In this document: piece by piece, positions 1 through 53,617 of the stretch
How positions within the stretch are numbered: position 1 is the stretch's first letter
Layout of the letters: every line of letters begins with the position of its first letter
Position numbers and translations under genes: made by a program
Notes under the pieces: generated by a model
Told to the model about the DNA's origin: nothing
Databases searched by the model: none
What the model saw: the letters and a program-made list of their open reading frames with translations, nothing else
From: Gemmatimonadota bacterium
GTDB taxonomy: Bacteria > Gemmatimonadota > Gemmatimonadetes > Palauibacterales > KS3-K002
Reading direction: 5' to 3'
Assembly: GCA_039586795.1 (NCBI GenBank)
Contig: JBDHJS010000023.1
Location: 1-53,617, forward strand
DNA: 53,617 bases

Positions 1-288
1 GGTTTCGATGTAGCCGGCGAAGCCTCGTCGGGTATTGAAGCGATTGAGAAGTACAAGGAACTGAAGCCTGACCTGGTCACGATGGATATCGTGATGCCCG
101 ACATGGGTGGTATCGATGCTGTGCGGTCAATCATCGAAGAGGATCCCGACGCGAGAATCCTCATGTGCAGCGCGATGGGGCAGCAGGGGCTGGTGGTGGA
201 AGCGATACAGGCGGGGGCCCGCGACTTCGTGGTCAAACCCTTCCAGCCGTCTAGAGTGCTTGAAGCTGTCCAGCGCTTGATGGGATGA
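1..288 (+). CDS. cheY: Chemotaxis response regulator CheY (5' truncated by window edge)
   Basis: Frame 1 is open from base 1 (GFDVAGEASSGIEAIEKYKELKPDLVTMDIVMP...CSAMGQQ...FVVKPF). Single receiver domain with phospho-Asp (TMD), resembling Bacillus/Thermotoga CheY; ATGA overlap with cheA. Confidence 0.93.
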   Translation, partial: GFDVAGEASSGIEAIEKYKELKPDLVTMDIVMPDMGGIDAVRSIIEEDPDARILMCSAMGQQGLVVEAIQAGARDFVVKPFQPSRVLEAVQRLMG

Positions 289-1919
289 CTCAGCAGGAAA
301 AATACGCAGAGCTATTCGCAGCCGAGGCGCGCGAGCATCTTGCAGAGATCAGCCGCGCCTTCGTCGCGCTCGAGAGCGAGCCGGGCGACCGCGACTCGCT
401 AGACGCCATATTCCGTTCTGTACATACGATCAAGGGGATGGCGGCAGCGATGGGCTATGAGGTCGCATCCAGCCTGGCACATAACATCGAGTCCGCCCTG
501 GATGAGCTTCGCAGCGAGCGGCGACAAGCAGATGCTGATGTTGTCGACATGCTTCTGGAGAGCAGCGACAGGCTAGAAGAAGTCGTCATCGCCACCGTCG
601 AGGGAAAGAAGCCGCCAGATTCCAGCAAAGTGATCGAGCGACTGGTGTTGTGGCGGATCGCGGACGATAGTGCCACACAGCCGGCTCCCGAAGCAGAAAA
701 GACATCGGCACGCCGGAAGAAGACGCGCGATGCCAAAGCGGCGCCGCGGCCTGGACCAGAGCGCGCAACTCGGGCGGACACGCGTATACGCGTAGATATT
801 CGACGCCTTGACGCTCTGATGAACCTGATTGGCGAACTGGCGATCGTGCGGGGCCAGCTTCGCGCACTCGCGCAGCAATCCGGAATTGAGGTGTTGCAGG
901 ACACCGTCGATCGGGCGGGCAGCCTGATCCGCGAGATGCAGATGCACGTCGTCGAAAGCCGGATGGTTCCGGTATGGCAGATCTTCGATCGCTTTCCGCG
1001 GGTCGTTCGAGATGCCGCGCGCGCGCTTGGCAAAGAGATCGAGTTCGAGGTAACCGGCAAAGAGCTCGAGCTCGACCGTACTCTGCTCGATCGGATTAGC
1101 GATCCGTTGGTGCACCTGCTTCGCAACGCTGTGGACCATGGAATAGAACCACCAGCTGAGCGCAAGAAGGCGGGCAAGCCGCAGAGCGGTCGAATAGAAT
1201 TAGCGGCGCGCCGCGAGCGGTCACGCGTGGTCATAGAGGTACGGGATGACGGCCGCGGCATAGATCGCGAGGCCGTGATCAAGAAGGCGCGAGAAGCCGG
1301 GGACTCGGAGCACGAAGCCGAGCCGTCAGCTCAGGAGCTGTTTCGGATAATGGCGCGGCCGGGTTTTTCAACCGCGACGCGCGTGACGGAAGTCTCAGGC
1401 CGGGGCGTTGGGCTCGATGTCGTGCACACGTCGATAAGAGGATTGGGCGGCGCGGTTGATCTTCAGACGGAGAAGGGAGTGGGGACGACATTTCGTCTGG
1501 AACTCCCACTGACGCTGGCCATTCTACGCGCGCTGATCGTCGAGGTGGAAGGTCAGGTCTATGCGCTTCCCGCGACATTCACACGAGAAAGCTTCCAGAC
1601 CGAAGAATCAAACGTGGTGGAGGCCCACGGGCGCGAGTGGATAAGCTGGCGCGACCAGTTGCTGCCGCTCACGCGACTGCCGCGACTGTTCGCAAGTGAT
1701 AATGGAGACGGAGTCAACGGTAAGAACAATTCCGTCCACATAGTGGCCCTGGAGTTCGGCGGTGCTCATCTCGCCGTTTCCGTGGATCGCTTCGTGGGAG
1801 AAGAAGAGATAGTCGTAAAGTCATTTAACACACCGCTCGGCGCGGCTCCCGTTTTTTCCGGGGCGACCGTAAGGCCGGACGGGCGGCCAGCTCTGGTGCT
1901 GGATGTCGGCAGTTTCTAG
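285..1919 (+). CDS. cheA: Chemotaxis histidine kinase CheA (HPt, dimerisation, HATPase, CheW-like; no P2 domain)
   Basis: HPt FRSVHTIKGMA; IRVDIRRLDALMNLIGEL dimerisation start; HLLRNAVDHGIE, DDGRGID and GRGVGLDVV boxes; C-terminal P5. Confidence 0.96.
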   Translation: MTQQEKYAELFAAEAREHLAEISRAFVALESEPGDRDSLDAIFRSVHTIKGMAAAMGYEVASSLAHNIESALDELRSERRQADADVVDMLLESSDRLEEVVIATVEGKKPPDSSKVIERLVLWRIADDSATQPAPEAEKTSARRKKTRDAKAAPRPGPERATRADTRIRVDIRRLDALMNLIGELAIVRGQLRALAQQSGIEVLQDTVDRAGSLIREMQMHVVESRMVPVWQIFDRFPRVVRDAARALGKEIEFEVTGKELELDRTLLDRISDPLVHLLRNAVDHGIEPPAERKKAGKPQSGRIELAARRERSRVVIEVRDDGRGIDREAVIKKAREAGDSEHEAEPSAQELFRIMARPGFSTATRVTEVSGRGVGLDVVHTSIRGLGGAVDLQTEKGVGTTFRLELPLTLAILRALIVEVEGQVYALPATFTRESFQTEESNVVEAHGREWISWRDQLLPLTRLPRLFASDNGDGVNGKNNSVHIVALEFGGAHLAVSVDRFVGEEEIVVKSFNTPLGAAPVFSGATVRPDGRPALVLDVGSF

Positions 1920-1981
1920 TGCCGATCGAAAATAAGCCACGCGAGCATGGCAGCATGATCGAACTTCAGGCGGAAAGGCGA

Positions 1982-2602
1982 ATGAACGATTCACAGGAGC
2001 TCCGGGACTTAGAGCTTGATGCGCTTAAGGAGGTGGCCAACGTCGGTGCAGGTCACGCGGCGACAGCTTTGAGCCAGCTTACCAATCGCCGCATCATGAT
2101 CAACGTGCCAGAAGTCGAGCTTTGCTCGATTGAGGAAGCGGCATCCTCTGTTGGACAGGGGAATCGAGTGGTTGCTGCCGTGTTGATGCAGGTGCTGGGA
2201 GACCTGACGGGGCGTTGCCTGCTTCTGTTCGAGAAAGACGCGGCGATGAAGCTTGCTGATGTGTTGCTGAGCCGGGAGCCGGGCAGCACCAAGGTGTTCG
2301 GCGAGTTGGAGCAATCATCTGTGAAGGAGACCGCCAACATCCTGACGGGAGCGTACCTGAATGGCCTGTCCGATCTGCTGGGACTGATGCTCATCCCCTC
2401 GGTCCCTAGCTTAGCGGTCGATCTCGCCGGAGCCGTCCTGTCCACGACTTATTTGAACTTCGGCCATGATCGGAGCTTCGTGATCATCATGGACACGCGG
2501 TTCATGTTTGAACCGGATTCCGAGGTTATGACAGGCCATCTTGTCTTGTTGCCGGACTCATCAAGCCTGAGCGTCATCCTGAAGGCGGCCAGAGTCAAAT
2601 AG
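1982..2602 (+). CDS. cheC: CheC-family CheY-P phosphatase
   Basis: Two (D/S)xxxExxN sites: DALKEVAN and SSVKETAN. Start placed at ATG 1982 after GAAAGG; the ORF is open from 1919. Confidence 0.92.
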   Translation: MNDSQELRDLELDALKEVANVGAGHAATALSQLTNRRIMINVPEVELCSIEEAASSVGQGNRVVAAVLMQVLGDLTGRCLLLFEKDAAMKLADVLLSREPGSTKVFGELEQSSVKETANILTGAYLNGLSDLLGLMLIPSVPSLAVDLAGAVLSTTYLNFGHDRSFVIIMDTRFMFEPDSEVMTGHLVLLPDSSSLSVILKAARVK

Positions 2603-2608
2603 ACGTGT

Positions 2609-5329
2609 ATGGCTAGAACGGTCTACTCTGAGGGCGATCTTCTCGTTCTGCGGGCTCTTGCCAAGCGCATCGACCCGGGGGACGCCGGTGCGTTCAATAA
2701 TTTGGGGGTAGTCTACTATCAGAAAGCCTTGTTTGAGGATGCGATCGAGCAGTTTCGGCGGGCGCTGGCGATCGATCCGAAGATGGAGGTGGCGCGGCGC
2801 AACCTGGAGATCGCGTACCATCAAACCGGCTATTATGACCGCCAGATTGCTGAGCTGATCGGACGCCTACGCCAGAACGAAGATGACGAGGAAGCACGTC
2901 TGAAATTGGCGGAAGCGTATCTCCAGGTCGGCCGGGTGGACGAGGCGATCAGTCAGTATGAGACCCTGATCAAGTCGCGGCCCGGCGAGGTGCAGGTCCT
3001 CCTCAAGCTTGGCACGGCTGAGAAGAACCGTGGGGAACTGAAGAAGGCCATCGAGTGGTTTGAACGAGCGCGTGCCGTAGACCCGTCCCGGACGTTCGTC
3101 TACCTGCAGCTGGGCGAGATCCTCTACAACCAGGGGATGAACGAGGAAGCGATCGCTCACCTCCGGAAGGCGCTGAAGCTCAACCCCTCCATCGCGGAAG
3201 CGCACCACCTCCTCAGCTTCATCTACGGTGATATAGGCGATTCCGATCGCGCCGCAGAGCACGCGGGCAAGGCGGCGGAGTTGAATCCCGCGGCGGCAAA
3301 AGTGCAGACTAACCTATCGCTCGACCGGTACAGCTCGGCTCGCTACGTGGAGCTTACCGGTAACGTCCAGCCGACGCCCGCGGGGGATGGAGAACAAGCG
3401 TTTGCTCACTATAGCCTGGGCATAGCCTTCAGGGCGCGGGGGTTATACGAGGAAGCGCGGCGCGAATTCGAGAAGGGTCGAGAGGTAGGCGAAGATGAGA
3501 CGCTACTCGACCTGGCGGAAGCCGAACTGACCTTACTGGAAGGTGATGCTGAAGGCGCCCTGGCGCGCTACGACGAGTTGCTGGCTGCGCTACCGGATAG
3601 CGCCAAGGTTTGGAACGAGCGCGGTGTGGCGCTTCATCAGGTTGGCAGGTTGGACGAAGCGGAGGAGAGCTACAGGAGCGCGTTGAGCCTGGACACCGGT
3701 TATGCACTGGCTTGGAACAACGTCGGTGTGGTGAGCGCACATCGTGGCGACTCGGCGGCAGCGGAGGAAACGTTTCGGAAGGCACTTGATGCGCGAGAAG
3801 AACTCGACGATGCGCGGCTCAACTTGGGTTTGCTGTGGGTGAAGACCGAGCGGGCAAGCGAGAGTCTTCAACTCTACCGGAGAATGCTCCGCACGGATCC
3901 TCATCGGGCTGATGCGTGGACCGGACTGGGCTCAGCCCTGGTGTCGATGGGTCGTATCGAGGATGGACGTGATGCTTTCGCCAAGGCCGTTGAGGCGAAC
4001 CCGAACTTCCCGCCGGCGCGCTACAATCTGAGTTTCGCGCTGGCTCGGCTAGGCGACCACGAAGGGGCATTGCGGGAGACCAAGGCAGCCCTCGAGCTGG
4101 ATCCCTACTACACCTCGCCGCGCTTCCGACTGTCGATCGACCTGCAATACGAGGGCGGTGACATCTGGGCTCCCGAACTCGCGGCGCCGGAGCGTATCGA
4201 AGCGCGAGGCCCGGGCGTGCGTGACTTCGAGTTCAATGTTGATGAGCTGGAAGCGGTATTTCAGGAGCTGGATGCAGGCGACGCGGAAGAGGAACTCGCG
4301 CCGGCTGAGCCGCGCCCAATGGCGGAGGACCTGTTTGCCCTAGCCCGTGACTACCTGGCAAACGGGATGTATGACCGAGCGTTGGCGGAGGCGGTCCACG
4401 CGATGCGCGAGGGTGGAGACAATGCGGAGGGCTCGCTGATCGTAGGCGAGATATATCGAAATCGTGGGCTCTACGGTGAAGCACTCGAGCGATTTCAAGA
4501 AGCCAGAAGCGAGCGACCCAAAGACAGAATCGCGCTGGCGGGAGTCGCGAGGTGCCTGCTGCAGCTTGATCGAGCAGAGGATGCGCTGACCGCCGCGGAA
4601 GAGCTGCTACCGTTGGCGGGCGACGATGTAGACATGCTGCTCGTCATCGGCGAGGCGCTGACGCGGGCGGGCGAAGGTGCACGAGCGATCGACGTCCTTG
4701 ATGCGGCTGCGCGAGCGGCGCCGGCGGACGCCACCGTCCACCGACAGGTAGCGCGAGCGGCGTTGGCTGTCGGAAATCACAGGAGAGCCAAAGAGGCTTA
4801 CAGTCGGGCGATCGCCGAGGATCCGGATTTTGCAGCGGCACGCGTCGAACTCGGGCGGATTCTGATCGACGAGGGCTCGTACGGCGATGCGGAAGTCGAA
4901 ATCCGGCAGGCTCTGGAGCTGATGCCGACCTACGCCGAGGCGAATCTGGTGCTGGCAGACTTGATGGTACGTCAGGGTCGGCAGCGAGAAGCGATCAACT
5001 CGCTGGCCGACTTACTCGAGACGCAGCCATACAACCCGGAGGGGCTCGTTATGCTCGGCGAGGCGCTGGCTCGTGAAGGTCGGCGGCGGGACGCCTATCA
5101 CGCGTTGCAGAGGGCACAGCGCTTCGATCCAGAGCGAATCGATGTCCTGTTCCGTCTCGGCGAGCTTGCCGGTGAATCAGGACGCTATCGGGACGCGCTG
5201 CACTATTGGCGGCAGCTGATCGATGTGGCGCCGGAGAGCGAGTTGGCGGCACGTGCAAAAATACAGGCGCGGATGATACTGGGGTCGAGCTACGCGCTCG
5301 ACGGTGCGGTCTCAGGGAGTAGTGTCTGA
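2609..5329 (+). CDS. Large multi-TPR protein (906 aa), possible SgmX-like MglA scaffold
   Basis: Many TPR-type repeats (e.g. AFNNLGVVYYQKALFEDAIEQFRRALAIDP, VWNERGVALHQVGRLDEAEESYRSAL); acidic central linker; no signal peptide. Confidence 0.88.
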   Translation: MARTVYSEGDLLVLRALAKRIDPGDAGAFNNLGVVYYQKALFEDAIEQFRRALAIDPKMEVARRNLEIAYHQTGYYDRQIAELIGRLRQNEDDEEARLKLAEAYLQVGRVDEAISQYETLIKSRPGEVQVLLKLGTAEKNRGELKKAIEWFERARAVDPSRTFVYLQLGEILYNQGMNEEAIAHLRKALKLNPSIAEAHHLLSFIYGDIGDSDRAAEHAGKAAELNPAAAKVQTNLSLDRYSSARYVELTGNVQPTPAGDGEQAFAHYSLGIAFRARGLYEEARREFEKGREVGEDETLLDLAEAELTLLEGDAEGALARYDELLAALPDSAKVWNERGVALHQVGRLDEAEESYRSALSLDTGYALAWNNVGVVSAHRGDSAAAEETFRKALDAREELDDARLNLGLLWVKTERASESLQLYRRMLRTDPHRADAWTGLGSALVSMGRIEDGRDAFAKAVEANPNFPPARYNLSFALARLGDHEGALRETKAALELDPYYTSPRFRLSIDLQYEGGDIWAPELAAPERIEARGPGVRDFEFNVDELEAVFQELDAGDAEEELAPAEPRPMAEDLFALARDYLANGMYDRALAEAVHAMREGGDNAEGSLIVGEIYRNRGLYGEALERFQEARSERPKDRIALAGVARCLLQLDRAEDALTAAEELLPLAGDDVDMLLVIGEALTRAGEGARAIDVLDAAARAAPADATVHRQVARAALAVGNHRRAKEAYSRAIAEDPDFAAARVELGRILIDEGSYGDAEVEIRQALELMPTYAEANLVLADLMVRQGRQREAINSLADLLETQPYNPEGLVMLGEALAREGRRRDAYHALQRAQRFDPERIDVLFRLGELAGESGRYRDALHYWRQLIDVAPESELAARAKIQARMILGSSYALDGAVSGSSV

Positions 5330-6462
5330 TGCCTATCGAGGGATCGCTGCGCGAGTTTGCGCTTCACGACATCTTCCAGCTCCTTCACTTGTCGAGGAAG
5401 ACTGGTGACCTGGAGATCGTGCGCGAGCCGTCGGGTACTCGTGGCCTGGTGAAGTTCTCCGGCGGCGCCGTGGTTGGCGCGGAAGTCGATGAGGAGACGC
5501 CGCGACTTGGGTACATACTCCTGAATGCTGGGAAGATCACCGAGGCCGACCTTCGCGAAGCCGACAAGCTGCGTGCGCAAGATCCATCTCGTAGTTGGTC
5601 GAGCGTTTTTGGCTCGCTTGCGGCAATGGAACAGGATGACCTGGATCAGTACATGAAGTTCCAAATCGAGGAATTGGTGTACGAGATCCTTGATTGGCGT
5701 GACGGCCGGTTTTCGTTCGGCGAGCGCGCTGTGGAGGAGACGGAAAGCGTCACCTGGATTCCCGTCGAGTCTCTGCTCATGGAAGGTGCGCGCCGTGCGG
5801 ACGAACTATCGCAACTCTCAACGGCAATCGAGAGTCCTCAGGCCGTGCCCAGGCTCTCCGAGCGTGCGGCGTCTGAGACTTCGCTGCTGGACCTCGCTCC
5901 AGAAGAATGGGAAGTCCTCGGCCGCATCGATGGTGTGAATGATTTAAGGTCGATAGCGACCACGCTGGGTCGGAGCGAGTTCGATGTCAGCAAAGTCGTA
6001 TCACGGTTGGCGGAGCACGGTTTGATCGAGATCGTCTCACAGGATGGATCCGGGACCCAGCCTCCGCACGAGGTGATGTTGGATCGGATCGCAGACTTGA
6101 TCGAGCACGACGAACTGGCCGAAGCTCGTGCTAAGCTGCGTAGAGTTCTGGAGAACTTCCCGGACGAGCCGCGGGCGCACTATCTAGCAGCCCGGTCACT
6201 AGAGCGCGAGGGCCGATATGGTCCGGCGGCGGCGAGCTACGAGGCGACGGTGAATCTGGATCCGCTGGCGGCAGATGCCCGGCAGCGTCTTGGGCTGGTG
6301 AAGCTCAGACTAGGAGATATCGATGGGGCGTCCCGAGCCTGGACGGCCTATCTGCGCATGGCCGCCGACACGCCAGAACGTCGACGTGTCGAGCGAGCGA
6401 TGACGGCTCTTCATGAACTTGAACTAATACTCAACGAGTTCGATGGCAGGGAACACCCGTAG
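5329..6462 (+). CDS. DUF4388 (PATAN-like) domain protein with C-terminal TPRs
   Basis: N-terminal EGSLREFALHDIFQLLHLSRKTGDL and WRDGRFSF...ESLLMEGARRADE are typical of DUF4388; followed by a winged-helix-like segment and TPRs; TGATG overlap with the previous gene. Confidence 0.85.
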   Translation: MPIEGSLREFALHDIFQLLHLSRKTGDLEIVREPSGTRGLVKFSGGAVVGAEVDEETPRLGYILLNAGKITEADLREADKLRAQDPSRSWSSVFGSLAAMEQDDLDQYMKFQIEELVYEILDWRDGRFSFGERAVEETESVTWIPVESLLMEGARRADELSQLSTAIESPQAVPRLSERAASETSLLDLAPEEWEVLGRIDGVNDLRSIATTLGRSEFDVSKVVSRLAEHGLIEIVSQDGSGTQPPHEVMLDRIADLIEHDELAEARAKLRRVLENFPDEPRAHYLAARSLEREGRYGPAAASYEATVNLDPLAADARQRLGLVKLRLGDIDGASRAWTAYLRMAADTPERRRVERAMTALHELELILNEFDGREHP

Positions 6463-7249
6463 ATCGCTTCAGGAATTGAGCGACGAGGTCGCGACCAACC
6501 CGAACTCCACGGCGTTCGTGGAGTTAGCCGGTCTGTACAGGGAGCGTGGTGATCTCGATCGCGCGATGCGGTTGTGTCTGCGGGGGCTGCAGCGTCACCC
6601 GACGCATGTCGAAGCACATTTCGAACTCGGGAGGATATACGAAGCGCGGGGCGAGCGAGAGCTCGCCCTCGATGAGTGGGAGATGGTACAGCAGCTGGCG
6701 CCGGACCACCTGTCGTCACGCCTGGCCTCGGTCGAGCTGTACTTGGAGGAGGGGCGCAACGTCGAGGCCGAGTCGGAGCTGAAGGAGGCGGAACGACTTG
6801 CGCCGGACCATTCGTCTGTCACCGCGCTCCGCAAACTCGTCGACACGTTGCCGAAGGAGCCCGAAAGCGAACCGGAGCCTGCGGAACCGGGGGGCGTCTT
6901 TGACGCCATCGAGGCCGACCCAGGCACGCTGGGGGTCATGCTTGTCGATTCGGACGGTGGGTTCATCGAGGGCCATGCGCCGGGCAGCGAAAACGCATCC
7001 GAGGCAGCCGTGGGCGTGAACTTGATAAGCGCGCGTGCCGAGGCTGAGCGCGTGGCGTCGTACCTGGAGCTCGGTGACCTGAAGGGCATGGTTGTCGAGG
7101 GCTCCGGGGCGCGACTTACGATATCTCCGGTCGGCCGCGACGTCATCATCGTGGCGACGAAGAGTGACCTGCCGGCTGGTCAGGCTGCGCGTCTGGCTCA
7201 GCGGGCGTGGGCCGCTGCGGAGGGATACCTGAGCGACATGGGACGATGA
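6443..7249 (+). CDS. TPR + Roadblock/LC7 (MglB-like) fusion protein
   Basis: N-terminal TPRs (AFVELAGLYRERGDLDRA; AHFELGRIYEARGE), Pro/Glu linker, then a Roadblock pattern (PGTLGVMLVDSDG...LELGDLKGMVVEGSGARLTISPVG). Confidence 0.8.
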   Translation: MAGNTRRSLQELSDEVATNPNSTAFVELAGLYRERGDLDRAMRLCLRGLQRHPTHVEAHFELGRIYEARGERELALDEWEMVQQLAPDHLSSRLASVELYLEEGRNVEAESELKEAERLAPDHSSVTALRKLVDTLPKEPESEPEPAEPGGVFDAIEADPGTLGVMLVDSDGGFIEGHAPGSENASEAAVGVNLISARAEAERVASYLELGDLKGMVVEGSGARLTISPVGRDVIIVATKSDLPAGQAARLAQRAWAAAEGYLSDMGR

Positions 7250-7614
7250 AGCCCGACGCTTATAAGAGCCTGATTGCCGACATGATGGGCGTGCCGGGCG
7301 TACGTGGAGCGCTGGTAGTGGCGGTACGCGATGGACTGGTCGTCGACGGACGAGTGCATGTCGGCGTGAAGGGTGACGCAATCGCCGCGCTGGCGGCTTC
7401 TCTGTTCCGCCGGGCTTGCCAGGCGACCGGCAATGGAGATGGGAGCTTGCGGTTTGTAGAGGTCGAGGCGGAACACGGTCGCATGATCATAGCGGGGTTG
7501 GAAGAGTTGGCCTTGTTGGCGGTGTTGGAGAACCGCGCGAACGCTGGACAAGCTCGCCTTGCTGTTCGGCGCGCTGCTGAGACGCTGGCTACGATGGAAA
7601 AGCATAGTGAATGA
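7246..7614 (+). CDS. Roadblock/LC7 domain protein (MglB/MglC-like)
   Basis: VPGVRGALVVAVRDGLVV...AIAALAASLF...VEVEAEHGRMII...NAGQARLAVRRAA. ATG 7246 overlaps the upstream TGA (ATGA). Confidence 0.85.
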   Translation: MKPDAYKSLIADMMGVPGVRGALVVAVRDGLVVDGRVHVGVKGDAIAALAASLFRRACQATGNGDGSLRFVEVEAEHGRMIIAGLEELALLAVLENRANAGQARLAVRRAAETLATMEKHSE

Positions 7615-8098
7615 GCGACTGAACCTGCGGCAGATTCAGGAAGCCTTCTCTACACCGCTCGTCGATTTTGTGAACGAGTCGGGCGTGGCGCTGGCTGTCT
7701 TGATCAACCGGAGTGGACAGGTTCTCGCTCAGCACGGCTTCGATCGCGTCTTTGACCTGGTGGGCGTGGCTTCATTGGCAGCCGGAATCAACGCCTCCAG
7801 TCGAGCGCTGGCGATGCAGCTCGGCGAGGAGCAGTTCGAGCATCTTCATCACGCTGGATCGAGAAGGCAGTTGTTTCTCGGCCACTTTGATTCAGCTGCG
7901 GGCCAACTGATGCTCGTTGCGGTTTTCGATGGCAATTCATCTATCGGCTTGGTTCGGCTCTTCTTCGAAGAGTTTGTCGGCCAGATCCGTCGACTACCCT
8001 CGATGGATGTATCGAGGAAGTCGGTCAGCGCAGGGGATTTCGAGACTGAGCTCGAGACCAGTCTCGATCGGTTCTTCAAAGGCTTAATAGGCAGCTGA
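7607..8098 (+). CDS. mglB: MglB-type GTPase-activating Roadblock protein
   Basis: LINRSGQVLA, ASLAAG..A..ALA.QLGE.QF, VAVFDGNSSIGLVRL and an acidic C-terminal helix (ELETSLDRFF) match Myxococcus/Thermus MglB; directly upstream of mglA; GTG 7607 start inferred. Confidence 0.85.
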   Translation: MNERLNLRQIQEAFSTPLVDFVNESGVALAVLINRSGQVLAQHGFDRVFDLVGVASLAAGINASSRALAMQLGEEQFEHLHHAGSRRQLFLGHFDSAAGQLMLVAVFDGNSSIGLVRLFFEEFVGQIRRLPSMDVSRKSVSAGDFETELETSLDRFFKGLIGS

Positions 8099-8100
8099 TT

Positions 8101-8742
8101 ATGTCGCTAGTGAACTACGCGACTCGCGAGATTACGTGCAAGATCGTCTACTACGGGCCAGGTCGGTCCGGCAAGACGACCAACTTGCAGTACATACACA
8201 GCCGCGTGCCGTGGGATCGAAAAGGCGAGATGGTCTCGTTGGCTACCGATACTGACCGCACGCTGTTCTTCGATTTCCTGCCTCTGGAACTGGGGCACAT
8301 TTCCGGCTTCACGACTCGGTTCCAGCTTTACACAGTCCCCGGTCAAGTCTACTACAACGCAACCCGGAAACTGGTACTCCAGGGAGCTGACGGAATCGTC
8401 TTCGTGGCAGATAGTCAGAAGTCTCAGGTCGACGCTTCTTTGGAATCATTCCGCAACCTGCACGAGAACCTGTTGGAACATGGCATAGATATCCGCCATA
8501 TCCCCGTCGTCATCCAGTACAACAAGAGGGATCTCCCCAACGTGTTCAGTCTCGAGGAGCTGGAGGAGGAGATCAACTTCCGTAACGTTCCCAGCTTCCC
8601 GGCCTCCGCGCTACTGGGTGAGGGGGTGTTCGACACACTCAGATCGGCCAGCGAGGGTGTCTTGAGGAAACTGGCCAGCAAGTTGGAGATCCCTGCGGAT
8701 GTTACGGAGGACGAGGAGGCAGAGCGTGACAGTCTCCGTTGA
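8101..8742 (+). CDS. mglA: MglA small Ras-like GTPase
   Basis: REITCKIVYYGPGRSGKTTNL (G1), DRTLFFDFLPL (intrinsic Arg finger), LYTVPGQVYY (catalytic Gln), NKRD (G4). Confidence 0.96.
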   Translation: MSLVNYATREITCKIVYYGPGRSGKTTNLQYIHSRVPWDRKGEMVSLATDTDRTLFFDFLPLELGHISGFTTRFQLYTVPGQVYYNATRKLVLQGADGIVFVADSQKSQVDASLESFRNLHENLLEHGIDIRHIPVVIQYNKRDLPNVFSLEELEEEINFRNVPSFPASALLGEGVFDTLRSASEGVLRKLASKLEIPADVTEDEEAERDSLR

Positions 8743-9904
8743 TCCGAACCTGACCTTCGAATCGTTCGTAGTAGGCCCGGAGAACCGGCTTGCCTGGGAG
8801 GCGGCGCGTACGGCAGCCGAGTCACCTGGCTCTGCGTACAACCCGCTCTTCATCTACGGGGACACCGGACTCGGAAAGACTCATCTGCTGGTCGCCATCG
8901 CCAACCGGGCCGGCGAGCTTAACGCGGAGTTCAAGGTCGCGTACACGCCGCTAGAGCAGCTGCTAACGCAGGCGAAGGACGAGGATGATGGAGGGGCAGC
9001 GTTCCGGGAGGCGGACCTTCTCCTGGTTGATGATCTCCAATTTCTCGGACCCAAGAGCGAGAGCCAGCACGTCCTCTTCCATCTTCTGGATCACCTGCTC
9101 ATGGCCGGCAAGCAGGTAGCGCTTGCATGCGATAGGCCGCCTCTCGAACTGGGGCAACTGGACGACCGACTTCTCTCACGTTTCAGCGGTGGCCTGGTAG
9201 TGGATGTCGGGAAGCCAAACCTGGAGACGAGGCGATCGATCCTCGAGCTGCGGTTGACTGCAATCGGGGCGTCGCTCAGATCGGATGTCATCGATGCTGT
9301 CGCGCGATTGGCGATAGAAAACGTTCGCCAACTCAAGGGAGCTTTGAACCGCGTACTTGCCGCTCAGAAGGCGGAAAACCGCGATGTCTCGTCAGATGAG
9401 ATCGACCGGTTGCTAGCCGATGTTGTTGCGGATCCAGACATGCCGTGGCTCAGCGACGAAGCGAATCAAACGGGCGCCGAGTTCAGGGATTTTCTGGACG
9501 ATGTATCGGTCGCTGTGGAAGAGGCGCTGGGTGCACCCAAATGGCGTGAGGACTTGGCCAGAGCGATCCTCAAGTGGGAAGCGGAGGGCTATTCGACCAA
9601 GCGTCTGGATGCGTTCCTCGACCGTGAAGAGATAGTCGATTCTGAACAAGTCGTCGCGGCCTACGAACGAGATATAGAGACACTTCAGTCGATAGGCGAG
9701 GAGGTAAATGGCCTGGGCGCAAAGCTACCGGATAAAAGCGTGCTGCATGACCCGGACCGCCTGGACGAGCTGCGAGATCTCCTGTCCGAAATACGTCGCG
9801 AGAACGTGACTGTAGATGAGTTCTTCAACGATTCCGAGAAGGTCATCTGGGACTGGCCGGTGACCGAGGAGAAACTGATCGAGAGCTGGGACGATGGCAA
9901 TTAA
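8726..9904 (+). CDS. DnaA/Hda-family AAA+ ATPase lacking DnaA domains I, II and IV, with an unrecognised C-terminal domain
   Basis: TFESFVVGPEN, YNPLFIYGDTGLGKTHLL (Walker A), LLVDDLQFL (Walker B), CDRPP, RLLSRF, NVRQLKGAL. No domain IV HTH (no GGRDHTTV-like motif). GTG 8726 preceded by GAGGAGG. Confidence 0.88.
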   Translation: MTVSVDPNLTFESFVVGPENRLAWEAARTAAESPGSAYNPLFIYGDTGLGKTHLLVAIANRAGELNAEFKVAYTPLEQLLTQAKDEDDGGAAFREADLLLVDDLQFLGPKSESQHVLFHLLDHLLMAGKQVALACDRPPLELGQLDDRLLSRFSGGLVVDVGKPNLETRRSILELRLTAIGASLRSDVIDAVARLAIENVRQLKGALNRVLAAQKAENRDVSSDEIDRLLADVVADPDMPWLSDEANQTGAEFRDFLDDVSVAVEEALGAPKWREDLARAILKWEAEGYSTKRLDAFLDREEIVDSEQVVAAYERDIETLQSIGEEVNGLGAKLPDKSVLHDPDRLDELRDLLSEIRRENVTVDEFFNDSEKVIWDWPVTEEKLIESWDDGN

Positions 9905-11522
9905 GGGTAGCCTAAAGGAAGCCAGCCTCACCGATGTCCTCCAGCTGCTGGCGATGGGGGGCAAGACGGGCTGTCTGTCGGTCACGGACCGACAGAGCTT
10001 CGGCTACATCTATTTCGACGAAGGTCGAATTGTCTACTCCTCGCTGCTCAATCGACGGGATCGGCTTGGCGACATTCTCGTGAGAGAGGGAGCCGTGACG
10101 AGGGAGCAACTTGATCAGGCCCTCGAGGAGCAAAGCAATACGAGAGACGGCCGGCGGATAGGTGAGATACTGTGCGATCGGGAATCGCTGAGCCCGAAGA
10201 CGCTTAAGAAGTACGTCCGCCACCAGATCGAGGAGGCGGTGTACCATCTGTTCACCTGGAGTCAGGGGACCTTCTACTTCGAGCCAAACCAGCGGCCGGA
10301 GAGAGAAGAAATCCTGGTCTCAATAGATCCTGAAAGCCTGCTATTGGAGGGTGCGCGGCGCGTCGATGAATGGAGCCAGATTGAAAAGAAGATACAATCG
10401 CTTGACGTCATATTCTCGCTCGATGCAGACAAGTCAGTCGCGCTCTCTTCATTAAAGCTAACCCCGGAGCAGGAAACGGTCCTGGAATATCTGGATGGTA
10501 AACACTCCGGTTGGGCGATCATCGACGAGTCAGCGCTTGGCGAGTTCGAGGTAGGTAAGGCGCTGTTCGGGCTTGCGTCCGCCGGTTTGATCAGGAAGAC
10601 GGGGCGACAAGAGCGGCAGCGCCCGAAGATGGAGACGAAGGCGCGAGTCGACGAACACCGGAATCTGGGCGTTGCGTTCTATCGGACGGGGATGTTCGAT
10701 GAGGCCGTACGCGAACTCAAACAGGTCATCGAGCTCGAACCGAGCGCGCTGGATGCGGAGTTCTACCTTGGGCTCATAGAGTTACGCAGTGGAAAGCTGT
10801 CGGTGGCCGAGTCGATTTTCCGCGCAATCCTGGAGAAAGGTGGTTCGAGGGCCGGCGTGTTCAACAACCTCGCCCACGTTTTGGCGGGTCAGGGAAGGAC
10901 GTTGGAGGCGCTGGCTCTTCTGGAGGAGGGGATAAAGAGGTCGGAGAACAGTCCGAAGCTTCACCTTTCGAAGGCCCTTCTCGAGCTGAAGACAGGCGAC
11001 CCGGCAGCTGCAAAAACCACCCTCGAAGACTATGAGAAACTCGAGGACGCCAGGTTAACGGCGCTGTACTATTCGACGAAGGCCTTGGCCCAGGCGATGT
11101 CGGCAAACATGGACGCTGCCATCATCGCGCTCGAGGAAGGTCTGGAAAGCCATCCGAACTCGGCCGCGCTCGCGAACAACGCCGGAGTGATTTGGGAGCG
11201 GAAAGGAGACGAGGACCGAGCACGGCAGTTGTACGAGAGGGCATTCGATAGCGAGCCGGACATCCCGCAGGTTTCGAAGAACGTGGCAGACCTCCTGTAT
11301 CGCGAGGGAAACTACGATGAGGCGGCGGAGATCTATGAACGCGCTATTCGCGCCGATGCCGACCTGGGTGACGATATCTATGCCAAGTTGGGCAATGTGT
11401 ACTACAAGAGCAGGGCTCGGGAGAAGGCGATAGAGATGTGGTTGAGAGCGTTGGAGCTCAACCCAGAAAACGAAGTCGTGCGCACTAACCTGGAATTTGT
11501 GAAAGACGTCAACGGTGGGTAG
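9894..11522 (+). CDS. DUF4388 + MshEN-like motif + TPR protein
   Basis: MAIKGSLKEASLTDVLQLLAMGGKTGCL (DUF4388); RLGDILVREGAVTREQLDQALEEQ (MshEN consensus); SLLLEGARRVDEW; several C-terminal TPRs. Confidence 0.86.
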   Translation: MAIKGSLKEASLTDVLQLLAMGGKTGCLSVTDRQSFGYIYFDEGRIVYSSLLNRRDRLGDILVREGAVTREQLDQALEEQSNTRDGRRIGEILCDRESLSPKTLKKYVRHQIEEAVYHLFTWSQGTFYFEPNQRPEREEILVSIDPESLLLEGARRVDEWSQIEKKIQSLDVIFSLDADKSVALSSLKLTPEQETVLEYLDGKHSGWAIIDESALGEFEVGKALFGLASAGLIRKTGRQERQRPKMETKARVDEHRNLGVAFYRTGMFDEAVRELKQVIELEPSALDAEFYLGLIELRSGKLSVAESIFRAILEKGGSRAGVFNNLAHVLAGQGRTLEALALLEEGIKRSENSPKLHLSKALLELKTGDPAAAKTTLEDYEKLEDARLTALYYSTKALAQAMSANMDAAIIALEEGLESHPNSAALANNAGVIWERKGDEDRARQLYERAFDSEPDIPQVSKNVADLLYREGNYDEAAEIYERAIRADADLGDDIYAKLGNVYYKSRAREKAIEMWLRALELNPENEVVRTNLEFVKDVNGG

Positions 11523-12318
11523 CGACGATCGCGCCTATTCCTCGCTGTTCTCACGGCTAGAGCGGGAACGCGGATTCAAGGGAGCCGCGTATCGCCAGAA
11601 GTGTTTGCGCCGCCGCGTTGCTGTGCGTATGCGGGCCCGGGGTATGGCCGATGTTGATGAATACGCGGCGTTGCTCGACGCCGACCCTACCGAGTATGAC
11701 AGGCTTCTCTGTGTTTTGACCATCAATGTCAGCAAGTTCTTCCGCAATCCAGAGACTTGGGAGGTGATCCAGAAGGACGTTCTCCCTGAGCTTCTTCAGC
11801 GATCCAGCTCGCTGCTGATGTGGAGCGCGGGGTCGGCCGCTGGTGAAGAGGCCTACAGCCTGGCGATAATGACCTGGGACTGGCTGACGCGCCACCGACG
11901 TGACATATCGAATGGCCTCCGCATCATCGGGACCGACATTGACAACCAGAGCCTGGAGGCTGCCCGAGCGGCCGAGTACTCGGAGGCTGCTCTGGATGAG
12001 ACACCAGACGACGTCAAGCGCCGCTGGTTCAAGCTTGATGATGTGTGGCGATTGAAGGAGCCAATTCCTCAACTTGTGGAGTTTCGGCAGCGCGACATCC
12101 TTTCCGGTCGACCTGATTTTGACGCGGACCTGATACTCTGCCGCAATCTTCTGATCTACCTAGACAGGGAAGCACAACGGCGGGTGTTTCAGGTATTCAT
12201 GGATACACTGCGGACGGACGGCTATCTGGTGTTGGGACGCGTAGAGATGCTTCCGTCGGTGTTCAAGAAGAACTTTGAGGTTGTGAACGCGCGAGAGCGT
12301 GTCTACAAGAAGAAATGA
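11515..12318 (+). CDS. cheR: Chemotaxis protein-glutamate methyltransferase CheR
   Basis: LTINVSKFFRNP, WSAGSAAGEEAYSLA, IIGTDID, LILCRNLLIY, GYLVLG. Confidence 0.93.
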   Translation: MGSDDRAYSSLFSRLERERGFKGAAYRQKCLRRRVAVRMRARGMADVDEYAALLDADPTEYDRLLCVLTINVSKFFRNPETWEVIQKDVLPELLQRSSSLLMWSAGSAAGEEAYSLAIMTWDWLTRHRRDISNGLRIIGTDIDNQSLEAARAAEYSEAALDETPDDVKRRWFKLDDVWRLKEPIPQLVEFRQRDILSGRPDFDADLILCRNLLIYLDREAQRRVFQVFMDTLRTDGYLVLGRVEMLPSVFKKNFEVVNARERVYKKK

Positions 12319-12794
12319 AGTATTACGTCTCGCTGGGTGAGCGCCGTGTTGGCAGGGCGGAGGGCATGTTTGCGGTTCTCGGCCTGGGGTCGTGCGTCGT
12401 GATCGTGCTCTATGATCCCGCGAGCTCAGTGGGTGGAATGTCGCATGTGCTTCTTCCGGATCCTTCGTACAACGACAACGCCGCTCGTCGTTGGAGATAT
12501 GCAACCACGGCGGTTCCAGGGCTCCTGGACGAAGTTGTGTCGGCTGGAGGGTCAAAGGCGAACATCACGGCGCGGCTAGTGGGCGGCGCGAGCATGTTCG
12601 GTGAGCTGCTTCCAAAGGGAGAGCCGAATATCGGAGAGCGAAATGTCGAGGCCGCTCGATCGGCGCTGAAGGAAGCGGGCATACCTCTAGTAGGTGAGGA
12701 CGTAGGCGGCGACTACGGTCGATCAGTGTATTTCAAGTTGAGCGACGGCCGACTCCGGGTTAAAGCTCATGGAAGGGAACATGTCGAAGTCTGA
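12315..12794 (+). CDS. cheD: Chemoreceptor glutamine deamidase CheD
   Basis: LGLGSCV (catalytic Cys), GGMSHVLLP (His), LVGGASMF, IGERN, EDVGGDYGRSV. Confidence 0.93.
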   Translation: MKYYVSLGERRVGRAEGMFAVLGLGSCVVIVLYDPASSVGGMSHVLLPDPSYNDNAARRWRYATTAVPGLLDEVVSAGGSKANITARLVGGASMFGELLPKGEPNIGERNVEAARSALKEAGIPLVGEDVGGDYGRSVYFKLSDGRLRVKAHGREHVEV

Positions 12795-13869
12795 GCCCGT
12801 TGGCCAAGCGAGGTCGGTGCTCGTTGTCGATGACAGCGTGTTCATGCGGCGCATGATCTCCGACATGATCGGACGTTTCCCCGGATTCGAGGTCGTGGGG
12901 ACAGCGGCAGACGGAGAGGAAGCGCTGCGGCTGATCGAAGCCCATGATCCAGCTGTCGTCACCCTTGACATCGAAATGCCTCGTCTCGATGGATTTGGCG
13001 TGTTAGAGCGGGTGATGTCATCGACGCCGAAGCCTATCGTGGTTCTCTCCGCATACACCGGCGAAGGAAGCGACGCGACATTGCGAGCGCTGGAACTTGG
13101 TGCCGTCGAGTTTGTAGCCAAGCCTTCCGGGCCGATTTCCTTCGATCTTGCTCGTGTGGAAGGCAGACTCTACGAAGCGCTACAGGCGGCGATTGTCGCG
13201 GACCTGGACGCACTGCTGAAAGAGCGCCGCGGGGGGACGCCGCGGTCTGTAGCTGCAAGCGACACCGGTGAGTTAAAAGTGGTAGCCATCGCTGCGTCCA
13301 CCGGAGGCCCCCGCGCTCTGGCGTTTATCTTGAGTGCTCTTCCCACCAACCTTGGAGCGGCCGTCCTCATCGTCCAACACATGCCACCCGGCTTCACTTC
13401 GACGCTGGCATCGCGTCTCGATGAGATTTGCCCGCTACCGGTGCATGAAGCGAGCGGCGGCGAACCGATTTTGGCGAACCACGTATGGCTAGCACCGGGT
13501 GACTTCCACATGAGAGTCCGGCGAATCGATGGCGAGGTGCGTCTGTCGTTGGATCAGCAGGAGCCGATGTGCGGGACGCGGCCAGCGGCCGACGCATTGT
13601 TCCCGACGGTGGCAGCTGTATTCGGTCAGGGTTCGGTAGGGGTGGTCCTGACGGGGATGGGACGCGATGGCGCAGATGGGCTTGCCGCGATTCGAGCTGC
13701 CAGCGGTCGCACTATCGCTCAGGACGAAGAGAGCAGCGTCGTCTTTGGCATGCCGGGCAAAGCCGTGGAACAGGGTGCGGCGGAACAGGTAGTCGCGCTC
13801 GACAGGATTCCGGAGGCGATCGTCGAATCGCTGAATTCTATCTCATCGCAGTCGCGGAGCGCACGGTGA
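12781..13869 (+). CDS. cheB: Chemotaxis methylesterase CheB (REC + esterase)
   Basis: REC VLVVDDS/TLDIEMP; catalytic triad IAASTGGP, VQHMP, LTGMGRDG. ATG 12781 follows GGAAGGG (ORF open from 12769). Confidence 0.96.
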   Translation: MSKSEPVGQARSVLVVDDSVFMRRMISDMIGRFPGFEVVGTAADGEEALRLIEAHDPAVVTLDIEMPRLDGFGVLERVMSSTPKPIVVLSAYTGEGSDATLRALELGAVEFVAKPSGPISFDLARVEGRLYEALQAAIVADLDALLKERRGGTPRSVAASDTGELKVVAIAASTGGPRALAFILSALPTNLGAAVLIVQHMPPGFTSTLASRLDEICPLPVHEASGGEPILANHVWLAPGDFHMRVRRIDGEVRLSLDQQEPMCGTRPAADALFPTVAAVFGQGSVGVVLTGMGRDGADGLAAIRAASGRTIAQDEESSVVFGMPGKAVEQGAAEQVVALDRIPEAIVESLNSISSQSRSAR

Positions 13870-14864
13870 AGGACCTGGTGACGTTCCGCGTTGGTGGTTC
13901 GAGATACGCGCTACCTGCCGAACTGGTGACAGAGGTTGTTGAGATCGAACCCGTAGCGCACCAGGTGCTGGCCGAGCAGGACAGCCAGGCGCCTGGACTG
14001 ACGCAGATCAGAGGTCGATGGGTTCCGGTGATCGAGTTGGCCGGAACGCTCCCCGATTGTGAGCCCCTGCGTTCCGCTGAAGAGGGCACGGTGCTTTTGG
14101 TACTGGGCCGTGGCGCGAACCAGCTGGGGCTGAAGATCGAGGAGCTAGGCGATGTAGTTCCGGCTGGCGAGGGTCGAACGCCGACGGGGCCCAGCTCCGA
14201 GCTGTTCATCGAGATCAACGGGGACTTGATACGCTACATCGACCCGGCGCTTCTCATCGATTCGCAGGCGAGTTTGCTGGTTGATCAAGGGGGAATGATG
14301 GAGGAGCACCAGACGGTACCCGATGCCAAGAAGGTCGTTGCCTTCAAGGTGTGCGCCGACGAATTCGCGGTAGATGTCATGAGCGTACGCGAGGTTTTGA
14401 AGGTCAGCGACGTGCGCCCGGTCCCCAAGGCGCCGGATTTTGTCGAAGGCGTAGTGGGCGTGAGAGATGCTGTGATTCCTGTCATCGATATGCGCAAGCG
14501 TTTTAGCCTTCCCGAGCGCGATGCCGGGGTGGAAGGGCGGCTCCTGGTTGTGACCACTGGTGATGGCCAGGTCGCTCTTGTGGTTGACGACGTACCCGGG
14601 GTCGTCGAGCTTCCTCTTGACGAGCTGAGTCCAGCTCCCGACTTCTTCAAGGGGCTGGCCGGTCGATACCTGGAGGCGATCGCGCAGTCCGGAGAGAGTC
14701 TTATTATACTTCTGAACCTGGATGAGATTCTTTCCTCGAAGGAGAAGATCGCGCTCAAGAAGATGATCAATGGAGGAAAAGGGTCGACCAGGAAGGCCAA
14801 GCCGGCTTCGGCAAAGCCACGGAAGAAGCGGACCACGCGGCGCACAAAGAAGGACCCAGGTTGA
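13866..14864 (+). CDS. cheW: Tandem CheW-CheW protein with Lys/Arg-rich tail
   Basis: First, degenerate CheW: LVTFRVGGSRYAL...GLTQIRGRWVPVIEL. Second, canonical CheW: VVAFKVCADEFAVDV..VREV..VPKAPDFVEGVV.VRD.VIPVIDMRKRF. GTG 13866 overlaps the cheB TGA. Confidence 0.88.
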   Translation: MKDLVTFRVGGSRYALPAELVTEVVEIEPVAHQVLAEQDSQAPGLTQIRGRWVPVIELAGTLPDCEPLRSAEEGTVLLVLGRGANQLGLKIEELGDVVPAGEGRTPTGPSSELFIEINGDLIRYIDPALLIDSQASLLVDQGGMMEEHQTVPDAKKVVAFKVCADEFAVDVMSVREVLKVSDVRPVPKAPDFVEGVVGVRDAVIPVIDMRKRFSLPERDAGVEGRLLVVTTGDGQVALVVDDVPGVVELPLDELSPAPDFFKGLAGRYLEAIAQSGESLIILLNLDEILSSKEKIALKKMINGGKGSTRKAKPASAKPRKKRTTRRTKKDPG

Positions 14865-15056
14865 GGAAGGCGCTCTCTGAGGCTACGGGCCAGATCTAGA
14901 CTAATCACGACGCCCCCCGCCGCGCTGCGAATCCTCCGCCGGTCGACGGTCCCGCTGCTTCTCTGCACAGTCTTCGTCGCCGCCGGTTCGACCTCCGTTC
15001 AACAAGATCTCAAATCAGGTTCTTTCATCTTTCGCGCCTGGCCGGGTCAGGAGCGC

Positions 15057-15872
15057 TTGGCCGAAACGCTCGCCCAAGCTGTAGAGCCGCCTCCAAGGAT
15101 GCCCGGGCTGCCTGCCGATATTCTGAATGGTGACCCGATCACCATTAACCTACCCCCGGATCGCCAGACCTTCGATTCACTAGCGCCAGGCGCCCCGGAC
15201 TGGAGCGCCGGCCTGGCGTTCCCTGAAGGAGACCAGATCGTACTGCCGACGTTCAACTACCGGTCAGGCGCTCAGTTGGTCTCCGTACTTCGTCATGAAT
15301 TGGCTCATGTTGCGGTAGGTCGCTATTTGGGCTCCATAGCGCCCCGCTGGTTTCACGAGGGCTACGCCCAGCTCGCCGCGGGCAGCTGGCGGGCCGAAAG
15401 CGCTTGGGAACTGCGTGTGGCCATCCTCCTTGGCCGAGTTCCTTCGTTGGAGAACCTCAGCCTTGACTTCCGGCGCAGCAGAATCGATGCCGAGCATTCC
15501 TATCTACTGTCTTATACCGCCGTCGAGTACATGTATCGGCTCGGCGGATCCGGCGGCTTTCAGGCGCTGCTGGAAAACTGGCGGTCGGGCGGTGACCTGG
15601 ACCGTGCGCTGCGAGGCACCTACGGAATCACTCTGTCACGGTTCGAGAGATTATGGCGGCAGGATGTGGCTGGTCGCTTTGGGTGGCTTCTGGTGCTTGC
15701 CCAGACGGCGATCTACTGGACGGCGTTGACGATCCTATTGCTGGTTATGGGGTACTGGAAGAAAAGGAGGAACCGAAGGAGATTGCGGGCCCTGGAGGAG
15801 AGGGAGAGAGAGGCGAGCGAGTCACAAGCGGCCGAAGGGGCAGAAGGTGTGACAGGCTACAATTCTGAATAA
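15057..15872 (+). CDS. Zinc metallopeptidase (peptidase MA-like), C-terminally membrane anchored; true start probably further upstream
   Basis: VLRHELAH zinc motif, PRWFHEGYA, C-terminal TM helix followed by a basic stretch. The frame is open upstream to 14865 and includes a signal-peptide-like segment. Confidence 0.8.
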   Translation: MAETLAQAVEPPPRMPGLPADILNGDPITINLPPDRQTFDSLAPGAPDWSAGLAFPEGDQIVLPTFNYRSGAQLVSVLRHELAHVAVGRYLGSIAPRWFHEGYAQLAAGSWRAESAWELRVAILLGRVPSLENLSLDFRRSRIDAEHSYLLSYTAVEYMYRLGGSGGFQALLENWRSGGDLDRALRGTYGITLSRFERLWRQDVAGRFGWLLVLAQTAIYWTALTILLLVMGYWKKRRNRRRLRALEEREREASESQAAEGAEGVTGYNSE

Positions 15873-15901
15873 TTGACGGCGGAGAACGATACGGATAGGT
15901 T
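15873..15901 (+). promoter_or_regulatory. Putative sigma70 promoter for the small membrane protein/tRNA-Val unit
   Basis: TTGACG (15873-15878), 17-nt spacer, TAGGTT (15896-15901). Confidence 0.6.
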
Positions 15902-15997
15902 TGTAGCCGTTCATGCCATACAAAATCCCGCAAGGAAAAGCAGCGCGGACCGTTAGGTTCCGCCACAGCGCAGTGTAGAGGGGTTGCGAGGGTCAAG

Positions 15998-16192
15998 GTG
16001 AAAGCAGGAAGCGAACCTAGGGCACTCCAGTTCACCCAATTGAATTGGGTACTGTTGGGAACGGCGGCGGTGCTGATCGTGATCGGCTATGTCGCTCTGG
16101 CGACGGATTCGCCGTTCGTGTCCACTGTGCTGGCTCCGCTCCTGCTGGTGATCGCCTACGCGGTGTTGATCCCTCTGGGCCTTATTCTATAG
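15998..16192 (+). CDS. Small two-TM membrane protein (DUF3098-like)
   Basis: 64 aa: F..LNWVLL....LIVIGY.AL...S..LAPLLLVIAY pattern; two hydrophobic helices. Confidence 0.65.
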   Translation: MKAGSEPRALQFTQLNWVLLGTAAVLIVIGYVALATDSPFVSTVLAPLLLVIAYAVLIPLGLIL

Positions 16193-16257
16193 AGGGTAGA
16201 GTAAGGCCAGGTGAGTACCTGAGCCCGAGCCGGGCGCGGCTCGCGGTGTAGGCAAGA

Positions 16258-16331
16258 GGGCGCGTAGCTCAGCTGGCAAGAGCGCTGCCCTTACAAGGCA
16301 GAGGCCCCTGGTTCGAGTCCAGGCGCGCCCA
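16258..16331 (+). tRNA. tRNA-Val (anticodon TAC), CCA not encoded
   Basis: Acceptor GGGCGCG/CGCGCCC-A; D arm TAGCTCAGCTGG..AGAGC; anticodon stem CTGCC-CTTACAA-GGCAG; T loop GGTTCGAGTCC. Confidence 0.97.
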
Positions 16332-16451
16332 TGGACCTGCGGGTCCAGCAATGAAAAGGGGAATGCGCGAGCGCAGGCTCGCTTGGTGTAGAACTCAAGC
16401 AGTGAGAAAAGGCTCATGAAGTGTGCGATCGCCAGAACCGGAGGAGCGGTC

Positions 16452-18185
16452 ATGCGGACGCTGACGGTATTCGCTGCGGCTACGATTCTATCTCTGTCGC
16501 TGGTCACGGAGAACATGTTTGCGACGGTGAACCAGCAAGAGCCGGGTGGTCGCTTCCGAGTGCTGGTTGTGCCGCTCGAGTCGAGCGCTCTGGATAGGAA
16601 GTTTGGCGAGAAGGTGTCCAGGGCTCTGAGCGAACGTCTTGAGGACTTTGCGACGCACGCGCCGATCCCCGAAAGGGAATACAAGAACGCGCTAAGGCGT
16701 TATGAGATCAAGCAGGAAGATCTCAGCAAGATCAAGGCGCGCCAGTTGGGTAATCTGATGGGCGCTCAGGTCGTCTTCTATGGAACGGTCACACAGATGG
16801 CCAACGCCTACGATGTGAACGCGAGTTTCATAGACGTGGCGACGGGCGATGAGGTGGCCGTACCGACGGTATTGATCCAGGGCAAGGATGACGAGTGGGT
16901 CAACCGAGTCGCCGACGCTACGGTATCGGCGTTCGAGGAGCAGGTTCGCTTTCTTCGGGCTCGGGCGTTCTGCGCGGATTACGTTGGAAGTCAGCAGCCC
17001 GAGAACGCGCTGAGGAACTGCAACGAGGCGCTAGCTATCAACCCGGTCAGCATCCCGGCACTGTATAACAAGGGTATGGCCTTCCGACAGCTGTACGAGG
17101 CCGAGCAGGAAACGGGCGCCACCGGTGGAACCAACGGTTGGGCCGACTCTGCCGTGACCTACTTCGAGGATGTTCTGGCGAACAACCCTGGGCACCGCGA
17201 TGCGATGCAGCAGGTCGCCTATATCGCATCTCTGATGGGCGACGCGGAGAAGGCGAGCTCGTACTACAAGCAGTATCTGGAACTGGACCCGGCCAATGTT
17301 CCGGTTCGCCTGACGGTGGCCTACGACATGGGTGAGGCCGGGTTGATGAGCGACGCGATCGAGATCATCCAGGAAGGGCTCGAGTTCACGCCCGGCGATG
17401 AAGATCTGCTACAGGCGCTGGGCGACTACGCGCTGAATTACTCGTCAGAAGATTCCAGCTACGTCGACATCGCACTCGATGCCTACGGTCAGGTCCTGGA
17501 GATCAGGGGCGAGGAGACCGATCAGCGTATCATCGAGAATGCTATCGCGGCGTTCACGATTGCGGGACGCACCGAAGAAGCCATTGATTTCGCCGAGCGA
17601 GCGCTGCAGTCGCATTCGGACAGTCCGCGCCTCTGGTCGCTCTACGCTGACGCGCTGGGTCGCGCCGAGCGCTTCGCCGATGCCGCTGCGGCCGTGGACG
17701 AGGTGATCGCCCTCGACTCTTCGTACCCGCGTGCTTATCTGAAGCGCGGGCAATTCAAGCTCGAAGCCGGAAACACAGAGGGCGCTATCGAGGACTTTAA
17801 CACGGCGATCCAAAGCGGCAGCTCTTCGCAAGATGATGTTTTCAGGATCTTCTGGAGCCGCGCGATCACTGCGCGCCAGTCGGGCAACCTCAGCGGATCG
17901 CTACCGGACTTCCAATACTCCGCTCAGTTTGCGCCCGCCAATGCCCGGCCGGAAGTCGAGTTCTTCTGGGGCTACACCCACTACCAGCTCGGCGAGCGTA
18001 TGGCCGATCCGGAAGATGCGAGTCTGAATCAGCTGCAGCGTGCGCAGCGCCACTTCAATTCGGCTAAAGAGCACTTCCAGCGGGCGGGTAACGTCAGGCC
18101 GGAGGTCTCTCAGCTGATCGACGGCTGCGACACCTGGCTGCTCAACGTCGACGCTCGTATCCGACAGATAGAGCGCGGCGGCTGA
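16452..18185 (+). CDS. Secreted/periplasmic TPR protein with CsgG/TolB-N-like N-terminal domain
   Basis: ATG 16452 follows GGAGG (ORF open from 16416); signal-like MRTLTVFAAATILSLSL; alpha/beta domain (ARQLGNLMGAQVVFYGTV...FIDVATG), then many TPRs. Confidence 0.75.
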   Translation: MRTLTVFAAATILSLSLVTENMFATVNQQEPGGRFRVLVVPLESSALDRKFGEKVSRALSERLEDFATHAPIPEREYKNALRRYEIKQEDLSKIKARQLGNLMGAQVVFYGTVTQMANAYDVNASFIDVATGDEVAVPTVLIQGKDDEWVNRVADATVSAFEEQVRFLRARAFCADYVGSQQPENALRNCNEALAINPVSIPALYNKGMAFRQLYEAEQETGATGGTNGWADSAVTYFEDVLANNPGHRDAMQQVAYIASLMGDAEKASSYYKQYLELDPANVPVRLTVAYDMGEAGLMSDAIEIIQEGLEFTPGDEDLLQALGDYALNYSSEDSSYVDIALDAYGQVLEIRGEETDQRIIENAIAAFTIAGRTEEAIDFAERALQSHSDSPRLWSLYADALGRAERFADAAAAVDEVIALDSSYPRAYLKRGQFKLEAGNTEGAIEDFNTAIQSGSSSQDDVFRIFWSRAITARQSGNLSGSLPDFQYSAQFAPANARPEVEFFWGYTHYQLGERMADPEDASLNQLQRAQRHFNSAKEHFQRAGNVRPEVSQLIDGCDTWLLNVDARIRQIERGG

Positions 18186-18211
18186 CCCTAGCCACAAACC
18201 GTTGTAACCGG

Positions 18212-18240
18212 AAAAGCCCGGGCGCTCGCCCGGGCTTTTT
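18212..18240. terminator. Rho-independent terminator (potentially bidirectional)
   Basis: AAAAGCCCGGGCG-CT-CGCCCGGGCTTTTT: perfect GC stem flanked by A and T tracts. Confidence 0.88.
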
Positions 18241-18336
18241 CTATTGGGAATCGTCTCCACCCCTAAAGCCCCGAATCCCAGACTCCCAGAAGCCCAGAAA
18301 CCCAAGCCCCGAAGGTCTCCCGAAGACAGGAAATAC

Positions 18337-18365
18337 TTGACGAAGTGGGGAACGCGTCTTAGCTT
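18337..18365 (+). promoter_or_regulatory. dcw (Pmra) sigma70 promoter
   Basis: TTGACG (18337-18342), 17-nt spacer, TAGCTT (18360-18365), upstream of mraZ. Confidence 0.7.
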
Positions 18366-18400
18366 GGGGCGTGAAGTGGGGAGAAGTGGGGGCAAGTGTG
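18343..18400 (+). promoter_or_regulatory. MraZ-binding direct repeats
   Basis: AAGTGGGG in the promoter spacer, plus AAGTGGG/AAGTGGG/AAGTGTG with 10-bp period (GTG at 18376, 18386, 18396), matching known MraZ GTGG-type operator arrays. Confidence 0.82.
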
Positions 18401-18466
18401 TAGTGCGCCCACGCCAGTGCTCGGACCCGCTACCGAGACATTCAACACAGCCTGCCGGGAGAACAG

Positions 18467-18901
18467 ATGACCGGCTTCTTGGGAAGCTTTCTTCATCAGC
18501 TGGATGAGAAGGGCCGACTCGCCCTGCCGGCCGCGTTCAGACGCAGCGCTGGGGAGGAAGAGCGGTTCGTTCTGATTCACGCCCAAGAGCCAGCCCTGTT
18601 CCTGTATCCGGCCCGAGCCTGGGCGAGCGTCGAGGAGCAGCTGATGGATCTGCTGCGACGACAGCCGGAATCCCGCGGTCTGGTTCTCAGTCTCACGGCG
18701 AACGCGTTGGAGACGATACCGGACAAGCAGGGCCGGATCCTGATACCGGAGCGGCTTCAGGAAGCGGCCCAGCTGGACAGCGAGGCTCTGATCGTTGGCG
18801 CGCTGGAGAAGATAGAAATCTGGAATCCTGGTGTGTTCGACAGCACGACACGGGATGCCAAGCCTGAACTGGAGAAGTTTGTTCGTCAAATAATCGTCTG
18901 A
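18467..18901 (+). CDS. mraZ: Transcriptional regulator MraZ
   Basis: Two SpoVT/AbrB repeats: LDEKGRLALPA and PDKQGRILIP; IEIWN. Confidence 0.96.
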   Translation: MTGFLGSFLHQLDEKGRLALPAAFRRSAGEEERFVLIHAQEPALFLYPARAWASVEEQLMDLLRRQPESRGLVLSLTANALETIPDKQGRILIPERLQEAAQLDSEALIVGALEKIEIWNPGVFDSTTRDAKPELEKFVRQIIV

Positions 18902-18916
18902 CAGGAGAACGGGGTG

Positions 18917-19198
18917 GGGCGGTGACGGTCGAGGTGGCGATGCGGACAGTGGGGAATCGGGTGGCCCGGAGAGGTCCGGCATCGATCGTCACCGGCCCAA
19001 TGGCTTCGGGACGGTGGACAGGTGGCAGGGGGAGGGCTGGTGTGGACCTAGGGGTAGGGCAAGGCCGTCTGTCCACCGTCTCTGTATTGATGGGAGTCGG
19101 GAATCGGAATTGTCGAAGAGAATTCGGAGAATCCCTCGATCGGGGATTTTGGAGGTCGAGAGATTCGTTCGTCGAATCGGACCTGAACGAGATTTCGA
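18917..19198 (+). other. Structured mraZ-rsmH intergenic element (several hairpins)
   Basis: Stem 18921-18932/18982-18993 and a 19-bp stem 19008-19026/19064-19082, both with G-U pairs; smaller hairpins at about 19128-19150 and 19156-19198. Confidence 0.5.
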
Positions 19199-19200
19199 AC

Positions 19201-20127
19201 TTGGGTGATCGTGCCTTTCACGAGCCGGCGATGTTGGAGGAGGTGCTGAGCGCGCTGGAGTTGGAGCGCGGCGGCGTATTCTTTGACGGCACGCTAGGTG
19301 GAGGGGGGCACGCGGAAGCGATTCTTACAGCGCATGAGGATGTGCGACTGTTGGCGACGGATCGCGACGCTGAGGCGCTGGAGCGAGCCAGGGAACGGCT
19401 CGAGCGGTTCGGCGATCGTGTTCAGCTACAAAGAGGAGACTACGCGGACTTTGAGCAGTTGTACGATCTGGGGGAGGGCGCATTGGCTGGAGTACTGTTG
19501 GACCTGGGGGTGTCCTCCCACCAGATCGATTCTCTAGAGCGCGGCTTCTCGTTCCGGACCGGTTCGTCGTTGGACATGCGGATGTCGGGTGAAGGCGCGA
19601 GTGCCGCCGATTTGCTGGCGACGTTGTCTGTCGAAGAGCTGACGACGGTGTTCCGCGACTTCGGCGAAGTGAAGCGGGCGCGTCGGCTGGCGTCGGAGAT
19701 CGCGACCCGTCGAGAGCAGGCACCGCTGCTTACAAGCGATGATCTGCTGAGCGTAGTGGAGAAACTCAAGGGTCGCGCTGTCCCTGCTTCCGAGGCTGCT
19801 CCGGTCTTTCAGGCGCTTCGGATTGCCGTGAACGGGGAACTCGACTCACTGGAACGAGCGCTGCCTGCTCTCCGTGATCTCCTGGCGCCAGGCGGCCGCA
19901 TGGTCGTTATCGCCTATCACTCGCTGGAGGACCGCATCGTGAAGCGCGCGTTCCGTGAGTGGAGTCGGGAATGCGTCTGTCCGCCGGATCTTCCCGAATG
20001 CAGGTGCCGGGGTCGTGCGCTCGGTTGGGAAGTCGAGCGGCGGCCGCTTCGTCCCACAACGGAAGAGACGGACCGGAACCCGCGGGCGCGGAGCGCGCGA
20101 CTGCGTGTATGGGAGCGGGGCGAATGA
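19201..20127 (+). CDS. rsmH: 16S rRNA m4C1402 methyltransferase RsmH (MraW)
   Basis: FHEPAMLEEV, DGTLGGGGHA, DLGVSSHQID, LDMRM, FQALRIAVNGEL, YHSLEDRIVK, NPRARSARLR. TTG 19201 start inferred (ORF open from 18922). Confidence 0.95.
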   Translation: MGDRAFHEPAMLEEVLSALELERGGVFFDGTLGGGGHAEAILTAHEDVRLLATDRDAEALERARERLERFGDRVQLQRGDYADFEQLYDLGEGALAGVLLDLGVSSHQIDSLERGFSFRTGSSLDMRMSGEGASAADLLATLSVEELTTVFRDFGEVKRARRLASEIATRREQAPLLTSDDLLSVVEKLKGRAVPASEAAPVFQALRIAVNGELDSLERALPALRDLLAPGGRMVVIAYHSLEDRIVKRAFREWSRECVCPPDLPECRCRGRALGWEVERRPLRPTTEETDRNPRARSARLRVWERGE

Positions 20128-20423
20128 GGCTTCGGGGTATCGTGACCGCGTCTTCGGCCATGCTACTGCTGGCCGGCATGTTCGTCGCCGTTCATCGGGG
20201 CACGAGAGGTCGCCAGATCGAAGAGCGCATCAAGAGTCTGGCCGAGCATCGCGAACTGGCGGAAACGAGCAAGGCCGAGCTGGGACAGCAGGTTGCGTAT
20301 CTCGGCAGTCGGCCGCGGGTCGAGCGTGCGGCGCAAGAGCTTGGAATGCACATGCCGGAGGGTGACGAGCTGGTCTACCTATTCATCGGCGGCGTGCCGA
20401 CGGCGATGGGAGGCTCTCCGTGA
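20124..20423 (+). CDS. ftsL: Cell division protein FtsL
   Basis: Short TM plus coiled coil ending YLGSRPRVERAAQELGMHMP; lies between rsmH and ftsI; ATGA overlap. Confidence 0.8.
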   Translation: MRLRGIVTASSAMLLLAGMFVAVHRGTRGRQIEERIKSLAEHRELAETSKAELGQQVAYLGSRPRVERAAQELGMHMPEGDELVYLFIGGVPTAMGGSP

Positions 20424-22453
20424 GGGCTGAAGCTCGGCAGGCACGGCGTCGCCACCTGAGGCACGGCCTTCTGCAGCTGTCGCTGCTGCTGGCGGTTGCC
20501 GGCGTCCTTGGGCGCGCCTTCCAGCTGCAGGTAGTGCGTGGTTCGGATTTTCGGCAAGCCGCTCTGGACCAGCACCAGCGAAGGGCGCCGTTACCGGCTC
20601 CTCGAGGAACGATCTATGACCGCGAAGGTCGTGTTCTGGCTATCGGCCGCACGACGTATCAGATCTCGGTCGCGACGAACGAGCTCCAGAACAGGGAAGA
20701 GGCAGCTCGCATTCTGCGCGAGGTTCTCGATGTCGATCCAGACGTCGCCCGCGAAGTAGCGCGCGGCGAGGATCGACGATGGATCCCACTGCGCGGACAC
20801 CACACCGCCGTGCAGAAAGAGATCCTGGAAGAGCGCATCGGTCGCGGCGTACATGCCACGCGTTTCGTCGATCGCTTTTACCCGTACGGCCAACTTGCTG
20901 CCGAGATCATCGGCCGCGTCGATACCGACGGACACGGCCAGAGCGGAATCGAGCTCACATTCGATTCTTTGTTGGCCGGGCAACCGGGAGTAGCGCTCGA
21001 GCGGAGGTTAGCCACAGGTGCGTCCGCTTTTTGGGTGCAAGAAGATTACGTGCGCCCGACAGCCGGTGGCGACATCTACCTGACTATAGATGCAGAGATG
21101 CAGGAGATTGCCGAGTCTGTGCTCGAGGATGCAGTGACGACCTCGGGCGCCGAGGGCGGCGATCTCATAGTGATCGATCCAAGCACAGGCGAACTGCTGG
21201 CGGCGGCGAGCCGGCGCGTGGGGCAACCCTCGCACCTGGCACACCTGGCGGCGGTGACTGAACCCTACGAGGCTGGCTCCACGCTCAAACCTTTCACGAC
21301 AGCGGCTCTTCTGACGGAGGGTTTAGCGGAACTCTCCGACAGCGTCGACACGGGCGTTGGGCTGTACCACACCGCGGGACGAACGATACACGACGAAACT
21401 CCCCACGGCCGGCTGAGCCTGGCGCAAACGCTCACTGTCTCGAGCAATGTGGGTATGGCGATGTTTGCCGAGCGGTTGCCCAAGAGCGTCCAGTTCAGCT
21501 ATCTGCGCAACTTCGGCTTCGGAACACCCACCGGACTGGCGTACCCCTCTGAATCCCCTGGAACTCTTCGTCGTCCTGCGGAGTGGTCAGCCCAGAGCCG
21601 CGCCTCGCTAGCTATCGGCTACGAGGTTGCCGTCACACCGCTGCAGTTGGTGATGGCTTACGGCGCGATCGCGAACGGCGGCGTCCTCATGCGACCGAGC
21701 GTCGTCCGCGAAGCGCGCGGTCAAGATGGAAGTGTTCGCTGGAAGAAGCGACCGGTACGCATTCGGCGCGTCATTCCAGATGAAATAGCATCTGAGCTTC
21801 GGGCCGTGCTTGCGAATGCAGTCACGGAAGGAACGGGAAGGGGCGCGTTTGTCAGAGGCCTGAGCGTTGCTGGTAAGACTGGCACTGCATGGCGCTTTGA
21901 CAGCGAGCTCGGCTATTCGGGCGGCGACTACACAGCATCGTTCGTTGGCCTGATCCCGGCCGAAGAGCCGGAGCTTGTCATACTTGTGAAGCTCGACAAA
22001 CCGAGTGGTGCGTACTACGGGGGCGCGACTGCTGCACCGGTCATGCGCTCAGCCGTACGTGCTGCTCTTGCGGGAAGCCACTGGTCGGCGCCGCCGCTGA
22101 TGGGGGAGCCGGAGATTCCGGACAAACAGGCGGGAGTAACAGCGGGTCAGGCGCCGTCTGGTGGCCCTTATGTGTTTGCTCTTGATACGCCGTTGCTGAG
22201 AACGCAGGGCGAAAACGATCGCCGGCTGCTCGATGATCGAGCGGTGGTGCCCGACGTGACGGGTCTATCACTGAGGGCCGCTGCGCAGCGTCTTCACGAG
22301 ACGGGGTGGCGTGTCGTTGTGCAGGGAGGTGGCCGTGTCGTCTCAACACAACCTCCAGTGGGTACACGGCTTCGTGCCGGAGAACCGGTGGTCCTGGTCG
22401 GCAGCGGCCGCGGCCCACCGAATGACTCCGGAGAGGGATCGGCTGAACAGTGA
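20420..22453 (+). CDS. ftsI: Class B penicillin-binding protein FtsI with C-terminal PASTA domain
   Basis: RGTIYDR, SxxK (GSTLKP), SxN (SSNVG), KTG (GKTGTA); PASTA VPDVTGLSLRAAAQRL...QPPVG. Confidence 0.93.
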   Translation: MRAEARQARRRHLRHGLLQLSLLLAVAGVLGRAFQLQVVRGSDFRQAALDQHQRRAPLPAPRGTIYDREGRVLAIGRTTYQISVATNELQNREEAARILREVLDVDPDVAREVARGEDRRWIPLRGHHTAVQKEILEERIGRGVHATRFVDRFYPYGQLAAEIIGRVDTDGHGQSGIELTFDSLLAGQPGVALERRLATGASAFWVQEDYVRPTAGGDIYLTIDAEMQEIAESVLEDAVTTSGAEGGDLIVIDPSTGELLAAASRRVGQPSHLAHLAAVTEPYEAGSTLKPFTTAALLTEGLAELSDSVDTGVGLYHTAGRTIHDETPHGRLSLAQTLTVSSNVGMAMFAERLPKSVQFSYLRNFGFGTPTGLAYPSESPGTLRRPAEWSAQSRASLAIGYEVAVTPLQLVMAYGAIANGGVLMRPSVVREARGQDGSVRWKKRPVRIRRVIPDEIASELRAVLANAVTEGTGRGAFVRGLSVAGKTGTAWRFDSELGYSGGDYTASFVGLIPAEEPELVILVKLDKPSGAYYGGATAAPVMRSAVRAALAGSHWSAPPLMGEPEIPDKQAGVTAGQAPSGGPYVFALDTPLLRTQGENDRRLLDDRAVVPDVTGLSLRAAAQRLHETGWRVVVQGGGRVVSTQPPVGTRLRAGEPVVLVGSGRGPPNDSGEGSAEQ

Positions 22454-23910
22454 TTCCAATCCGCGATATACTCGCCCGCTTGGAGTCACTTGGACTCCTA
22501 GACTCGACCGGCCCGGATATCGATCTCGCGATCACTGGCGTCACAGACGACTCGCGAGAGATCCGGGCCGGCGACTTGTTTGTCGCCATAAAGGGCAGCT
22601 TAGACGACGGTCACAGACATCTGAAGGACGCGGCTGAGGCAGGGGCGGCGGCGGCGTTACTCGAGACTCCAAGCCCCGATCTGAACCTGCCTCAGTTCCG
22701 CGTCCGTGACGGACGACGCGCCGCGGCGATCGCGGCGTCTGTCATGTTTGGCGACCCCGGTCAACGCCTGTCGCTCGTCGGAGTAACCGGCACCAACGGC
22801 AAGACGACCACGGTGCACATCGCTCGGCACCTCCTGTCCCGAGAGATGCCGACGGCGTCGATAGGCACGCTTGGCGTCGTTGATGCCGCCGGCAACAAGG
22901 AGGAGACCCAGCTGACGACTCCCGGCCCGATCGAGTTTCATCGCCGACTGGCGGGGCTCGAGGCATCGGGAGCCGAATGCGTGGTAGCCGAGGTGTCGTC
23001 GCATGCGCTCTCGCAGAGCCGGGTCGAAGGGGCGGCGTTCAACGTCGGCGTCTTCACGAATTTGAGTCGCGACCACCTTGACTACCATACGGATTTTGAG
23101 GAGTACAAGTCGATCAAGCGGCGGCTAGCCGAACTGGTAGATCCGGAAGGGACGTTGGTCGTCAACTCCGACGAGCCGGCGTGGGACGACCTTCCGGGCG
23201 ATCGGCGACGCATACGCTTCGGCCTGGAGACAGATGCCGACTATACGGCTCGAGATGTAGAGCTGGAGCCGGGCGGCTCGAGTTGGAAGCTGGTTGCGCC
23301 GGATGAAGTCATCGAAGTGAAGCTGCCGCTCTCCGGGAAGTTTAACGTTTCTAACGCGCTCGCGGCGGTGGGCATCGGCGCGGCCTTCGACCTTGATATC
23401 GGCACCATGGCGGACGCGCTCACGACGGTCCCTGCGGTCCCCGGAAGACTCGAAGTCATCGCGATCGCGCCGCTGGTTTTGCGAGACTACGCGCATACCC
23501 CGGACGCATTGCGACGCGCGCTTTCCGCGCTGCGACCGTTCGTGAAAGGGCGGTTGATCGTGGTGTTCGGATGTGGCGGAGACCGAGATCCGGGTAAGCG
23601 CCCCCTGATGGGGCAGGCCGCCGCCAAGGGCGCCGACTATTCGATCGTCACATCCGACAACCCACGCAAGGAGCCGCCGGAGGCGATCATCGAGGGCATC
23701 CTTCCCGGCGTCGGCAACGCGAAGCACGAGGTCATCGTCGATCGTCGGCAAGCGATCGCTCGTTCGCTCGACTTGGCGGGGGACGATGATGCAGTCCTGC
23801 TGGCTGGTAAGGGACACGAAGACTACCAGGTGATCGGTGAAACGAAGCGGCCTTTCGATGAGGCGGTCATCGTGAGCGAACTGCTCGCAGAGCGTCGGGG
23901 GAGCGAGTGA
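22450..23910 (+). CDS. murE: UDP-MurNAc-tripeptide ligase MurE (meso-DAP type)
   Basis: GVTGTNGKTT, EVSSHAL, FTNLSRDHLDYH, DYAHTPDA, DNPR specificity motif, AGKGHE. Confidence 0.96.
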   Translation: MIPIRDILARLESLGLLDSTGPDIDLAITGVTDDSREIRAGDLFVAIKGSLDDGHRHLKDAAEAGAAAALLETPSPDLNLPQFRVRDGRRAAAIAASVMFGDPGQRLSLVGVTGTNGKTTTVHIARHLLSREMPTASIGTLGVVDAAGNKEETQLTTPGPIEFHRRLAGLEASGAECVVAEVSSHALSQSRVEGAAFNVGVFTNLSRDHLDYHTDFEEYKSIKRRLAELVDPEGTLVVNSDEPAWDDLPGDRRRIRFGLETDADYTARDVELEPGGSSWKLVAPDEVIEVKLPLSGKFNVSNALAAVGIGAAFDLDIGTMADALTTVPAVPGRLEVIAIAPLVLRDYAHTPDALRRALSALRPFVKGRLIVVFGCGGDRDPGKRPLMGQAAAKGADYSIVTSDNPRKEPPEAIIEGILPGVGNAKHEVIVDRRQAIARSLDLAGDDDAVLLAGKGHEDYQVIGETKRPFDEAVIVSELLAERRGSE

Positions 23911-25268
23911 TGTCCCGCTTCCAGTGGAACAGCGAGACCGTCCGTACGGCCCTCGAACTCGAACCGACAGGCTCTACAAGTCGGGTCTATTCCGGCGTTT
24001 CCACTGACACGCGGACGCTGAAGCCCGGCGAGCTATTCGTCGCCCTCAGCGGGGAGCGGTTCGACGGAACGCGTTTTCTCGGCGCGGCGGTCGATGCTGG
24101 AGCAGCGGGCGCTGTGGTCGGGTCATCGGTAGAGAACCTGCCGGAGGATTTCGAGACTTTCGTCGTGCCGGACGCGCTGGCCGCGCTGGGCAAGCTGGCA
24201 GCGGCGCGACGCCTGGCGCTGAACCCAACGGTAGTCGCGATAACCGGAACGAGCGGCAAGACGACGACGCGCGACCTGGCGGCTGCTGCCTTGGGCGGCG
24301 ATGTCTACGCCAGCCCGGGCAACTTCAACAATCTGGTCGGAACACCGCTGTCGATTCTGGCGGCGCCCGAGGAATCTCGAACCTGGGTACTGGAAGTGGC
24401 ATCCAACCAACCCGGCGAGATAGCGACGCTGGGTCGTGTCGCGCAGCCCGACGTCGCCGTTATCACGTCGGTCAGCGAGGGTCATCTCGAGGGACTGAGG
24501 GATCTGGAAGGAGTCCTCCGCGAGAAGCTGTCGCTTCTGCCGGAGCTGCGAAATGGAGGCCGCGCAATCGTTGCCGATCAGCCGGATTCGCTCGTCACTG
24601 GAGCGCGGGATTTGTGGCCGGATGTGCAGACGGTCGGGCTCGGCGACACAGCGGACGAACGGCCGGAAAGTTGGTCCATGACAGAGGCTGGCGCCTTCTG
24701 GCGCTGGCGCGGCGTCGATTTCGAGCTGAAAGGATTCGGGTCGCATCTCATCCGCGACGCGCTCTTCGCCTGCGTTGTTGCGCATCTCCTGGGTGTCGAA
24801 CCGGTAGATGCGGCCCGACGTATTCGAGATGTGGTACTGCCGCCGATGAGGGGAGAGGTTAGGCGGCTCGACGGTCTAACTCTGCTTATTGATTGCTACA
24901 ACGCGAACCCGGCGTCGTTTCGTGCGGCGATCGATGCGCTGGAGGCGTTGGCCGCCGGCCGCCGACGGGCCGTTTTGGCCGGCACCATGTTGGAGCTCGG
25001 TGAACGATCTCAGGCGCTGCACGAAGAGGTAGCGTGCTTGATGGTGGACCAGGGCATTGAGATCATCGCCGGGGTTGGAGCATTCAGAGGAGCGTTTTCC
25101 GAGTGCACGCGAGAGGATCTGATCCTAAAGGATGAGCTGGAGGCAGCCTATCAGGAGCTCGCCAGTCGGCTCGAGGGTGATGAGGCTGTGCTGATCAAGG
25201 CCTCCCGAGGGATGAAGTTCGAGCGCGCGATTCCGATGTTCGAGCGCGATTTCGGCGCGAAGAGTTAG
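23907..25268 (+). CDS. murF: UDP-MurNAc-pentapeptide ligase MurF
   Basis: ITGTSGKTTT, NFNNLVGTP, DCYNANPAS, GTMLELG, IKASRGM. Confidence 0.95.
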   Translation: MMSRFQWNSETVRTALELEPTGSTSRVYSGVSTDTRTLKPGELFVALSGERFDGTRFLGAAVDAGAAGAVVGSSVENLPEDFETFVVPDALAALGKLAAARRLALNPTVVAITGTSGKTTTRDLAAAALGGDVYASPGNFNNLVGTPLSILAAPEESRTWVLEVASNQPGEIATLGRVAQPDVAVITSVSEGHLEGLRDLEGVLREKLSLLPELRNGGRAIVADQPDSLVTGARDLWPDVQTVGLGDTADERPESWSMTEAGAFWRWRGVDFELKGFGSHLIRDALFACVVAHLLGVEPVDAARRIRDVVLPPMRGEVRRLDGLTLLIDCYNANPASFRAAIDALEALAAGRRRAVLAGTMLELGERSQALHEEVACLMVDQGIEIIAGVGAFRGAFSECTREDLILKDELEAAYQELASRLEGDEAVLIKASRGMKFERAIPMFERDFGAKS

Positions 25269-25278
25269 CGAGGGAAGA

Positions 25279-26385
25279 GTGCTCTACGAGTTTCTGTTTC
25301 CACTAGCTGACACGCACATCGTCTTCAACCTGTTCCAGTACATTACGTTCAGGGCGGGCGGAGCTATGGTTACGGCTCTGCTGATCGCCTTCCTGTCCGG
25401 GCCTCCTATTCTGCGGTGGCTGCGCAAGCGGGGCGTCGGCCAGGTGATCAGGCTCGATGGCCCGCACGCGCATCTGGCGAAGGCCGGCACGCCCACAATG
25501 GGTGGCTTGATCATACTCGCTGCAGTACTGATCCCGACCGTGTTATGGGCGCGACTCGATAACTCATACGTACTCATCGCGCTCGGCATCACCGCGGGCA
25601 TGGGACTGCTGGGCTTCATAGATGACTATCTGAAAGTCGTTCAGCGCGAGTCCCGTGGACTCGTGGCCCGCAACAAGCTCATCGGGCAATTCATACTTGG
25701 GCTGGCGCTCGGGTTCGTGCTTTGGCGCTTCCCGCTCAGCGATTACCCCGTCAACCACACGATGTTGCCCTTCTTCAAGGAATGGCGGCTCGTGATCTGG
25801 GCACCGTTCTTCATCCCGTTCGTGGCCATAGTCGTGAGCGGCAGCGCGAACGCGGTGAACCTGACGGATGGCCTGGACGGCCTGGCCGCCGGACTGGCCG
25901 CGATCGCCGGAACGACCTTCGGTCTGTTCGCCTATCTGATCGGCCGCGTCGACGCTTCCTACTACCTGGGCCTGTTCTATCTCCCCGGCGTCGGTGAGCT
26001 GTCGGTCTTCTGCGCCGCGCTGGCCGGCGGTGCGCTCGGCTTCCTGTGGTTCAACAGTCACCCGGCGGACGTCTTCATGGGCGACACGGGCTCGCTCGCT
26101 CTGGGCGGCGCGCTCGGCGCGGTGGCCGTGCTGATCAAGGGCGAGTTCTTGCTGTTGATCATCGGGGCGGTGTTCGTGTTGGAAGCCCTGTCGGTGATCA
26201 TGCAAACCAGCTGGTTCAAGTACACGCGAAGGAGGTATGGGGAAGGGCGGCGAGTCTTCCGCATGGCACCTCTGCACCACCACTTCGAACAGCTCGGCTG
26301 GGCGGAGTCGAAAGTCGTTGTTCGCTTCTGGATAGCTGGGGTGCTCAGCGCGCTTATCGCGCTCAGCACTTTGAAGGTGCGGTGA
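25279..26385 (+). CDS. mraY: Phospho-MurNAc-pentapeptide transferase MraY
   Basis: GTPTMGG, GFIDDYLK, NAVNLTDGLDGLA, FMGDTGSLALG, MAPLHHHFE. Confidence 0.97.
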   Translation: MLYEFLFPLADTHIVFNLFQYITFRAGGAMVTALLIAFLSGPPILRWLRKRGVGQVIRLDGPHAHLAKAGTPTMGGLIILAAVLIPTVLWARLDNSYVLIALGITAGMGLLGFIDDYLKVVQRESRGLVARNKLIGQFILGLALGFVLWRFPLSDYPVNHTMLPFFKEWRLVIWAPFFIPFVAIVVSGSANAVNLTDGLDGLAAGLAAIAGTTFGLFAYLIGRVDASYYLGLFYLPGVGELSVFCAALAGGALGFLWFNSHPADVFMGDTGSLALGGALGAVAVLIKGEFLLLIIGAVFVLEALSVIMQTSWFKYTRRRYGEGRRVFRMAPLHHHFEQLGWAESKVVVRFWIAGVLSALIALSTLKVR

Positions 26386-27758
26386 TGAATACCGCCTCGT
26401 GGTCCGATCGTCGGGTCGGCGTGTTGGGTCTGGGTCGAAGCGGCCGCGCTGCTACGGTACTGCTTCGGCAAGTGGGAGCCTCGGTCTACGCCAGCGACCT
26501 GGCGGACAACGACGAACTGCATCGTTGGGCGGATGAGATCCGCGGCCCCAGCGTCGACGTTGACCTCGGCGTGCACGACGACTCGAAGCTGGAGAGCTGC
26601 GACCTGGTGGTCATTAGCCCTGGTATCCCGCCGACAGCTGATGTCTTGCAGGCTCCCGGCGTCCGCCAGCTGCCGATCATCTCGGAACTCGAGCTCGCCT
26701 TTGGGTTTCTCGAGGCCCCGGTGATTGCGGTTACGGGAACCAACGGTAAGACGACGACGACGGCGTGGATCGGGTCGATGTTGGAGCGCGCCGGCCTCCG
26801 AGTCGGTGTCGGTGGTAACATCGGTCTGGCGCTATCGGAGATCGTGGCCAACGGCGAGAGCTTGGAATGGGTTGTGGTGGAGGTGAGCTCGTTTCAGCTG
26901 GCTTACACGGAGCGTTTCAAACCGGCCATCGGTGTCTTTCTGAACCTGTGTCCGGACCATCTCGACTGGCATGGGAGCATCGACGAGTACTACGCGGCGA
27001 AAGGGCGCTTCTTCGACAATGCCGATGCGGGCAGCCGCTGGGTGCTCAACGCGGAAGATGAAGGGGTGCTCGATCTGGCCAGGGGTCGCCCCGGAGAGGT
27101 GCTCCACTTCAGGGTTGAATCCGAACTGCAGAAAGCTGAAAGCGGGGCGTTCCTGGCAGGCGGGATGCTGATGATGAGTCGCTCTGGAAGACAGCAGGAA
27201 CTCGTTCCGCGTGAAGAGCTCAAATTGCTTGGCACGCACAACGTGGCGAATGCTCTTGCCACGAGCCTGACGGCGGACCTCGCCCAACTGCCGACCACTG
27301 CGATCCGGGACGGGTTGCGCGAGTTCGAGCCGCTACCACATCGATTGCAGCCGGTACATGAGCGAGACGGCGTCCTGTGGATCAACGATTCGAAGGCCAC
27401 CAATGTCGCCTCTGCCGTGAATGCGCTGAGATCGATGGACCGTCCGGTGGTTCTGCTGCTCGGCGGGCGTGAGAAAGGTGAAAGCTTCGCCAGCCTCGTT
27501 CCGGAGATGAAAGGCCGCGTGCGGTCAGTCATCGCTTACGGCGAGGCCGCGGGCAAGATCGAATCGGAGTTGGGCGGCGAGTTCGATCTACTCAGAGAGG
27601 AAGGCACGTTCGAGGATGTGGTACGCGCAGCGGAGACGACGGCAAACGCCGGAGATGTCGTGCTCCTCGCCCCGGCCTGCGCGTCGTTCGACATGTTTCG
27701 CGACTACGAAGAACGCGGTGAACGGTTTGCCGAACTGGCCAAACGAGAGGTGTCGTGA
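26385..27758 (+). CDS. murD: UDP-MurNAc-L-Ala:D-Glu ligase MurD
   Basis: VLGLGRSG, VTGTNGKTTT, EVSSFQL, PDHLDWH, NDSKATN, LAPACASFDMF. Start placed at the TGATG overlap with mraY. Confidence 0.96.
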   Translation: MNTASWSDRRVGVLGLGRSGRAATVLLRQVGASVYASDLADNDELHRWADEIRGPSVDVDLGVHDDSKLESCDLVVISPGIPPTADVLQAPGVRQLPIISELELAFGFLEAPVIAVTGTNGKTTTTAWIGSMLERAGLRVGVGGNIGLALSEIVANGESLEWVVVEVSSFQLAYTERFKPAIGVFLNLCPDHLDWHGSIDEYYAAKGRFFDNADAGSRWVLNAEDEGVLDLARGRPGEVLHFRVESELQKAESGAFLAGGMLMMSRSGRQQELVPREELKLLGTHNVANALATSLTADLAQLPTTAIRDGLREFEPLPHRLQPVHERDGVLWINDSKATNVASAVNALRSMDRPVVLLLGGREKGESFASLVPEMKGRVRSVIAYGEAAGKIESELGGEFDLLREEGTFEDVVRAAETTANAGDVVLLAPACASFDMFRDYEERGERFAELAKREVS

Positions 27759-28900
27759 GGGATCTCGTCGGTAGCCTGACGGTCGATGCTTATGTCCCGG
27801 CGGCAGGTAGCGCGAGGCGCGATGCCGGCGGCCTGCTCGCCATCACCGTCTTCCTGGTGCTGGTCGGCCTGCTGACGGTATACAGTTCCAGCGCGTTTCT
27901 CGCCCAGACAAGGGGGCTTCCGGATCACTACTTCCTGCGGCTGCAGGCCAGTCGCGCGCTGGTTGGGCTCGTGGCGCTCTACGTGTTGGCCCGGATCGAC
28001 TACCGCATCTATCAGAAGCTCGCCTGGCCGCTCTTGGGACTCACGATCTTTGCCCTGTTGCTGGTGGTGATGCCGGGCACCGATGCCATAGCTCCGCCGC
28101 GCAACGGAGCCCGTCGTTGGCTGGAGCTCGGGGTGAGTATCCAGCCGTCCGAGGCGGCGAAGCTCGTCATGGTAATCTGGGCGGCGGCTCTGGCGGTAAA
28201 GAAAGGCGAGCGCGTGCGCAGCCTGCGTTGGGGACTGGCGGCGTTCGGCATCGTCTACTGCATCGTCGGTTTCCTGATCATCCTGGAGCCCGACCTCTCA
28301 TCCGTCGCATTGATCGGGCTGCTCTGCGCCATCGTGCTGTTCGCGGCTGGCGCGCGCATCGGGCACTTCATACTGCTGGGTCTCGTATCGCTGCCGATTC
28401 TCTGGGAGATGATTCGTTCGGCCAGTTATCGCATGGCGCGTTTGGTCACGTTCCTCGATGCAGGCTCCGACCCGAGTGGAGCGGGCTATCAGTTGAATCA
28501 GTCGTTGATCGCCGTGGGATCGGGCGGTGTCTTCGGTGTCGGCTACGGCGAGAGCACACAGAAGTATCTGCTGCCGGAGCCGCACAACGACTTTGTCTTC
28601 GCGATCATAGCGGAGGAGTGGGGCTTCGTTGGTGCGCTGGCCGTCGTCGGAGCGATCGCGCTGATCGGGTTCCTCGGCTTACGCATCGCGCGTCGCGCGC
28701 CGGACGCGTTCGGTTTTCTGCTGGCGGTGGGTCTGACAGCGCTGATCGTGGTCAGCGCGTTGATACACATGGGTGTAACGATGGGCCTTCTGCCGACGAC
28801 CGGGATCACATTGCCATTTATCAGTTATGGCGGATCGAGTCTCGTGGTTTCGCTCGCGGCGGTGGGGATCTTGTTGAACATAGGAAGTTGGAGAGCGTAG
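27755..28900 (+). CDS. ftsW: SEDS peptidoglycan polymerase FtsW
   Basis: NGARRW, IQPSEAAK, EPDL, GYQLNQS, LPEPHNDFVFAIIAEEWG, LPFISYGGSS. Confidence 0.96.
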   Translation: MRDLVGSLTVDAYVPAAGSARRDAGGLLAITVFLVLVGLLTVYSSSAFLAQTRGLPDHYFLRLQASRALVGLVALYVLARIDYRIYQKLAWPLLGLTIFALLLVVMPGTDAIAPPRNGARRWLELGVSIQPSEAAKLVMVIWAAALAVKKGERVRSLRWGLAAFGIVYCIVGFLIILEPDLSSVALIGLLCAIVLFAAGARIGHFILLGLVSLPILWEMIRSASYRMARLVTFLDAGSDPSGAGYQLNQSLIAVGSGGVFGVGYGESTQKYLLPEPHNDFVFAIIAEEWGFVGALAVVGAIALIGFLGLRIARRAPDAFGFLLAVGLTALIVVSALIHMGVTMGLLPTTGITLPFISYGGSSLVVSLAAVGILLNIGSWRA

Positions 28901-28904
28901 TGAC

Positions 28905-30044
28905 GTGGGCCACCGAGCGATCATCGCTGGCGGTGGTACTGGCGGCCACCTGTATCCGGCTCTCAACCTGGCGGAGGCACTGCAACGCCGTGGCAGGGAC
29001 GATTTCGAAGTGCTGTTGGTTGGTGCAAAGCGAGGGATCGAGGCTCAGGTCCTACCGGAGCGAGATGTCGAATTTCGGCTTCTTGAGTTGGAGCCGATCT
29101 ATCGGAGTCGCGTGTGGCGTAATTGGCGACTGGCTCGTTCGGCCATTACCAGCAGCCGCGAGATTCTGCGTCTGTTCAAACAGTTCGAGCCGGATCTCGT
29201 TGTGGGGACGGGTGGCTATGCAGCAGGGCCGGTCGTTGGTTGGGCGGCAATCAAGGGGCTGCCAACCGCGATTCAGGAGCAGAACAGTTACCCGGGTCTA
29301 ACGACCCGATGGCTGGCTCCCTATGTGGACCAGCTTCACCTGGGATATGAGGAGGCGGTGAGGATGTTGTGGCCAGGTAACAACACGGATGTCACGGTCC
29401 ATGGAAACCCGATTCGGTGGCCGGATCAGAGGCCGCACCCGGACGTTGTGCGCAAGGAGTTCGGGCTCGGTCCGGGACGCGTTGTGTTGATCGTCGGTGG
29501 CAGTCAGGGGGCTACACCGATCAACGACGCCGTGATTACAGCGTTGGGCGCTGTGAAGGGCGGGAAGTCTGCGCCGCTTCCGCCAGACGCACAGCTGCTC
29601 TGGGCTACGGGCCCTGCGCACTTCAAGGAAGTGCGACGACAACTTGAGCGACTTCGTGGCCGGGTCCCGATCCGGACCGTGCCGTACGTGTCGGAGATGG
29701 AACGTGCGTTGAGCATCGCATCGTTAGCCGTCTCACGAGCAGGCGCCCTAGCATTGTCAGAGCTCTGCGCCTGGGGCGTGCCGTCGGTTCTCGTCCCGCT
29801 GCCACATGCGGCGGCCGACCATCAACGGTGGAATGCGCGCTCGCTGGCTGCGGATGGAGCTGCGGTCGTTGTCGAGGAGCGGGACATGATTCGAGATCCA
29901 GGTGAGCTGTGGCGAACCATCGTTCACCTGCTACAGGGGCCGACGCTGCTGGAGCAGATGAGCGCGGCTTCACAGGCGCGAGGCAAGCCTCACGCGGCGG
30001 TCGAGATAGCTAGCGACCTTTGGCGGCTGATGGAGGATCGTTGA
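28905..30044 (+). CDS. murG: Lipid II GlcNAc transferase MurG
   Basis: GGGTGGHLYP, GTGGY, QEQNS, GGSQGA, SRAGA, DHQRWNA. Confidence 0.96.
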   Translation: MGHRAIIAGGGTGGHLYPALNLAEALQRRGRDDFEVLLVGAKRGIEAQVLPERDVEFRLLELEPIYRSRVWRNWRLARSAITSSREILRLFKQFEPDLVVGTGGYAAGPVVGWAAIKGLPTAIQEQNSYPGLTTRWLAPYVDQLHLGYEEAVRMLWPGNNTDVTVHGNPIRWPDQRPHPDVVRKEFGLGPGRVVLIVGGSQGATPINDAVITALGAVKGGKSAPLPPDAQLLWATGPAHFKEVRRQLERLRGRVPIRTVPYVSEMERALSIASLAVSRAGALALSELCAWGVPSVLVPLPHAAADHQRWNARSLAADGAAVVVEERDMIRDPGELWRTIVHLLQGPTLLEQMSAASQARGKPHAAVEIASDLWRLMEDR

Positions 30045-31456
30045 GATATCCCGGGCTTGCATGGCTTACCGAACGCGGGGCGTCGATTCACCTGATGGGA
30101 ATCGGCGGAGCCGGTATGTCCGGGCTCGCTCGGTTGCTGCAGAGCCGTGGTGGGGAGATCAGCGGTTGTGACCGGGAGACGAGCGATGCGACCAGGGAAC
30201 TGGAGGAGGCTGGCATCACCGTGATGAAGGGGCACGACCCCGATCACGTAGCGGATTGTTCGGTGGTGGTCTACACGGCCGCGATTCCCGACGACCATCC
30301 GGAGCTCAACGCGGCCCGGACGCGTGGGGTGCCGGTGGTGAAGCGCAGCAGGGCGCTGGCCGAACTCGTCAACACAGGGGAGTTGATCGCGATCAGTGGT
30401 TCGCACGGCAAGACCACAACAACGGCGCTGACCGCTATGGCATTGGAAGCCGCGGGTCTTGACCCTACGGCTTTGGTCGGCGGGCGAGTGGCGGCCTGGG
30501 GCGGGAACGCGCGAATTGGTGCAAGCGAGTACTTCGTGGTGGAAGCGGACGAGTACGATCGCTCGTTTCTGACGCTTTGGCCCAAGGTGGCTGTCGTCAC
30601 GTCGGTCGAAGCGGATCATCTCGACATCTATCCGAGCTTCGCGGAACTGGAGGAAGCGTTCGATCGATTCGTCGATCAAGTGCCGACCGATGGTACGGTC
30701 CTCGTCTGCATCGATGACGCCGGAGCGCGTCGGCGTTTGGAAACGGCTGGGTCGCGGGGTGTGTCGTACGGATTGGGTGAGGACGCAGACCTGCGGGCCG
30801 TAACGGTTACGCAACAAGCATCGGGCACCCGCTTTGGGGTCCGATGGAAGGGCGAGTCGCTTGGCGACTTCGATCTTGCGCTTCGCGGCCAACACAATGT
30901 CAGGAACGCGCTTTCGGTGATCGGCATCATGCTGGCCCTGGGGCTCGATGCGGGCCTGGCGGCGCCAGCGCTGGCCAGCTTCAGCGGCGTCGAGCGGCGC
31001 TTTCAGGTCATCGGTGAAGTCGGTGGAGTCGTGGTGATCGATGACTATGCCCATCACCCCACCGAGGTCTCGGCGACCCTGGGAACGGCGCGCCGCAGCT
31101 ACTCGGAGCGGAGGTTGGTGGTGGCCTTTCAGCCTCACCTGTACAGCAGGACGGAGGCCTTCGCGGACGACTTCGGCCGTGCGTTGGCCACCGCTGACGT
31201 TCTGTTCGTTGCGGCGATCTATGCGGCACGCGAAGAACAATTACCGGGCGTCACGGCAGAGTTGGTGTCGAATGCCGCGCGAGCTGAGATGCGAGCCGAT
31301 GATGTCCACGACGTCGCCGATCTGGAGCAATTGACGGAAGCCCTGAAGACGGAACTGAGAGCGGGTGACGTGTTCATCACTCTAGGGGCGGGCGACATCT
31401 TCACCGTCGCGCACTCGGTGGCCAGGGATCTTGGGCGGAGCCATGTGGATGCATGA
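30041..31456 (+). CDS. murC: UDP-MurNAc-L-Ala ligase MurC
   Basis: IHLMGIGGAGMSGLA, GSHGKTTT, EADEYD, EADHLD, DDYAHHPTE, FQPHLYSRT. TTG 30041 follows GGAGG. Confidence 0.96.
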   Translation: MRYPGLAWLTERGASIHLMGIGGAGMSGLARLLQSRGGEISGCDRETSDATRELEEAGITVMKGHDPDHVADCSVVVYTAAIPDDHPELNAARTRGVPVVKRSRALAELVNTGELIAISGSHGKTTTTALTAMALEAAGLDPTALVGGRVAAWGGNARIGASEYFVVEADEYDRSFLTLWPKVAVVTSVEADHLDIYPSFAELEEAFDRFVDQVPTDGTVLVCIDDAGARRRLETAGSRGVSYGLGEDADLRAVTVTQQASGTRFGVRWKGESLGDFDLALRGQHNVRNALSVIGIMLALGLDAGLAAPALASFSGVERRFQVIGEVGGVVVIDDYAHHPTEVSATLGTARRSYSERRLVVAFQPHLYSRTEAFADDFGRALATADVLFVAAIYAAREEQLPGVTAELVSNAARAEMRADDVHDVADLEQLTEALKTELRAGDVFITLGAGDIFTVAHSVARDLGRSHVDA

Positions 31457-32336
31457 CGTCCCGATGGCGGGTCATACCCGCTGGAAGATCGGCGGAAACG
31501 CCGAATCGTTCGCGACAGCGAAGTCGATGGACGATTTGCGTGCTCTGCTGGATACGCTCGAGGGTGATGCGGTGCTGGTTCTCGGTAAGGGCGCGAATCT
31601 GCTCATCTCGGATGACGGTCCGGGCGCGCCAGTGCTGATGCTCGATGGCGAGTTCAGAGACTTTGAGCTGCTGGAAGAAACGGTTCGTTGTGGGGCCGCT
31701 GCCCCGATCTCGAGCGTCGTGCAGGCGGCACGACGCGCCGCAAGGGCGGGTCTGTGGATCCTGGAAGCGGTGCCGGGAACCATGGGCGGTGCGTTGCGAA
31801 TGAACGCGGGCACCGCCGATGTGGGGATCTGGGATCGTGCGCTCTGGGCGGATGTCATGTGGCCGGACGGCACAGTCGAGCGGCTGACCAGGGCGGACGT
31901 GCGGCCGGCGTATCGTCGGATCGAGCTCGATGCCAGCGCGATCTTCCTGGCGTCGGAGATCGAAGCTCCCCCGGGCGACGCAGCTGCCGTCGAAGCGGAG
32001 CACGAGCGGCGGCGGAAAGCGAAGCTCGAGGCCCAGGTCTACGACGAGCCGACCTGTGGATCGACATGGAAGAACCCTGACCCGCCTGCACCATCTGCTT
32101 GGGAGCTGATCGACCAGGTGGGAATGCGTGGGGTCGAACGTGGCGGAGCACAGATCTCGACCAAGCACGCGAATTTCATCGTGAACCGAGGCGGAGCGCT
32201 GGCTGACGATGTCATCGGCCTGATGGCCGAAACTCGGCGACGCGTACTGGAAAACTTCGGCATCGCTCTGGAGCCCGAGATCGTGTTCTGGGGATTCGAC
32301 GAAGCGGTTCTGACGCACGTGGGGGCGGCTTCATGA
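31443..32336 (+). CDS. murB: UDP-N-acetylenolpyruvoylglucosamine reductase MurB
   Basis: HTRWKIGGNA, LGKGANLL, PGTMGGALRMNAG, GSTWKNP, KHANFIVN, LEPEI. Exact start uncertain (ORF open from 31431). Confidence 0.93.
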   Translation: MWMHDVPMAGHTRWKIGGNAESFATAKSMDDLRALLDTLEGDAVLVLGKGANLLISDDGPGAPVLMLDGEFRDFELLEETVRCGAAAPISSVVQAARRAARAGLWILEAVPGTMGGALRMNAGTADVGIWDRALWADVMWPDGTVERLTRADVRPAYRRIELDASAIFLASEIEAPPGDAAAVEAEHERRRKAKLEAQVYDEPTCGSTWKNPDPPAPSAWELIDQVGMRGVERGGAQISTKHANFIVNRGGALADDVIGLMAETRRRVLENFGIALEPEIVFWGFDEAVLTHVGAAS

Positions 32337-33085
32337 AGGGTCGTAGCGCGCTACCGAGAGTGGCCTTCGGTCTGGGCCTGCTTGTTCTGGTCGCCGGGAT
32401 ATCGAGTCCCGTATGGGGAAGGGCGATTCTCAAGCGGATCGACTACTTCTCGGTTCGCCAGGTGGAGGTCGTCGGCGCTCGCTGGGCAGCGCCAGATGCG
32501 ATTCTGGATCGCGCCAGCATCAGCAGCAACCGCTCGGTATGGGATGACTACTCGGATGTGGAGCGACGGTTGAGCCGGCATCCACTCGTCGAAGAGGCCC
32601 AGGTTCATCGCTCCGGGTTGCACGGACTGCGGATCGTCATTCGCGAAGTCGAGCCCGTGGCATTGGTCGGGACCCCAGAGCTTCGCGTCGTTCGTGCAGA
32701 CGGAACCGTTCTACCGATCGATCCGGTCGGGCAGTCCTTGAACCTTCCGGTGGTGGTGCAGCGAGCTGACTTGGCAGAAGACTCGACGGAGATCGTTGCC
32801 GGGCCGGCGCTCGAGGCGCTGGGAATCTTCGCGAGAGTCAGGGAACTCGATCCTGGCCTGGCTGAGGTGATATCAGACTTCGGGCTGGTCAACGGTTCGG
32901 GGCTGATGACCAGTCTCGAGGCTTCGCAGCCGGCGAGCCGGCTCGCTCTACCTAGTGCTGTAGATGAAACTCTGTTGCGCAGGATCCGAGCGACACTAGG
33001 TGATCTTCGCAACCGTGGAATCAAAGCTGAACTGGTCGAGGCGCGATTCGCTAATCAAATCGTGGTTCGGAGAGAGAACTCATGA
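32333..33085 (+). CDS. ftsQ: Cell division protein FtsQ/DivIB
   Basis: N-terminal TM, POTRA-like FSVRQVEVVG...HPLVEEAQVHR...IVIREVEPVA; ends EARFANQIVVR; precedes ftsA. Confidence 0.85.
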   Translation: MKGRSALPRVAFGLGLLVLVAGISSPVWGRAILKRIDYFSVRQVEVVGARWAAPDAILDRASISSNRSVWDDYSDVERRLSRHPLVEEAQVHRSGLHGLRIVIREVEPVALVGTPELRVVRADGTVLPIDPVGQSLNLPVVVQRADLAEDSTEIVAGPALEALGIFARVRELDPGLAEVISDFGLVNGSGLMTSLEASQPASRLALPSAVDETLLRRIRATLGDLRNRGIKAELVEARFANQIVVRRENS

Positions 33086-34320
33086 TAGCAACACCGTACT
33101 TGATTGGTGCTCTCGACATTGGTTCGACGAAGACCTGTTCGGTTATCGGCGAACTGGTGCTCGACGGTGATGACACGCCCCAGATAAAGGTGTTGGGCGT
33201 TGGGCAAGTGAAACCAAACGGCATCAGGCGCGACGCCGTCTCCAATATCGAGGAAACGACGGAGGAGATCCGCCAGGCCTTGAGGCAAGCGGAGCTGATG
33301 GCCGGGGTGCAGCCGCGTGGCCTTTATGTAGGGATCAGTTCGGAGTACGTGCAGACGAATGCGTCGAACGGCGTGGTAGCCATCGGGTCGGAAGAGATCG
33401 ACGACGAGGATGTCGACAGGGTCCACGAAGTCGCTCGCGCTGTTGTCGTTCCTCCGGACCGCGAACTGCTGCACGTGATACCTCAGGACTACTCGGTCGA
33501 TCACCGGGGTGGAATACAGCAACCGATTGGCATGATCGGCACACGACTGGAAGCCGATGTGTTCATGGTGCTCGGTTCCGGTCTGGCGGCCCGCAATCTG
33601 AGGAAGACCGTCATGCAGGCTGGCTACGAGGTTACGCAGCTGGTCTTGAATCCGCTGGCGGCGGGCCAGGCCGTTCTGACGCCTGAGGAGCGCGAGGTAG
33701 GTAGCGCTCTGGTGGTGATCGGTGGGCGCACCACCGAGATCGCGGTCTTTCATGAAGGGAAGATCCGGCATGTCGCTGTTGTCCCGTGCGGCGGCGTCAG
33801 CTTCACCAACGATCTGGTCAAAGGCCTGGGGATCCCGTACGCCGAAGCAGAGCGCGCCAAGGAGCGTTACGGCGTCGCGACGACCCGGCTGGTCGATCCC
33901 GAGCAGACGGTCGAGGTACCGGGCCCGGCGCCCGGTGCGCGCAAATACGTACCGCGCGAACTGCTGGCCCATATCATCGAACAGCGCATGGATGAGGTGC
34001 TCACGCTCGTCATGCACGAAATCGAATCAGCAGGGTTCGCGAACCGCCTTGGCGGCGGCATAGTGCTCACCGGCGGCGGCGCCAGCCTCGACGGCACGCT
34101 TGATGTGGCGCAGTCGATCTTCACGATGCCGGTTCGCTGCGGTTCGCCTGGCGAAAGTCTCACGGGTCTGGCCGACTCTGTCCGTCGCCCGAAGTTCGCG
34201 ACGGCCGTCGGCTTGATGCTGTATGGCGTGGAGCAGATCAAGGAAGGTTTGGGAAACGGCCGCGGCTCAACGATGGCTGCGCTGTCAAAGGTCGGCGGTT
34301 GGCTGAGAGAGTTCTTCTAA
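33082..34320 (+). CDS. ftsA: Cell division protein FtsA
   Basis: LDIGSTKTC, GTRLEADV, AERAKERYG, IVLTGGGA, ATAVGL, C-terminal amphipathic WLREFF. Confidence 0.96.
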   Translation: MIATPYLIGALDIGSTKTCSVIGELVLDGDDTPQIKVLGVGQVKPNGIRRDAVSNIEETTEEIRQALRQAELMAGVQPRGLYVGISSEYVQTNASNGVVAIGSEEIDDEDVDRVHEVARAVVVPPDRELLHVIPQDYSVDHRGGIQQPIGMIGTRLEADVFMVLGSGLAARNLRKTVMQAGYEVTQLVLNPLAAGQAVLTPEEREVGSALVVIGGRTTEIAVFHEGKIRHVAVVPCGGVSFTNDLVKGLGIPYAEAERAKERYGVATTRLVDPEQTVEVPGPAPGARKYVPRELLAHIIEQRMDEVLTLVMHEIESAGFANRLGGGIVLTGGGASLDGTLDVAQSIFTMPVRCGSPGESLTGLADSVRRPKFATAVGLMLYGVEQIKEGLGNGRGSTMAALSKVGGWLREFF

Positions 34321-34396
34321 CCTGTTCAGAGACGATAGATGACCATCGAACGTAGACTATTCACTTCAACACTTAAGTAATTGGGAGGGGACGAGG

Positions 34397-35527
34397 ATGA
34401 TACGGTTCGAACTTGCTGAAACGAGCGATCGCAGCGCGAAGATGCGCGTGATCGGGGTCGGCGGCGGCGGCAACAACGCCGTGGATCGCATGATCGAGGA
34501 GGATCTGCCGGGGGTGGACTTCATCGGCCTCAACACCGATGCTCAGGCGCTGGGTAACTGCCGGGCTCCGATGAAGGTCCAGATCGGTAAGAAGCTGACT
34601 CGCGGTCTGGGAGCGGGCGCGCGGCCGGAGATCGGGCGCCAGGCGATTGAGGAGAACAAAGACGATGTAGTGCAAGTAGTAACAGGAGCGGACCTGGTGT
34701 TCGTGACCGCGGGCTTGGGAGGCGGCACAGGCACGGGCGCGGCTCCGGTTGTGGGGCAACTGGCCCGCGAGATGGGCGCTCTCACCATCGCCATCGTCAC
34801 CCGGCCCTTCGAGTTCGAGGGCAAGAAGCGTATGCACCAGGCGGAGATCGGGCTGGCGGAACTTCGCAAGGCGGTGGATACGGTGATCGTCGTGCCGAAC
34901 CAGAGGCTGCTATCCGTGGTTGGCAAGGGGACCAGCTTCCGTGAGGCCTTGAAGAAGGCGGACGAAGTGTTGCTCCAGGCGACGCGCGGGATTTCGGACT
35001 TGATCAGCGTCACCGGAGATGTGAACGTCGACTTCGCCGACGTGCGCACCGTGATGGCGAACCGTGGCCCGGCGCTCATGGGAACGGGGAGCGGCACGGG
35101 CGACAACCGGGCGCAGGAGGCGGCCCAGGAAGCGATCTCGTCGCCGCTGCTGGACGACATCAGCATAGCCGGCGCCAAGGCCGTACTCATCAATATCTCG
35201 GGTGGTACCGACCTGACGATCGATGAGGTGAGCACGGTGAGCACGATGATCCGTGACGCGGCTGGTGATGACGCCGAGATCATCTTCGGCACGGTGCACG
35301 ATCCTACACTCGATGCCGAAATCCGTGTTACCGTTATCGCCACGGGCTTCGAAACGGTGGACAATGGGGCTGCGGTGGCAAAGGAAGAGCGCGTAAACTT
35401 CGGGGCCAGACGGGTAGCCGACCGCACCGCGGCAACACCGGCCGCTCACAAGAAGGTCGTACCCATCGAGGTGACGGACCCTCGAGACCTGGAAATTCCG
35501 ACGTTCATTCGACGTCAGATGGACTGA
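34397..35527 (+). CDS. ftsZ: Cell division protein FtsZ
   Basis: [17 protein letters not shown] tubulin signature, VNVDFADV T7 loop, C-terminal peptide [13 protein letters not shown]. Confidence 0.98.
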
Positions 35528-35623
35528 GCAGCCGAGCGATACTGATGTGTGAGACCGAGGGCTGGTGCCAGGTGTGGCTGAACCTGCTACCGCGGACTAT
35601 GATTACCCCTCCCGGAATGCGGA

Positions 35624-36871
35624 ATGGGTAGAGGCCTTCTTTTCTTCGCGCTACTGGTTACCGGTGGCCTGACGCTCATATTGGGGCGCCCGGCCAGCTC
35701 GCAGAAGCGCGTCCCAGAACTGCCAACTATCGTTGTTTCTCGGGGCGAGGCCGAGTCGGTGATTGGGGCGGACACGCTCAAGCGCGGAGAGGTCCTGGCG
35801 CAGGTCCTCGCGCGGCAGTCGCTAAACCAATCAGAGATCGCGGGCGTCGTTGATGTGCTTCGCGAATACATAAATCCGCGAGCCCTCAGGCCGGGTGTCG
35901 CCGTTCAGGTGGAGCGAACGGCCTGGGACAGCGTCACGGAAGTTTTGGTTCGGGTCGATTCCGACAACGAAGTGCGCCTGTTCCAGGATGAGTTCGGGTG
36001 GGCCGGGGAATTGCTGAAGCTCAGCGTCACCATCGATACCCTGGTACTGGCGGGTTCCATCGAGAGCAGCCTCTACAACTCGGTGCTGGCACTCGAGGTG
36101 GGCTCGATGGGCACGCAGGAACGTATCGAGCAGGTGATGTGGGGGATCTATCGACCGTTTCAATGGAGCATCGATTTCGGGATTGACCTGAGGAGAGGCG
36201 ACTCGTACCGGGCGGTGTACGAGAGGCATGTGAGAGCAGACGGGTCAGTCCGCCCGGGCCGGATGCTGGCGGCCGAGTTCACGAACCGGGGAACGACCTA
36301 CCGGGCGTACTGGTTCGAGAAGCGCGGTGAGTACTTCGACGAAGATGGAATGTCGATGAAGAAGGTCTTCCTCAAGGCGCCCGTCGACTTCCGACGGATC
36401 TCATCAAACTTCACGCGGCGTCGTCTCCACCCGAAGTTGGGCATCTACCGCGCACACCTGGGCACCGACTACGCGGCAAACACCGGTACGCGCGCCTACG
36501 CGACGGCGGATGGTACGGTGACCCGAGCCGGTTGGTGGGGTGGCTACGGGCGAATCGTCGAGATCCGCCACGTGAATGGATACCGTACTCGTTATGCTCA
36601 CCTGAGTTTCGTTGCCAAGGGGATCAGAGCCGGCGTCCGAGTCGAACAGGGCCAGCTGATCGGAAACGTGGGGTCGAGCGGTCTTGCTACAGGTCCTCAC
36701 CTGCACTACGAAATGCTCCGCAACGGCAAGCACATCGATCCCCGTGGCGTGAATTTGCCGTCCGGTGAACCGGTCAACCAGGCGGATATGGCGGCATTCC
36801 GCCGCGCGAAAAGTCGGCTCTCGCTGCTGCTGGATCGGGCAGTGGAGCGGAGCGTCAGCCGCGTCGACTGA
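35624..36871 (+). CDS. M23 family peptidoglycan endopeptidase (MepM-like)
   Basis: N-terminal TM/signal; HLGTD (HxxxD), TRYAHL and GPHLHYE (HxH) zinc ligands. Confidence 0.9.
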   Translation: MGRGLLFFALLVTGGLTLILGRPASSQKRVPELPTIVVSRGEAESVIGADTLKRGEVLAQVLARQSLNQSEIAGVVDVLREYINPRALRPGVAVQVERTAWDSVTEVLVRVDSDNEVRLFQDEFGWAGELLKLSVTIDTLVLAGSIESSLYNSVLALEVGSMGTQERIEQVMWGIYRPFQWSIDFGIDLRRGDSYRAVYERHVRADGSVRPGRMLAAEFTNRGTTYRAYWFEKRGEYFDEDGMSMKKVFLKAPVDFRRISSNFTRRRLHPKLGIYRAHLGTDYAANTGTRAYATADGTVTRAGWWGGYGRIVEIRHVNGYRTRYAHLSFVAKGIRAGVRVEQGQLIGNVGSSGLATGPHLHYEMLRNGKHIDPRGVNLPSGEPVNQADMAAFRRAKSRLSLLLDRAVERSVSRVD

Positions 36872-36992
36872 TACAATTCCTTCACTGCCTTCAGTACTGT
36901 CGAATACCACGCACGGTTGCGCTGCATCACGGCTGAGTTCATCCTCAGGGCGTGTCAACTCATTTCACCGTTGTGACTAGCCCGGGAGTGAT

Positions 36993-38975
36993 GTGACTCC
37001 CTTCAAGTGGATCCTGTTAACGTTCGGCGTGGGGCTTATCTCCGCGTACGTCTACTGGTGGTACGGGATGCGGGAAGAACCCGTACGCGGCCGGGCTCTC
37101 GCAGCAACTTTCCGGGCCTTGGCTTTGCTCCTCTTATTGCTGCTTCTCCTCAATCCGTCGTTTCCCGCCGGGTGGCGGGCGGCGGCCACGTCTGACGTGG
37201 TGATACTGGACGCTTCGTTCAGCATGTCACGACCGGCCGGTCTCGGCAGTAGTAGCATATGGCAGGCGGCTCGGGACTCCATGATAGAAGCCGATGGCGT
37301 ATGGCTATTTGGGGGGGCGGATCCGCAGTTCTCAGTGGCCGATTCGCTTCCGCTTGAGCCCATATACTACGAGACTCGACTTACTCCGGCCATCAGGTCG
37401 TCAGCTTTGGCGGGCGCCAGGACTGTCCGCGTCATCACTGATGATCGAATAGCCGACGTTGCGGAAGCAGCTGACGAGGCGCGCCGCCAAGGCATCGGGC
37501 TTTTCGTAACATCACTACGAACGGAGTACGAGGAGTCCGGGATATCGGAGATTGTGACGCCGTCTATCGTGCGGTCCGGCGACACAGTCAGCGTTAGAGT
37601 CGATGTCGTGGCTTCGGCGGCCTGGATGGATACGCTGCGTGTCGAAATCGTCGACGACGTAGAGAACGTCAGGGCGAGCGTCCTGGTGGAAAGACCGGGA
37701 GCTGGGCGTTTCGCTCCCGCTCGTCTCGCTTTTGTGGCTTCCGGGCGGCCTGGGTATCAACGTTTCGAGGCTCGACTCGCTTCGGACCGACCGGACCCCG
37801 AAACACGTGACGATCGGCGCCCTTTCTATTTGCGGATCGAAGAACGGCCGATCAGTCCGGTGTTGATTTCCCTCGTGCCTGATTGGGAACCGTCATTCCT
37901 GTTGCCAAACCTGGATCGGGCGTCCGATACACCGGTCGACGCCTACTTTTGGTTGGCCGACAGCCTGATCAGTCTGCCGATGTATATCGCAACGCCCGTC
38001 GCCGAGGTTCAGCGGAGAGCTCGGCAGGCACCGCTGCTGATACTCCACGGCTACGGCAGTGATGCGCCGACATGGGTTCAGGATCTGGCACGCCGAGCGA
38101 CGCGGCTGCTGGTGCTGCCGACTGGCGTTCGCGCTTTCGAGCTGCCGGGATGGAACGTGAGCGTCGGATCTCCCGCCTCCGGAGAATGGTATGCCTCCGC
38201 CGAATTGCCGGCATCGCCGATCGCGCTGCAGCTGAGCGGTTTTCCCGAGGACCAACTCGCGCCGCTGCTTCGGGTACGTACGGTCGATGCGGATCGCACA
38301 TGGGAGCCGCTGCTTTTACTCCGCATGAGACGGGGCGAGGCGACCCCCGCGCTGGTGGCAGGTCGGGCTGGGAATCGGCGTTGGGCCGTAGCGACCGCGG
38401 AAGGGTACTGGCGTTGGGCGTTCAGGCAAGGCGCTGGCCGCCAGCTTTACCGTGCTCTATGGACGGGAGTAGCAGGGTGGCTCTTGGAAGGGCGCTCCTC
38501 CGGCGAAGCGGGCCTGCAGCCCCTGCAACGCGTCGTCGAGCGCGGCCAACCACTGCGCTGGGTTGCGCCCGCAGCACTCGATTCTCTGATTGTCGAGATG
38601 AACCGGGACGTTCTGAACGCTGGAAGTGCGCCCCAAGACGCTGAGAGTGAGGTGTGGCGTGGCGTCGCCGGACCCGGCGACACGCTGAGCGCGTGGACAG
38701 ATCCGGGCCCCTATCAGTACGTAGCTCGGGCCTTCAGCGGCGGCCGCCTGGTTGCTGAACTGGAAGGACCCGCAGAGGTCGAGGAGTACGCGTCGGAACT
38801 GCTCCCGGGCGCTGACGCATCGCTGGGAGGGCTGGCGACAGAAGTTGATGGCGGAGCGGCCTTCGAGCGGGCAGGTCGATCCAAGGGTCTGGCGGCGCTG
38901 GGATGGCCGTATCTGGTTGTGATCGTCCTGTTCTGCGCCGAATGGGCGGTCCGGCGGTTCGTCGGACTACGCTAG
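36993..38975 (+). CDS. Membrane-anchored hypothetical protein with degenerate vWA-like motif
   Basis: Two N-terminal TMs, VILDASFSM (DxSxS), VITD, C-terminal TM ending LFCAEWAVRR. Confidence 0.6.
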   Translation: MTPFKWILLTFGVGLISAYVYWWYGMREEPVRGRALAATFRALALLLLLLLLLNPSFPAGWRAAATSDVVILDASFSMSRPAGLGSSSIWQAARDSMIEADGVWLFGGADPQFSVADSLPLEPIYYETRLTPAIRSSALAGARTVRVITDDRIADVAEAADEARRQGIGLFVTSLRTEYEESGISEIVTPSIVRSGDTVSVRVDVVASAAWMDTLRVEIVDDVENVRASVLVERPGAGRFAPARLAFVASGRPGYQRFEARLASDRPDPETRDDRRPFYLRIEERPISPVLISLVPDWEPSFLLPNLDRASDTPVDAYFWLADSLISLPMYIATPVAEVQRRARQAPLLILHGYGSDAPTWVQDLARRATRLLVLPTGVRAFELPGWNVSVGSPASGEWYASAELPASPIALQLSGFPEDQLAPLLRVRTVDADRTWEPLLLLRMRRGEATPALVAGRAGNRRWAVATAEGYWRWAFRQGAGRQLYRALWTGVAGWLLEGRSSGEAGLQPLQRVVERGQPLRWVAPAALDSLIVEMNRDVLNAGSAPQDAESEVWRGVAGPGDTLSAWTDPGPYQYVARAFSGGRLVAELEGPAEVEEYASELLPGADASLGGLATEVDGGAAFERAGRSKGLAALGWPYLVVIVLFCAEWAVRRFVGLR

Positions 38976-38993
38976 GCGGAAGGGGAAGGCGCG

Positions 38994-41075
38994 ATGCCGC
39001 GGTCGCGGAACCTGGATCAACCGGTTCAATACCTGAAGGGCGTTGGCCCGCGTCGGGCCGAAGCGCTGGCCAAGCTCGGTATCAGGACCGCGCGCGACAT
39101 GCTGCGGCATGCTCCCCATCGGTATGAAGATGCCACGACCGTAACTCCCATCGCCAAGCTGGCGCCCGGGATGGATGCGACGGCCATCGGAACTGTCGTA
39201 TCGAAGGGCGTCATCCCCACTCGTCGAGGACTCCGCTTTTTCCAAGCCGTGATCCGAGATTCCAGTGGGTTGATCGAATGCTCCTGGCCCGGACAGCCTT
39301 TCCTGGACCGCACGATTCGCAAGGGAGACACGCTCCTGGTCTCGGGCCCGGTGCGCTTCTTTCATGGGCGACAGATCCAGCCGAAGGAGTTCACCGTCCT
39401 GGCGCGCTCCGGGGAAGAAGCCGAGGACGAGGGTACAGTCTTCCCGGTCTACCCCGCCACGGCCAACCTGACTCACCGACAAGTTCGCAGAATCGTGCAG
39501 GAAAACCTCGAGGCGCTCCTCGCGGCCGCCGAGGACGAGGAGGAAGTCATCCCGGATCACTTGCGCGACGCCCTCAGCATGCCGGCCCTGCGCCTCGCGT
39601 ATGAGTGGCTGCACAGACCGCCAACGCTCGGTCACGCGGAGCAGGCACGTCGACGTTTCGCCTTCGAGGAACTCTTCATTCTGCAACTTCTCTATGCGCG
39701 GGCCCGATATGAGAATCAGGAACACCGCCAGGGGATCAGCTTCGAACGAGCGAATACTCTCGTGCGGCCATTTGCCGAGAGCCTACCCTTCACCCTGACA
39801 GGCGCACAAAAGAAGGTGCTCGCCGAAATATCGTCGGACATGTCGGCGCCGCGCCCCATGAATAGGCTGCTGCAGGGCGACGTGGGAAGCGGCAAAACGG
39901 TAGTCGCTTTGTTCGCCATGCTTCGCGCGGTGGAGAACGGCTACCAGGCGGCTCTGATGGCGCCGACCGAGTTGCTGGCCGAACAGCACCAAAAGACGAT
40001 CGCTGGTCTAACGAATGAGCTTTCTGTAGAGGTGGTATCACTGCGCGGTGGTCTACGCGCCGCGCCCAGGCGGGAGGCGCTGGAACGGATTGCCAGCGGT
40101 GAGGCCGGATTGGTCATAGGAACTCACGCTCTCATTCAGGATGACGTGGAGTTCAAGCGTCTCGGCCTGGTGGTGATCGATGAGCAGCATCGTTTCGGCG
40201 TCCGTCAACGTCTTCAGCTGCGTCAGGCTGGTGCTGAGCCGGATGTCCTTGTCATGTCCGCCACGCCGATCCCCCGATCGCTGGCGCTGACTTTCTATGG
40301 TGACCTCGACATCTCTACTCTGGATGAACTGCCTCCGGGAAGACGCCCGGTGAAGACGGTATTGCGAAGCGATGCCGCTCGAGACCGTGTCTTCGACTTC
40401 GTGCATCAGGAAGTCAAGGACGGCCGTCAGGCGTACGTCGTCTACCCGGTGATCGAGGAATCGGAGACGCTAGATGTTCGATCCGCAACGGAGGCGTTCG
40501 AGCATCTGTCTGGCGAGGTTCTTGACGATCTGAACGTCGCACTGATACACGGTCGCATGCCAGGCGATGAGAAAGACGCCGTCATGCATCAGTTCATCAA
40601 TAGCGACATCGATGTCCTCGTCTCCACAACGGTCATCGAAGTCGGGATCGACGTCGCCAACGCCACCGTGATGGTCATCGAGGGTGCCGAGCGGTTCGGG
40701 CTGTCACAGTTGCACCAGCTGCGTGGACGTGTGGGGCGGGGAGCGGATCAGAGCTACTGCATCGTCATTCATTCGGGCCGCGAACCGCCGGAGAGGCTGG
40801 CGATCTTTGCATCGACGACCGACGGATTCGAGATCGCTAGCGCCGACCTACGACTGCGTGGGATCGGAGACTTTTTTGGTGCACGGCAGCACGGCATGCC
40901 CGACTTCAAGTTTGCCGACCTGGAGCGCGATCAGCCTCTGCTGCACTCGGCTCGCGATGCTGCGGCTCGCGTCATCGCTCGCGATCCCAAGCTGGAGCAT
41001 CGGGAGAATAAGGCACTGGGGGACGCCCTGAGAACGGAGTATCGTGAGCGCTTGAAGCTGTACGACGTGGGCTGA
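38994..41075 (+). CDS. recG: ATP-dependent DNA helicase RecG
   Basis: LKGVGPRRA, RLLQGDVGSGKT, IDEQHRFGV, MSATPIPR, TTVIEVGID, QLHQLRGRVGRG, DGFEIA..DL.LRG.G. Confidence 0.97.
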   Translation: MPRSRNLDQPVQYLKGVGPRRAEALAKLGIRTARDMLRHAPHRYEDATTVTPIAKLAPGMDATAIGTVVSKGVIPTRRGLRFFQAVIRDSSGLIECSWPGQPFLDRTIRKGDTLLVSGPVRFFHGRQIQPKEFTVLARSGEEAEDEGTVFPVYPATANLTHRQVRRIVQENLEALLAAAEDEEEVIPDHLRDALSMPALRLAYEWLHRPPTLGHAEQARRRFAFEELFILQLLYARARYENQEHRQGISFERANTLVRPFAESLPFTLTGAQKKVLAEISSDMSAPRPMNRLLQGDVGSGKTVVALFAMLRAVENGYQAALMAPTELLAEQHQKTIAGLTNELSVEVVSLRGGLRAAPRREALERIASGEAGLVIGTHALIQDDVEFKRLGLVVIDEQHRFGVRQRLQLRQAGAEPDVLVMSATPIPRSLALTFYGDLDISTLDELPPGRRPVKTVLRSDAARDRVFDFVHQEVKDGRQAYVVYPVIEESETLDVRSATEAFEHLSGEVLDDLNVALIHGRMPGDEKDAVMHQFINSDIDVLVSTTVIEVGIDVANATVMVIEGAERFGLSQLHQLRGRVGRGADQSYCIVIHSGREPPERLAIFASTTDGFEIASADLRLRGIGDFFGARQHGMPDFKFADLERDQPLLHSARDAAARVIARDPKLEHRENKALGDALRTEYRERLKLYDVG

Positions 41076-41117
41076 GGTGTGTGTCGTAAGTGACTGCAAT
41101 ACAACAATATAAGGGTG

Positions 41118-41708
41118 CTACATGATGTAATATCGAACCGTGATGCTGCCGGGTACGGCGGTAATACGCAGCGAGCTCTGCTGGTCGTCCTCGGGTTCGT
41201 AGGGCACGTTCCCGGGGCCTTCGTCTTTTTGGAAGTCGACGATGAAGAGCACGACCGTTGCGCCGAAGAAGACCTGGGAGGCGATCAACAGAGTGCGCGC
41301 TTGGTTGTCCTTGTCGACGGCTTCCTGATAGATCGACTCGAGTCGGGGATCGGCGTAGGAGCCGTCAGGGTTACGGCTGCGACAGTTGTCGGGATCGGAC
41401 TGGCAGAAGTCCTCGAGGTTGTCGAATATGTCGTTGGCGTCCGTGTTGATCTTGAATCCATAGGCGCCAAGAGCAATCGATGTGGCCAGCGTCGCCCACT
41501 TCGTGATACTGACCCAGCTGCCGTACCTGGGTAGGGGAAGCGCCGCGCCAGCGGAAGCGGTGTCCGCGTCATCGTCAGCGGCGTGCATCGGGAAATAGGA
41601 GAGTGACGTCTCGGCGAGCCAGGTTTCCGAAGCGGACGTCTGGCCGCTGGCGATTTGAGCGGGCGCCGCCAGGACGAGGAGCAGGATAATTGCCGCGCAG
41701 AATCTCAT
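41118..41708 (-). CDS. Secreted/membrane hypothetical protein
   Basis: Signal peptide MRFCAAIILLLVLAAPAQ, two further hydrophobic helices flanking a Cys pair; overlaps the stop of the PQQ-like gene. Confidence 0.65.
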   Translation of the reverse strand: MRFCAAIILLLVLAAPAQIASGQTSASETWLAETSLSYFPMHAADDDADTASAGAALPLPRYGSWVSITKWATLATSIALGAYGFKINTDANDIFDNLEDFCQSDPDNCRSRNPDGSYADPRLESIYQEAVDKDNQARTLLIASQVFFGATVVLFIVDFQKDEGPGNVPYEPEDDQQSSLRITAVPGSITVRYYIM

Positions 41709-42949
41709 CGTAGTTCGGCGATCCGTCCGTGCGTCGTGCTCGCGAAGCCCATTCCCTTGCGGCTGTAGAATGGAACGATAACCCGGCCATCGTGAACGAT
41801 GATCGGTATCTCGAGGGACCCATCAAAATCTACCGTCCAGAGGGTCTCTCCGTTCCATCCCAAGAAGTGTAGGCGTCCGTTTAGATCTCCGACGAGCAAT
41901 CCGTTCCTCACGACGGTGGGTGTAGCGCGGACAGGTGCGCCGGTGCTGCCGAAGACGTGGGCGTCACCTGTCGCAGCGTCGAACCGCACCAGCCGGCCGG
42001 TGCCAGTGACCGCGTAACCAAGTGTATCGGTGACGGCCGGGCCAGCTATGAAGGCGTCGAAACCAGAGGTTTGCCAGAGAACGGTGAGTTCCGGTACGCG
42101 CCAGGCGACGATCGATCCGTGCTCGGTAGTAGCGAACAGATATTGCCCATCGGTCGCCGTTTCGCCACTGATCGGTTCGCCAGTGCCGGCCGCCGAGCGG
42201 CGCTGACCGCTGGCGCGGTTCACCACGAACAGGCTGTCGTGGGCGACGTAGACGACCCAGTCGTCGAAGACGACGGGGCTGGCGTAGGGCGGTCGGCGAA
42301 AGGCCGCGGTCCAAAGCGGCTCATCCGATGCTGGGGTGACCGCTGCCAGGATCGCGTTGTCGGTGGTGACGAATAGCGTGTCCCGCGCCAGGGTCGGCGT
42401 GGTCGCGATCGGGGGTAACTCGATCCTCCTGAGCTCCTCACCCTCCGTCATGTGGATGACATAAAAGAAGCCACGCTCGTCCGTCGCGACGTAGATTTCG
42501 TCGGCGCGTAGCAGCGGCGAGAACGGCTGGCCCTTCAACTTGCGTTTCCAGAATCGAGAGCCATCGATACGGCTCAGCGTGTAGATATGCCGGTCGGCGC
42601 TGGCTGCGACGATCACTTGGTCGGTGACGACCGGGACGCCTCGGATACCTGGCCCAACCGAAGTCGTCCAGAGAATCTGCGGTGTGGCGGTAGAGACCGT
42701 CTGGCCAGCAAAGGGCGCCCGGCTTTGGCTGCCCAGGTACGCTGGCCAGTAGGCGCCCCCATCCACGGGAGCCGGGCGTTCTTTCTGGGCACAGCCCACG
42801 ACGAGCACGGCCAGCGCCATCGTTGTGATCCGGGCAACGGTCGCGGGGGTGCGTTTGACACTCGGGTGAGCCGTTTCTACATTCGCGGCCCTAACGAGCG
42901 AACTGGACAGGGCGCGGAGTCGCGCCCGCAAACGGACTTCAATCGGCAC
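41705..42949 (-). CDS. PQQ-like beta-propeller lipoprotein (BamB-like); start uncertain (alternative ATG at 42820)
   Basis: Lipobox LAVLVVG-C; YWPAYLG...RA; repeated Trp-docking blades (DGSRFWK, EPLWT, VLWQ, GETLWT). Confidence 0.75.
   Translation of the reverse strand: MPIEVRLRARLRALSSSLVRAANVETAHPSVKRTPATVARITTMALAVLVVGCAQKERPAPVDGGAYWPAYLGSQSRAPFAGQTVSTATPQILWTTSVGPGIRGVPVVTDQVIVAASADRHIYTLSRIDGSRFWKRKLKGQPFSPLLRADEIYVATDERGFFYVIHMTEGEELRRIELPPIATTPTLARDTLFVTTDNAILAAVTPASDEPLWTAAFRRPPYASPVVFDDWVVYVAHDSLFVVNRASGQRRSAAGTGEPISGETATDGQYLFATTEHGSIVAWRVPELTVLWQTSGFDAFIAGPAVTDTLGYAVTGTGRLVRFDAATGDAHVFGSTGAPVRATPTVVRNGLLVGDLNGRLHFLGWNGETLWTVDFDGSLEIPIIVHDGRVIVPFYSRKGMGFASTTHGRIAELR
42855..42883 (+). 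promoter_or_regulatory. Near-consensus sigma70 promoter for asnS
   Basis: TTGACA (42855-42860), 17-nt spacer, TACATT (42878-42883). Confidence 0.7.
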
Positions 42950-42966
42950 GTCCTGGACTCCGATCG

Positions 42967-44271
42967 ATGAGCGAATACGCGTACATCAAAGAACTGGCCG
43001 CCCACGTGGGCAAACAAGTCACCGTGCAGGGCTGGCTTCATAACAAACGCTCCAGCGGCAAGATCGCGTTCCTCATCGTACGCGACGGCACGGGTCTGGT
43101 GCAAGCCGTGCTGAGCAAGGCGGATGTTCCGGAGGAAACGTGGTCGCTGGTGGACGATCTGGAATACGAAGCCAGCCTTCGTGCGAGCGGGACGGTCCGT
43201 GAAGACGCGCGCTCTCCCGGCGGCGTCGAGCTCGCCCTTACCGATCTGAGCATCGTCGGCCCATCCTCAGAGGATTACCCAATCCAGTTGAAGGAGCACG
43301 GGGTCGATTTCTTGCTGGAGCATCGTCATCTGTGGCTGCGAACGCCGAAGCAGGTGGCGATCATGAAGGTAAGGGACGAGGTGACGAAGGCGATCCGCGA
43401 CTTTCTTTACGACAACGGCTTCGTCAACGTTGACACTCCCATCCTCACCGGCGCCATCGGTGAATCCGCGGGCACGCTGTTCGAGACGGAGTACTTCGAT
43501 CTTGGCATGGCCTACCTGGCTCAGACCGGCCAGCTCTACAACGAAGCTAACGCTGCTGCGCTGGGGCGTGTCTACTGTTTCGGTCCTACGTTCCGCGCCG
43601 AGAAGTCGAAGACGCGCCGCCATCTCACCGAGTTCTGGATGCTGGAACCGGAGATAGCGTGGTGCGACAACGACTGCAATATGAAGGTACAGGAGGAGTT
43701 GGTCTCCTACATAGTCGGCCGGGCCGTCGACCGCTGTCGTGCAGAGTTGGAAGGGCCACTAGAGCGTGACGTCTCCAAGCTGCAACCGGTTCGGCCCCCG
43801 TTCCCGCGCCTCTCCTACAGTGAGGCGATCGAGACGCTTCACGGGCATGGCTCCGAGATCGAGTGGGGTGATGATCTGGGCGCCGAAGACGAGACTCTGG
43901 TCGCGCAGGACTACGATCGGCCGGTCTTCATCTACAACTACCCGAAGCAGGCGAAAGCCTTCTACATGAAGGAGAACCCCGATGACCCGCGGACGGTGCT
44001 GTGTAACGACCTGATCGCGCCGGAAGGCTACGGAGAGATCATCGGAGGGAGTCAGCGCGAGGACGAGTACGACAAGCTCCTGAGCCGCATTCGCGAGGAG
44101 AAGCTGCCCGAGGAATCCTACGGTTGGTATCTGGATCTGCGGCGCTATGGGAGCTTCCCACACAGCGGCTTTGGGCTCGGGCTGGAGCGAACCGTCGCTT
44201 GGATCTGCGGTGTGCACCACATACGAGAGGTCATTGCCTTCCCACGAACGCTGAATCGCATCTACCCCTAG
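42967..44271 (+). CDS. asnS: Asparagine--tRNA ligase
   Basis: OB fold (GWLHNKRSSGKIAFLIVRDGTG), LAQTGQLY, FRAEKSKTRRHLTEFWMLEPE, EIIGGSQRE, GFGLGLER. Confidence 0.96.
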   Translation: MSEYAYIKELAAHVGKQVTVQGWLHNKRSSGKIAFLIVRDGTGLVQAVLSKADVPEETWSLVDDLEYEASLRASGTVREDARSPGGVELALTDLSIVGPSSEDYPIQLKEHGVDFLLEHRHLWLRTPKQVAIMKVRDEVTKAIRDFLYDNGFVNVDTPILTGAIGESAGTLFETEYFDLGMAYLAQTGQLYNEANAAALGRVYCFGPTFRAEKSKTRRHLTEFWMLEPEIAWCDNDCNMKVQEELVSYIVGRAVDRCRAELEGPLERDVSKLQPVRPPFPRLSYSEAIETLHGHGSEIEWGDDLGAEDETLVAQDYDRPVFIYNYPKQAKAFYMKENPDDPRTVLCNDLIAPEGYGEIIGGSQREDEYDKLLSRIREEKLPEESYGWYLDLRRYGSFPHSGFGLGLERTVAWICGVHHIREVIAFPRTLNRIYP

Positions 44272-44284
44272 GTGAGAGCGTTAG

Positions 44285-45724
44285 GTGGAGAGAAAGACGA
44301 AGAAACGCATGATCATTGGGTTTCTTATAGCGGCTGCCCACGTATTGGGTTTCCTTACGTCGGTCCATGCGGTGTGGAACACGCGGACGACTCAGGGCGC
44401 CATCGCTTGGGCGATCTCCCTCAACACCTTCCCCTACGTAGCGCTTCCCGCCTACTGGGTCTTCGGACGCAGCAAGTTCCAGGGCTACGTTGATGCCCGC
44501 CAGGAAGGCGACCTCGAGATCAATCAGGTAGCCGTCGATGCGGGTAGGCGCTCCGAACAGTTCTACGTCGACTTGCCCGAAGAGTGGGGAGGAGTGCAAG
44601 CGCTCGAGCGATTGGCAAGGATGCGGTTCACGGGCGGCAACGACGTCAAACTTCTGATCGATGGTGAAGCGACGTTCGGAGCGATCTTCGAGGGGATCGA
44701 GGCGGCTGAGGACTACGTTTTGGTTCAGTTCTACATCATAAAGGACGATCAACTGGGCCGTGAGCTCAAGGATCGGCTGATTCGCAAGGCGCGCGCGGGA
44801 GTCCGGGTTTACCTGCTTTACGACGAGGTCGGCAGCCACAAGCTGCCCAAATCATACGTCGGGGAACTGAGGAGCGCGGGTGCGGAGGTTTCGGCGTTCA
44901 ACACTCGCCGCGGCCGTCGCAATCGCTTTCAGCTCAACTTCCGCAATCATCGCAAGATTGTTGTCGTGGATGGACGCCGGGCGTATGTGGGCGGGCTGAA
45001 CGTCGGCGATGAGTACATGGGTCGCGATCCCAAGTTCGGCCCTTGGCGCGACACGCATTTGGAGTTGACTGGACCTGCGGTGCTCGGCGCGCAGGTCACG
45101 TTCTTTGAGGATTGGCACTGGGCAACTGACGGGGTGCCCGAGTTGAATTGGGATGCGGAGCGTTCGCCGGATGGAGACGTTCCGGTTCTGATCATCCCCA
45201 CGGGCCCGGCTGATGAGCTGGAGACCGCGCACTTACTCTTCACCGCGGCGATCAACGCTGCTCGGAAGCGCGTCTGGATTGCGAGCCCCTACTTCGTCCC
45301 GGATGAAGCCGTCGTTGCGGCTCTGCAGCTTGCCGCGCTGCGCGGCGTGGACGTTCGCATCCTAATACCGGAGAACCCGGATCATTATTTGGTCTATCTG
45401 TCGTCGTTCTCCTACATCGAGCAGACGGAACCGATCGGAGTGAAGTTCTATCGATTCGGTCCAGGATTTCTACATCAGAAGACGGCGTTGATCGATGATG
45501 CAGCGGCGGCGGTCGGAACGGCGAACATGGACAACCGGTCGTTTCGCCTCAATTTCGAGATCACCGTGTTTGTAGGTGACACGGCCTTTGCGCGGCAGGT
45601 CGAGGAGATGTTCGAAGCCGACTTCGCCTCGTCGCGTCAGGTCACGGCCGCGGAGCTCTCAGAGAGATCGTTCTTTTTCAAGATGGCCGTCAAGTTCGCC
45701 CGGCTGTTTGACCCGATCAATTAG
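44285..45724 (+). CDS. cls: Cardiolipin synthase (ClsA-like PLD)
   Basis: N-terminal TMs; two HKD motifs, RNHRKIVVVD and LHQKTALID; SPYFVPD; RSFRLNFE. Confidence 0.93.
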   Translation: MERKTKKRMIIGFLIAAAHVLGFLTSVHAVWNTRTTQGAIAWAISLNTFPYVALPAYWVFGRSKFQGYVDARQEGDLEINQVAVDAGRRSEQFYVDLPEEWGGVQALERLARMRFTGGNDVKLLIDGEATFGAIFEGIEAAEDYVLVQFYIIKDDQLGRELKDRLIRKARAGVRVYLLYDEVGSHKLPKSYVGELRSAGAEVSAFNTRRGRRNRFQLNFRNHRKIVVVDGRRAYVGGLNVGDEYMGRDPKFGPWRDTHLELTGPAVLGAQVTFFEDWHWATDGVPELNWDAERSPDGDVPVLIIPTGPADELETAHLLFTAAINAARKRVWIASPYFVPDEAVVAALQLAALRGVDVRILIPENPDHYLVYLSSFSYIEQTEPIGVKFYRFGPGFLHQKTALIDDAAAAVGTANMDNRSFRLNFEITVFVGDTAFARQVEEMFEADFASSRQVTAAELSERSFFFKMAVKFARLFDPIN

Positions 45725-45761
45725 TGAGTTGGGGGTGATGGGTAGGGGGTAGGGAGTCCCC

Positions 45762-46544
45762 TCACCCCTCACCTCTCTTCACTTCATCCCAGATCGCATC
45801 CAACTCGGCCAGCGTTGCCTCGCCCATCACCAGGCCGCGTTCCCTTGCAAGCTCGGTTAAGCGCGCGAAGCGGCGCTCGAACTTCAGGTTGGCCACCCTC
45901 AGCGCGGTGGCCGCGTGCAGTCCCGACAATCGGGCAACGTTGACGACCGCAAACAACAGGTCGCCTAGCTCCTGTTGCAGTGCTTCCGTTTCGCCGGATT
46001 CCAGATGGGCCGCGACCTCATCAACCTCTTCATGCACCTTGAGAAACGCGTCCCTGGCGTGATCCCAGTCAAAGCCTACTCCGGCGGCCCGGTCCTGAGC
46101 CCTCTGTGCTCGCGATAATGGGTCGAGATTCCTGGCGAGGCCCTTGAAGACGTCATCGCTGTCCCGTTCGCGTGCCTTGTGTGCCTCCCAATCGGGGCGT
46201 TGCTCCGCGTCTCCGTACAGGTGCGGGTGCCGACGGCGCATCTTGTCCTCTAACGTCGCCACGACATCTTCCGCCTCGAATGCGCCGCGCTCCTCGGCCA
46301 GGACGACCTGAAAGGCGAGGTTGAGCAACAGGTCACCCAGCTCGCTGCGCAGTCTGTCCCCATCTGCCTCCTCCAGAATCGCGTCGGCGAGCTCCAGCGA
46401 CTCCTCCAGCAGGTAGGCGGTGAGTGAGCGAGGCGTCTGTGCCGCGTCCCAGGGGCAACCAGCGCGAAGGAAGCGGACCACGGCCAAAGCCCGATCCAGG
46501 GTGCCGGGCTCAGGGGCAGGCCTGTCTGGTGGCGCCGGGTTCAT
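45762..46544 (-). CDS. mazG: Nucleoside triphosphate pyrophosphohydrolase MazG
   Basis: LRAGCPWDAAQT, ELGDLL twice, RRHPH, GFDW, KFERRF. ATG 46544 start inferred (ORF open from 46562). Confidence 0.92.
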   Translation of the reverse strand: MNPAPPDRPAPEPGTLDRALAVVRFLRAGCPWDAAQTPRSLTAYLLEESLELADAILEEADGDRLRSELGDLLLNLAFQVVLAEERGAFEAEDVVATLEDKMRRRHPHLYGDAEQRPDWEAHKARERDSDDVFKGLARNLDPLSRAQRAQDRAAGVGFDWDHARDAFLKVHEEVDEVAAHLESGETEALQQELGDLLFAVVNVARLSGLHAATALRVANLKFERRFARLTELARERGLVMGEATLAELDAIWDEVKRGEG

Positions 46545-46601
46545 ATCTGGTCTGTTTTGCATAGGTTATATGGGCCCCATATACTGAAGGCCAAATTCGC
46601 G

Positions 46602-47744
46602 ATGGAAGCTAGGGATATATCGACCGCGCGCGCCTGGGTCGATGTCGATCTCGGCGCGCTAGTTTCAAATTACGACACACTCCTGGCCCGAGCCAAGCCA
46701 AGGGTTGGCGTCTTGCCCGTGGTCAAGGCCGACGGGTACGGCCTCGGCATGTGTCCCGTCGTCAGGGCGCTCGAATCCCGGGAGCCCTGGGGATACGGCG
46801 TAGCGGCCTTTTCGGAAGGGATCGAGCTGCGGGAGAAGGGGATAGCCGAGCCGGTGGTCCACTTCTTCTGCACCCCGGAAGAGATGGAGGCCGTGGCCGA
46901 GGCGTCCATTTCCCCTGGCATAGGTGATTTCGAGGCGCTCGAGCGCTGGCGATCGCTGGCCCGGACGGTCGAGCGCAAGCTCCCATTCCATCTCGAGATC
47001 GATACCGGAATCGGCCGCTGCGGATTCATACACGACGCGCTGGGCCAGTGGCTACCGGCGGTGCTGGAGGCCTGCGAAGCTGATTTGCGGTGGGAAGGAA
47101 CGTTCACGCACTTCCACTCGGCGGATTTCGAGGAAGCCGAGCCGACCCGTGAACAGTGGGAACGCTTCCAGGCGTGTATCGCAGAGTTCCCCGACGGCAC
47201 AGGCGGCCTGATCCACACGTCAGCGAGCGTGGCAGGCACACGTTGGCCCGAGTATGCTTCAGACCTGTTGCGGCCCGGGCTATTCTTGTATGGAGCATCC
47301 GCCGGTGCGGAGACGGTGCAGCCGCGGCCGGTAGCTACCGTACGATCTCGAGTCGCCACGGTGCGTGAGGTCCCCGCAGGTTGGACGGCGAGCTACGGCG
47401 CGACGCATCGAGCGGAGCGACCCTCTCGCTGGGCGACGTTGTCTATCGGCTACGCGGACGGTCTGCGCCGCGAGTTATCGAACAACGGATTCGCGGATTT
47501 TGAAGGACGGACTGCGCCGATCATCGGACGCGTCTGCATGGATGTGACGGTCGTCGATGTGACGGACCTGCCAGAGGTGAAGGCGGGCGATGTGGCGACG
47601 CTGATCGGCGGACCCGCGGATTCAGCCACTGGATTGACTACAATCGCCGAACGGTGTGGTACCATCACGTATGAGATCCTAACGGGCCTCAGCAAGCGAC
47701 TGCCGCGGCGCTATCTGAACAAAGAAGGTCTGGCGCCGAGCTAG
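46602..47744 (+). CDS. alr: Alanine racemase
   Basis: VVKADGYG (PLP Lys), IDTGIGR.G, FTHF, LRPGLFLYG, SYG, GYADG, GRVCMD, YEILT. Confidence 0.93.
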   Translation: MEARDISTARAWVDVDLGALVSNYDTLLARAKPRVGVLPVVKADGYGLGMCPVVRALESREPWGYGVAAFSEGIELREKGIAEPVVHFFCTPEEMEAVAEASISPGIGDFEALERWRSLARTVERKLPFHLEIDTGIGRCGFIHDALGQWLPAVLEACEADLRWEGTFTHFHSADFEEAEPTREQWERFQACIAEFPDGTGGLIHTSASVAGTRWPEYASDLLRPGLFLYGASAGAETVQPRPVATVRSRVATVREVPAGWTASYGATHRAERPSRWATLSIGYADGLRRELSNNGFADFEGRTAPIIGRVCMDVTVVDVTDLPEVKAGDVATLIGGPADSATGLTTIAERCGTITYEILTGLSKRLPRRYLNKEGLAPS

Positions 47745-47776
47745 CCGTTCCGAAATGTGAATCGAGCAAGAACCGA

Positions 47777-48130
47777 ATGAACGAACAGACGATACCTCCA
47801 GTAGATTTCAAGGGACTGATTACCAGTCTGGCCACCTCGGCTGTGATGGTGCTGGGCCAGGTCGAGGCGATACAGGAAACGGGTCAGGTGCCGGGCGAAG
47901 AGGGTGCGGACCTATCGGCGGATGATCTGGAGAAGCGCGTGAGCGACGGTCTTCAAGGGGCACGCCAGTTGATCGACACGCTTGCGGTTTTGGAAGAGAA
48001 GACAGAAGGGAACTTGGACGGCGAGGAGCAAGAGCTGCTGCAGACAGCGTTGTCCGAGCTTCGCATTCGCTTCGTTACGCTCTCGAGCCGCCCCTCCGAC
48101 GGAAGCGACGCGCCGGGAGAAGCCGGGTGA
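47777..48130 (+). CDS. DUF1844 family protein
   Basis: F..LITSLATSA...LG and ARQLIDTLAVLEEKTEGNL..EE..LL...L.ELR.RFV. Confidence 0.8.
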   Translation: MNEQTIPPVDFKGLITSLATSAVMVLGQVEAIQETGQVPGEEGADLSADDLEKRVSDGLQGARQLIDTLAVLEEKTEGNLDGEEQELLQTALSELRIRFVTLSSRPSDGSDAPGEAG

Positions 48131-49431
48131 AGACCCGCCTCCTGGTTGCGACCGTACTTGCCGTCGTAGCCTTCGCGGCATGCGAACGCGGTGGCGAGAT
48201 CATCACCGAGCCTGGACAGGCTCCCGGCGTAGCGGCGCCCACCTACGAAGTGGTGCTGAACCCGACACGAGTCAACGCCTGGATCGATTCATCGTTCATC
48301 GGCTTTACCAACCCATCGAACGCGACGTTCTTGCGGTCGGAGGAAACCGATCTGCTCTCCAGCCGTGGGCTGGTGAGGTTCGGCTTCATCGGAGATTCGC
48401 TCCTCCTGGGCGATACAGTCATCGCGACGATCCGCTTCGATTCGGCTCGCGTCATCTTCGACGTGGATAGCGCGCGCACCGTTCTGGCCTCCGGTGGCAC
48501 CACGCTGCAGTTGTTCAGCATCACGGAGGAATGGGATAGGGGGACGGCCAACTGGCAGATGGCCATCGACAGCGTGGGCATTCAGGTGCCCTGGACCGAT
48601 GGTCCGGGTGGCTCGTACGGCGTTCTGATGGGCGATTCGCTGATGACGTGGGAAGCGCAAACATCTGCGGGCAGCGACAGCATCGTGATTTGGCTCGACA
48701 ATGTCGACACCGATTCGCTTCTCAGGGCGTGGCTCGATACGGCTCAATCCAACGACGGCCTTGGCGTATTGGTCGGCGATTCAGGGAGTGCGACCCTGTC
48801 GCTGCCTCGCATCCGCTACAACGTCGTACCGGAGACCGATCCGGATACGTCCCTAGAAGTGTCTCTGTTCGCTACCGACGGAACGTTCATCTTCGACCGC
48901 ACGGCCGAGGGGTCACCGGCTGGGATCATGCGCGTGGGCGGAGTCGACGGCTGGCGGTCATTCTTGGAAGTGGAAGTGCCCGATACAGTCACAGTCGTGG
49001 GCGTTGGCAGGGTGCCGCTGCGCGGATCGTCCATCAGCAAAGCTCAGCTATTCATCACTAGCTTGGGACCACCAGATCCCCCGTTCGCCGCGGATCAGGC
49101 GTTCTTCATCACCGGGTACGACCTGGTGGATGACTTCACGGTTCTGGGCGCAAAGACGCCGGTTGGCCCACAGCTGATTGGAAGCGACATTCAATTGAAC
49201 CCTGAGTCGATGGCAGCTGGTGACACACTGGCCGTCAACTTCACGGCACGGATGCAGCGTTGGTCCGACGGGCCGGTAGGCTCTACCGAGCCGCTTCGCC
49301 TCTCGATTCGGGCGATCCCGGAGGCGACCACGTTCGGCTTCTGGGAGTTCGGCGCCGCCGATGGAGACCAGCAGTCGTGGCCGGTAATTCGGGTCGTGTT
49401 CACGTTGCCGACTGAGTTCATCCTACCATGA
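48127..49431 (+). CDS. Hypothetical lipoprotein, beta-rich and acidic
   Basis: MKTRLLVATVLAVVAFAA-C lipobox; 434 aa; coupled to both neighbours by 4-nt overlaps. Confidence 0.7.
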   Translation: MKTRLLVATVLAVVAFAACERGGEIITEPGQAPGVAAPTYEVVLNPTRVNAWIDSSFIGFTNPSNATFLRSEETDLLSSRGLVRFGFIGDSLLLGDTVIATIRFDSARVIFDVDSARTVLASGGTTLQLFSITEEWDRGTANWQMAIDSVGIQVPWTDGPGGSYGVLMGDSLMTWEAQTSAGSDSIVIWLDNVDTDSLLRAWLDTAQSNDGLGVLVGDSGSATLSLPRIRYNVVPETDPDTSLEVSLFATDGTFIFDRTAEGSPAGIMRVGGVDGWRSFLEVEVPDTVTVVGVGRVPLRGSSISKAQLFITSLGPPDPPFAADQAFFITGYDLVDDFTVLGAKTPVGPQLIGSDIQLNPESMAAGDTLAVNFTARMQRWSDGPVGSTEPLRLSIRAIPEATTFGFWEFGAADGDQQSWPVIRVVFTLPTEFILP

Positions 49432-50594
49432 TCCGCTCGACCCGACTCGGTGCTCTGTTGGTCATCGCGCTTGCTGTGCCTGGCGCTGCCGCGGCGCAGT
49501 CCGATGAGGTTAGGATCATCGGCAATGTGGGCCTGGGCCGACCGGCGCCGCCGATCGATGCGCGCGCGCGTGGAATGGGCGGCGCGGCAACCACGATGCA
49601 CGGCGTGAATCTCTCGATGATCAACCCCGCGTCCACGATCAGCATCCTGGTGCCGGGCGTCTGGATCGCTTTCTCGGGTGAGTCACGAGAGGTGGATGGT
49701 ACCGTTGCGCAAGGGGAGATCAACACCGCTGAGTTCCCACTGGTCCGCATGGTCATCCCGTTCGAGAATCGACATGCCGTGGGTGTGGGCTTCGGCAGCT
49801 ATTTGAATCAGGACTGGCGAGTTCAGTTCTTTGATACGCTGCAGCTGGTCACGGGGCCTGTCGCGTTCCGTGAGACCCGAGAATCCGAAGGTGGCGTCGG
49901 GCAGTTTCGGCTCGACTTCGCAACGCGACTCTCCCGCGAGTGGACGCTTGGTATCGGTGGCATCTACTACTTCGGCAAGTCAGGTCAATCTGTCGAGCGG
50001 GAATTCGAGACCTCGGCTGGATTCTCTCCCTACGAGGCGCAGGACGCTATCAAGTACTCGGGACTCGGGATGTCAGTGGGAGCCGAGTGGCGACCGATTC
50101 CGGAGATGATCTTTGGCGCGACGGGGAATTGGGGCTTGGGTCTCAACGTCAAGTCGGATAGCACCGGCGCTGAAAAGGAATTCGATCAACCTCTGGCTCT
50201 CGACCTCGGCGCCTCGTGGCAGCTGACGCCCGATTTCGTGCTCGCTTTCGCCGCGGGATGGACCAACTGGTCGACCATTTCGGACGACCTTCCCCGGCCG
50301 GGGTCGGCAGACCACTGGCGGTTCAACCTGGGTACCGAACTCAGGGTTCTCGGCAACGAGAACACCCGCGTCCTCGCCCGCGTGGGCGGCCGCCTGGCTC
50401 AGTTGCCGTTCAAGCTGAGGCGCGGACCGCCCTGGGAGAGAGCTCTCACGCTTGGCGTTGGCACGATGTTTCGGGCGGGTCTCGGACGTTTCGATATCGC
50501 GTTCGAGGTCGGTAAGCGCGGTCAGAAGGACACCAACGAGATCGAGGAGAACTTCACCCGCTGGACCTTCACCCTGGCAGTATTCACTCGCTGA
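49428..50594 (+). CDS. Outer-membrane beta-barrel protein (FadL/PorV-like N-terminal plug motif)
   Basis: Signal peptide; ARARGMGGA...INPA motif; alternating amphipathic strands; C-terminal strand WTFTLAVF. Confidence 0.7.
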   Translation: MIRSTRLGALLVIALAVPGAAAAQSDEVRIIGNVGLGRPAPPIDARARGMGGAATTMHGVNLSMINPASTISILVPGVWIAFSGESREVDGTVAQGEINTAEFPLVRMVIPFENRHAVGVGFGSYLNQDWRVQFFDTLQLVTGPVAFRETRESEGGVGQFRLDFATRLSREWTLGIGGIYYFGKSGQSVEREFETSAGFSPYEAQDAIKYSGLGMSVGAEWRPIPEMIFGATGNWGLGLNVKSDSTGAEKEFDQPLALDLGASWQLTPDFVLAFAAGWTNWSTISDDLPRPGSADHWRFNLGTELRVLGNENTRVLARVGGRLAQLPFKLRRGPPWERALTLGVGTMFRAGLGRFDIAFEVGKRGQKDTNEIEENFTRWTFTLAVFTR

Positions 50595-50595
50595 C

Positions 50596-51894
50596 ATGAT
50601 CTCCAACACGGAGACCCCGCGCCCGCGGCGCATTTATTTCCATACGTTCGGCTGCCGCGCCAATCAGTACGACACGGAGCGCATGCGCCAACTGCTGGAG
50701 CTCCGCGGATGCGAAAAGGTGGAGAGTCTCGCCGATGCTGACGCCGTGGTCGTGAACAGCTGCACGGTGACTCAGGGCGCCGATACGGAGCTACGCCGGT
50801 ACGTGCGCGCCGTGGCCCGGCGCGCTGGCCGGGAGTTGCCCGTCGTCGTTGCCGGGTGTGCGACCGCCGTTGCTGGCGAAGCGATCAGCGGGTTGGACGG
50901 GGTGAGCGCCGCCGTACCGGGTCAGGATCCTGAGGCTGTGGCCACGAGCCTCGGCGTCTTCCCGCAAGATGGCTCCGAGGCGGACGCGACCGTCCTCGAC
51001 CGGGCGGCACGCGGTACGCGAGCCTGGCTGAAAGTCCAGGACGGCTGCGACCTGAATTGCTCCTACTGTATCATTCGCGTCGCCCGCGGCCGCAATCGAT
51101 CGCGTACGGAGCAGGAGATCGTTGCTGAGGCCACTCAGCTATCCCGCCATCACCCCGAGATCTCGCTCACCGGCATCCATATCGGACTCTACGGTAAGGA
51201 TCGCAAGCCGCGGACGTCGATTGCCCGACTGGTGAACTCGCTGCTCGAACGCGTTCCCGATGTGCGCTTTCGGATCGGCTCCCTCGAGTGCAGCCAGCTT
51301 GATGATGAAGTGATCCGTTTGATGGAGAGCAGCGAAGGTCGACTGGCGCCCCATCTGCACGTTCCGTTGCAGAGCGGCAGCGACCGGATTCTCCGCTCGA
51401 TGCGTCGCGCCTATCTGAGCGGCCGCTACAGAGACCGCGTCGAGCGGCTCGCGGAGCGCGTCTGGCCCTTGGGCCTCGGCACGGATGTGATCGTCGGTTT
51501 CCCCGGCGAGCGGGGCGCGGACCACGAAAGAACAGTCGCATTGATCGAGTCGCTTCCATTCACGTACGTGCATGTGTTTCCGTACTCGGTCCGAAACGAT
51601 ACCGACGCCCAGCAACTGCCGGACGCCGTTCCGCACCGCATCAAAGCGGAGCGATCGCGGGAGATTCGTGATCTGGTATCGGGCAAGGCTCGGGTCTATC
51701 GAGAGCGTCGAATCGGAACGGCCGCTCACGTCGTATTGGAAGGCGATGACGATGAGGTGGCCGTGACCGGCGACTACCTCAAGGTCGGGGCGTTGGCTAG
51801 TTTACAGGCAAACGGTCGTCGTCTGCAGCGCGCCCGCATCGAGTCAGGCGCGAACGGCGACCTCGTGGCGGTACCCGCTAACGGATTGTCCTGA
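50596..51894 (+). CDS. mtaB: tRNA t6A37 methylthiotransferase MtaB
   Basis: TFGCRANQYDT, VNSCTVT, LKVQDGCDLNCSYC (radical SAM), LTGIHIG.YG, HVPLQSG, HVFPYS.R. Confidence 0.85.
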   Translation: MISNTETPRPRRIYFHTFGCRANQYDTERMRQLLELRGCEKVESLADADAVVVNSCTVTQGADTELRRYVRAVARRAGRELPVVVAGCATAVAGEAISGLDGVSAAVPGQDPEAVATSLGVFPQDGSEADATVLDRAARGTRAWLKVQDGCDLNCSYCIIRVARGRNRSRTEQEIVAEATQLSRHHPEISLTGIHIGLYGKDRKPRTSIARLVNSLLERVPDVRFRIGSLECSQLDDEVIRLMESSEGRLAPHLHVPLQSGSDRILRSMRRAYLSGRYRDRVERLAERVWPLGLGTDVIVGFPGERGADHERTVALIESLPFTYVHVFPYSVRNDTDAQQLPDAVPHRIKAERSREIRDLVSGKARVYRERRIGTAAHVVLEGDDDEVAVTGDYLKVGALASLQANGRRLQRARIESGANGDLVAVPANGLS

Positions 51895-51896
51895 GG

Positions 51897-53210
51897 ATGG
51901 CAAAGAAGTTCTGGGTCGAGACCTACGGTTGCCAGATGAACGTGGCCGACAGCGAACTCATGGAGGGCGTGCTGTCGACCAACGGCTACGCGCCGGTCGC
52001 GTCGCCGGATGAGGCCGACGTGATCCTGGTCAACACCTGCGCCATCCGCGAGCACGCCGAACAACGCGTGCTGGGCCGCGTCGCCGAATTGAATCGCTAC
52101 AAGAAGGCGCGCCCTGACACGGTCATCGGCGTATGCGGTTGTATGGCGCAACGACTGGGTAGTCGTCTCATCGAACGGGCCCAGTATGTCGACATGGTCA
52201 TCGGCCCCGACGCCTATCGCTCGCTGCCACAGCTGATCGAACAGGCGACGGCAGCCAGCGCTGGCATCGTCGATGTCGACCTCAAGCCTTCGGAGAACTA
52301 CGAAGGGCTGGAGATCCAGAGGAAGTCGCAGGTCTCCGCCTGGATTCCCGTACAGCGCGGCTGCAACTACCGCTGCACTTTTTGCATTGTTCCCTATACG
52401 AGGGGCGACGAAAAGAACCGGGAGCCTCACGCGATCCTGAAGGAGGTCGAGGCGCTTGCTGGGGACGGCATCACCGAGTTCACCTTGCTGGGCCAGACCG
52501 TCAACTCATACGAGTTCGAGGACTGGGACTTCCCGCGCCTTTTGCGCGCCGTAGCCCACCTTCCCGGCGTACGCCGTGTGCGGTTCACTTCTCCGCACCC
52601 TAATGACCTGAATCAGCAGTTGGCCGAGGTGATGGCCGAGGAAGACGCGGTTTGCCCGCAAATGCATCTGCCGGTGCAATCGGGCTCCGACCGCGTGCTC
52701 AAGCGTATGGCTCGGCGATACACCCGCGAGGAGTACCTGGCAAAGGTCGAGATGCTGCGAGACCGGGTTCCCGCGATAGCCCTCAGCACGGATATCATCG
52801 TCGGCTTTCCGGGCGAAGGTGATGATGATTTCGAGGACACCTTGAGTCTGGTCCGAGAGGTCCGCTACGACGACGCGTTCACCTTCCGCTACTCGCCCCG
52901 TGAGAACACGCCTTCGACGCGGATGCAGGAAGAATCGTTCGTCGAGGATGACGTCGCTCAGACTCGGCTCGAGCGACTCATCGAGCTTGTCCGTTCCATC
53001 GCCGCCGAAAGAAACCTCGCCGAGGTGGGCAAGACCGTGGAAGTCCTTGTCGAGAAGCGTGCGCGCCGCGGAGAATTGCTGCAGGCGCGTACCGATACAA
53101 ACAAGGTCGTTCTGGTTCCTGGCCCGGAAGAGTGGATCGGTCGCTACCTGAGGGTGGCGCTGACCGGGACGAGCGGGGCGACGTTCACCGGCTTTCCCAT
53201 CGACTCATGA
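51897..53210 (+). CDS. miaB: tRNA i6A37 methylthiotransferase MiaB
   Basis: TYGCQMNVADSE, NTCAIRE.AE, GCNYRCTFCIVPYTRG, LLGQTVN, FTSPHP, HLPVQSGS, C-terminal TRAM domain. Confidence 0.95.
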   Translation: MAKKFWVETYGCQMNVADSELMEGVLSTNGYAPVASPDEADVILVNTCAIREHAEQRVLGRVAELNRYKKARPDTVIGVCGCMAQRLGSRLIERAQYVDMVIGPDAYRSLPQLIEQATAASAGIVDVDLKPSENYEGLEIQRKSQVSAWIPVQRGCNYRCTFCIVPYTRGDEKNREPHAILKEVEALAGDGITEFTLLGQTVNSYEFEDWDFPRLLRAVAHLPGVRRVRFTSPHPNDLNQQLAEVMAEEDAVCPQMHLPVQSGSDRVLKRMARRYTREEYLAKVEMLRDRVPAIALSTDIIVGFPGEGDDDFEDTLSLVREVRYDDAFTFRYSPRENTPSTRMQEESFVEDDVAQTRLERLIELVRSIAAERNLAEVGKTVEVLVEKRARRGELLQARTDTNKVVLVPGPEEWIGRYLRVALTGTSGATFTGFPIDS

Positions 53211-53533
53211 GCAAGCGCGGAATCTTGACGAGGCTGGCAGGCGGCCTGCTGATCGTGGTTGCACTCAGCTGGTTCGCCTACGTGAATTCCAGTCAGACGG
53301 TGGATCTCAATTTCGGATTGTTCGCCATCCACGCAGTTTCGCTTTCCATCGTCATCTACGGCGCCATCGTCCTGGGCATGGTCTTCATGTTGGCGGCCAG
53401 CCTGCGCCGTGATATGGCCACCGACAAGGCGCTCAAGCGTTACGATCAGATCGCTGCGGACGTCCTTCGCGATATCGAAGATCCGGCGGAGGAGAGGGAA
53501 GAGGTGTTGGAGGAGACCGGGGAGAAGGCCTGA
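53207..53533 (+). CDS. LapA (DUF1049) family membrane protein
   Basis: TM-FAYVNSSQTVDLNFG-TM followed by a coiled-coil/acidic tail; ATGA overlap with miaB. Confidence 0.7.
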   Translation: MSKRGILTRLAGGLLIVVALSWFAYVNSSQTVDLNFGLFAIHAVSLSIVIYGAIVLGMVFMLAASLRRDMATDKALKRYDQIAADVLRDIEDPAEEREEVLEETGEKA

Positions 53534-53617
53534 CGCACCGCATCACCAAAGCACTCAGGTACGTTTTCTGGCTCGCCTGTTTGACGCTGATCGCGTTGAT
53601 GATCTGGCTGACGCGCG
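53530..53617 (+). CDS. Probable next membrane-protein gene (3' truncated), possibly CTG start
   Basis: CTGA overlap with the upstream stop, GGAG/GAAGG upstream; reads LTHRITKALRYVFWLACLTLIALMIWLTR (basic region plus TM). Confidence 0.4.
   Translation, partial: MTHRITKALRYVFWLACLTLIALMIWLTR

Follow-up and report, generated by a model that had tools for sequence, protein, structure and literature searches.

There is as yet no agreement on how chemosensory signalling flips the Ras-like polarity switch of Myxococcus, whose parts are scattered and include SgmX, an MglA effector of 14 TPRs. The polarity module of that organism comprises MglA, MglB, MglC, RomRX and SgmX under the Frz pathway; MglA is described as acting on pili through SgmX (bioRxiv 2024.03.11.584430), and mglA is not near its partner genes (PMC4316618). 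A published table gives FrzE as a CheA-receiver fusion and DifE as having a P2 domain, and the same source names DifA as a 44H receptor (PMC3945109). In Synechocystis, a preprint reports that the PATAN domain binds PilB1 and PilC and suffices for phototaxis reversal (bioRxiv 2021.06.11.447907).

The window analysed here, a whole stretch of 53,617 nucleotides from a Gemmatimonadota genome, holds a string of 15 genes. Like the Myxococcus module it has a group-1 MglA (R53/Q82), MglB, extra Roadblocks and a large TPR scaffold, with type IVa pili as the likely output, but its mgl genes stand among che genes in a single string, its MglA is a second, dedicated copy with a P-loop arginine, its CheA, unlike that of Frz, has no receiver and is accompanied by CheC and CheD, and it has a DnaA-derived ATPase and two PATAN proteins besides. 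It resembles the Dif pathway of M. xanthus and the F1 class in its stand-alone CheY, receiver-less CheA, CheC and nonflagellar use, and perhaps in a 44H-like receptor, and differs from Dif in having no operon receptor, in its eight-gene polarity insert, in its CheR/CheD/CheB adaptation arm and, unlike DifE, in a CheA with no Pfam match to P2 (nor to a receiver). By analogy, it may share with the cyanobacterial Tax/Pil systems (PixE, PixG, PilG) a Che operon, a PATAN output domain, an MshEN-like alpha-clip and action on PilB/PilC; in contrast to PatA-type (PATAN-REC) proteins, PATAN is here fused to TPR, CheY is a separate gene and the core is of the CheC/CheD type. The ATPase has the AAA+ fold and nucleotide motifs of DnaA domain III and Hda, whereas a helical repeat unit and an EKVIWDWP-type tail replace domain IV, and single and tandem AAA forms occur.

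The earlier note on this DNA knew of no experimental description of the architecture, and our literature searches likewise found no published one; the pair formed by the ATPase and PATAN protein B is also undescribed in the literature found. With candidate parts in one string, natural deletion variants that expose the dependencies between them, and the same kind of gene order listed for the cultured Gemmatimonas aurantiaca, the question can be put to a direct test in a second phylum. A first lead on surface behavior is also gained for the Gemmatimonadetes, a widespread and little-studied class that is abundant in soil and sediment.

Layout and address of the string

Pfam and NCBIfam profiles identify an eight-gene insert with three che genes before it and four after it, all on the forward strand. 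They are given here with the peptidase gene that closes the string in most relatives, minimal forms included:

1..288 (+): cheY, truncated at its 5' end where the contig stops (Response_reg E 2e-23; match on contig C42)
285..1919 (+): cheA, 544 aa, with Hpt (His47), dimer, kinase and CheW-like domains and no receiver
1982..2602 (+): cheC phosphatase (PF04509; NF041093 E 2e-45), reading frame open from 1919
2609..5329 (+): all-TPR scaffold, 906 aa (Pfam TPR), SgmX-like by analogy only
5329..6462 (+): PATAN/DUF4388 protein A (PF14332 E 8e-26), with a degenerate MshEN-like clip and TPR
6443..7249 (+): TPR-Roadblock fusion (Pfam)
7246..7614 (+): stand-alone Roadblock/LC7, MglC/MglB-like (PF03259 E 8e-8)
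7607..8098 (+): MglB paralogue, GAP candidate (NF052242 weak; PDB MglB E 8e-12)
8101..8742 (+): second MglA GTPase (PDB MglA E 1e-76), P-loop GPGRSGKT
8726..9904 (+): DnaA-derived ATPase, single-AAA form, 392 aa (Bac_DnaA E 3e-46)
9894..11522 (+): PATAN/DUF4388 protein B, the hub (PF14332 E 6e-41; NF053729), with TPR
11515..12318 (+): cheR methyltransferase (Pfam)
12315..12794 (+): cheD deamidase (Pfam/NCBIfam)
12781..13869 (+): cheB, receiver and methylesterase (PRK00742 above cut-off)
13866..14864 (+): two-domain CheW, 332 aa, replaced in most relatives by two separate cheW genes
15057..15872 (+): Peptidase_MA_2 (HExxH) gene

The earlier note had described at least 14 co-oriented genes, mostly overlapping or abutting, with che blocks bracketing an eight-gene insert. 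This order is borne out with a total of 15 genes, and 12 of the 14 junctions overlap when counted with longest open reading frames, the other two being gaps of 2 and 6 bases. Homologue-based starts appear likelier for several genes (Roadblock 7246, mglB 7607, ATPase 8726, cheB 12781, cheWW 13866), and cheC probably starts at 1982. The string begins outside the window, which opens at the end of contig C18; a further cheW and CheY residues 1-21 lie at the end of contig C42, behind ileS, a dksA-like gene, lspA and rluD. The address of the locus is fixed, with divIVA-ileS-lspA-rluD on one side and mraZ-dcw on the other, and pil genes are not adjacent.

Promoter and terminator scans of the string stayed at the level of chance (2 against 4.1 expected and 12 against 10.7, respectively). 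Contig pieces from RNA runs matched exactly and were few and of low depth (2-3.5x), the runs containing only 5-7% of the sequence words; some span the cheY/cheA, PATAN-A/TPR-Roadblock and cheD/cheB junctions (among the 24 of 171 pieces listed). Such contigs cannot prove one transcript, and DNA carry-over is possible.

Che and MglA arms and their separate loss

In the host genome (97.8% complete) the window cheA is the sole CheA found, and two receptors lie unlinked to the string on contigs C56 and C24; Pfam matched no receptor (MCP) gene within the string. The flagellum-versus-pilus comparison proposed in the earlier note came out on the side of pili: type IVa pilus genes are present (pilMNOPQ, pilB-pilT-pilC and a second pilT), and neither FliG nor a basal-rod protein was matched in this nearly complete genome. 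GltG, of Myxococcus-type gliding, was not found above cut-off. A second, canonical mglBA lies beside recR. The circuit is thus not self-contained, contrary to the earlier proposal; receptors, pilus motor and canonical mglBA all sit elsewhere in the genome.

The CheC and CheD auxiliaries, stand-alone CheY and receiver-less CheA are traits of the F1 class, and the best NCBIfam scores are to Thermotogales models for CheC/CheD and Halobacteria models for CheA/CheY, all under cut-off. Flagellar control, a further trait of that class, is not apparent in the host or in many relatives: 38 of the 71 class genomes in the panel carry the operon CheA, FliG is absent in 25 of these 38, and in 22 of the 25 it is the only CheA. 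All 38 have at least two PilT-family ATPases. MCPs occur in 37 of the 38 genomes with the operon CheA and in none of the 32 in the class that have no CheA at all; receptor presence follows CheA. The operon has neither the CheA-receiver fusion nor the linked receptor of Frz, nor a receptor encoded with the che genes as in Dif, there being a cheW upstream and no MCP.

We regard as unlikely a Dif-like surface-sensing role, in which pili would be the input, exopolysaccharide, adhesion or lifestyle switching the output, and the MshEN clip a reader of c-di-GMP. Such a role would fit the cheY-cheA-cheC order, which the earlier note aptly likened to difD-difE-difG, the 14 GGDEF matches in the host and the retention of a Che system without flagella. 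It would also fit the C56 receptor, whose best PDB match is the Thermotoga MCP 2ch7, which we take to be a 44H receptor; the N-arm aligns without a heptad-sized gap and the C-arm with small gaps. However, the pilus and polarity regulators MglA, MglB and PATAN lie inside the string, the operon has no DifA-like receptor, and no polysaccharide gene was seen in the loci read, as annotated against one reference set and by eye.

The operon MglA keeps R53, Q82 (TVPGQ) and NKRD and has a distinctive P-loop arginine in GPGRSGKT. Aligned to M. xanthus MglA it belongs to group 1 by a motif test of P-loop, Arg53, Gln82 and NKxD, given the roles that we take these residues to have, and (P/A)GRSG, RTLFFD and TVPGQ are present in 65 of 65 scored operon copies. 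Judged by sequence, the GTPase thus appears to have its catalytic residues, as expected of the MglA switch envisaged earlier, and the PATAN (DUF4388) and TPR adaptor proteins postulated with it are present. The adjoining MglB Roadblock partner, found here, is missing in some relatives (G093, G125, G206 and L083); the operon MglB paralogue is 31% identical to the canonical MglB of the host. The 906-aa TPR scaffold retrieved generic TPR structures only, among 60 PDB matches listed.

The loci compared were the best 80 of 668, 78 of them named Gemmatimonadota and two only "bacterium." The exact core order recurs in 30 of 38 informative loci across the class Gemmatimonadetes, as a synteny check suggested in the earlier note required, and the same gene order is found in six families, placing the arrangement far beyond chance. 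Among the 71 class genomes, 36 carry CheA and MglA, 3 MglA only, 2 CheA only and 11 neither arm, and the hub, protein B, is present in 52 and was not found in 19. Two loci (L052 and L064) have no che gene at all, and in family f6 the ATPase-protein B pair stands alone (7 loci read; 11 genomes by marker searches). Since each arm is lost without the other, neither is obligatory for the other, and the string is not an indivisible unit; its constant part is the PATAN-MshEN-TPR protein B with the ATPase, not a CheA-to-MglA relay.

Independent loss would also be expected if Che, the MglA switch and the ATPase-PATAN pair were not directly wired to one another, each being a module of its own under a common promoter and at a conserved place in the chromosome, and another mglA does lie elsewhere in 52 of 52 hub-positive genomes. 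We nevertheless find this quite improbable, because the insert divides the che genes identically across six families, the flagellar CheY target was not found in 25 of 38 carriers, and cheY persists in G012 and G206 after loss of cheA, cheC, cheR, cheD, cheB and all receptors. In these two of the three panel genomes lacking cheA and all receptors, cheY lies beside the MglA module, the one hint of direct CheY-to-MglA control.

At least two PilT genes were found in 51 of 52 hub-positive against 4 of 19 hub-negative genomes, and within family f6 the counts are 2-4 and 0-1, respectively, all among kin that are not independent. Since 76 of the 80 panel genomes have PilT, its bare presence says little. 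One genome, G206 (480 contigs), keeps the module, and PilT was not found in it.

The ATPase and PATAN protein B

In all 80 loci (the best 80 of 668) the gene immediately upstream of protein B is that of the ATPase, and in 56 the two overlap by 1 base. In protein B the PATAN domain is split by an MshEN clip (10056-10226); after it come a small helix-strand domain and, at 10680-11378, a TPR groove. Its c-di-GMP/MshE motif exceeds the NF053729 cut-off (54.7 vs 38 bits), and the clip aligns to MshE 5htl and to PilB/PilF. MshEN receptors have tandem 24-residue motifs of the RLGxxL type; the first half of the window motif is canonical and the second degenerate, and under a strict MshEN pattern 49 first halves and 34 second halves match, out of 95 each. 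PATAN (PF14332) is found in two operon proteins, in which TPR takes the place of the C-terminal receiver of PatA-type proteins, and a fold search with protein B returned generic TPR structures only.

The ATPase consists of an AAA+ domain (8738-9421), a helical repeat unit (9473-9805) and a conserved tail (9806-9895) of EKVIWDWP type, whose motif residues reach at least 90% conservation across 88 sequences. Of 68 copies, 61 have tandem AAA domains and seven a single one, the form of the window copy. Its model superposes on DnaA domain III (8bv3; target TM 0.91, rmsd 1.7), and in a quick 72-row tree the ATPase domains form their own clades and do not group with E. coli Hda, itself a long branch. 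The C-terminal part gave no matches in an Atlas search.

Cell-cycle coupling, in which the ATPase would co-oligomerise with DnaA, titrate it or act like Hda and so tie replication or division to pole identity, is consistent with the domain III fold, with the retained Walker A/B, arginine finger and sensor II motifs, and with a locus between divIVA and the mraZ-dcw cluster. We consider it very improbable given that domain IV, the helix-turn-helix part that binds DNA, is absent (no Bac_DnaA_C match), that six residues are deleted and a QEEFFHTFN stretch is degenerate in what we take to be the region of the DnaA initiator-specific motif, and that the protein scores below the cut-offs for DnaA (245 vs 343.9 bits, TIGR00362) and Hda (90.8 vs 194.8 bits, TIGR03420). 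It is 39% identical to the host DnaA, whose normal gene is on contig C68, and searches did not find it in 19 of the 71 genomes of the class, several of which are single-contig. DnaA-type domains with the same helical repeat also occur in archaeal-labelled proteins, and archaea are not known to use DnaA.

The ATPase tail is instead predicted to bind the TPR groove of protein B. The complex model scores 0.87, against 0.00 for the best of three controls described as unrelated proteins, and puts ATPase residues 361-390 on TPR residues 263-495; runs share at least 55% of contacts, with partner pLDDT of at least 71. Of 157 solved complexes 116 attain the score mark, as do 2 of 215 mismatched pairs; these counts are approximate because own alignments were used, and as TPR-peptide complexes are frequent among solved structures, a pass may reflect likeness. 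Conservation is modestly higher for groove residues than elsewhere in the TPR (0.66 against 0.59, p 0.023). Two genomes, G079 and G098, have lost the ATPase (not found with a linker profile) together with the MshEN clip and last TPR of protein B, which may be one event. The groove asparagines are still present in both.

Proposed mechanism and archaeal counterparts

From the observed anatomy, conservation, co-occurrence and intact catalytic motifs we infer a surface-motility control for type IVa pili with a two-protein core, its most likely output being the steering of type IV pilus crawling. The TPR groove of protein B would hold the C-terminal tail of the ATPase, which may act as an ATP-dependent oligomeric switch or scaffold rather than a DNA binder. 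The PATAN part would, like its cyanobacterial counterparts, act on PilB/PilC of the pilus motor, and the MshEN clip, to judge by its motif, may read c-di-GMP. One input would be the dedicated MglA/MglB/Roadblock switch, which with the TPR and PATAN-A adaptors would pick the pole; the other would be an F1/Dif-type Che pathway fed by the two unlinked receptors, with CheY-P and the PATAN/TPR proteins, on which it would act in trans, making up a split PatA-type regulator. We lean, with modest confidence, towards both inputs plugging into the ATPase-protein B pair, which would set pilus-motor activity and pole. In this ATPase the DnaA engine would then serve a purpose other than DNA replication; the binding predicted for it is specific and can be tested, and its counterpart in archaea is unexpected.

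Tandem copies of the ATPase helical domain are found in proteins labelled archaeal, and seven of these proteins also carry a DnaA-type ATPase. Their N-terminal domain has no Pfam match; hhalign against PATAN gives a probability of 3-5% (P 0.008 vs 0.064 for a reversed control), and Atlas scores (DUF2226 0.88, PatA_N 0.84) are both below the 0.9 mark, so that its identity as PATAN is only a lead. For genomic context, one metagenome scan was empty and the other gave one weak locus. It is conceivable, if rather doubtful, that the ATPase and PATAN-TPR protein represent a class of signalling engine in which a re-used initiator ATPase gates a pilus-type motor with Che and MglA as optional plug-ins, and that a PATAN/DUF2226-like domain, helical repeat and domain-IV-less DnaA ATPase were reassembled as one polypeptide in Thermoplasmata archaea; if true, the ATPase/PATAN design would span two domains of life. 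The archaeal ATPase domains form their own group among DnaAs, and a common origin with the bacterial ones was rejected under the model used (p-AU 0.024 when forced together; quick LG+G4 tree of 31 of 72 rows, long branches and near-copies removed).

Gene string, chromosomal address and conservation

The 15 genes of the operon share one orientation and overlap at most junctions (window sequence and ORF calls), and Pfam, NCBIfam or PDB matches support each gene label that the earlier note had assigned. The window spans the entire contig C18, part of a 4.68-Mb genome with a completeness of 97.8%. The string begins on another contig (C42), where an additional cheW lies downstream of ileS-lspA-rluD, and it is followed by a peptidase gene, tRNA-Val, a TPR gene and then mraZ with the dcw cluster. 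This address is fixed across the class Gemmatimonadetes, with divIVA-pnp-ileS-lspA-rluD on one side and mraZ-rsmH-dcw on the other. Coupling of the string to the cell cycle appears improbable, the least favoured of the readings considered here.

Features of the operon and its surroundings
5329-6462 (+), PATAN-A, a PATAN/DUF4388 protein
8101-8742 (+), the operon's MglA, a second copy
8726-9904 (+), DnaA-derived AAA+ ATPase
9894-11522 (+), protein B, a PATAN/DUF4388-MshEN-TPR protein
15057-15872, Peptidase_MA_2 gene, still adjoining protein B in minimal ATPase-protein B loci
16258-16331, tRNA-Val(TAC), located after the peptidase gene and ahead of the TPR gene
G000:C42:62-6591 and window 18467 onward, address flanks in the host; yggS lies in the upstream flank of relatives
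G000:C17:17610-18596, relocated coiled-coil/TPR gene, which follows cheW in most relatives

The part of the ATPase outside its AAA domain was matched in 195 of 301 phylum genomes, a tally that counts the window's own genome and one flagged as unpublished (G177); it occurs in 16 of 18 genomes of the window's family and 0 of 12 of the sister family. Among the best 80 loci, which were anchored on protein B, the ATPase is the immediate upstream neighbour of protein B in all 80; 78 are labelled Gemmatimonadota and two merely "bacterium". The closest named relative is Candidatus Kutchimonas denitrificans (protein B identity 72%). The synteny proposed as a check in the earlier note is borne out, as the order from cheC to cheB is exact in 30 of the 38 loci that reach both ends, the remaining eight lacking cheR, cheD, mglB or all che genes.

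No description of the operon or its ATPase was found in searches of openly available full text, PMC3945109, bioRxiv 2022.05.07.491037 and PMC12448109 included, with most matches judged by listing or abstract start; bioRxiv supplements might list such neighbourhoods. MglA has been recorded near PATAN genes, and supplement 3 lists Gemmatimonas GAU_1409 as PATAN>MglA>-PATAN>, in a file that names neither CheA nor CheC nor DnaA (PMC4316618). This pattern corresponds to the reduced string of G093 and G125, so that a partial neighbourhood is already in print. The operon is real and conserved, and apparently undescribed. It probably represents a further form of Che-to-polarity-to-pilus control and brings in one new family of components.

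Natural deletions and the ATPase-protein B pair

Six markers were searched in 80 chosen genomes, of which nine from another class (no protein B) were excluded. Protein B is present in 52 of the remaining 71, a panel picked to include variants, so that its proportions are not frequencies. Both the operon's CheA and its MglA accompany protein B in 36 of the 52 genomes, MglA alone in three (G012, G186, G206), CheA alone in two (G079, G098) and neither in 11, all of family f6. The operon's cheA or mglA was found in none of the panel genomes that lack protein B. Reading of individual loci, in which protein B is present by construction of the search, showed that G012 and G206 retain cheY beside the MglA module but lack the other che genes and every receptor; G186 also lacks cheY. 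G067 and G253 are missing cheR/D/B, G093 and G125 the Roadblocks and cheR, and seven f6 loci are reduced to ATPase, protein B and peptidase. In G079 and G098, mglA and the ATPase are missing, and protein B is without its MshEN clip and last TPR. Co-regulation of the modules without any wiring between them is a doubtful explanation for the string, marginally ahead of cell-cycle coupling.

The ATPase has the fold of DnaA domain III with intact nucleotide motifs and no domain IV; beyond the AAA domain follow a low-confidence linker, a helical domain and a tail that is conserved. The form in the window's family is single-AAA and that in most relatives (61 of 68) has two AAA domains, the second of which has lost Walker A in the f6 tandem ATPases. 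In trees the two AAA domains form separate groups, both apart from Gemmatimonadota DnaA. Two tandem ATPases are divided into two ORFs just 5' of the helical domain (L007:823-2819 in G149; L032:8397-10302 in G315), representing either a genuine split or an assembly error.

Because of the deletion pattern and the conserved tail, we predict that the ATPase binds protein B. A complex model supports this binding, with a score of 0.87 across three runs against 0.00 for the best of the three controls, contact agreement between runs of at least 55% and partner pLDDT of at least 71. Of solved complexes 116 of 157 reach this mark, as do 2 of 215 mismatched pairs; these counts are approximate, our own alignments having been supplied, and the score may be inflated by likeness to TPR-peptide structures. 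The model places ATPase residues 361-390 in the TPR groove of protein B, and conservation of the groove residues lends weak support to tail binding.

In 65 of 65 scored copies the P-loop of the operon's MglA (GPGRSGKT) carries Arg at a position that is Leu in canonical MglA; this substitution may alter its GAP dependence.

Host context and predicted pilus control

The host encodes a single CheA, CheC, CheD and CheR, and two receptors, both on contigs other than the operon's. One receptor (G000:C56:3308-6296, locus L135) lies immediately downstream of a periplasmic binding protein gene, judged by eye to be of the branched-chain amino-acid type and likely a ligand input of the Che pathway. Pilus genes comprise pilB-pilT-pilC, pilMNOPQ and a second pilT, and there are 14 GGDEF matches. 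A second mglBA, of canonical type, adjoins recR, and the normal dnaA lies on contig C68. No FliG, basal-rod or GltG gene was detected in this 97.8% complete genome. The proposed check of flagellar versus pilus genes therefore comes out for pili: the cell is piliated, flagella went undetected, and the operon encodes the only chemosensory system found in the genome. The circuit is not self-contained as the earlier note had it, since receptors, pil genes and canonical mglBA all lie outside the operon.

We lean towards a reading in which Che proteins and a dedicated MglA switch act via adaptors on the protein B-ATPase pair and through it on the pilus motor. Receptors would signal to CheA and then CheY, with CheC, CheR, CheD and CheB providing signal termination and adaptation. 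Phosphorylated CheY and the MglA switch would reach the pair by way of the TPR, Roadblock and PATAN-A proteins, the PATAN domain of protein B engaging the motor while its clip reads c-di-GMP. Only the ATPase-protein B interaction was modelled in silico, the other contacts being proposed. Pilus control is suggested by the flagella-free distribution (FliG not found in 25 of 38 panel carriers of the operon's CheA), by multiple PilT copies in 51 of 52 protein B-positive versus 4 of 19 protein B-negative genomes (kin, not independent), and by published behaviour of PATAN (bioRxiv 2021.06.11.447907) and MglA-SgmX (bioRxiv 2024.03.11.584430). Dif-like control of the matrix is the strongest competitor to pilus control, though an unlikely one.

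The whole string is absent from the sister family (f2) and 9 of 20 f6 panel genomes; in most of these genomes mglA is missing too, and most have just one pilT; the joint absence of string, mglA and extra pilT may mark loss of twitching. In the host PilB (G000:C50:34812-36536), the first motif of the N-terminal MshEN-like segment starts LIGDLL instead of RLG, so that the reading of c-di-GMP may have passed to protein B.

The helical repeat and archaeal-labelled proteins

The helical domain of the ATPase is a single copy of a repeat that occurs up to 17 or more times in other proteins.

Repeat and repeat-bearing proteins
Window 9473-9805 (+) and P0200-P0347 (proteins found by profile), unnamed repeat of ~95 residues, W-x-x-E-G-Y ... 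L-x-D-P-D, no Pfam model
P0203, P0204, P0206, P0218, P0237, P0289, P0343 and P0355-P0358, repeat-DnaA proteins of 1,080-1,420 aa

A profile built from 18 sequences of the domain found 468 cluster representatives. Among the best 150 of these, 37 of 148 new proteins have at least three tandem repeats, and seven of the 37 also bear a DnaA-type ATPase, with no match to domain IV in those seven; others are fusions to DUF835, KaiC-type ATPase or zinc ribbons. In the reverse search, an 82-repeat profile matched the ATPase gene alone among 20,455 host ORFs (E 3e-11, next 0.12), making the relation reciprocal.

Organism labels for 30 repeat proteins are archaeal for six clusters (Thermoplasmatota four times, Thermoplasmata once, Bathyarchaeia/Thermoproteota once), bacterial for one and lacking for 23; one of the four Thermoplasmatota-labelled clusters holds an ATPase-bearing protein. 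The ATPase domains of the repeat proteins do not group with the operon's in trees, and the pairing of repeat and DnaA ATPase therefore looks to have been assembled independently in bacterial and archaeal-labelled proteins. The repeat-DnaA proteins combine five to eight helical repeats with a DnaA ATPase domain that is well conserved but has no domain IV, zinc ribbons being frequent additions, and weak likeness to DUF2226/PATAN makes such an identity possible for their N-terminal domain. A DnaA-type ATPase in archaea merits separate study; one repeat-DnaA cluster is labelled Thermoplasmata.

Follow-up and report, generated by a model that had tools for sequence, protein, structure and literature searches.

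The plus-strand gene at positions 8726..9904 of the window, by which we mean the entire 53,617-nucleotide stretch of Gemmatimonadota DNA analysed here, encodes a 392-residue protein derived from DnaA. On balance, we favour a reading in which this DnaA paralogue attaches to the PATAN-TPR protein of the adjacent gene through a helix and a C-terminal tail, while its AAA+ module would form an ATP-dependent oligomer that clusters the partner; the output would probably be type IV pili. The gene is supported by its open reading frame, its domain matches and its orthologues. The latter carry two, one or no ATPase modules, yet the two C-terminal motifs and the neighbouring gene are nearly always kept, which makes a chemosensory or polarity adaptor, rather than a replication protein, the likely identity of the gene product.

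A DnaA domain III protein

The reading frame begins with a GTG codon, with GAGGAGG a short distance before it. An in-frame ATG lies upstream at 8699, but the orthologues start at the GTG position instead. A Pfam scan matched Bac_DnaA (PF00308) to residues 6-160 (E 2.6e-46), while Bac_DnaA_C (PF08299) and DnaA_N were absent, bearing out the proposal of an earlier note on this DNA that the protein comprises DnaA domain III only; DnaA domains I and II are missing, with the AAA+ match beginning at residue 4-6, and the C-terminus gave no match to domain IV. The AAA+ module (residues 1-235; 8726..9430, plus strand) contains all the nucleotide motifs that had been read from the sequence, namely Walker A (GDTGLGKT), Walker B (VDD), sensor I (CDRPP), box VII with the Arg finger (RLLSRF) and sensor II (NVRQLKGAL). 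The remaining 157 residues (236-392), which contain 43 D/E against 17 K/R and are predicted to be helical, agree with the acidic helical C-terminus of about 160 residues described earlier.

The host genome, which is 97.8% complete, contains one other DnaA-like gene. This gene, on contig C68, is a full-length dnaA followed by dnaN and carries the sole domain IV of the genome (C68:71196-71402), so that the gene in the window is not the only dnaA of its host and, as the earlier note had it, has no dnaN beside it. Its product shares 39% identity with the host's full-length DnaA (272 columns), and its family forms a clade separate from DnaA (100/99). It scored 243 bits with the DnaA model TIGR00362 (cut-off 344) and 90.5 bits with the Hda model TIGR03420 (cut-off 194.8). 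The named relatives belong to Gemmatimonadota and include Ca. Kutchimonas denitrificans at 73% identity; the database label "chromosomal replication initiator" for these proteins is probably a misannotation. The homologues, invariant residues and purifying selection described below rule out a pseudogene or chance reading frame. RNA evidence amounts to one identical contig of 374 nt (9550-9923) from one RNA library, which may represent DNA.

With DnaA (PF00308, TIGR00362; B. subtilis structures 8bv3/8btg) the protein has in common the AAA+ fold, about 40% identity, the nucleotide motifs and most interface residues. Unlike DnaA, it lacks domains I, II and IV, has a shortened initiator-specific motif (ISM), and carries an added C-terminal helix, helical domain and tail. 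It resembles Hda (TIGR03420) in being a stand-alone DnaA-like AAA+ protein with an Arg finger and without domain IV. Unlike Hda, it has no clamp-binding motif, which in E. coli Hda precedes the AAA+ module; no such segment is present here, as the earlier note had claimed. It also keeps the Walker A lysine that is Arg in E. coli Hda, bears the 157-residue C-terminal extension, is closer to DnaA and is encoded in a signalling operon.

Gene neighbourhood

The genes from cheA to cheW form a co-directional string on the plus strand, with the DnaA-derived gene between mglA and the second of two PATAN-TPR genes. At its upstream end, cheA, cheC, a gene for a 906-residue TPR protein and the first PATAN-TPR gene (285..6462) are followed by three Roadblock-domain genes, encoding a TPR-Roadblock, a Roadblock and an MglB-like protein (6443..8098), and by mglA for the small GTPase (8101..8742). 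On the other side lie the gene for the second PATAN (DUF4388)-TPR protein (9894..11522), which contains an MshE-type c-di-GMP-binding motif (NF053729, 54.7 bits, cut-off 38), and cheR, cheD, cheB and cheW (11515..14864), the last with two CheW domains in the reading frame as read. The overlaps described earlier are indeed present: 17 nt with mglA, which ends at 8742, and 11 nt with the DUF4388 gene, which starts at 9894.

We compared 98 orthologous loci, some of which were picked as exceptions, so that the proportions given here are no census. The PATAN-TPR gene, or a TPR-only homologue in distant classes, lies directly downstream in 98/98 loci, some of them having been found via the PATAN-TPR/TPR gene itself. 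This gene is the constant neighbour and inferred partner. At one locus, L060, the partner was flagged as "TPR short". In comparison, mglA is adjacent in 80 loci and absent in 15, the other 3 loci lying at contig edges; six genomes of distant classes have a related Trp/acidic tail and a TPR-only homologue downstream, without mglA. Of the coupling to mglA put forward earlier, the overlap and the frequent adjacency stand, but the 15 loci without adjacent mglA point to the PATAN-TPR gene, not mglA, as the one to which the gene is coupled. The same observations bear on the alternative that the protein is a direct partner of MglA/MglB, as an effector or a GEF or GAP co-factor. The 17-nt overlap and the adjacency in 80/98 loci are what such a partner would predict, whereas the TPR neighbour is kept in the 15 loci without adjacent mglA, and in genomes such as G058, G076, G121, G138 and G140 mglA was found while neither the DnaA-derived gene nor the PATAN-TPR gene was. 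We therefore regard a direct MglA/MglB partner as unlikely.

Regarding the output of the system, the host genome contains two PilT-family genes and two chemoreceptor genes above the family cut-off, and a search of it for flagellin gave no match. PilT genes occur in 66/70 genomes whether the operon is present or not, and thus do not show what the output is. PATAN domains of Synechocystis are reported to bind the pilus motor (bioRxiv 10.1101/2021.06.11.447907).

Fold and conserved residues of the AAA+ module

The AlphaFold2 model of the protein had a mean pLDDT of 72 and a pTM of 0.48, with residues 234-269 poorly predicted. It superposed on domain III of B. subtilis DnaA with a TM of 0.91 over the target (rmsd 1.8), and a fold search against the same domain gave a Z of 28.2 and an rmsd of 1.6 over 229 aligned residues. 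All 12 loci of the lineage retain the nucleotide motifs (Walker A/B, sensor I, Arg finger, sensor II), as do 52-55 of the 55 first modules in two-module orthologues. Furthermore, F106, R152, L157, G205 and R209 of the window protein are invariant in 74 homologues.

The residues reported as essential in B. subtilis DnaA include two that contact ssDNA (I190, K222) and eight at the filament interface (PMC6669920). Seven of the eight interface residues are kept in the window protein (R206, F218, H231, R264, L269, G317 and R321 in B. subtilis numbering) and R202 is lost; this retention makes oligomer formation plausible, and the protein probably assembles on ATP as DnaA does. Its ssDNA-binding face, on the other hand, is partly lost, since the position of I190 falls in the shortened ISM and is absent. 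K222 is kept as K110, with His at this position in 9/12 lineage loci. The short acidic ISM described in the earlier note was confirmed for the window protein, where it is about six residues shorter than in DnaA, but it is confined to this lineage; most orthologues have a full-length ISM and also a second AAA+ module.

In two-module orthologues, the first module keeps its sensors and has lost the ssDNA face, with E at the position of R245 in 50/55. The second module retains the Arg finger in 55/55 but sensor I in only 26/55 and sensor II in only 36/55, a combination compatible with head-to-tail pairing in which the site of module 1 is completed by module 2. Several second modules also lack the lid or the sensors. 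The ISM residues of DnaA persist in the second module, with V211 present as I/V in 52/55, R227 in 54/55 and R245 in 51/55, and both the second modules and the archaeal-type ATPases described below keep the I190-equivalent and mostly K222 (B. subtilis numbering). This last retention would be expected if the ISM served the family for binding single-stranded nucleic acid, for instance DNA imported by pili, the window protein being a form in which the activity had been lost. We find this reading very improbable: the window protein has neither a second module nor the I190 position, belongs to a lineage with His for K222 at most loci, and has orthologues whose first modules mostly carry E for R245.

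Architecture and distribution of the family

Two AAA+ modules are present in 58 of the 98 loci, one in 23 and none in 15, while 2 are cut by contig ends. In the two-module form, the DnaA-type modules flank a helical domain. The layout of the window, with one module, occurs at 16 loci, 12 of them from its own lineage together with L021, L135, L136 and L143. At seven loci a single module occurs and the helical domain is missing (six in the distant classes f11/f12, plus G234). Among the ATPase-free loci, five keep the helical domain and ten have only a mini-gene of about 60 residues for the helix and tail. Since 15 loci have lost the ATPase while keeping C-terminal parts, the ATPase is not the constant element of the family; the most constant ones are the helix, the tail and the neighbouring gene.

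To put these forms in proportion, 146 evenly sampled Gemmatimonadaceae genomes can be considered, of which 128 matched a profile of the helical domain and 138 a profile of the partner TPR. The 18 genomes without the helical domain comprise 10 with the mini-gene, G234, one with the locus at a contig edge, and 6 that also had no partner match. In a sample of the phylum, a profile of the tail, which misses the divergent f11/f12 tails, matched 101/151 genomes, with 69/73 in f3 and 26/31 in f4, in contrast to 0/7 in the sister family f2, 1/16 in f6 and 0/11 in f10. These genome tallies include the unpublished genomes G054, G094, G156 and G168, which no other claim uses.

This distribution is informative with respect to the proposal of the earlier note that the protein co-assembles with true DnaA through an Hda-like trans Arg finger and so ties the motility switch to the cell cycle; a filament cap would be another form of such co-assembly. 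The analysis gave no positive evidence for such a link, even though the identity to the host's own DnaA, the seven retained filament-interface residues, the DnaA ISM residues V211, R227 and R245 in second modules and the position of the operon just upstream of mraZ-rsmH-ftsI are all compatible with it. The missing clamp-binding motif and the score far under the cut-off of the Hda model argue against it, as do the retained helix and tail, which have no DnaA counterpart. It is ranked below the adaptor reading because ATPase-free forms exist and the gene was not found in whole families (f2 and f10, and most of f6), and we hold it to be decidedly unlikely.

C-terminal helix, tail and selection

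Downstream of the AAA+ module, the protein contains an acidic amphipathic helix with the pattern EF..FL.DV...V (residues 251-267; 9476..9526, plus strand), which is kept in all 10 ATPase-free mini-genes. It is followed by the helical domain (residues 271-358; 9536..9799, plus strand) and by a conserved C-terminal tail, F..E.K..W.WP....R.IEE (residues 365-388; 9818..9889, plus strand), which is likely a docking peptide. Used as a query by themselves, the C-terminal 168 residues retrieved 87 proteins. The two motifs are not equally clear in every form: in the five ATPase-free loci with a helical domain the tail is degraded and the helix weak, and a clear helix is lacking from the distant single-domain forms. 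In addition, the terminal EE codons of the tail contain GAGGAG, which can double as the ribosome-binding site of the neighbouring gene, so that only the W, P, K and R positions of the tail argue for a role at the protein level.

Comparison with seven orthologues of the lineage gave a dN/dS of 0.07-0.17 in the AAA+ part and 0.10-0.28 in the tail; the helical part lay at 0.08-0.22, with one pair saturated. These values are rough because dS was mostly above 1. Four closer pairs of two-module orthologues gave 0.02-0.14, while one very close pair, L032/L034, gave 0.42 for the AAA+ part. Judged by these rates, the acidic helix, the helical domain and the Trp-rich tail are under purifying selection. 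The orthologues are thus both syntenic and selectively constrained. Together with the separate dnaA and the missing domain IV match, this means that none of the three findings named in the earlier note as contrary to its reading turned up.

The low rates of the AAA+ part are also relevant to the possibility that the ATPase is a decaying accessory, in which case the adaptor motifs would matter and the AAA+ module would be a passive spacer or dimeriser without switch function. The loci without a module and those with only one point in that direction, as does the loss of the lid or sensors from several second modules. Yet the nucleotide motifs are intact throughout the lineage and in nearly all first modules, the AAA+ part evolves slowly among the seven lineage orthologues, and only 10 of the 146 evenly sampled Gemmatimonadaceae were found reduced to the mini form. 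A passive ATPase is accordingly rather unlikely.

Mini-genes and their shortened partners

The mini-gene for the helix and tail was found in 10 ATPase-free genomes and arose at least twice independently according to rpoB trees, in which a single clade for the first six mini-gene genomes was rejected (p-AU 1.7e-43). One carrier, G111, is sister to G081, which has the ATPase and a full partner. The mini-genes of G069 and G071 differ in 7 synonymous and 0 non-synonymous codons, and in both genomes the mini-gene stands beside the PATAN-TPR gene even though the operon lacks mglA, mglB and the other TPR genes. The mini-gene thus looks to be under selection.

In 10/10 cases, the partner of the mini-gene lacks its last two TPR repeats or so, whereas partners at 62 loci with the ATPase are 537-587 residues long; the MshE-type insert is also missing from most mini-gene partners. 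An alternative in which six loci had lost the gene altogether and the tail bound the final two TPR repeats was ruled out by the presence of the mini-gene beside the shortened partner, which means that these two repeats are dispensable for the retention of the tail. Divergence of the tail is correlated with that of partner residues 443-493 and 511-542 (partial rho 0.46-0.52 over 77 pairs, in which kin are not independent). A further peak, at partner residues 1-51 (rho 0.38-0.39), falls on a segment absent from the distant TPR-only partners, so the covariation does not single out one docking site. Docking of the tail on the first TPR repeat was not supported by covariation (rho 0.05-0.13). The adjacency of the two genes and their joint retention could equally reflect translational coupling or a physical complex.

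The helical domain and the archaeal-type repeat

The helical domain, folded alone, gave a confident helical model (pLDDT 83). Its best VIA match (Z 5.9, rmsd 4.5, 79 aligned residues) is at the level of generic helical bundles. Searches of Pfam returned nothing at E below 0.098, those of PDB sequences nothing below E 0.09, Foldseek no match at E 0.001 or better and the Atlas no match, and none of these negatives shows a new fold. While the domain belongs to no Pfam family, its profile retrieved 491 of 1.84 billion proteins at E 0.001 or better, and the top matches are giant proteins with many copies of a repeat of about 95 residues, of which the window protein contains one copy. The named repeat proteins and their cluster-mates come from Thermoplasmata/Thermoplasmatota, Bathyarchaeia, Thermoproteota and Wallbacteria, with one Methylacidiphilaceae record.

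In the reverse direction, a profile of 154 repeats searched against 42,244 open reading frames of the host genome found the window gene only (E 1.1e-11; next 0.28). The same profile exceeded 20 bits in 60/62 real domains, 0/62 reversed and 0/310 shuffled ones, a reciprocal test that is not fully independent because the repeats were first chosen with the helical-domain profile. HHalign aligned the repeat profile to the bacterial helical domain with a probability of 98.5%. By these profile comparisons, the bacterial helical domain is homologous to the repeat of the giant Thermoplasmata-type proteins.

In 15 of 27 repeat proteins examined, a DnaA AAA+ module without domain IV comes after 2-8 repeats, frequently with zinc ribbons; the evidence that these repeat and DnaA proteins are archaeal consists of one cluster-mate named Thermoplasmata and an Atlas lead under 0.9. 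Two metagenome scans for their genomic context returned nothing, and their N-terminal domain matched PATAN weakly (HHalign probability 6%). Their ATPases group as a clade of their own, separate from the Gemmatimonadota modules; a clade joining the two was not recovered, though the test did not reject it either (p-AU 0.18). In the ATPase tree, A1+A2 received support of 76/44 and A1+A2+Gemmatimonadota DnaA 79/92, while two quick trees placed the f12 single-domain proteins differently. A tentative suggestion, possible though doubtful, is that bacterial and archaeal signalling scaffolds with a shared repeat have more than once recruited the DnaA ATPase as an ATP switch that can be plugged in. In Gemmatimonadota its role would be to cluster the PATAN-TPR protein, a c-di-GMP-binding output component of a chemosensory-MglA system, and in the Thermoplasmata-type proteins it would cap a rod of 2-8 repeats.

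Proposed mechanism

According to the adaptor reading, the acidic helix and the Trp-rich tail would bind the TPR half of the PATAN-TPR neighbour. Head-to-tail assembly on ATP, as in DnaA, would multiply the docking sites and thereby cluster the partner. In two-module orthologues, the Arg finger would be supplied in cis by the second module, while in the one-module window protein the completion would take place between copies. The resulting cluster may couple the Che/MglA signal and c-di-GMP to the type IV pilus machinery, and the protein would bind no origins and have no essential role in replication. The suggestion of the earlier note that this is a repurposed ATP-dependent oligomer acting in signalling or polarity is thus retained in so far as a DnaA paralogue lies in a signalling operon, but it does not extend to the 15 loci that have lost the ATPase.

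Relation to known systems

The gene order of the operon has a precedent in the literature. Among Group 1 MglA/MglB systems, Gemmatimonas aurantiaca GAU_1409 has been tabulated as PATAN>MglA>-PATAN> (Wuichet and Sogaard-Andersen, PMC4316618), an order matching that of the window, and this entry names no gene between mglA and the second PATAN gene. The term "DnaA" is absent from the main text of that paper and the three supplementary files searched. The Frz-MglA/MglB-RomR module of Myxococcus xanthus likewise combines a chemosensory pathway with an MglA/MglB switch, but there mglA is not encoded near its partners, unlike in the window operon (PMC4316618). The window encodes a Group 1 mglA and Roadblock genes beside the DnaA-derived gene, as do 80/98 loci. 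To our knowledge, the M. xanthus module involves no DnaA-type ATPase. A search of PMC10782961 gave no match, and no paper naming the gene was found in the literature searched, whose coverage leaves out most subscription journals; this conserved DnaA-derived family thus appears not to have been described.

The initiator-clade AAA+ proteins IstB and DnaC/DnaI (Z 16-18 against the model) offer a parallel as ATP-switched assembly factors for a partner protein. They differ in acting in DNA transactions, whereas the window protein is much closer to DnaA and has a signalling context. Indeed, the nearest initiator-clade ATPases in the fold search (DnaA, Hda, DnaC, IstB, Orc1/Cdc6) all act on DNA. The series from two ATPases to one to none, down to a mini-gene of about 60 residues, shows which motifs are essential and yields a small candidate docking peptide, while the common repeat connects two unstudied groups, the bacterial family and the archaeal DnaA-bearing proteins. 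If the recruitment suggested above is true, the plug-in switches would constitute an undescribed class of non-replicative DnaA switches. If a phylum-wide DnaA paralogue does serve a chemosensory-polarity operon, the DnaA switch would also have a role in cell signalling.

Genomic surroundings of the operon

Beyond the chemosensory-polarity operon, on the same strand, come a tRNA-Val gene (window 16258-16331) and the first genes of the cell-division cluster (mraZ, rsmH and a penicillin-binding protein; window 18467-22453). A Peptidase_MA_2 gene lies at 15057-15872 in the window. It is the last gene of the operon in most loci, and it is likewise found near the DnaA-derived ATPase gene in two loci of the distant classes (L066, L090). 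Many Gemmatimonadota genomes, including those of L092-L095, carry an extra mglB-mglA pair outside the operon; a motif scan of the window's genome identified one mglA.

Broken, shortened and grafted forms

At L020, L035, L045 and L148 the copy of the gene is frameshifted or split, each time in a single assembly and possibly owing to sequencing errors. Mini-genes of ~60 aa, which comprise the helix and tail without the ATPase, were found in L085 (7900-8147), L088 (6900-7084) and L140 (4697-4900), flanked by mglA (or cheC) on one side and by the PATAN-TPR gene on the other. These ORFs are short enough for gene callers to overlook them.

In three Gemmatimonadaceae genomes, the helix and helical domain are borne by an unrelated protein (L145, 2235-3815; L146, 4363-6360; L147, 6298-8169), accompanied in L146 by the tail. 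At its N-terminus, this protein shows a weak match to PF02906, the Fe-hydrogenase large-subunit domain. The C-terminal module can move without the ATPase.

Related DnaA-type architectures

Seven proteins of ~1100-1400 aa (P0211, P0216, P0223, P0224, P0250, P0356 and P0382), probably from Thermoplasmata archaea, combine 5-8 copies of the window protein's helical domain with a DnaA AAA+ module lacking domain IV. Most have an N-terminal globular domain, and zinc ribbons are frequent. Fusions of this helical repeat to DUF835 and KaiC-like domains were also seen.

Finally, P0362-P0365 (~1880 aa) begin with an MshE-type c-di-GMP-binding domain, followed by a pair of DnaA AAA+ modules with a long helical rod between them. 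These proteins are a further case of a DnaA ATPase joined to a c-di-GMP motif.
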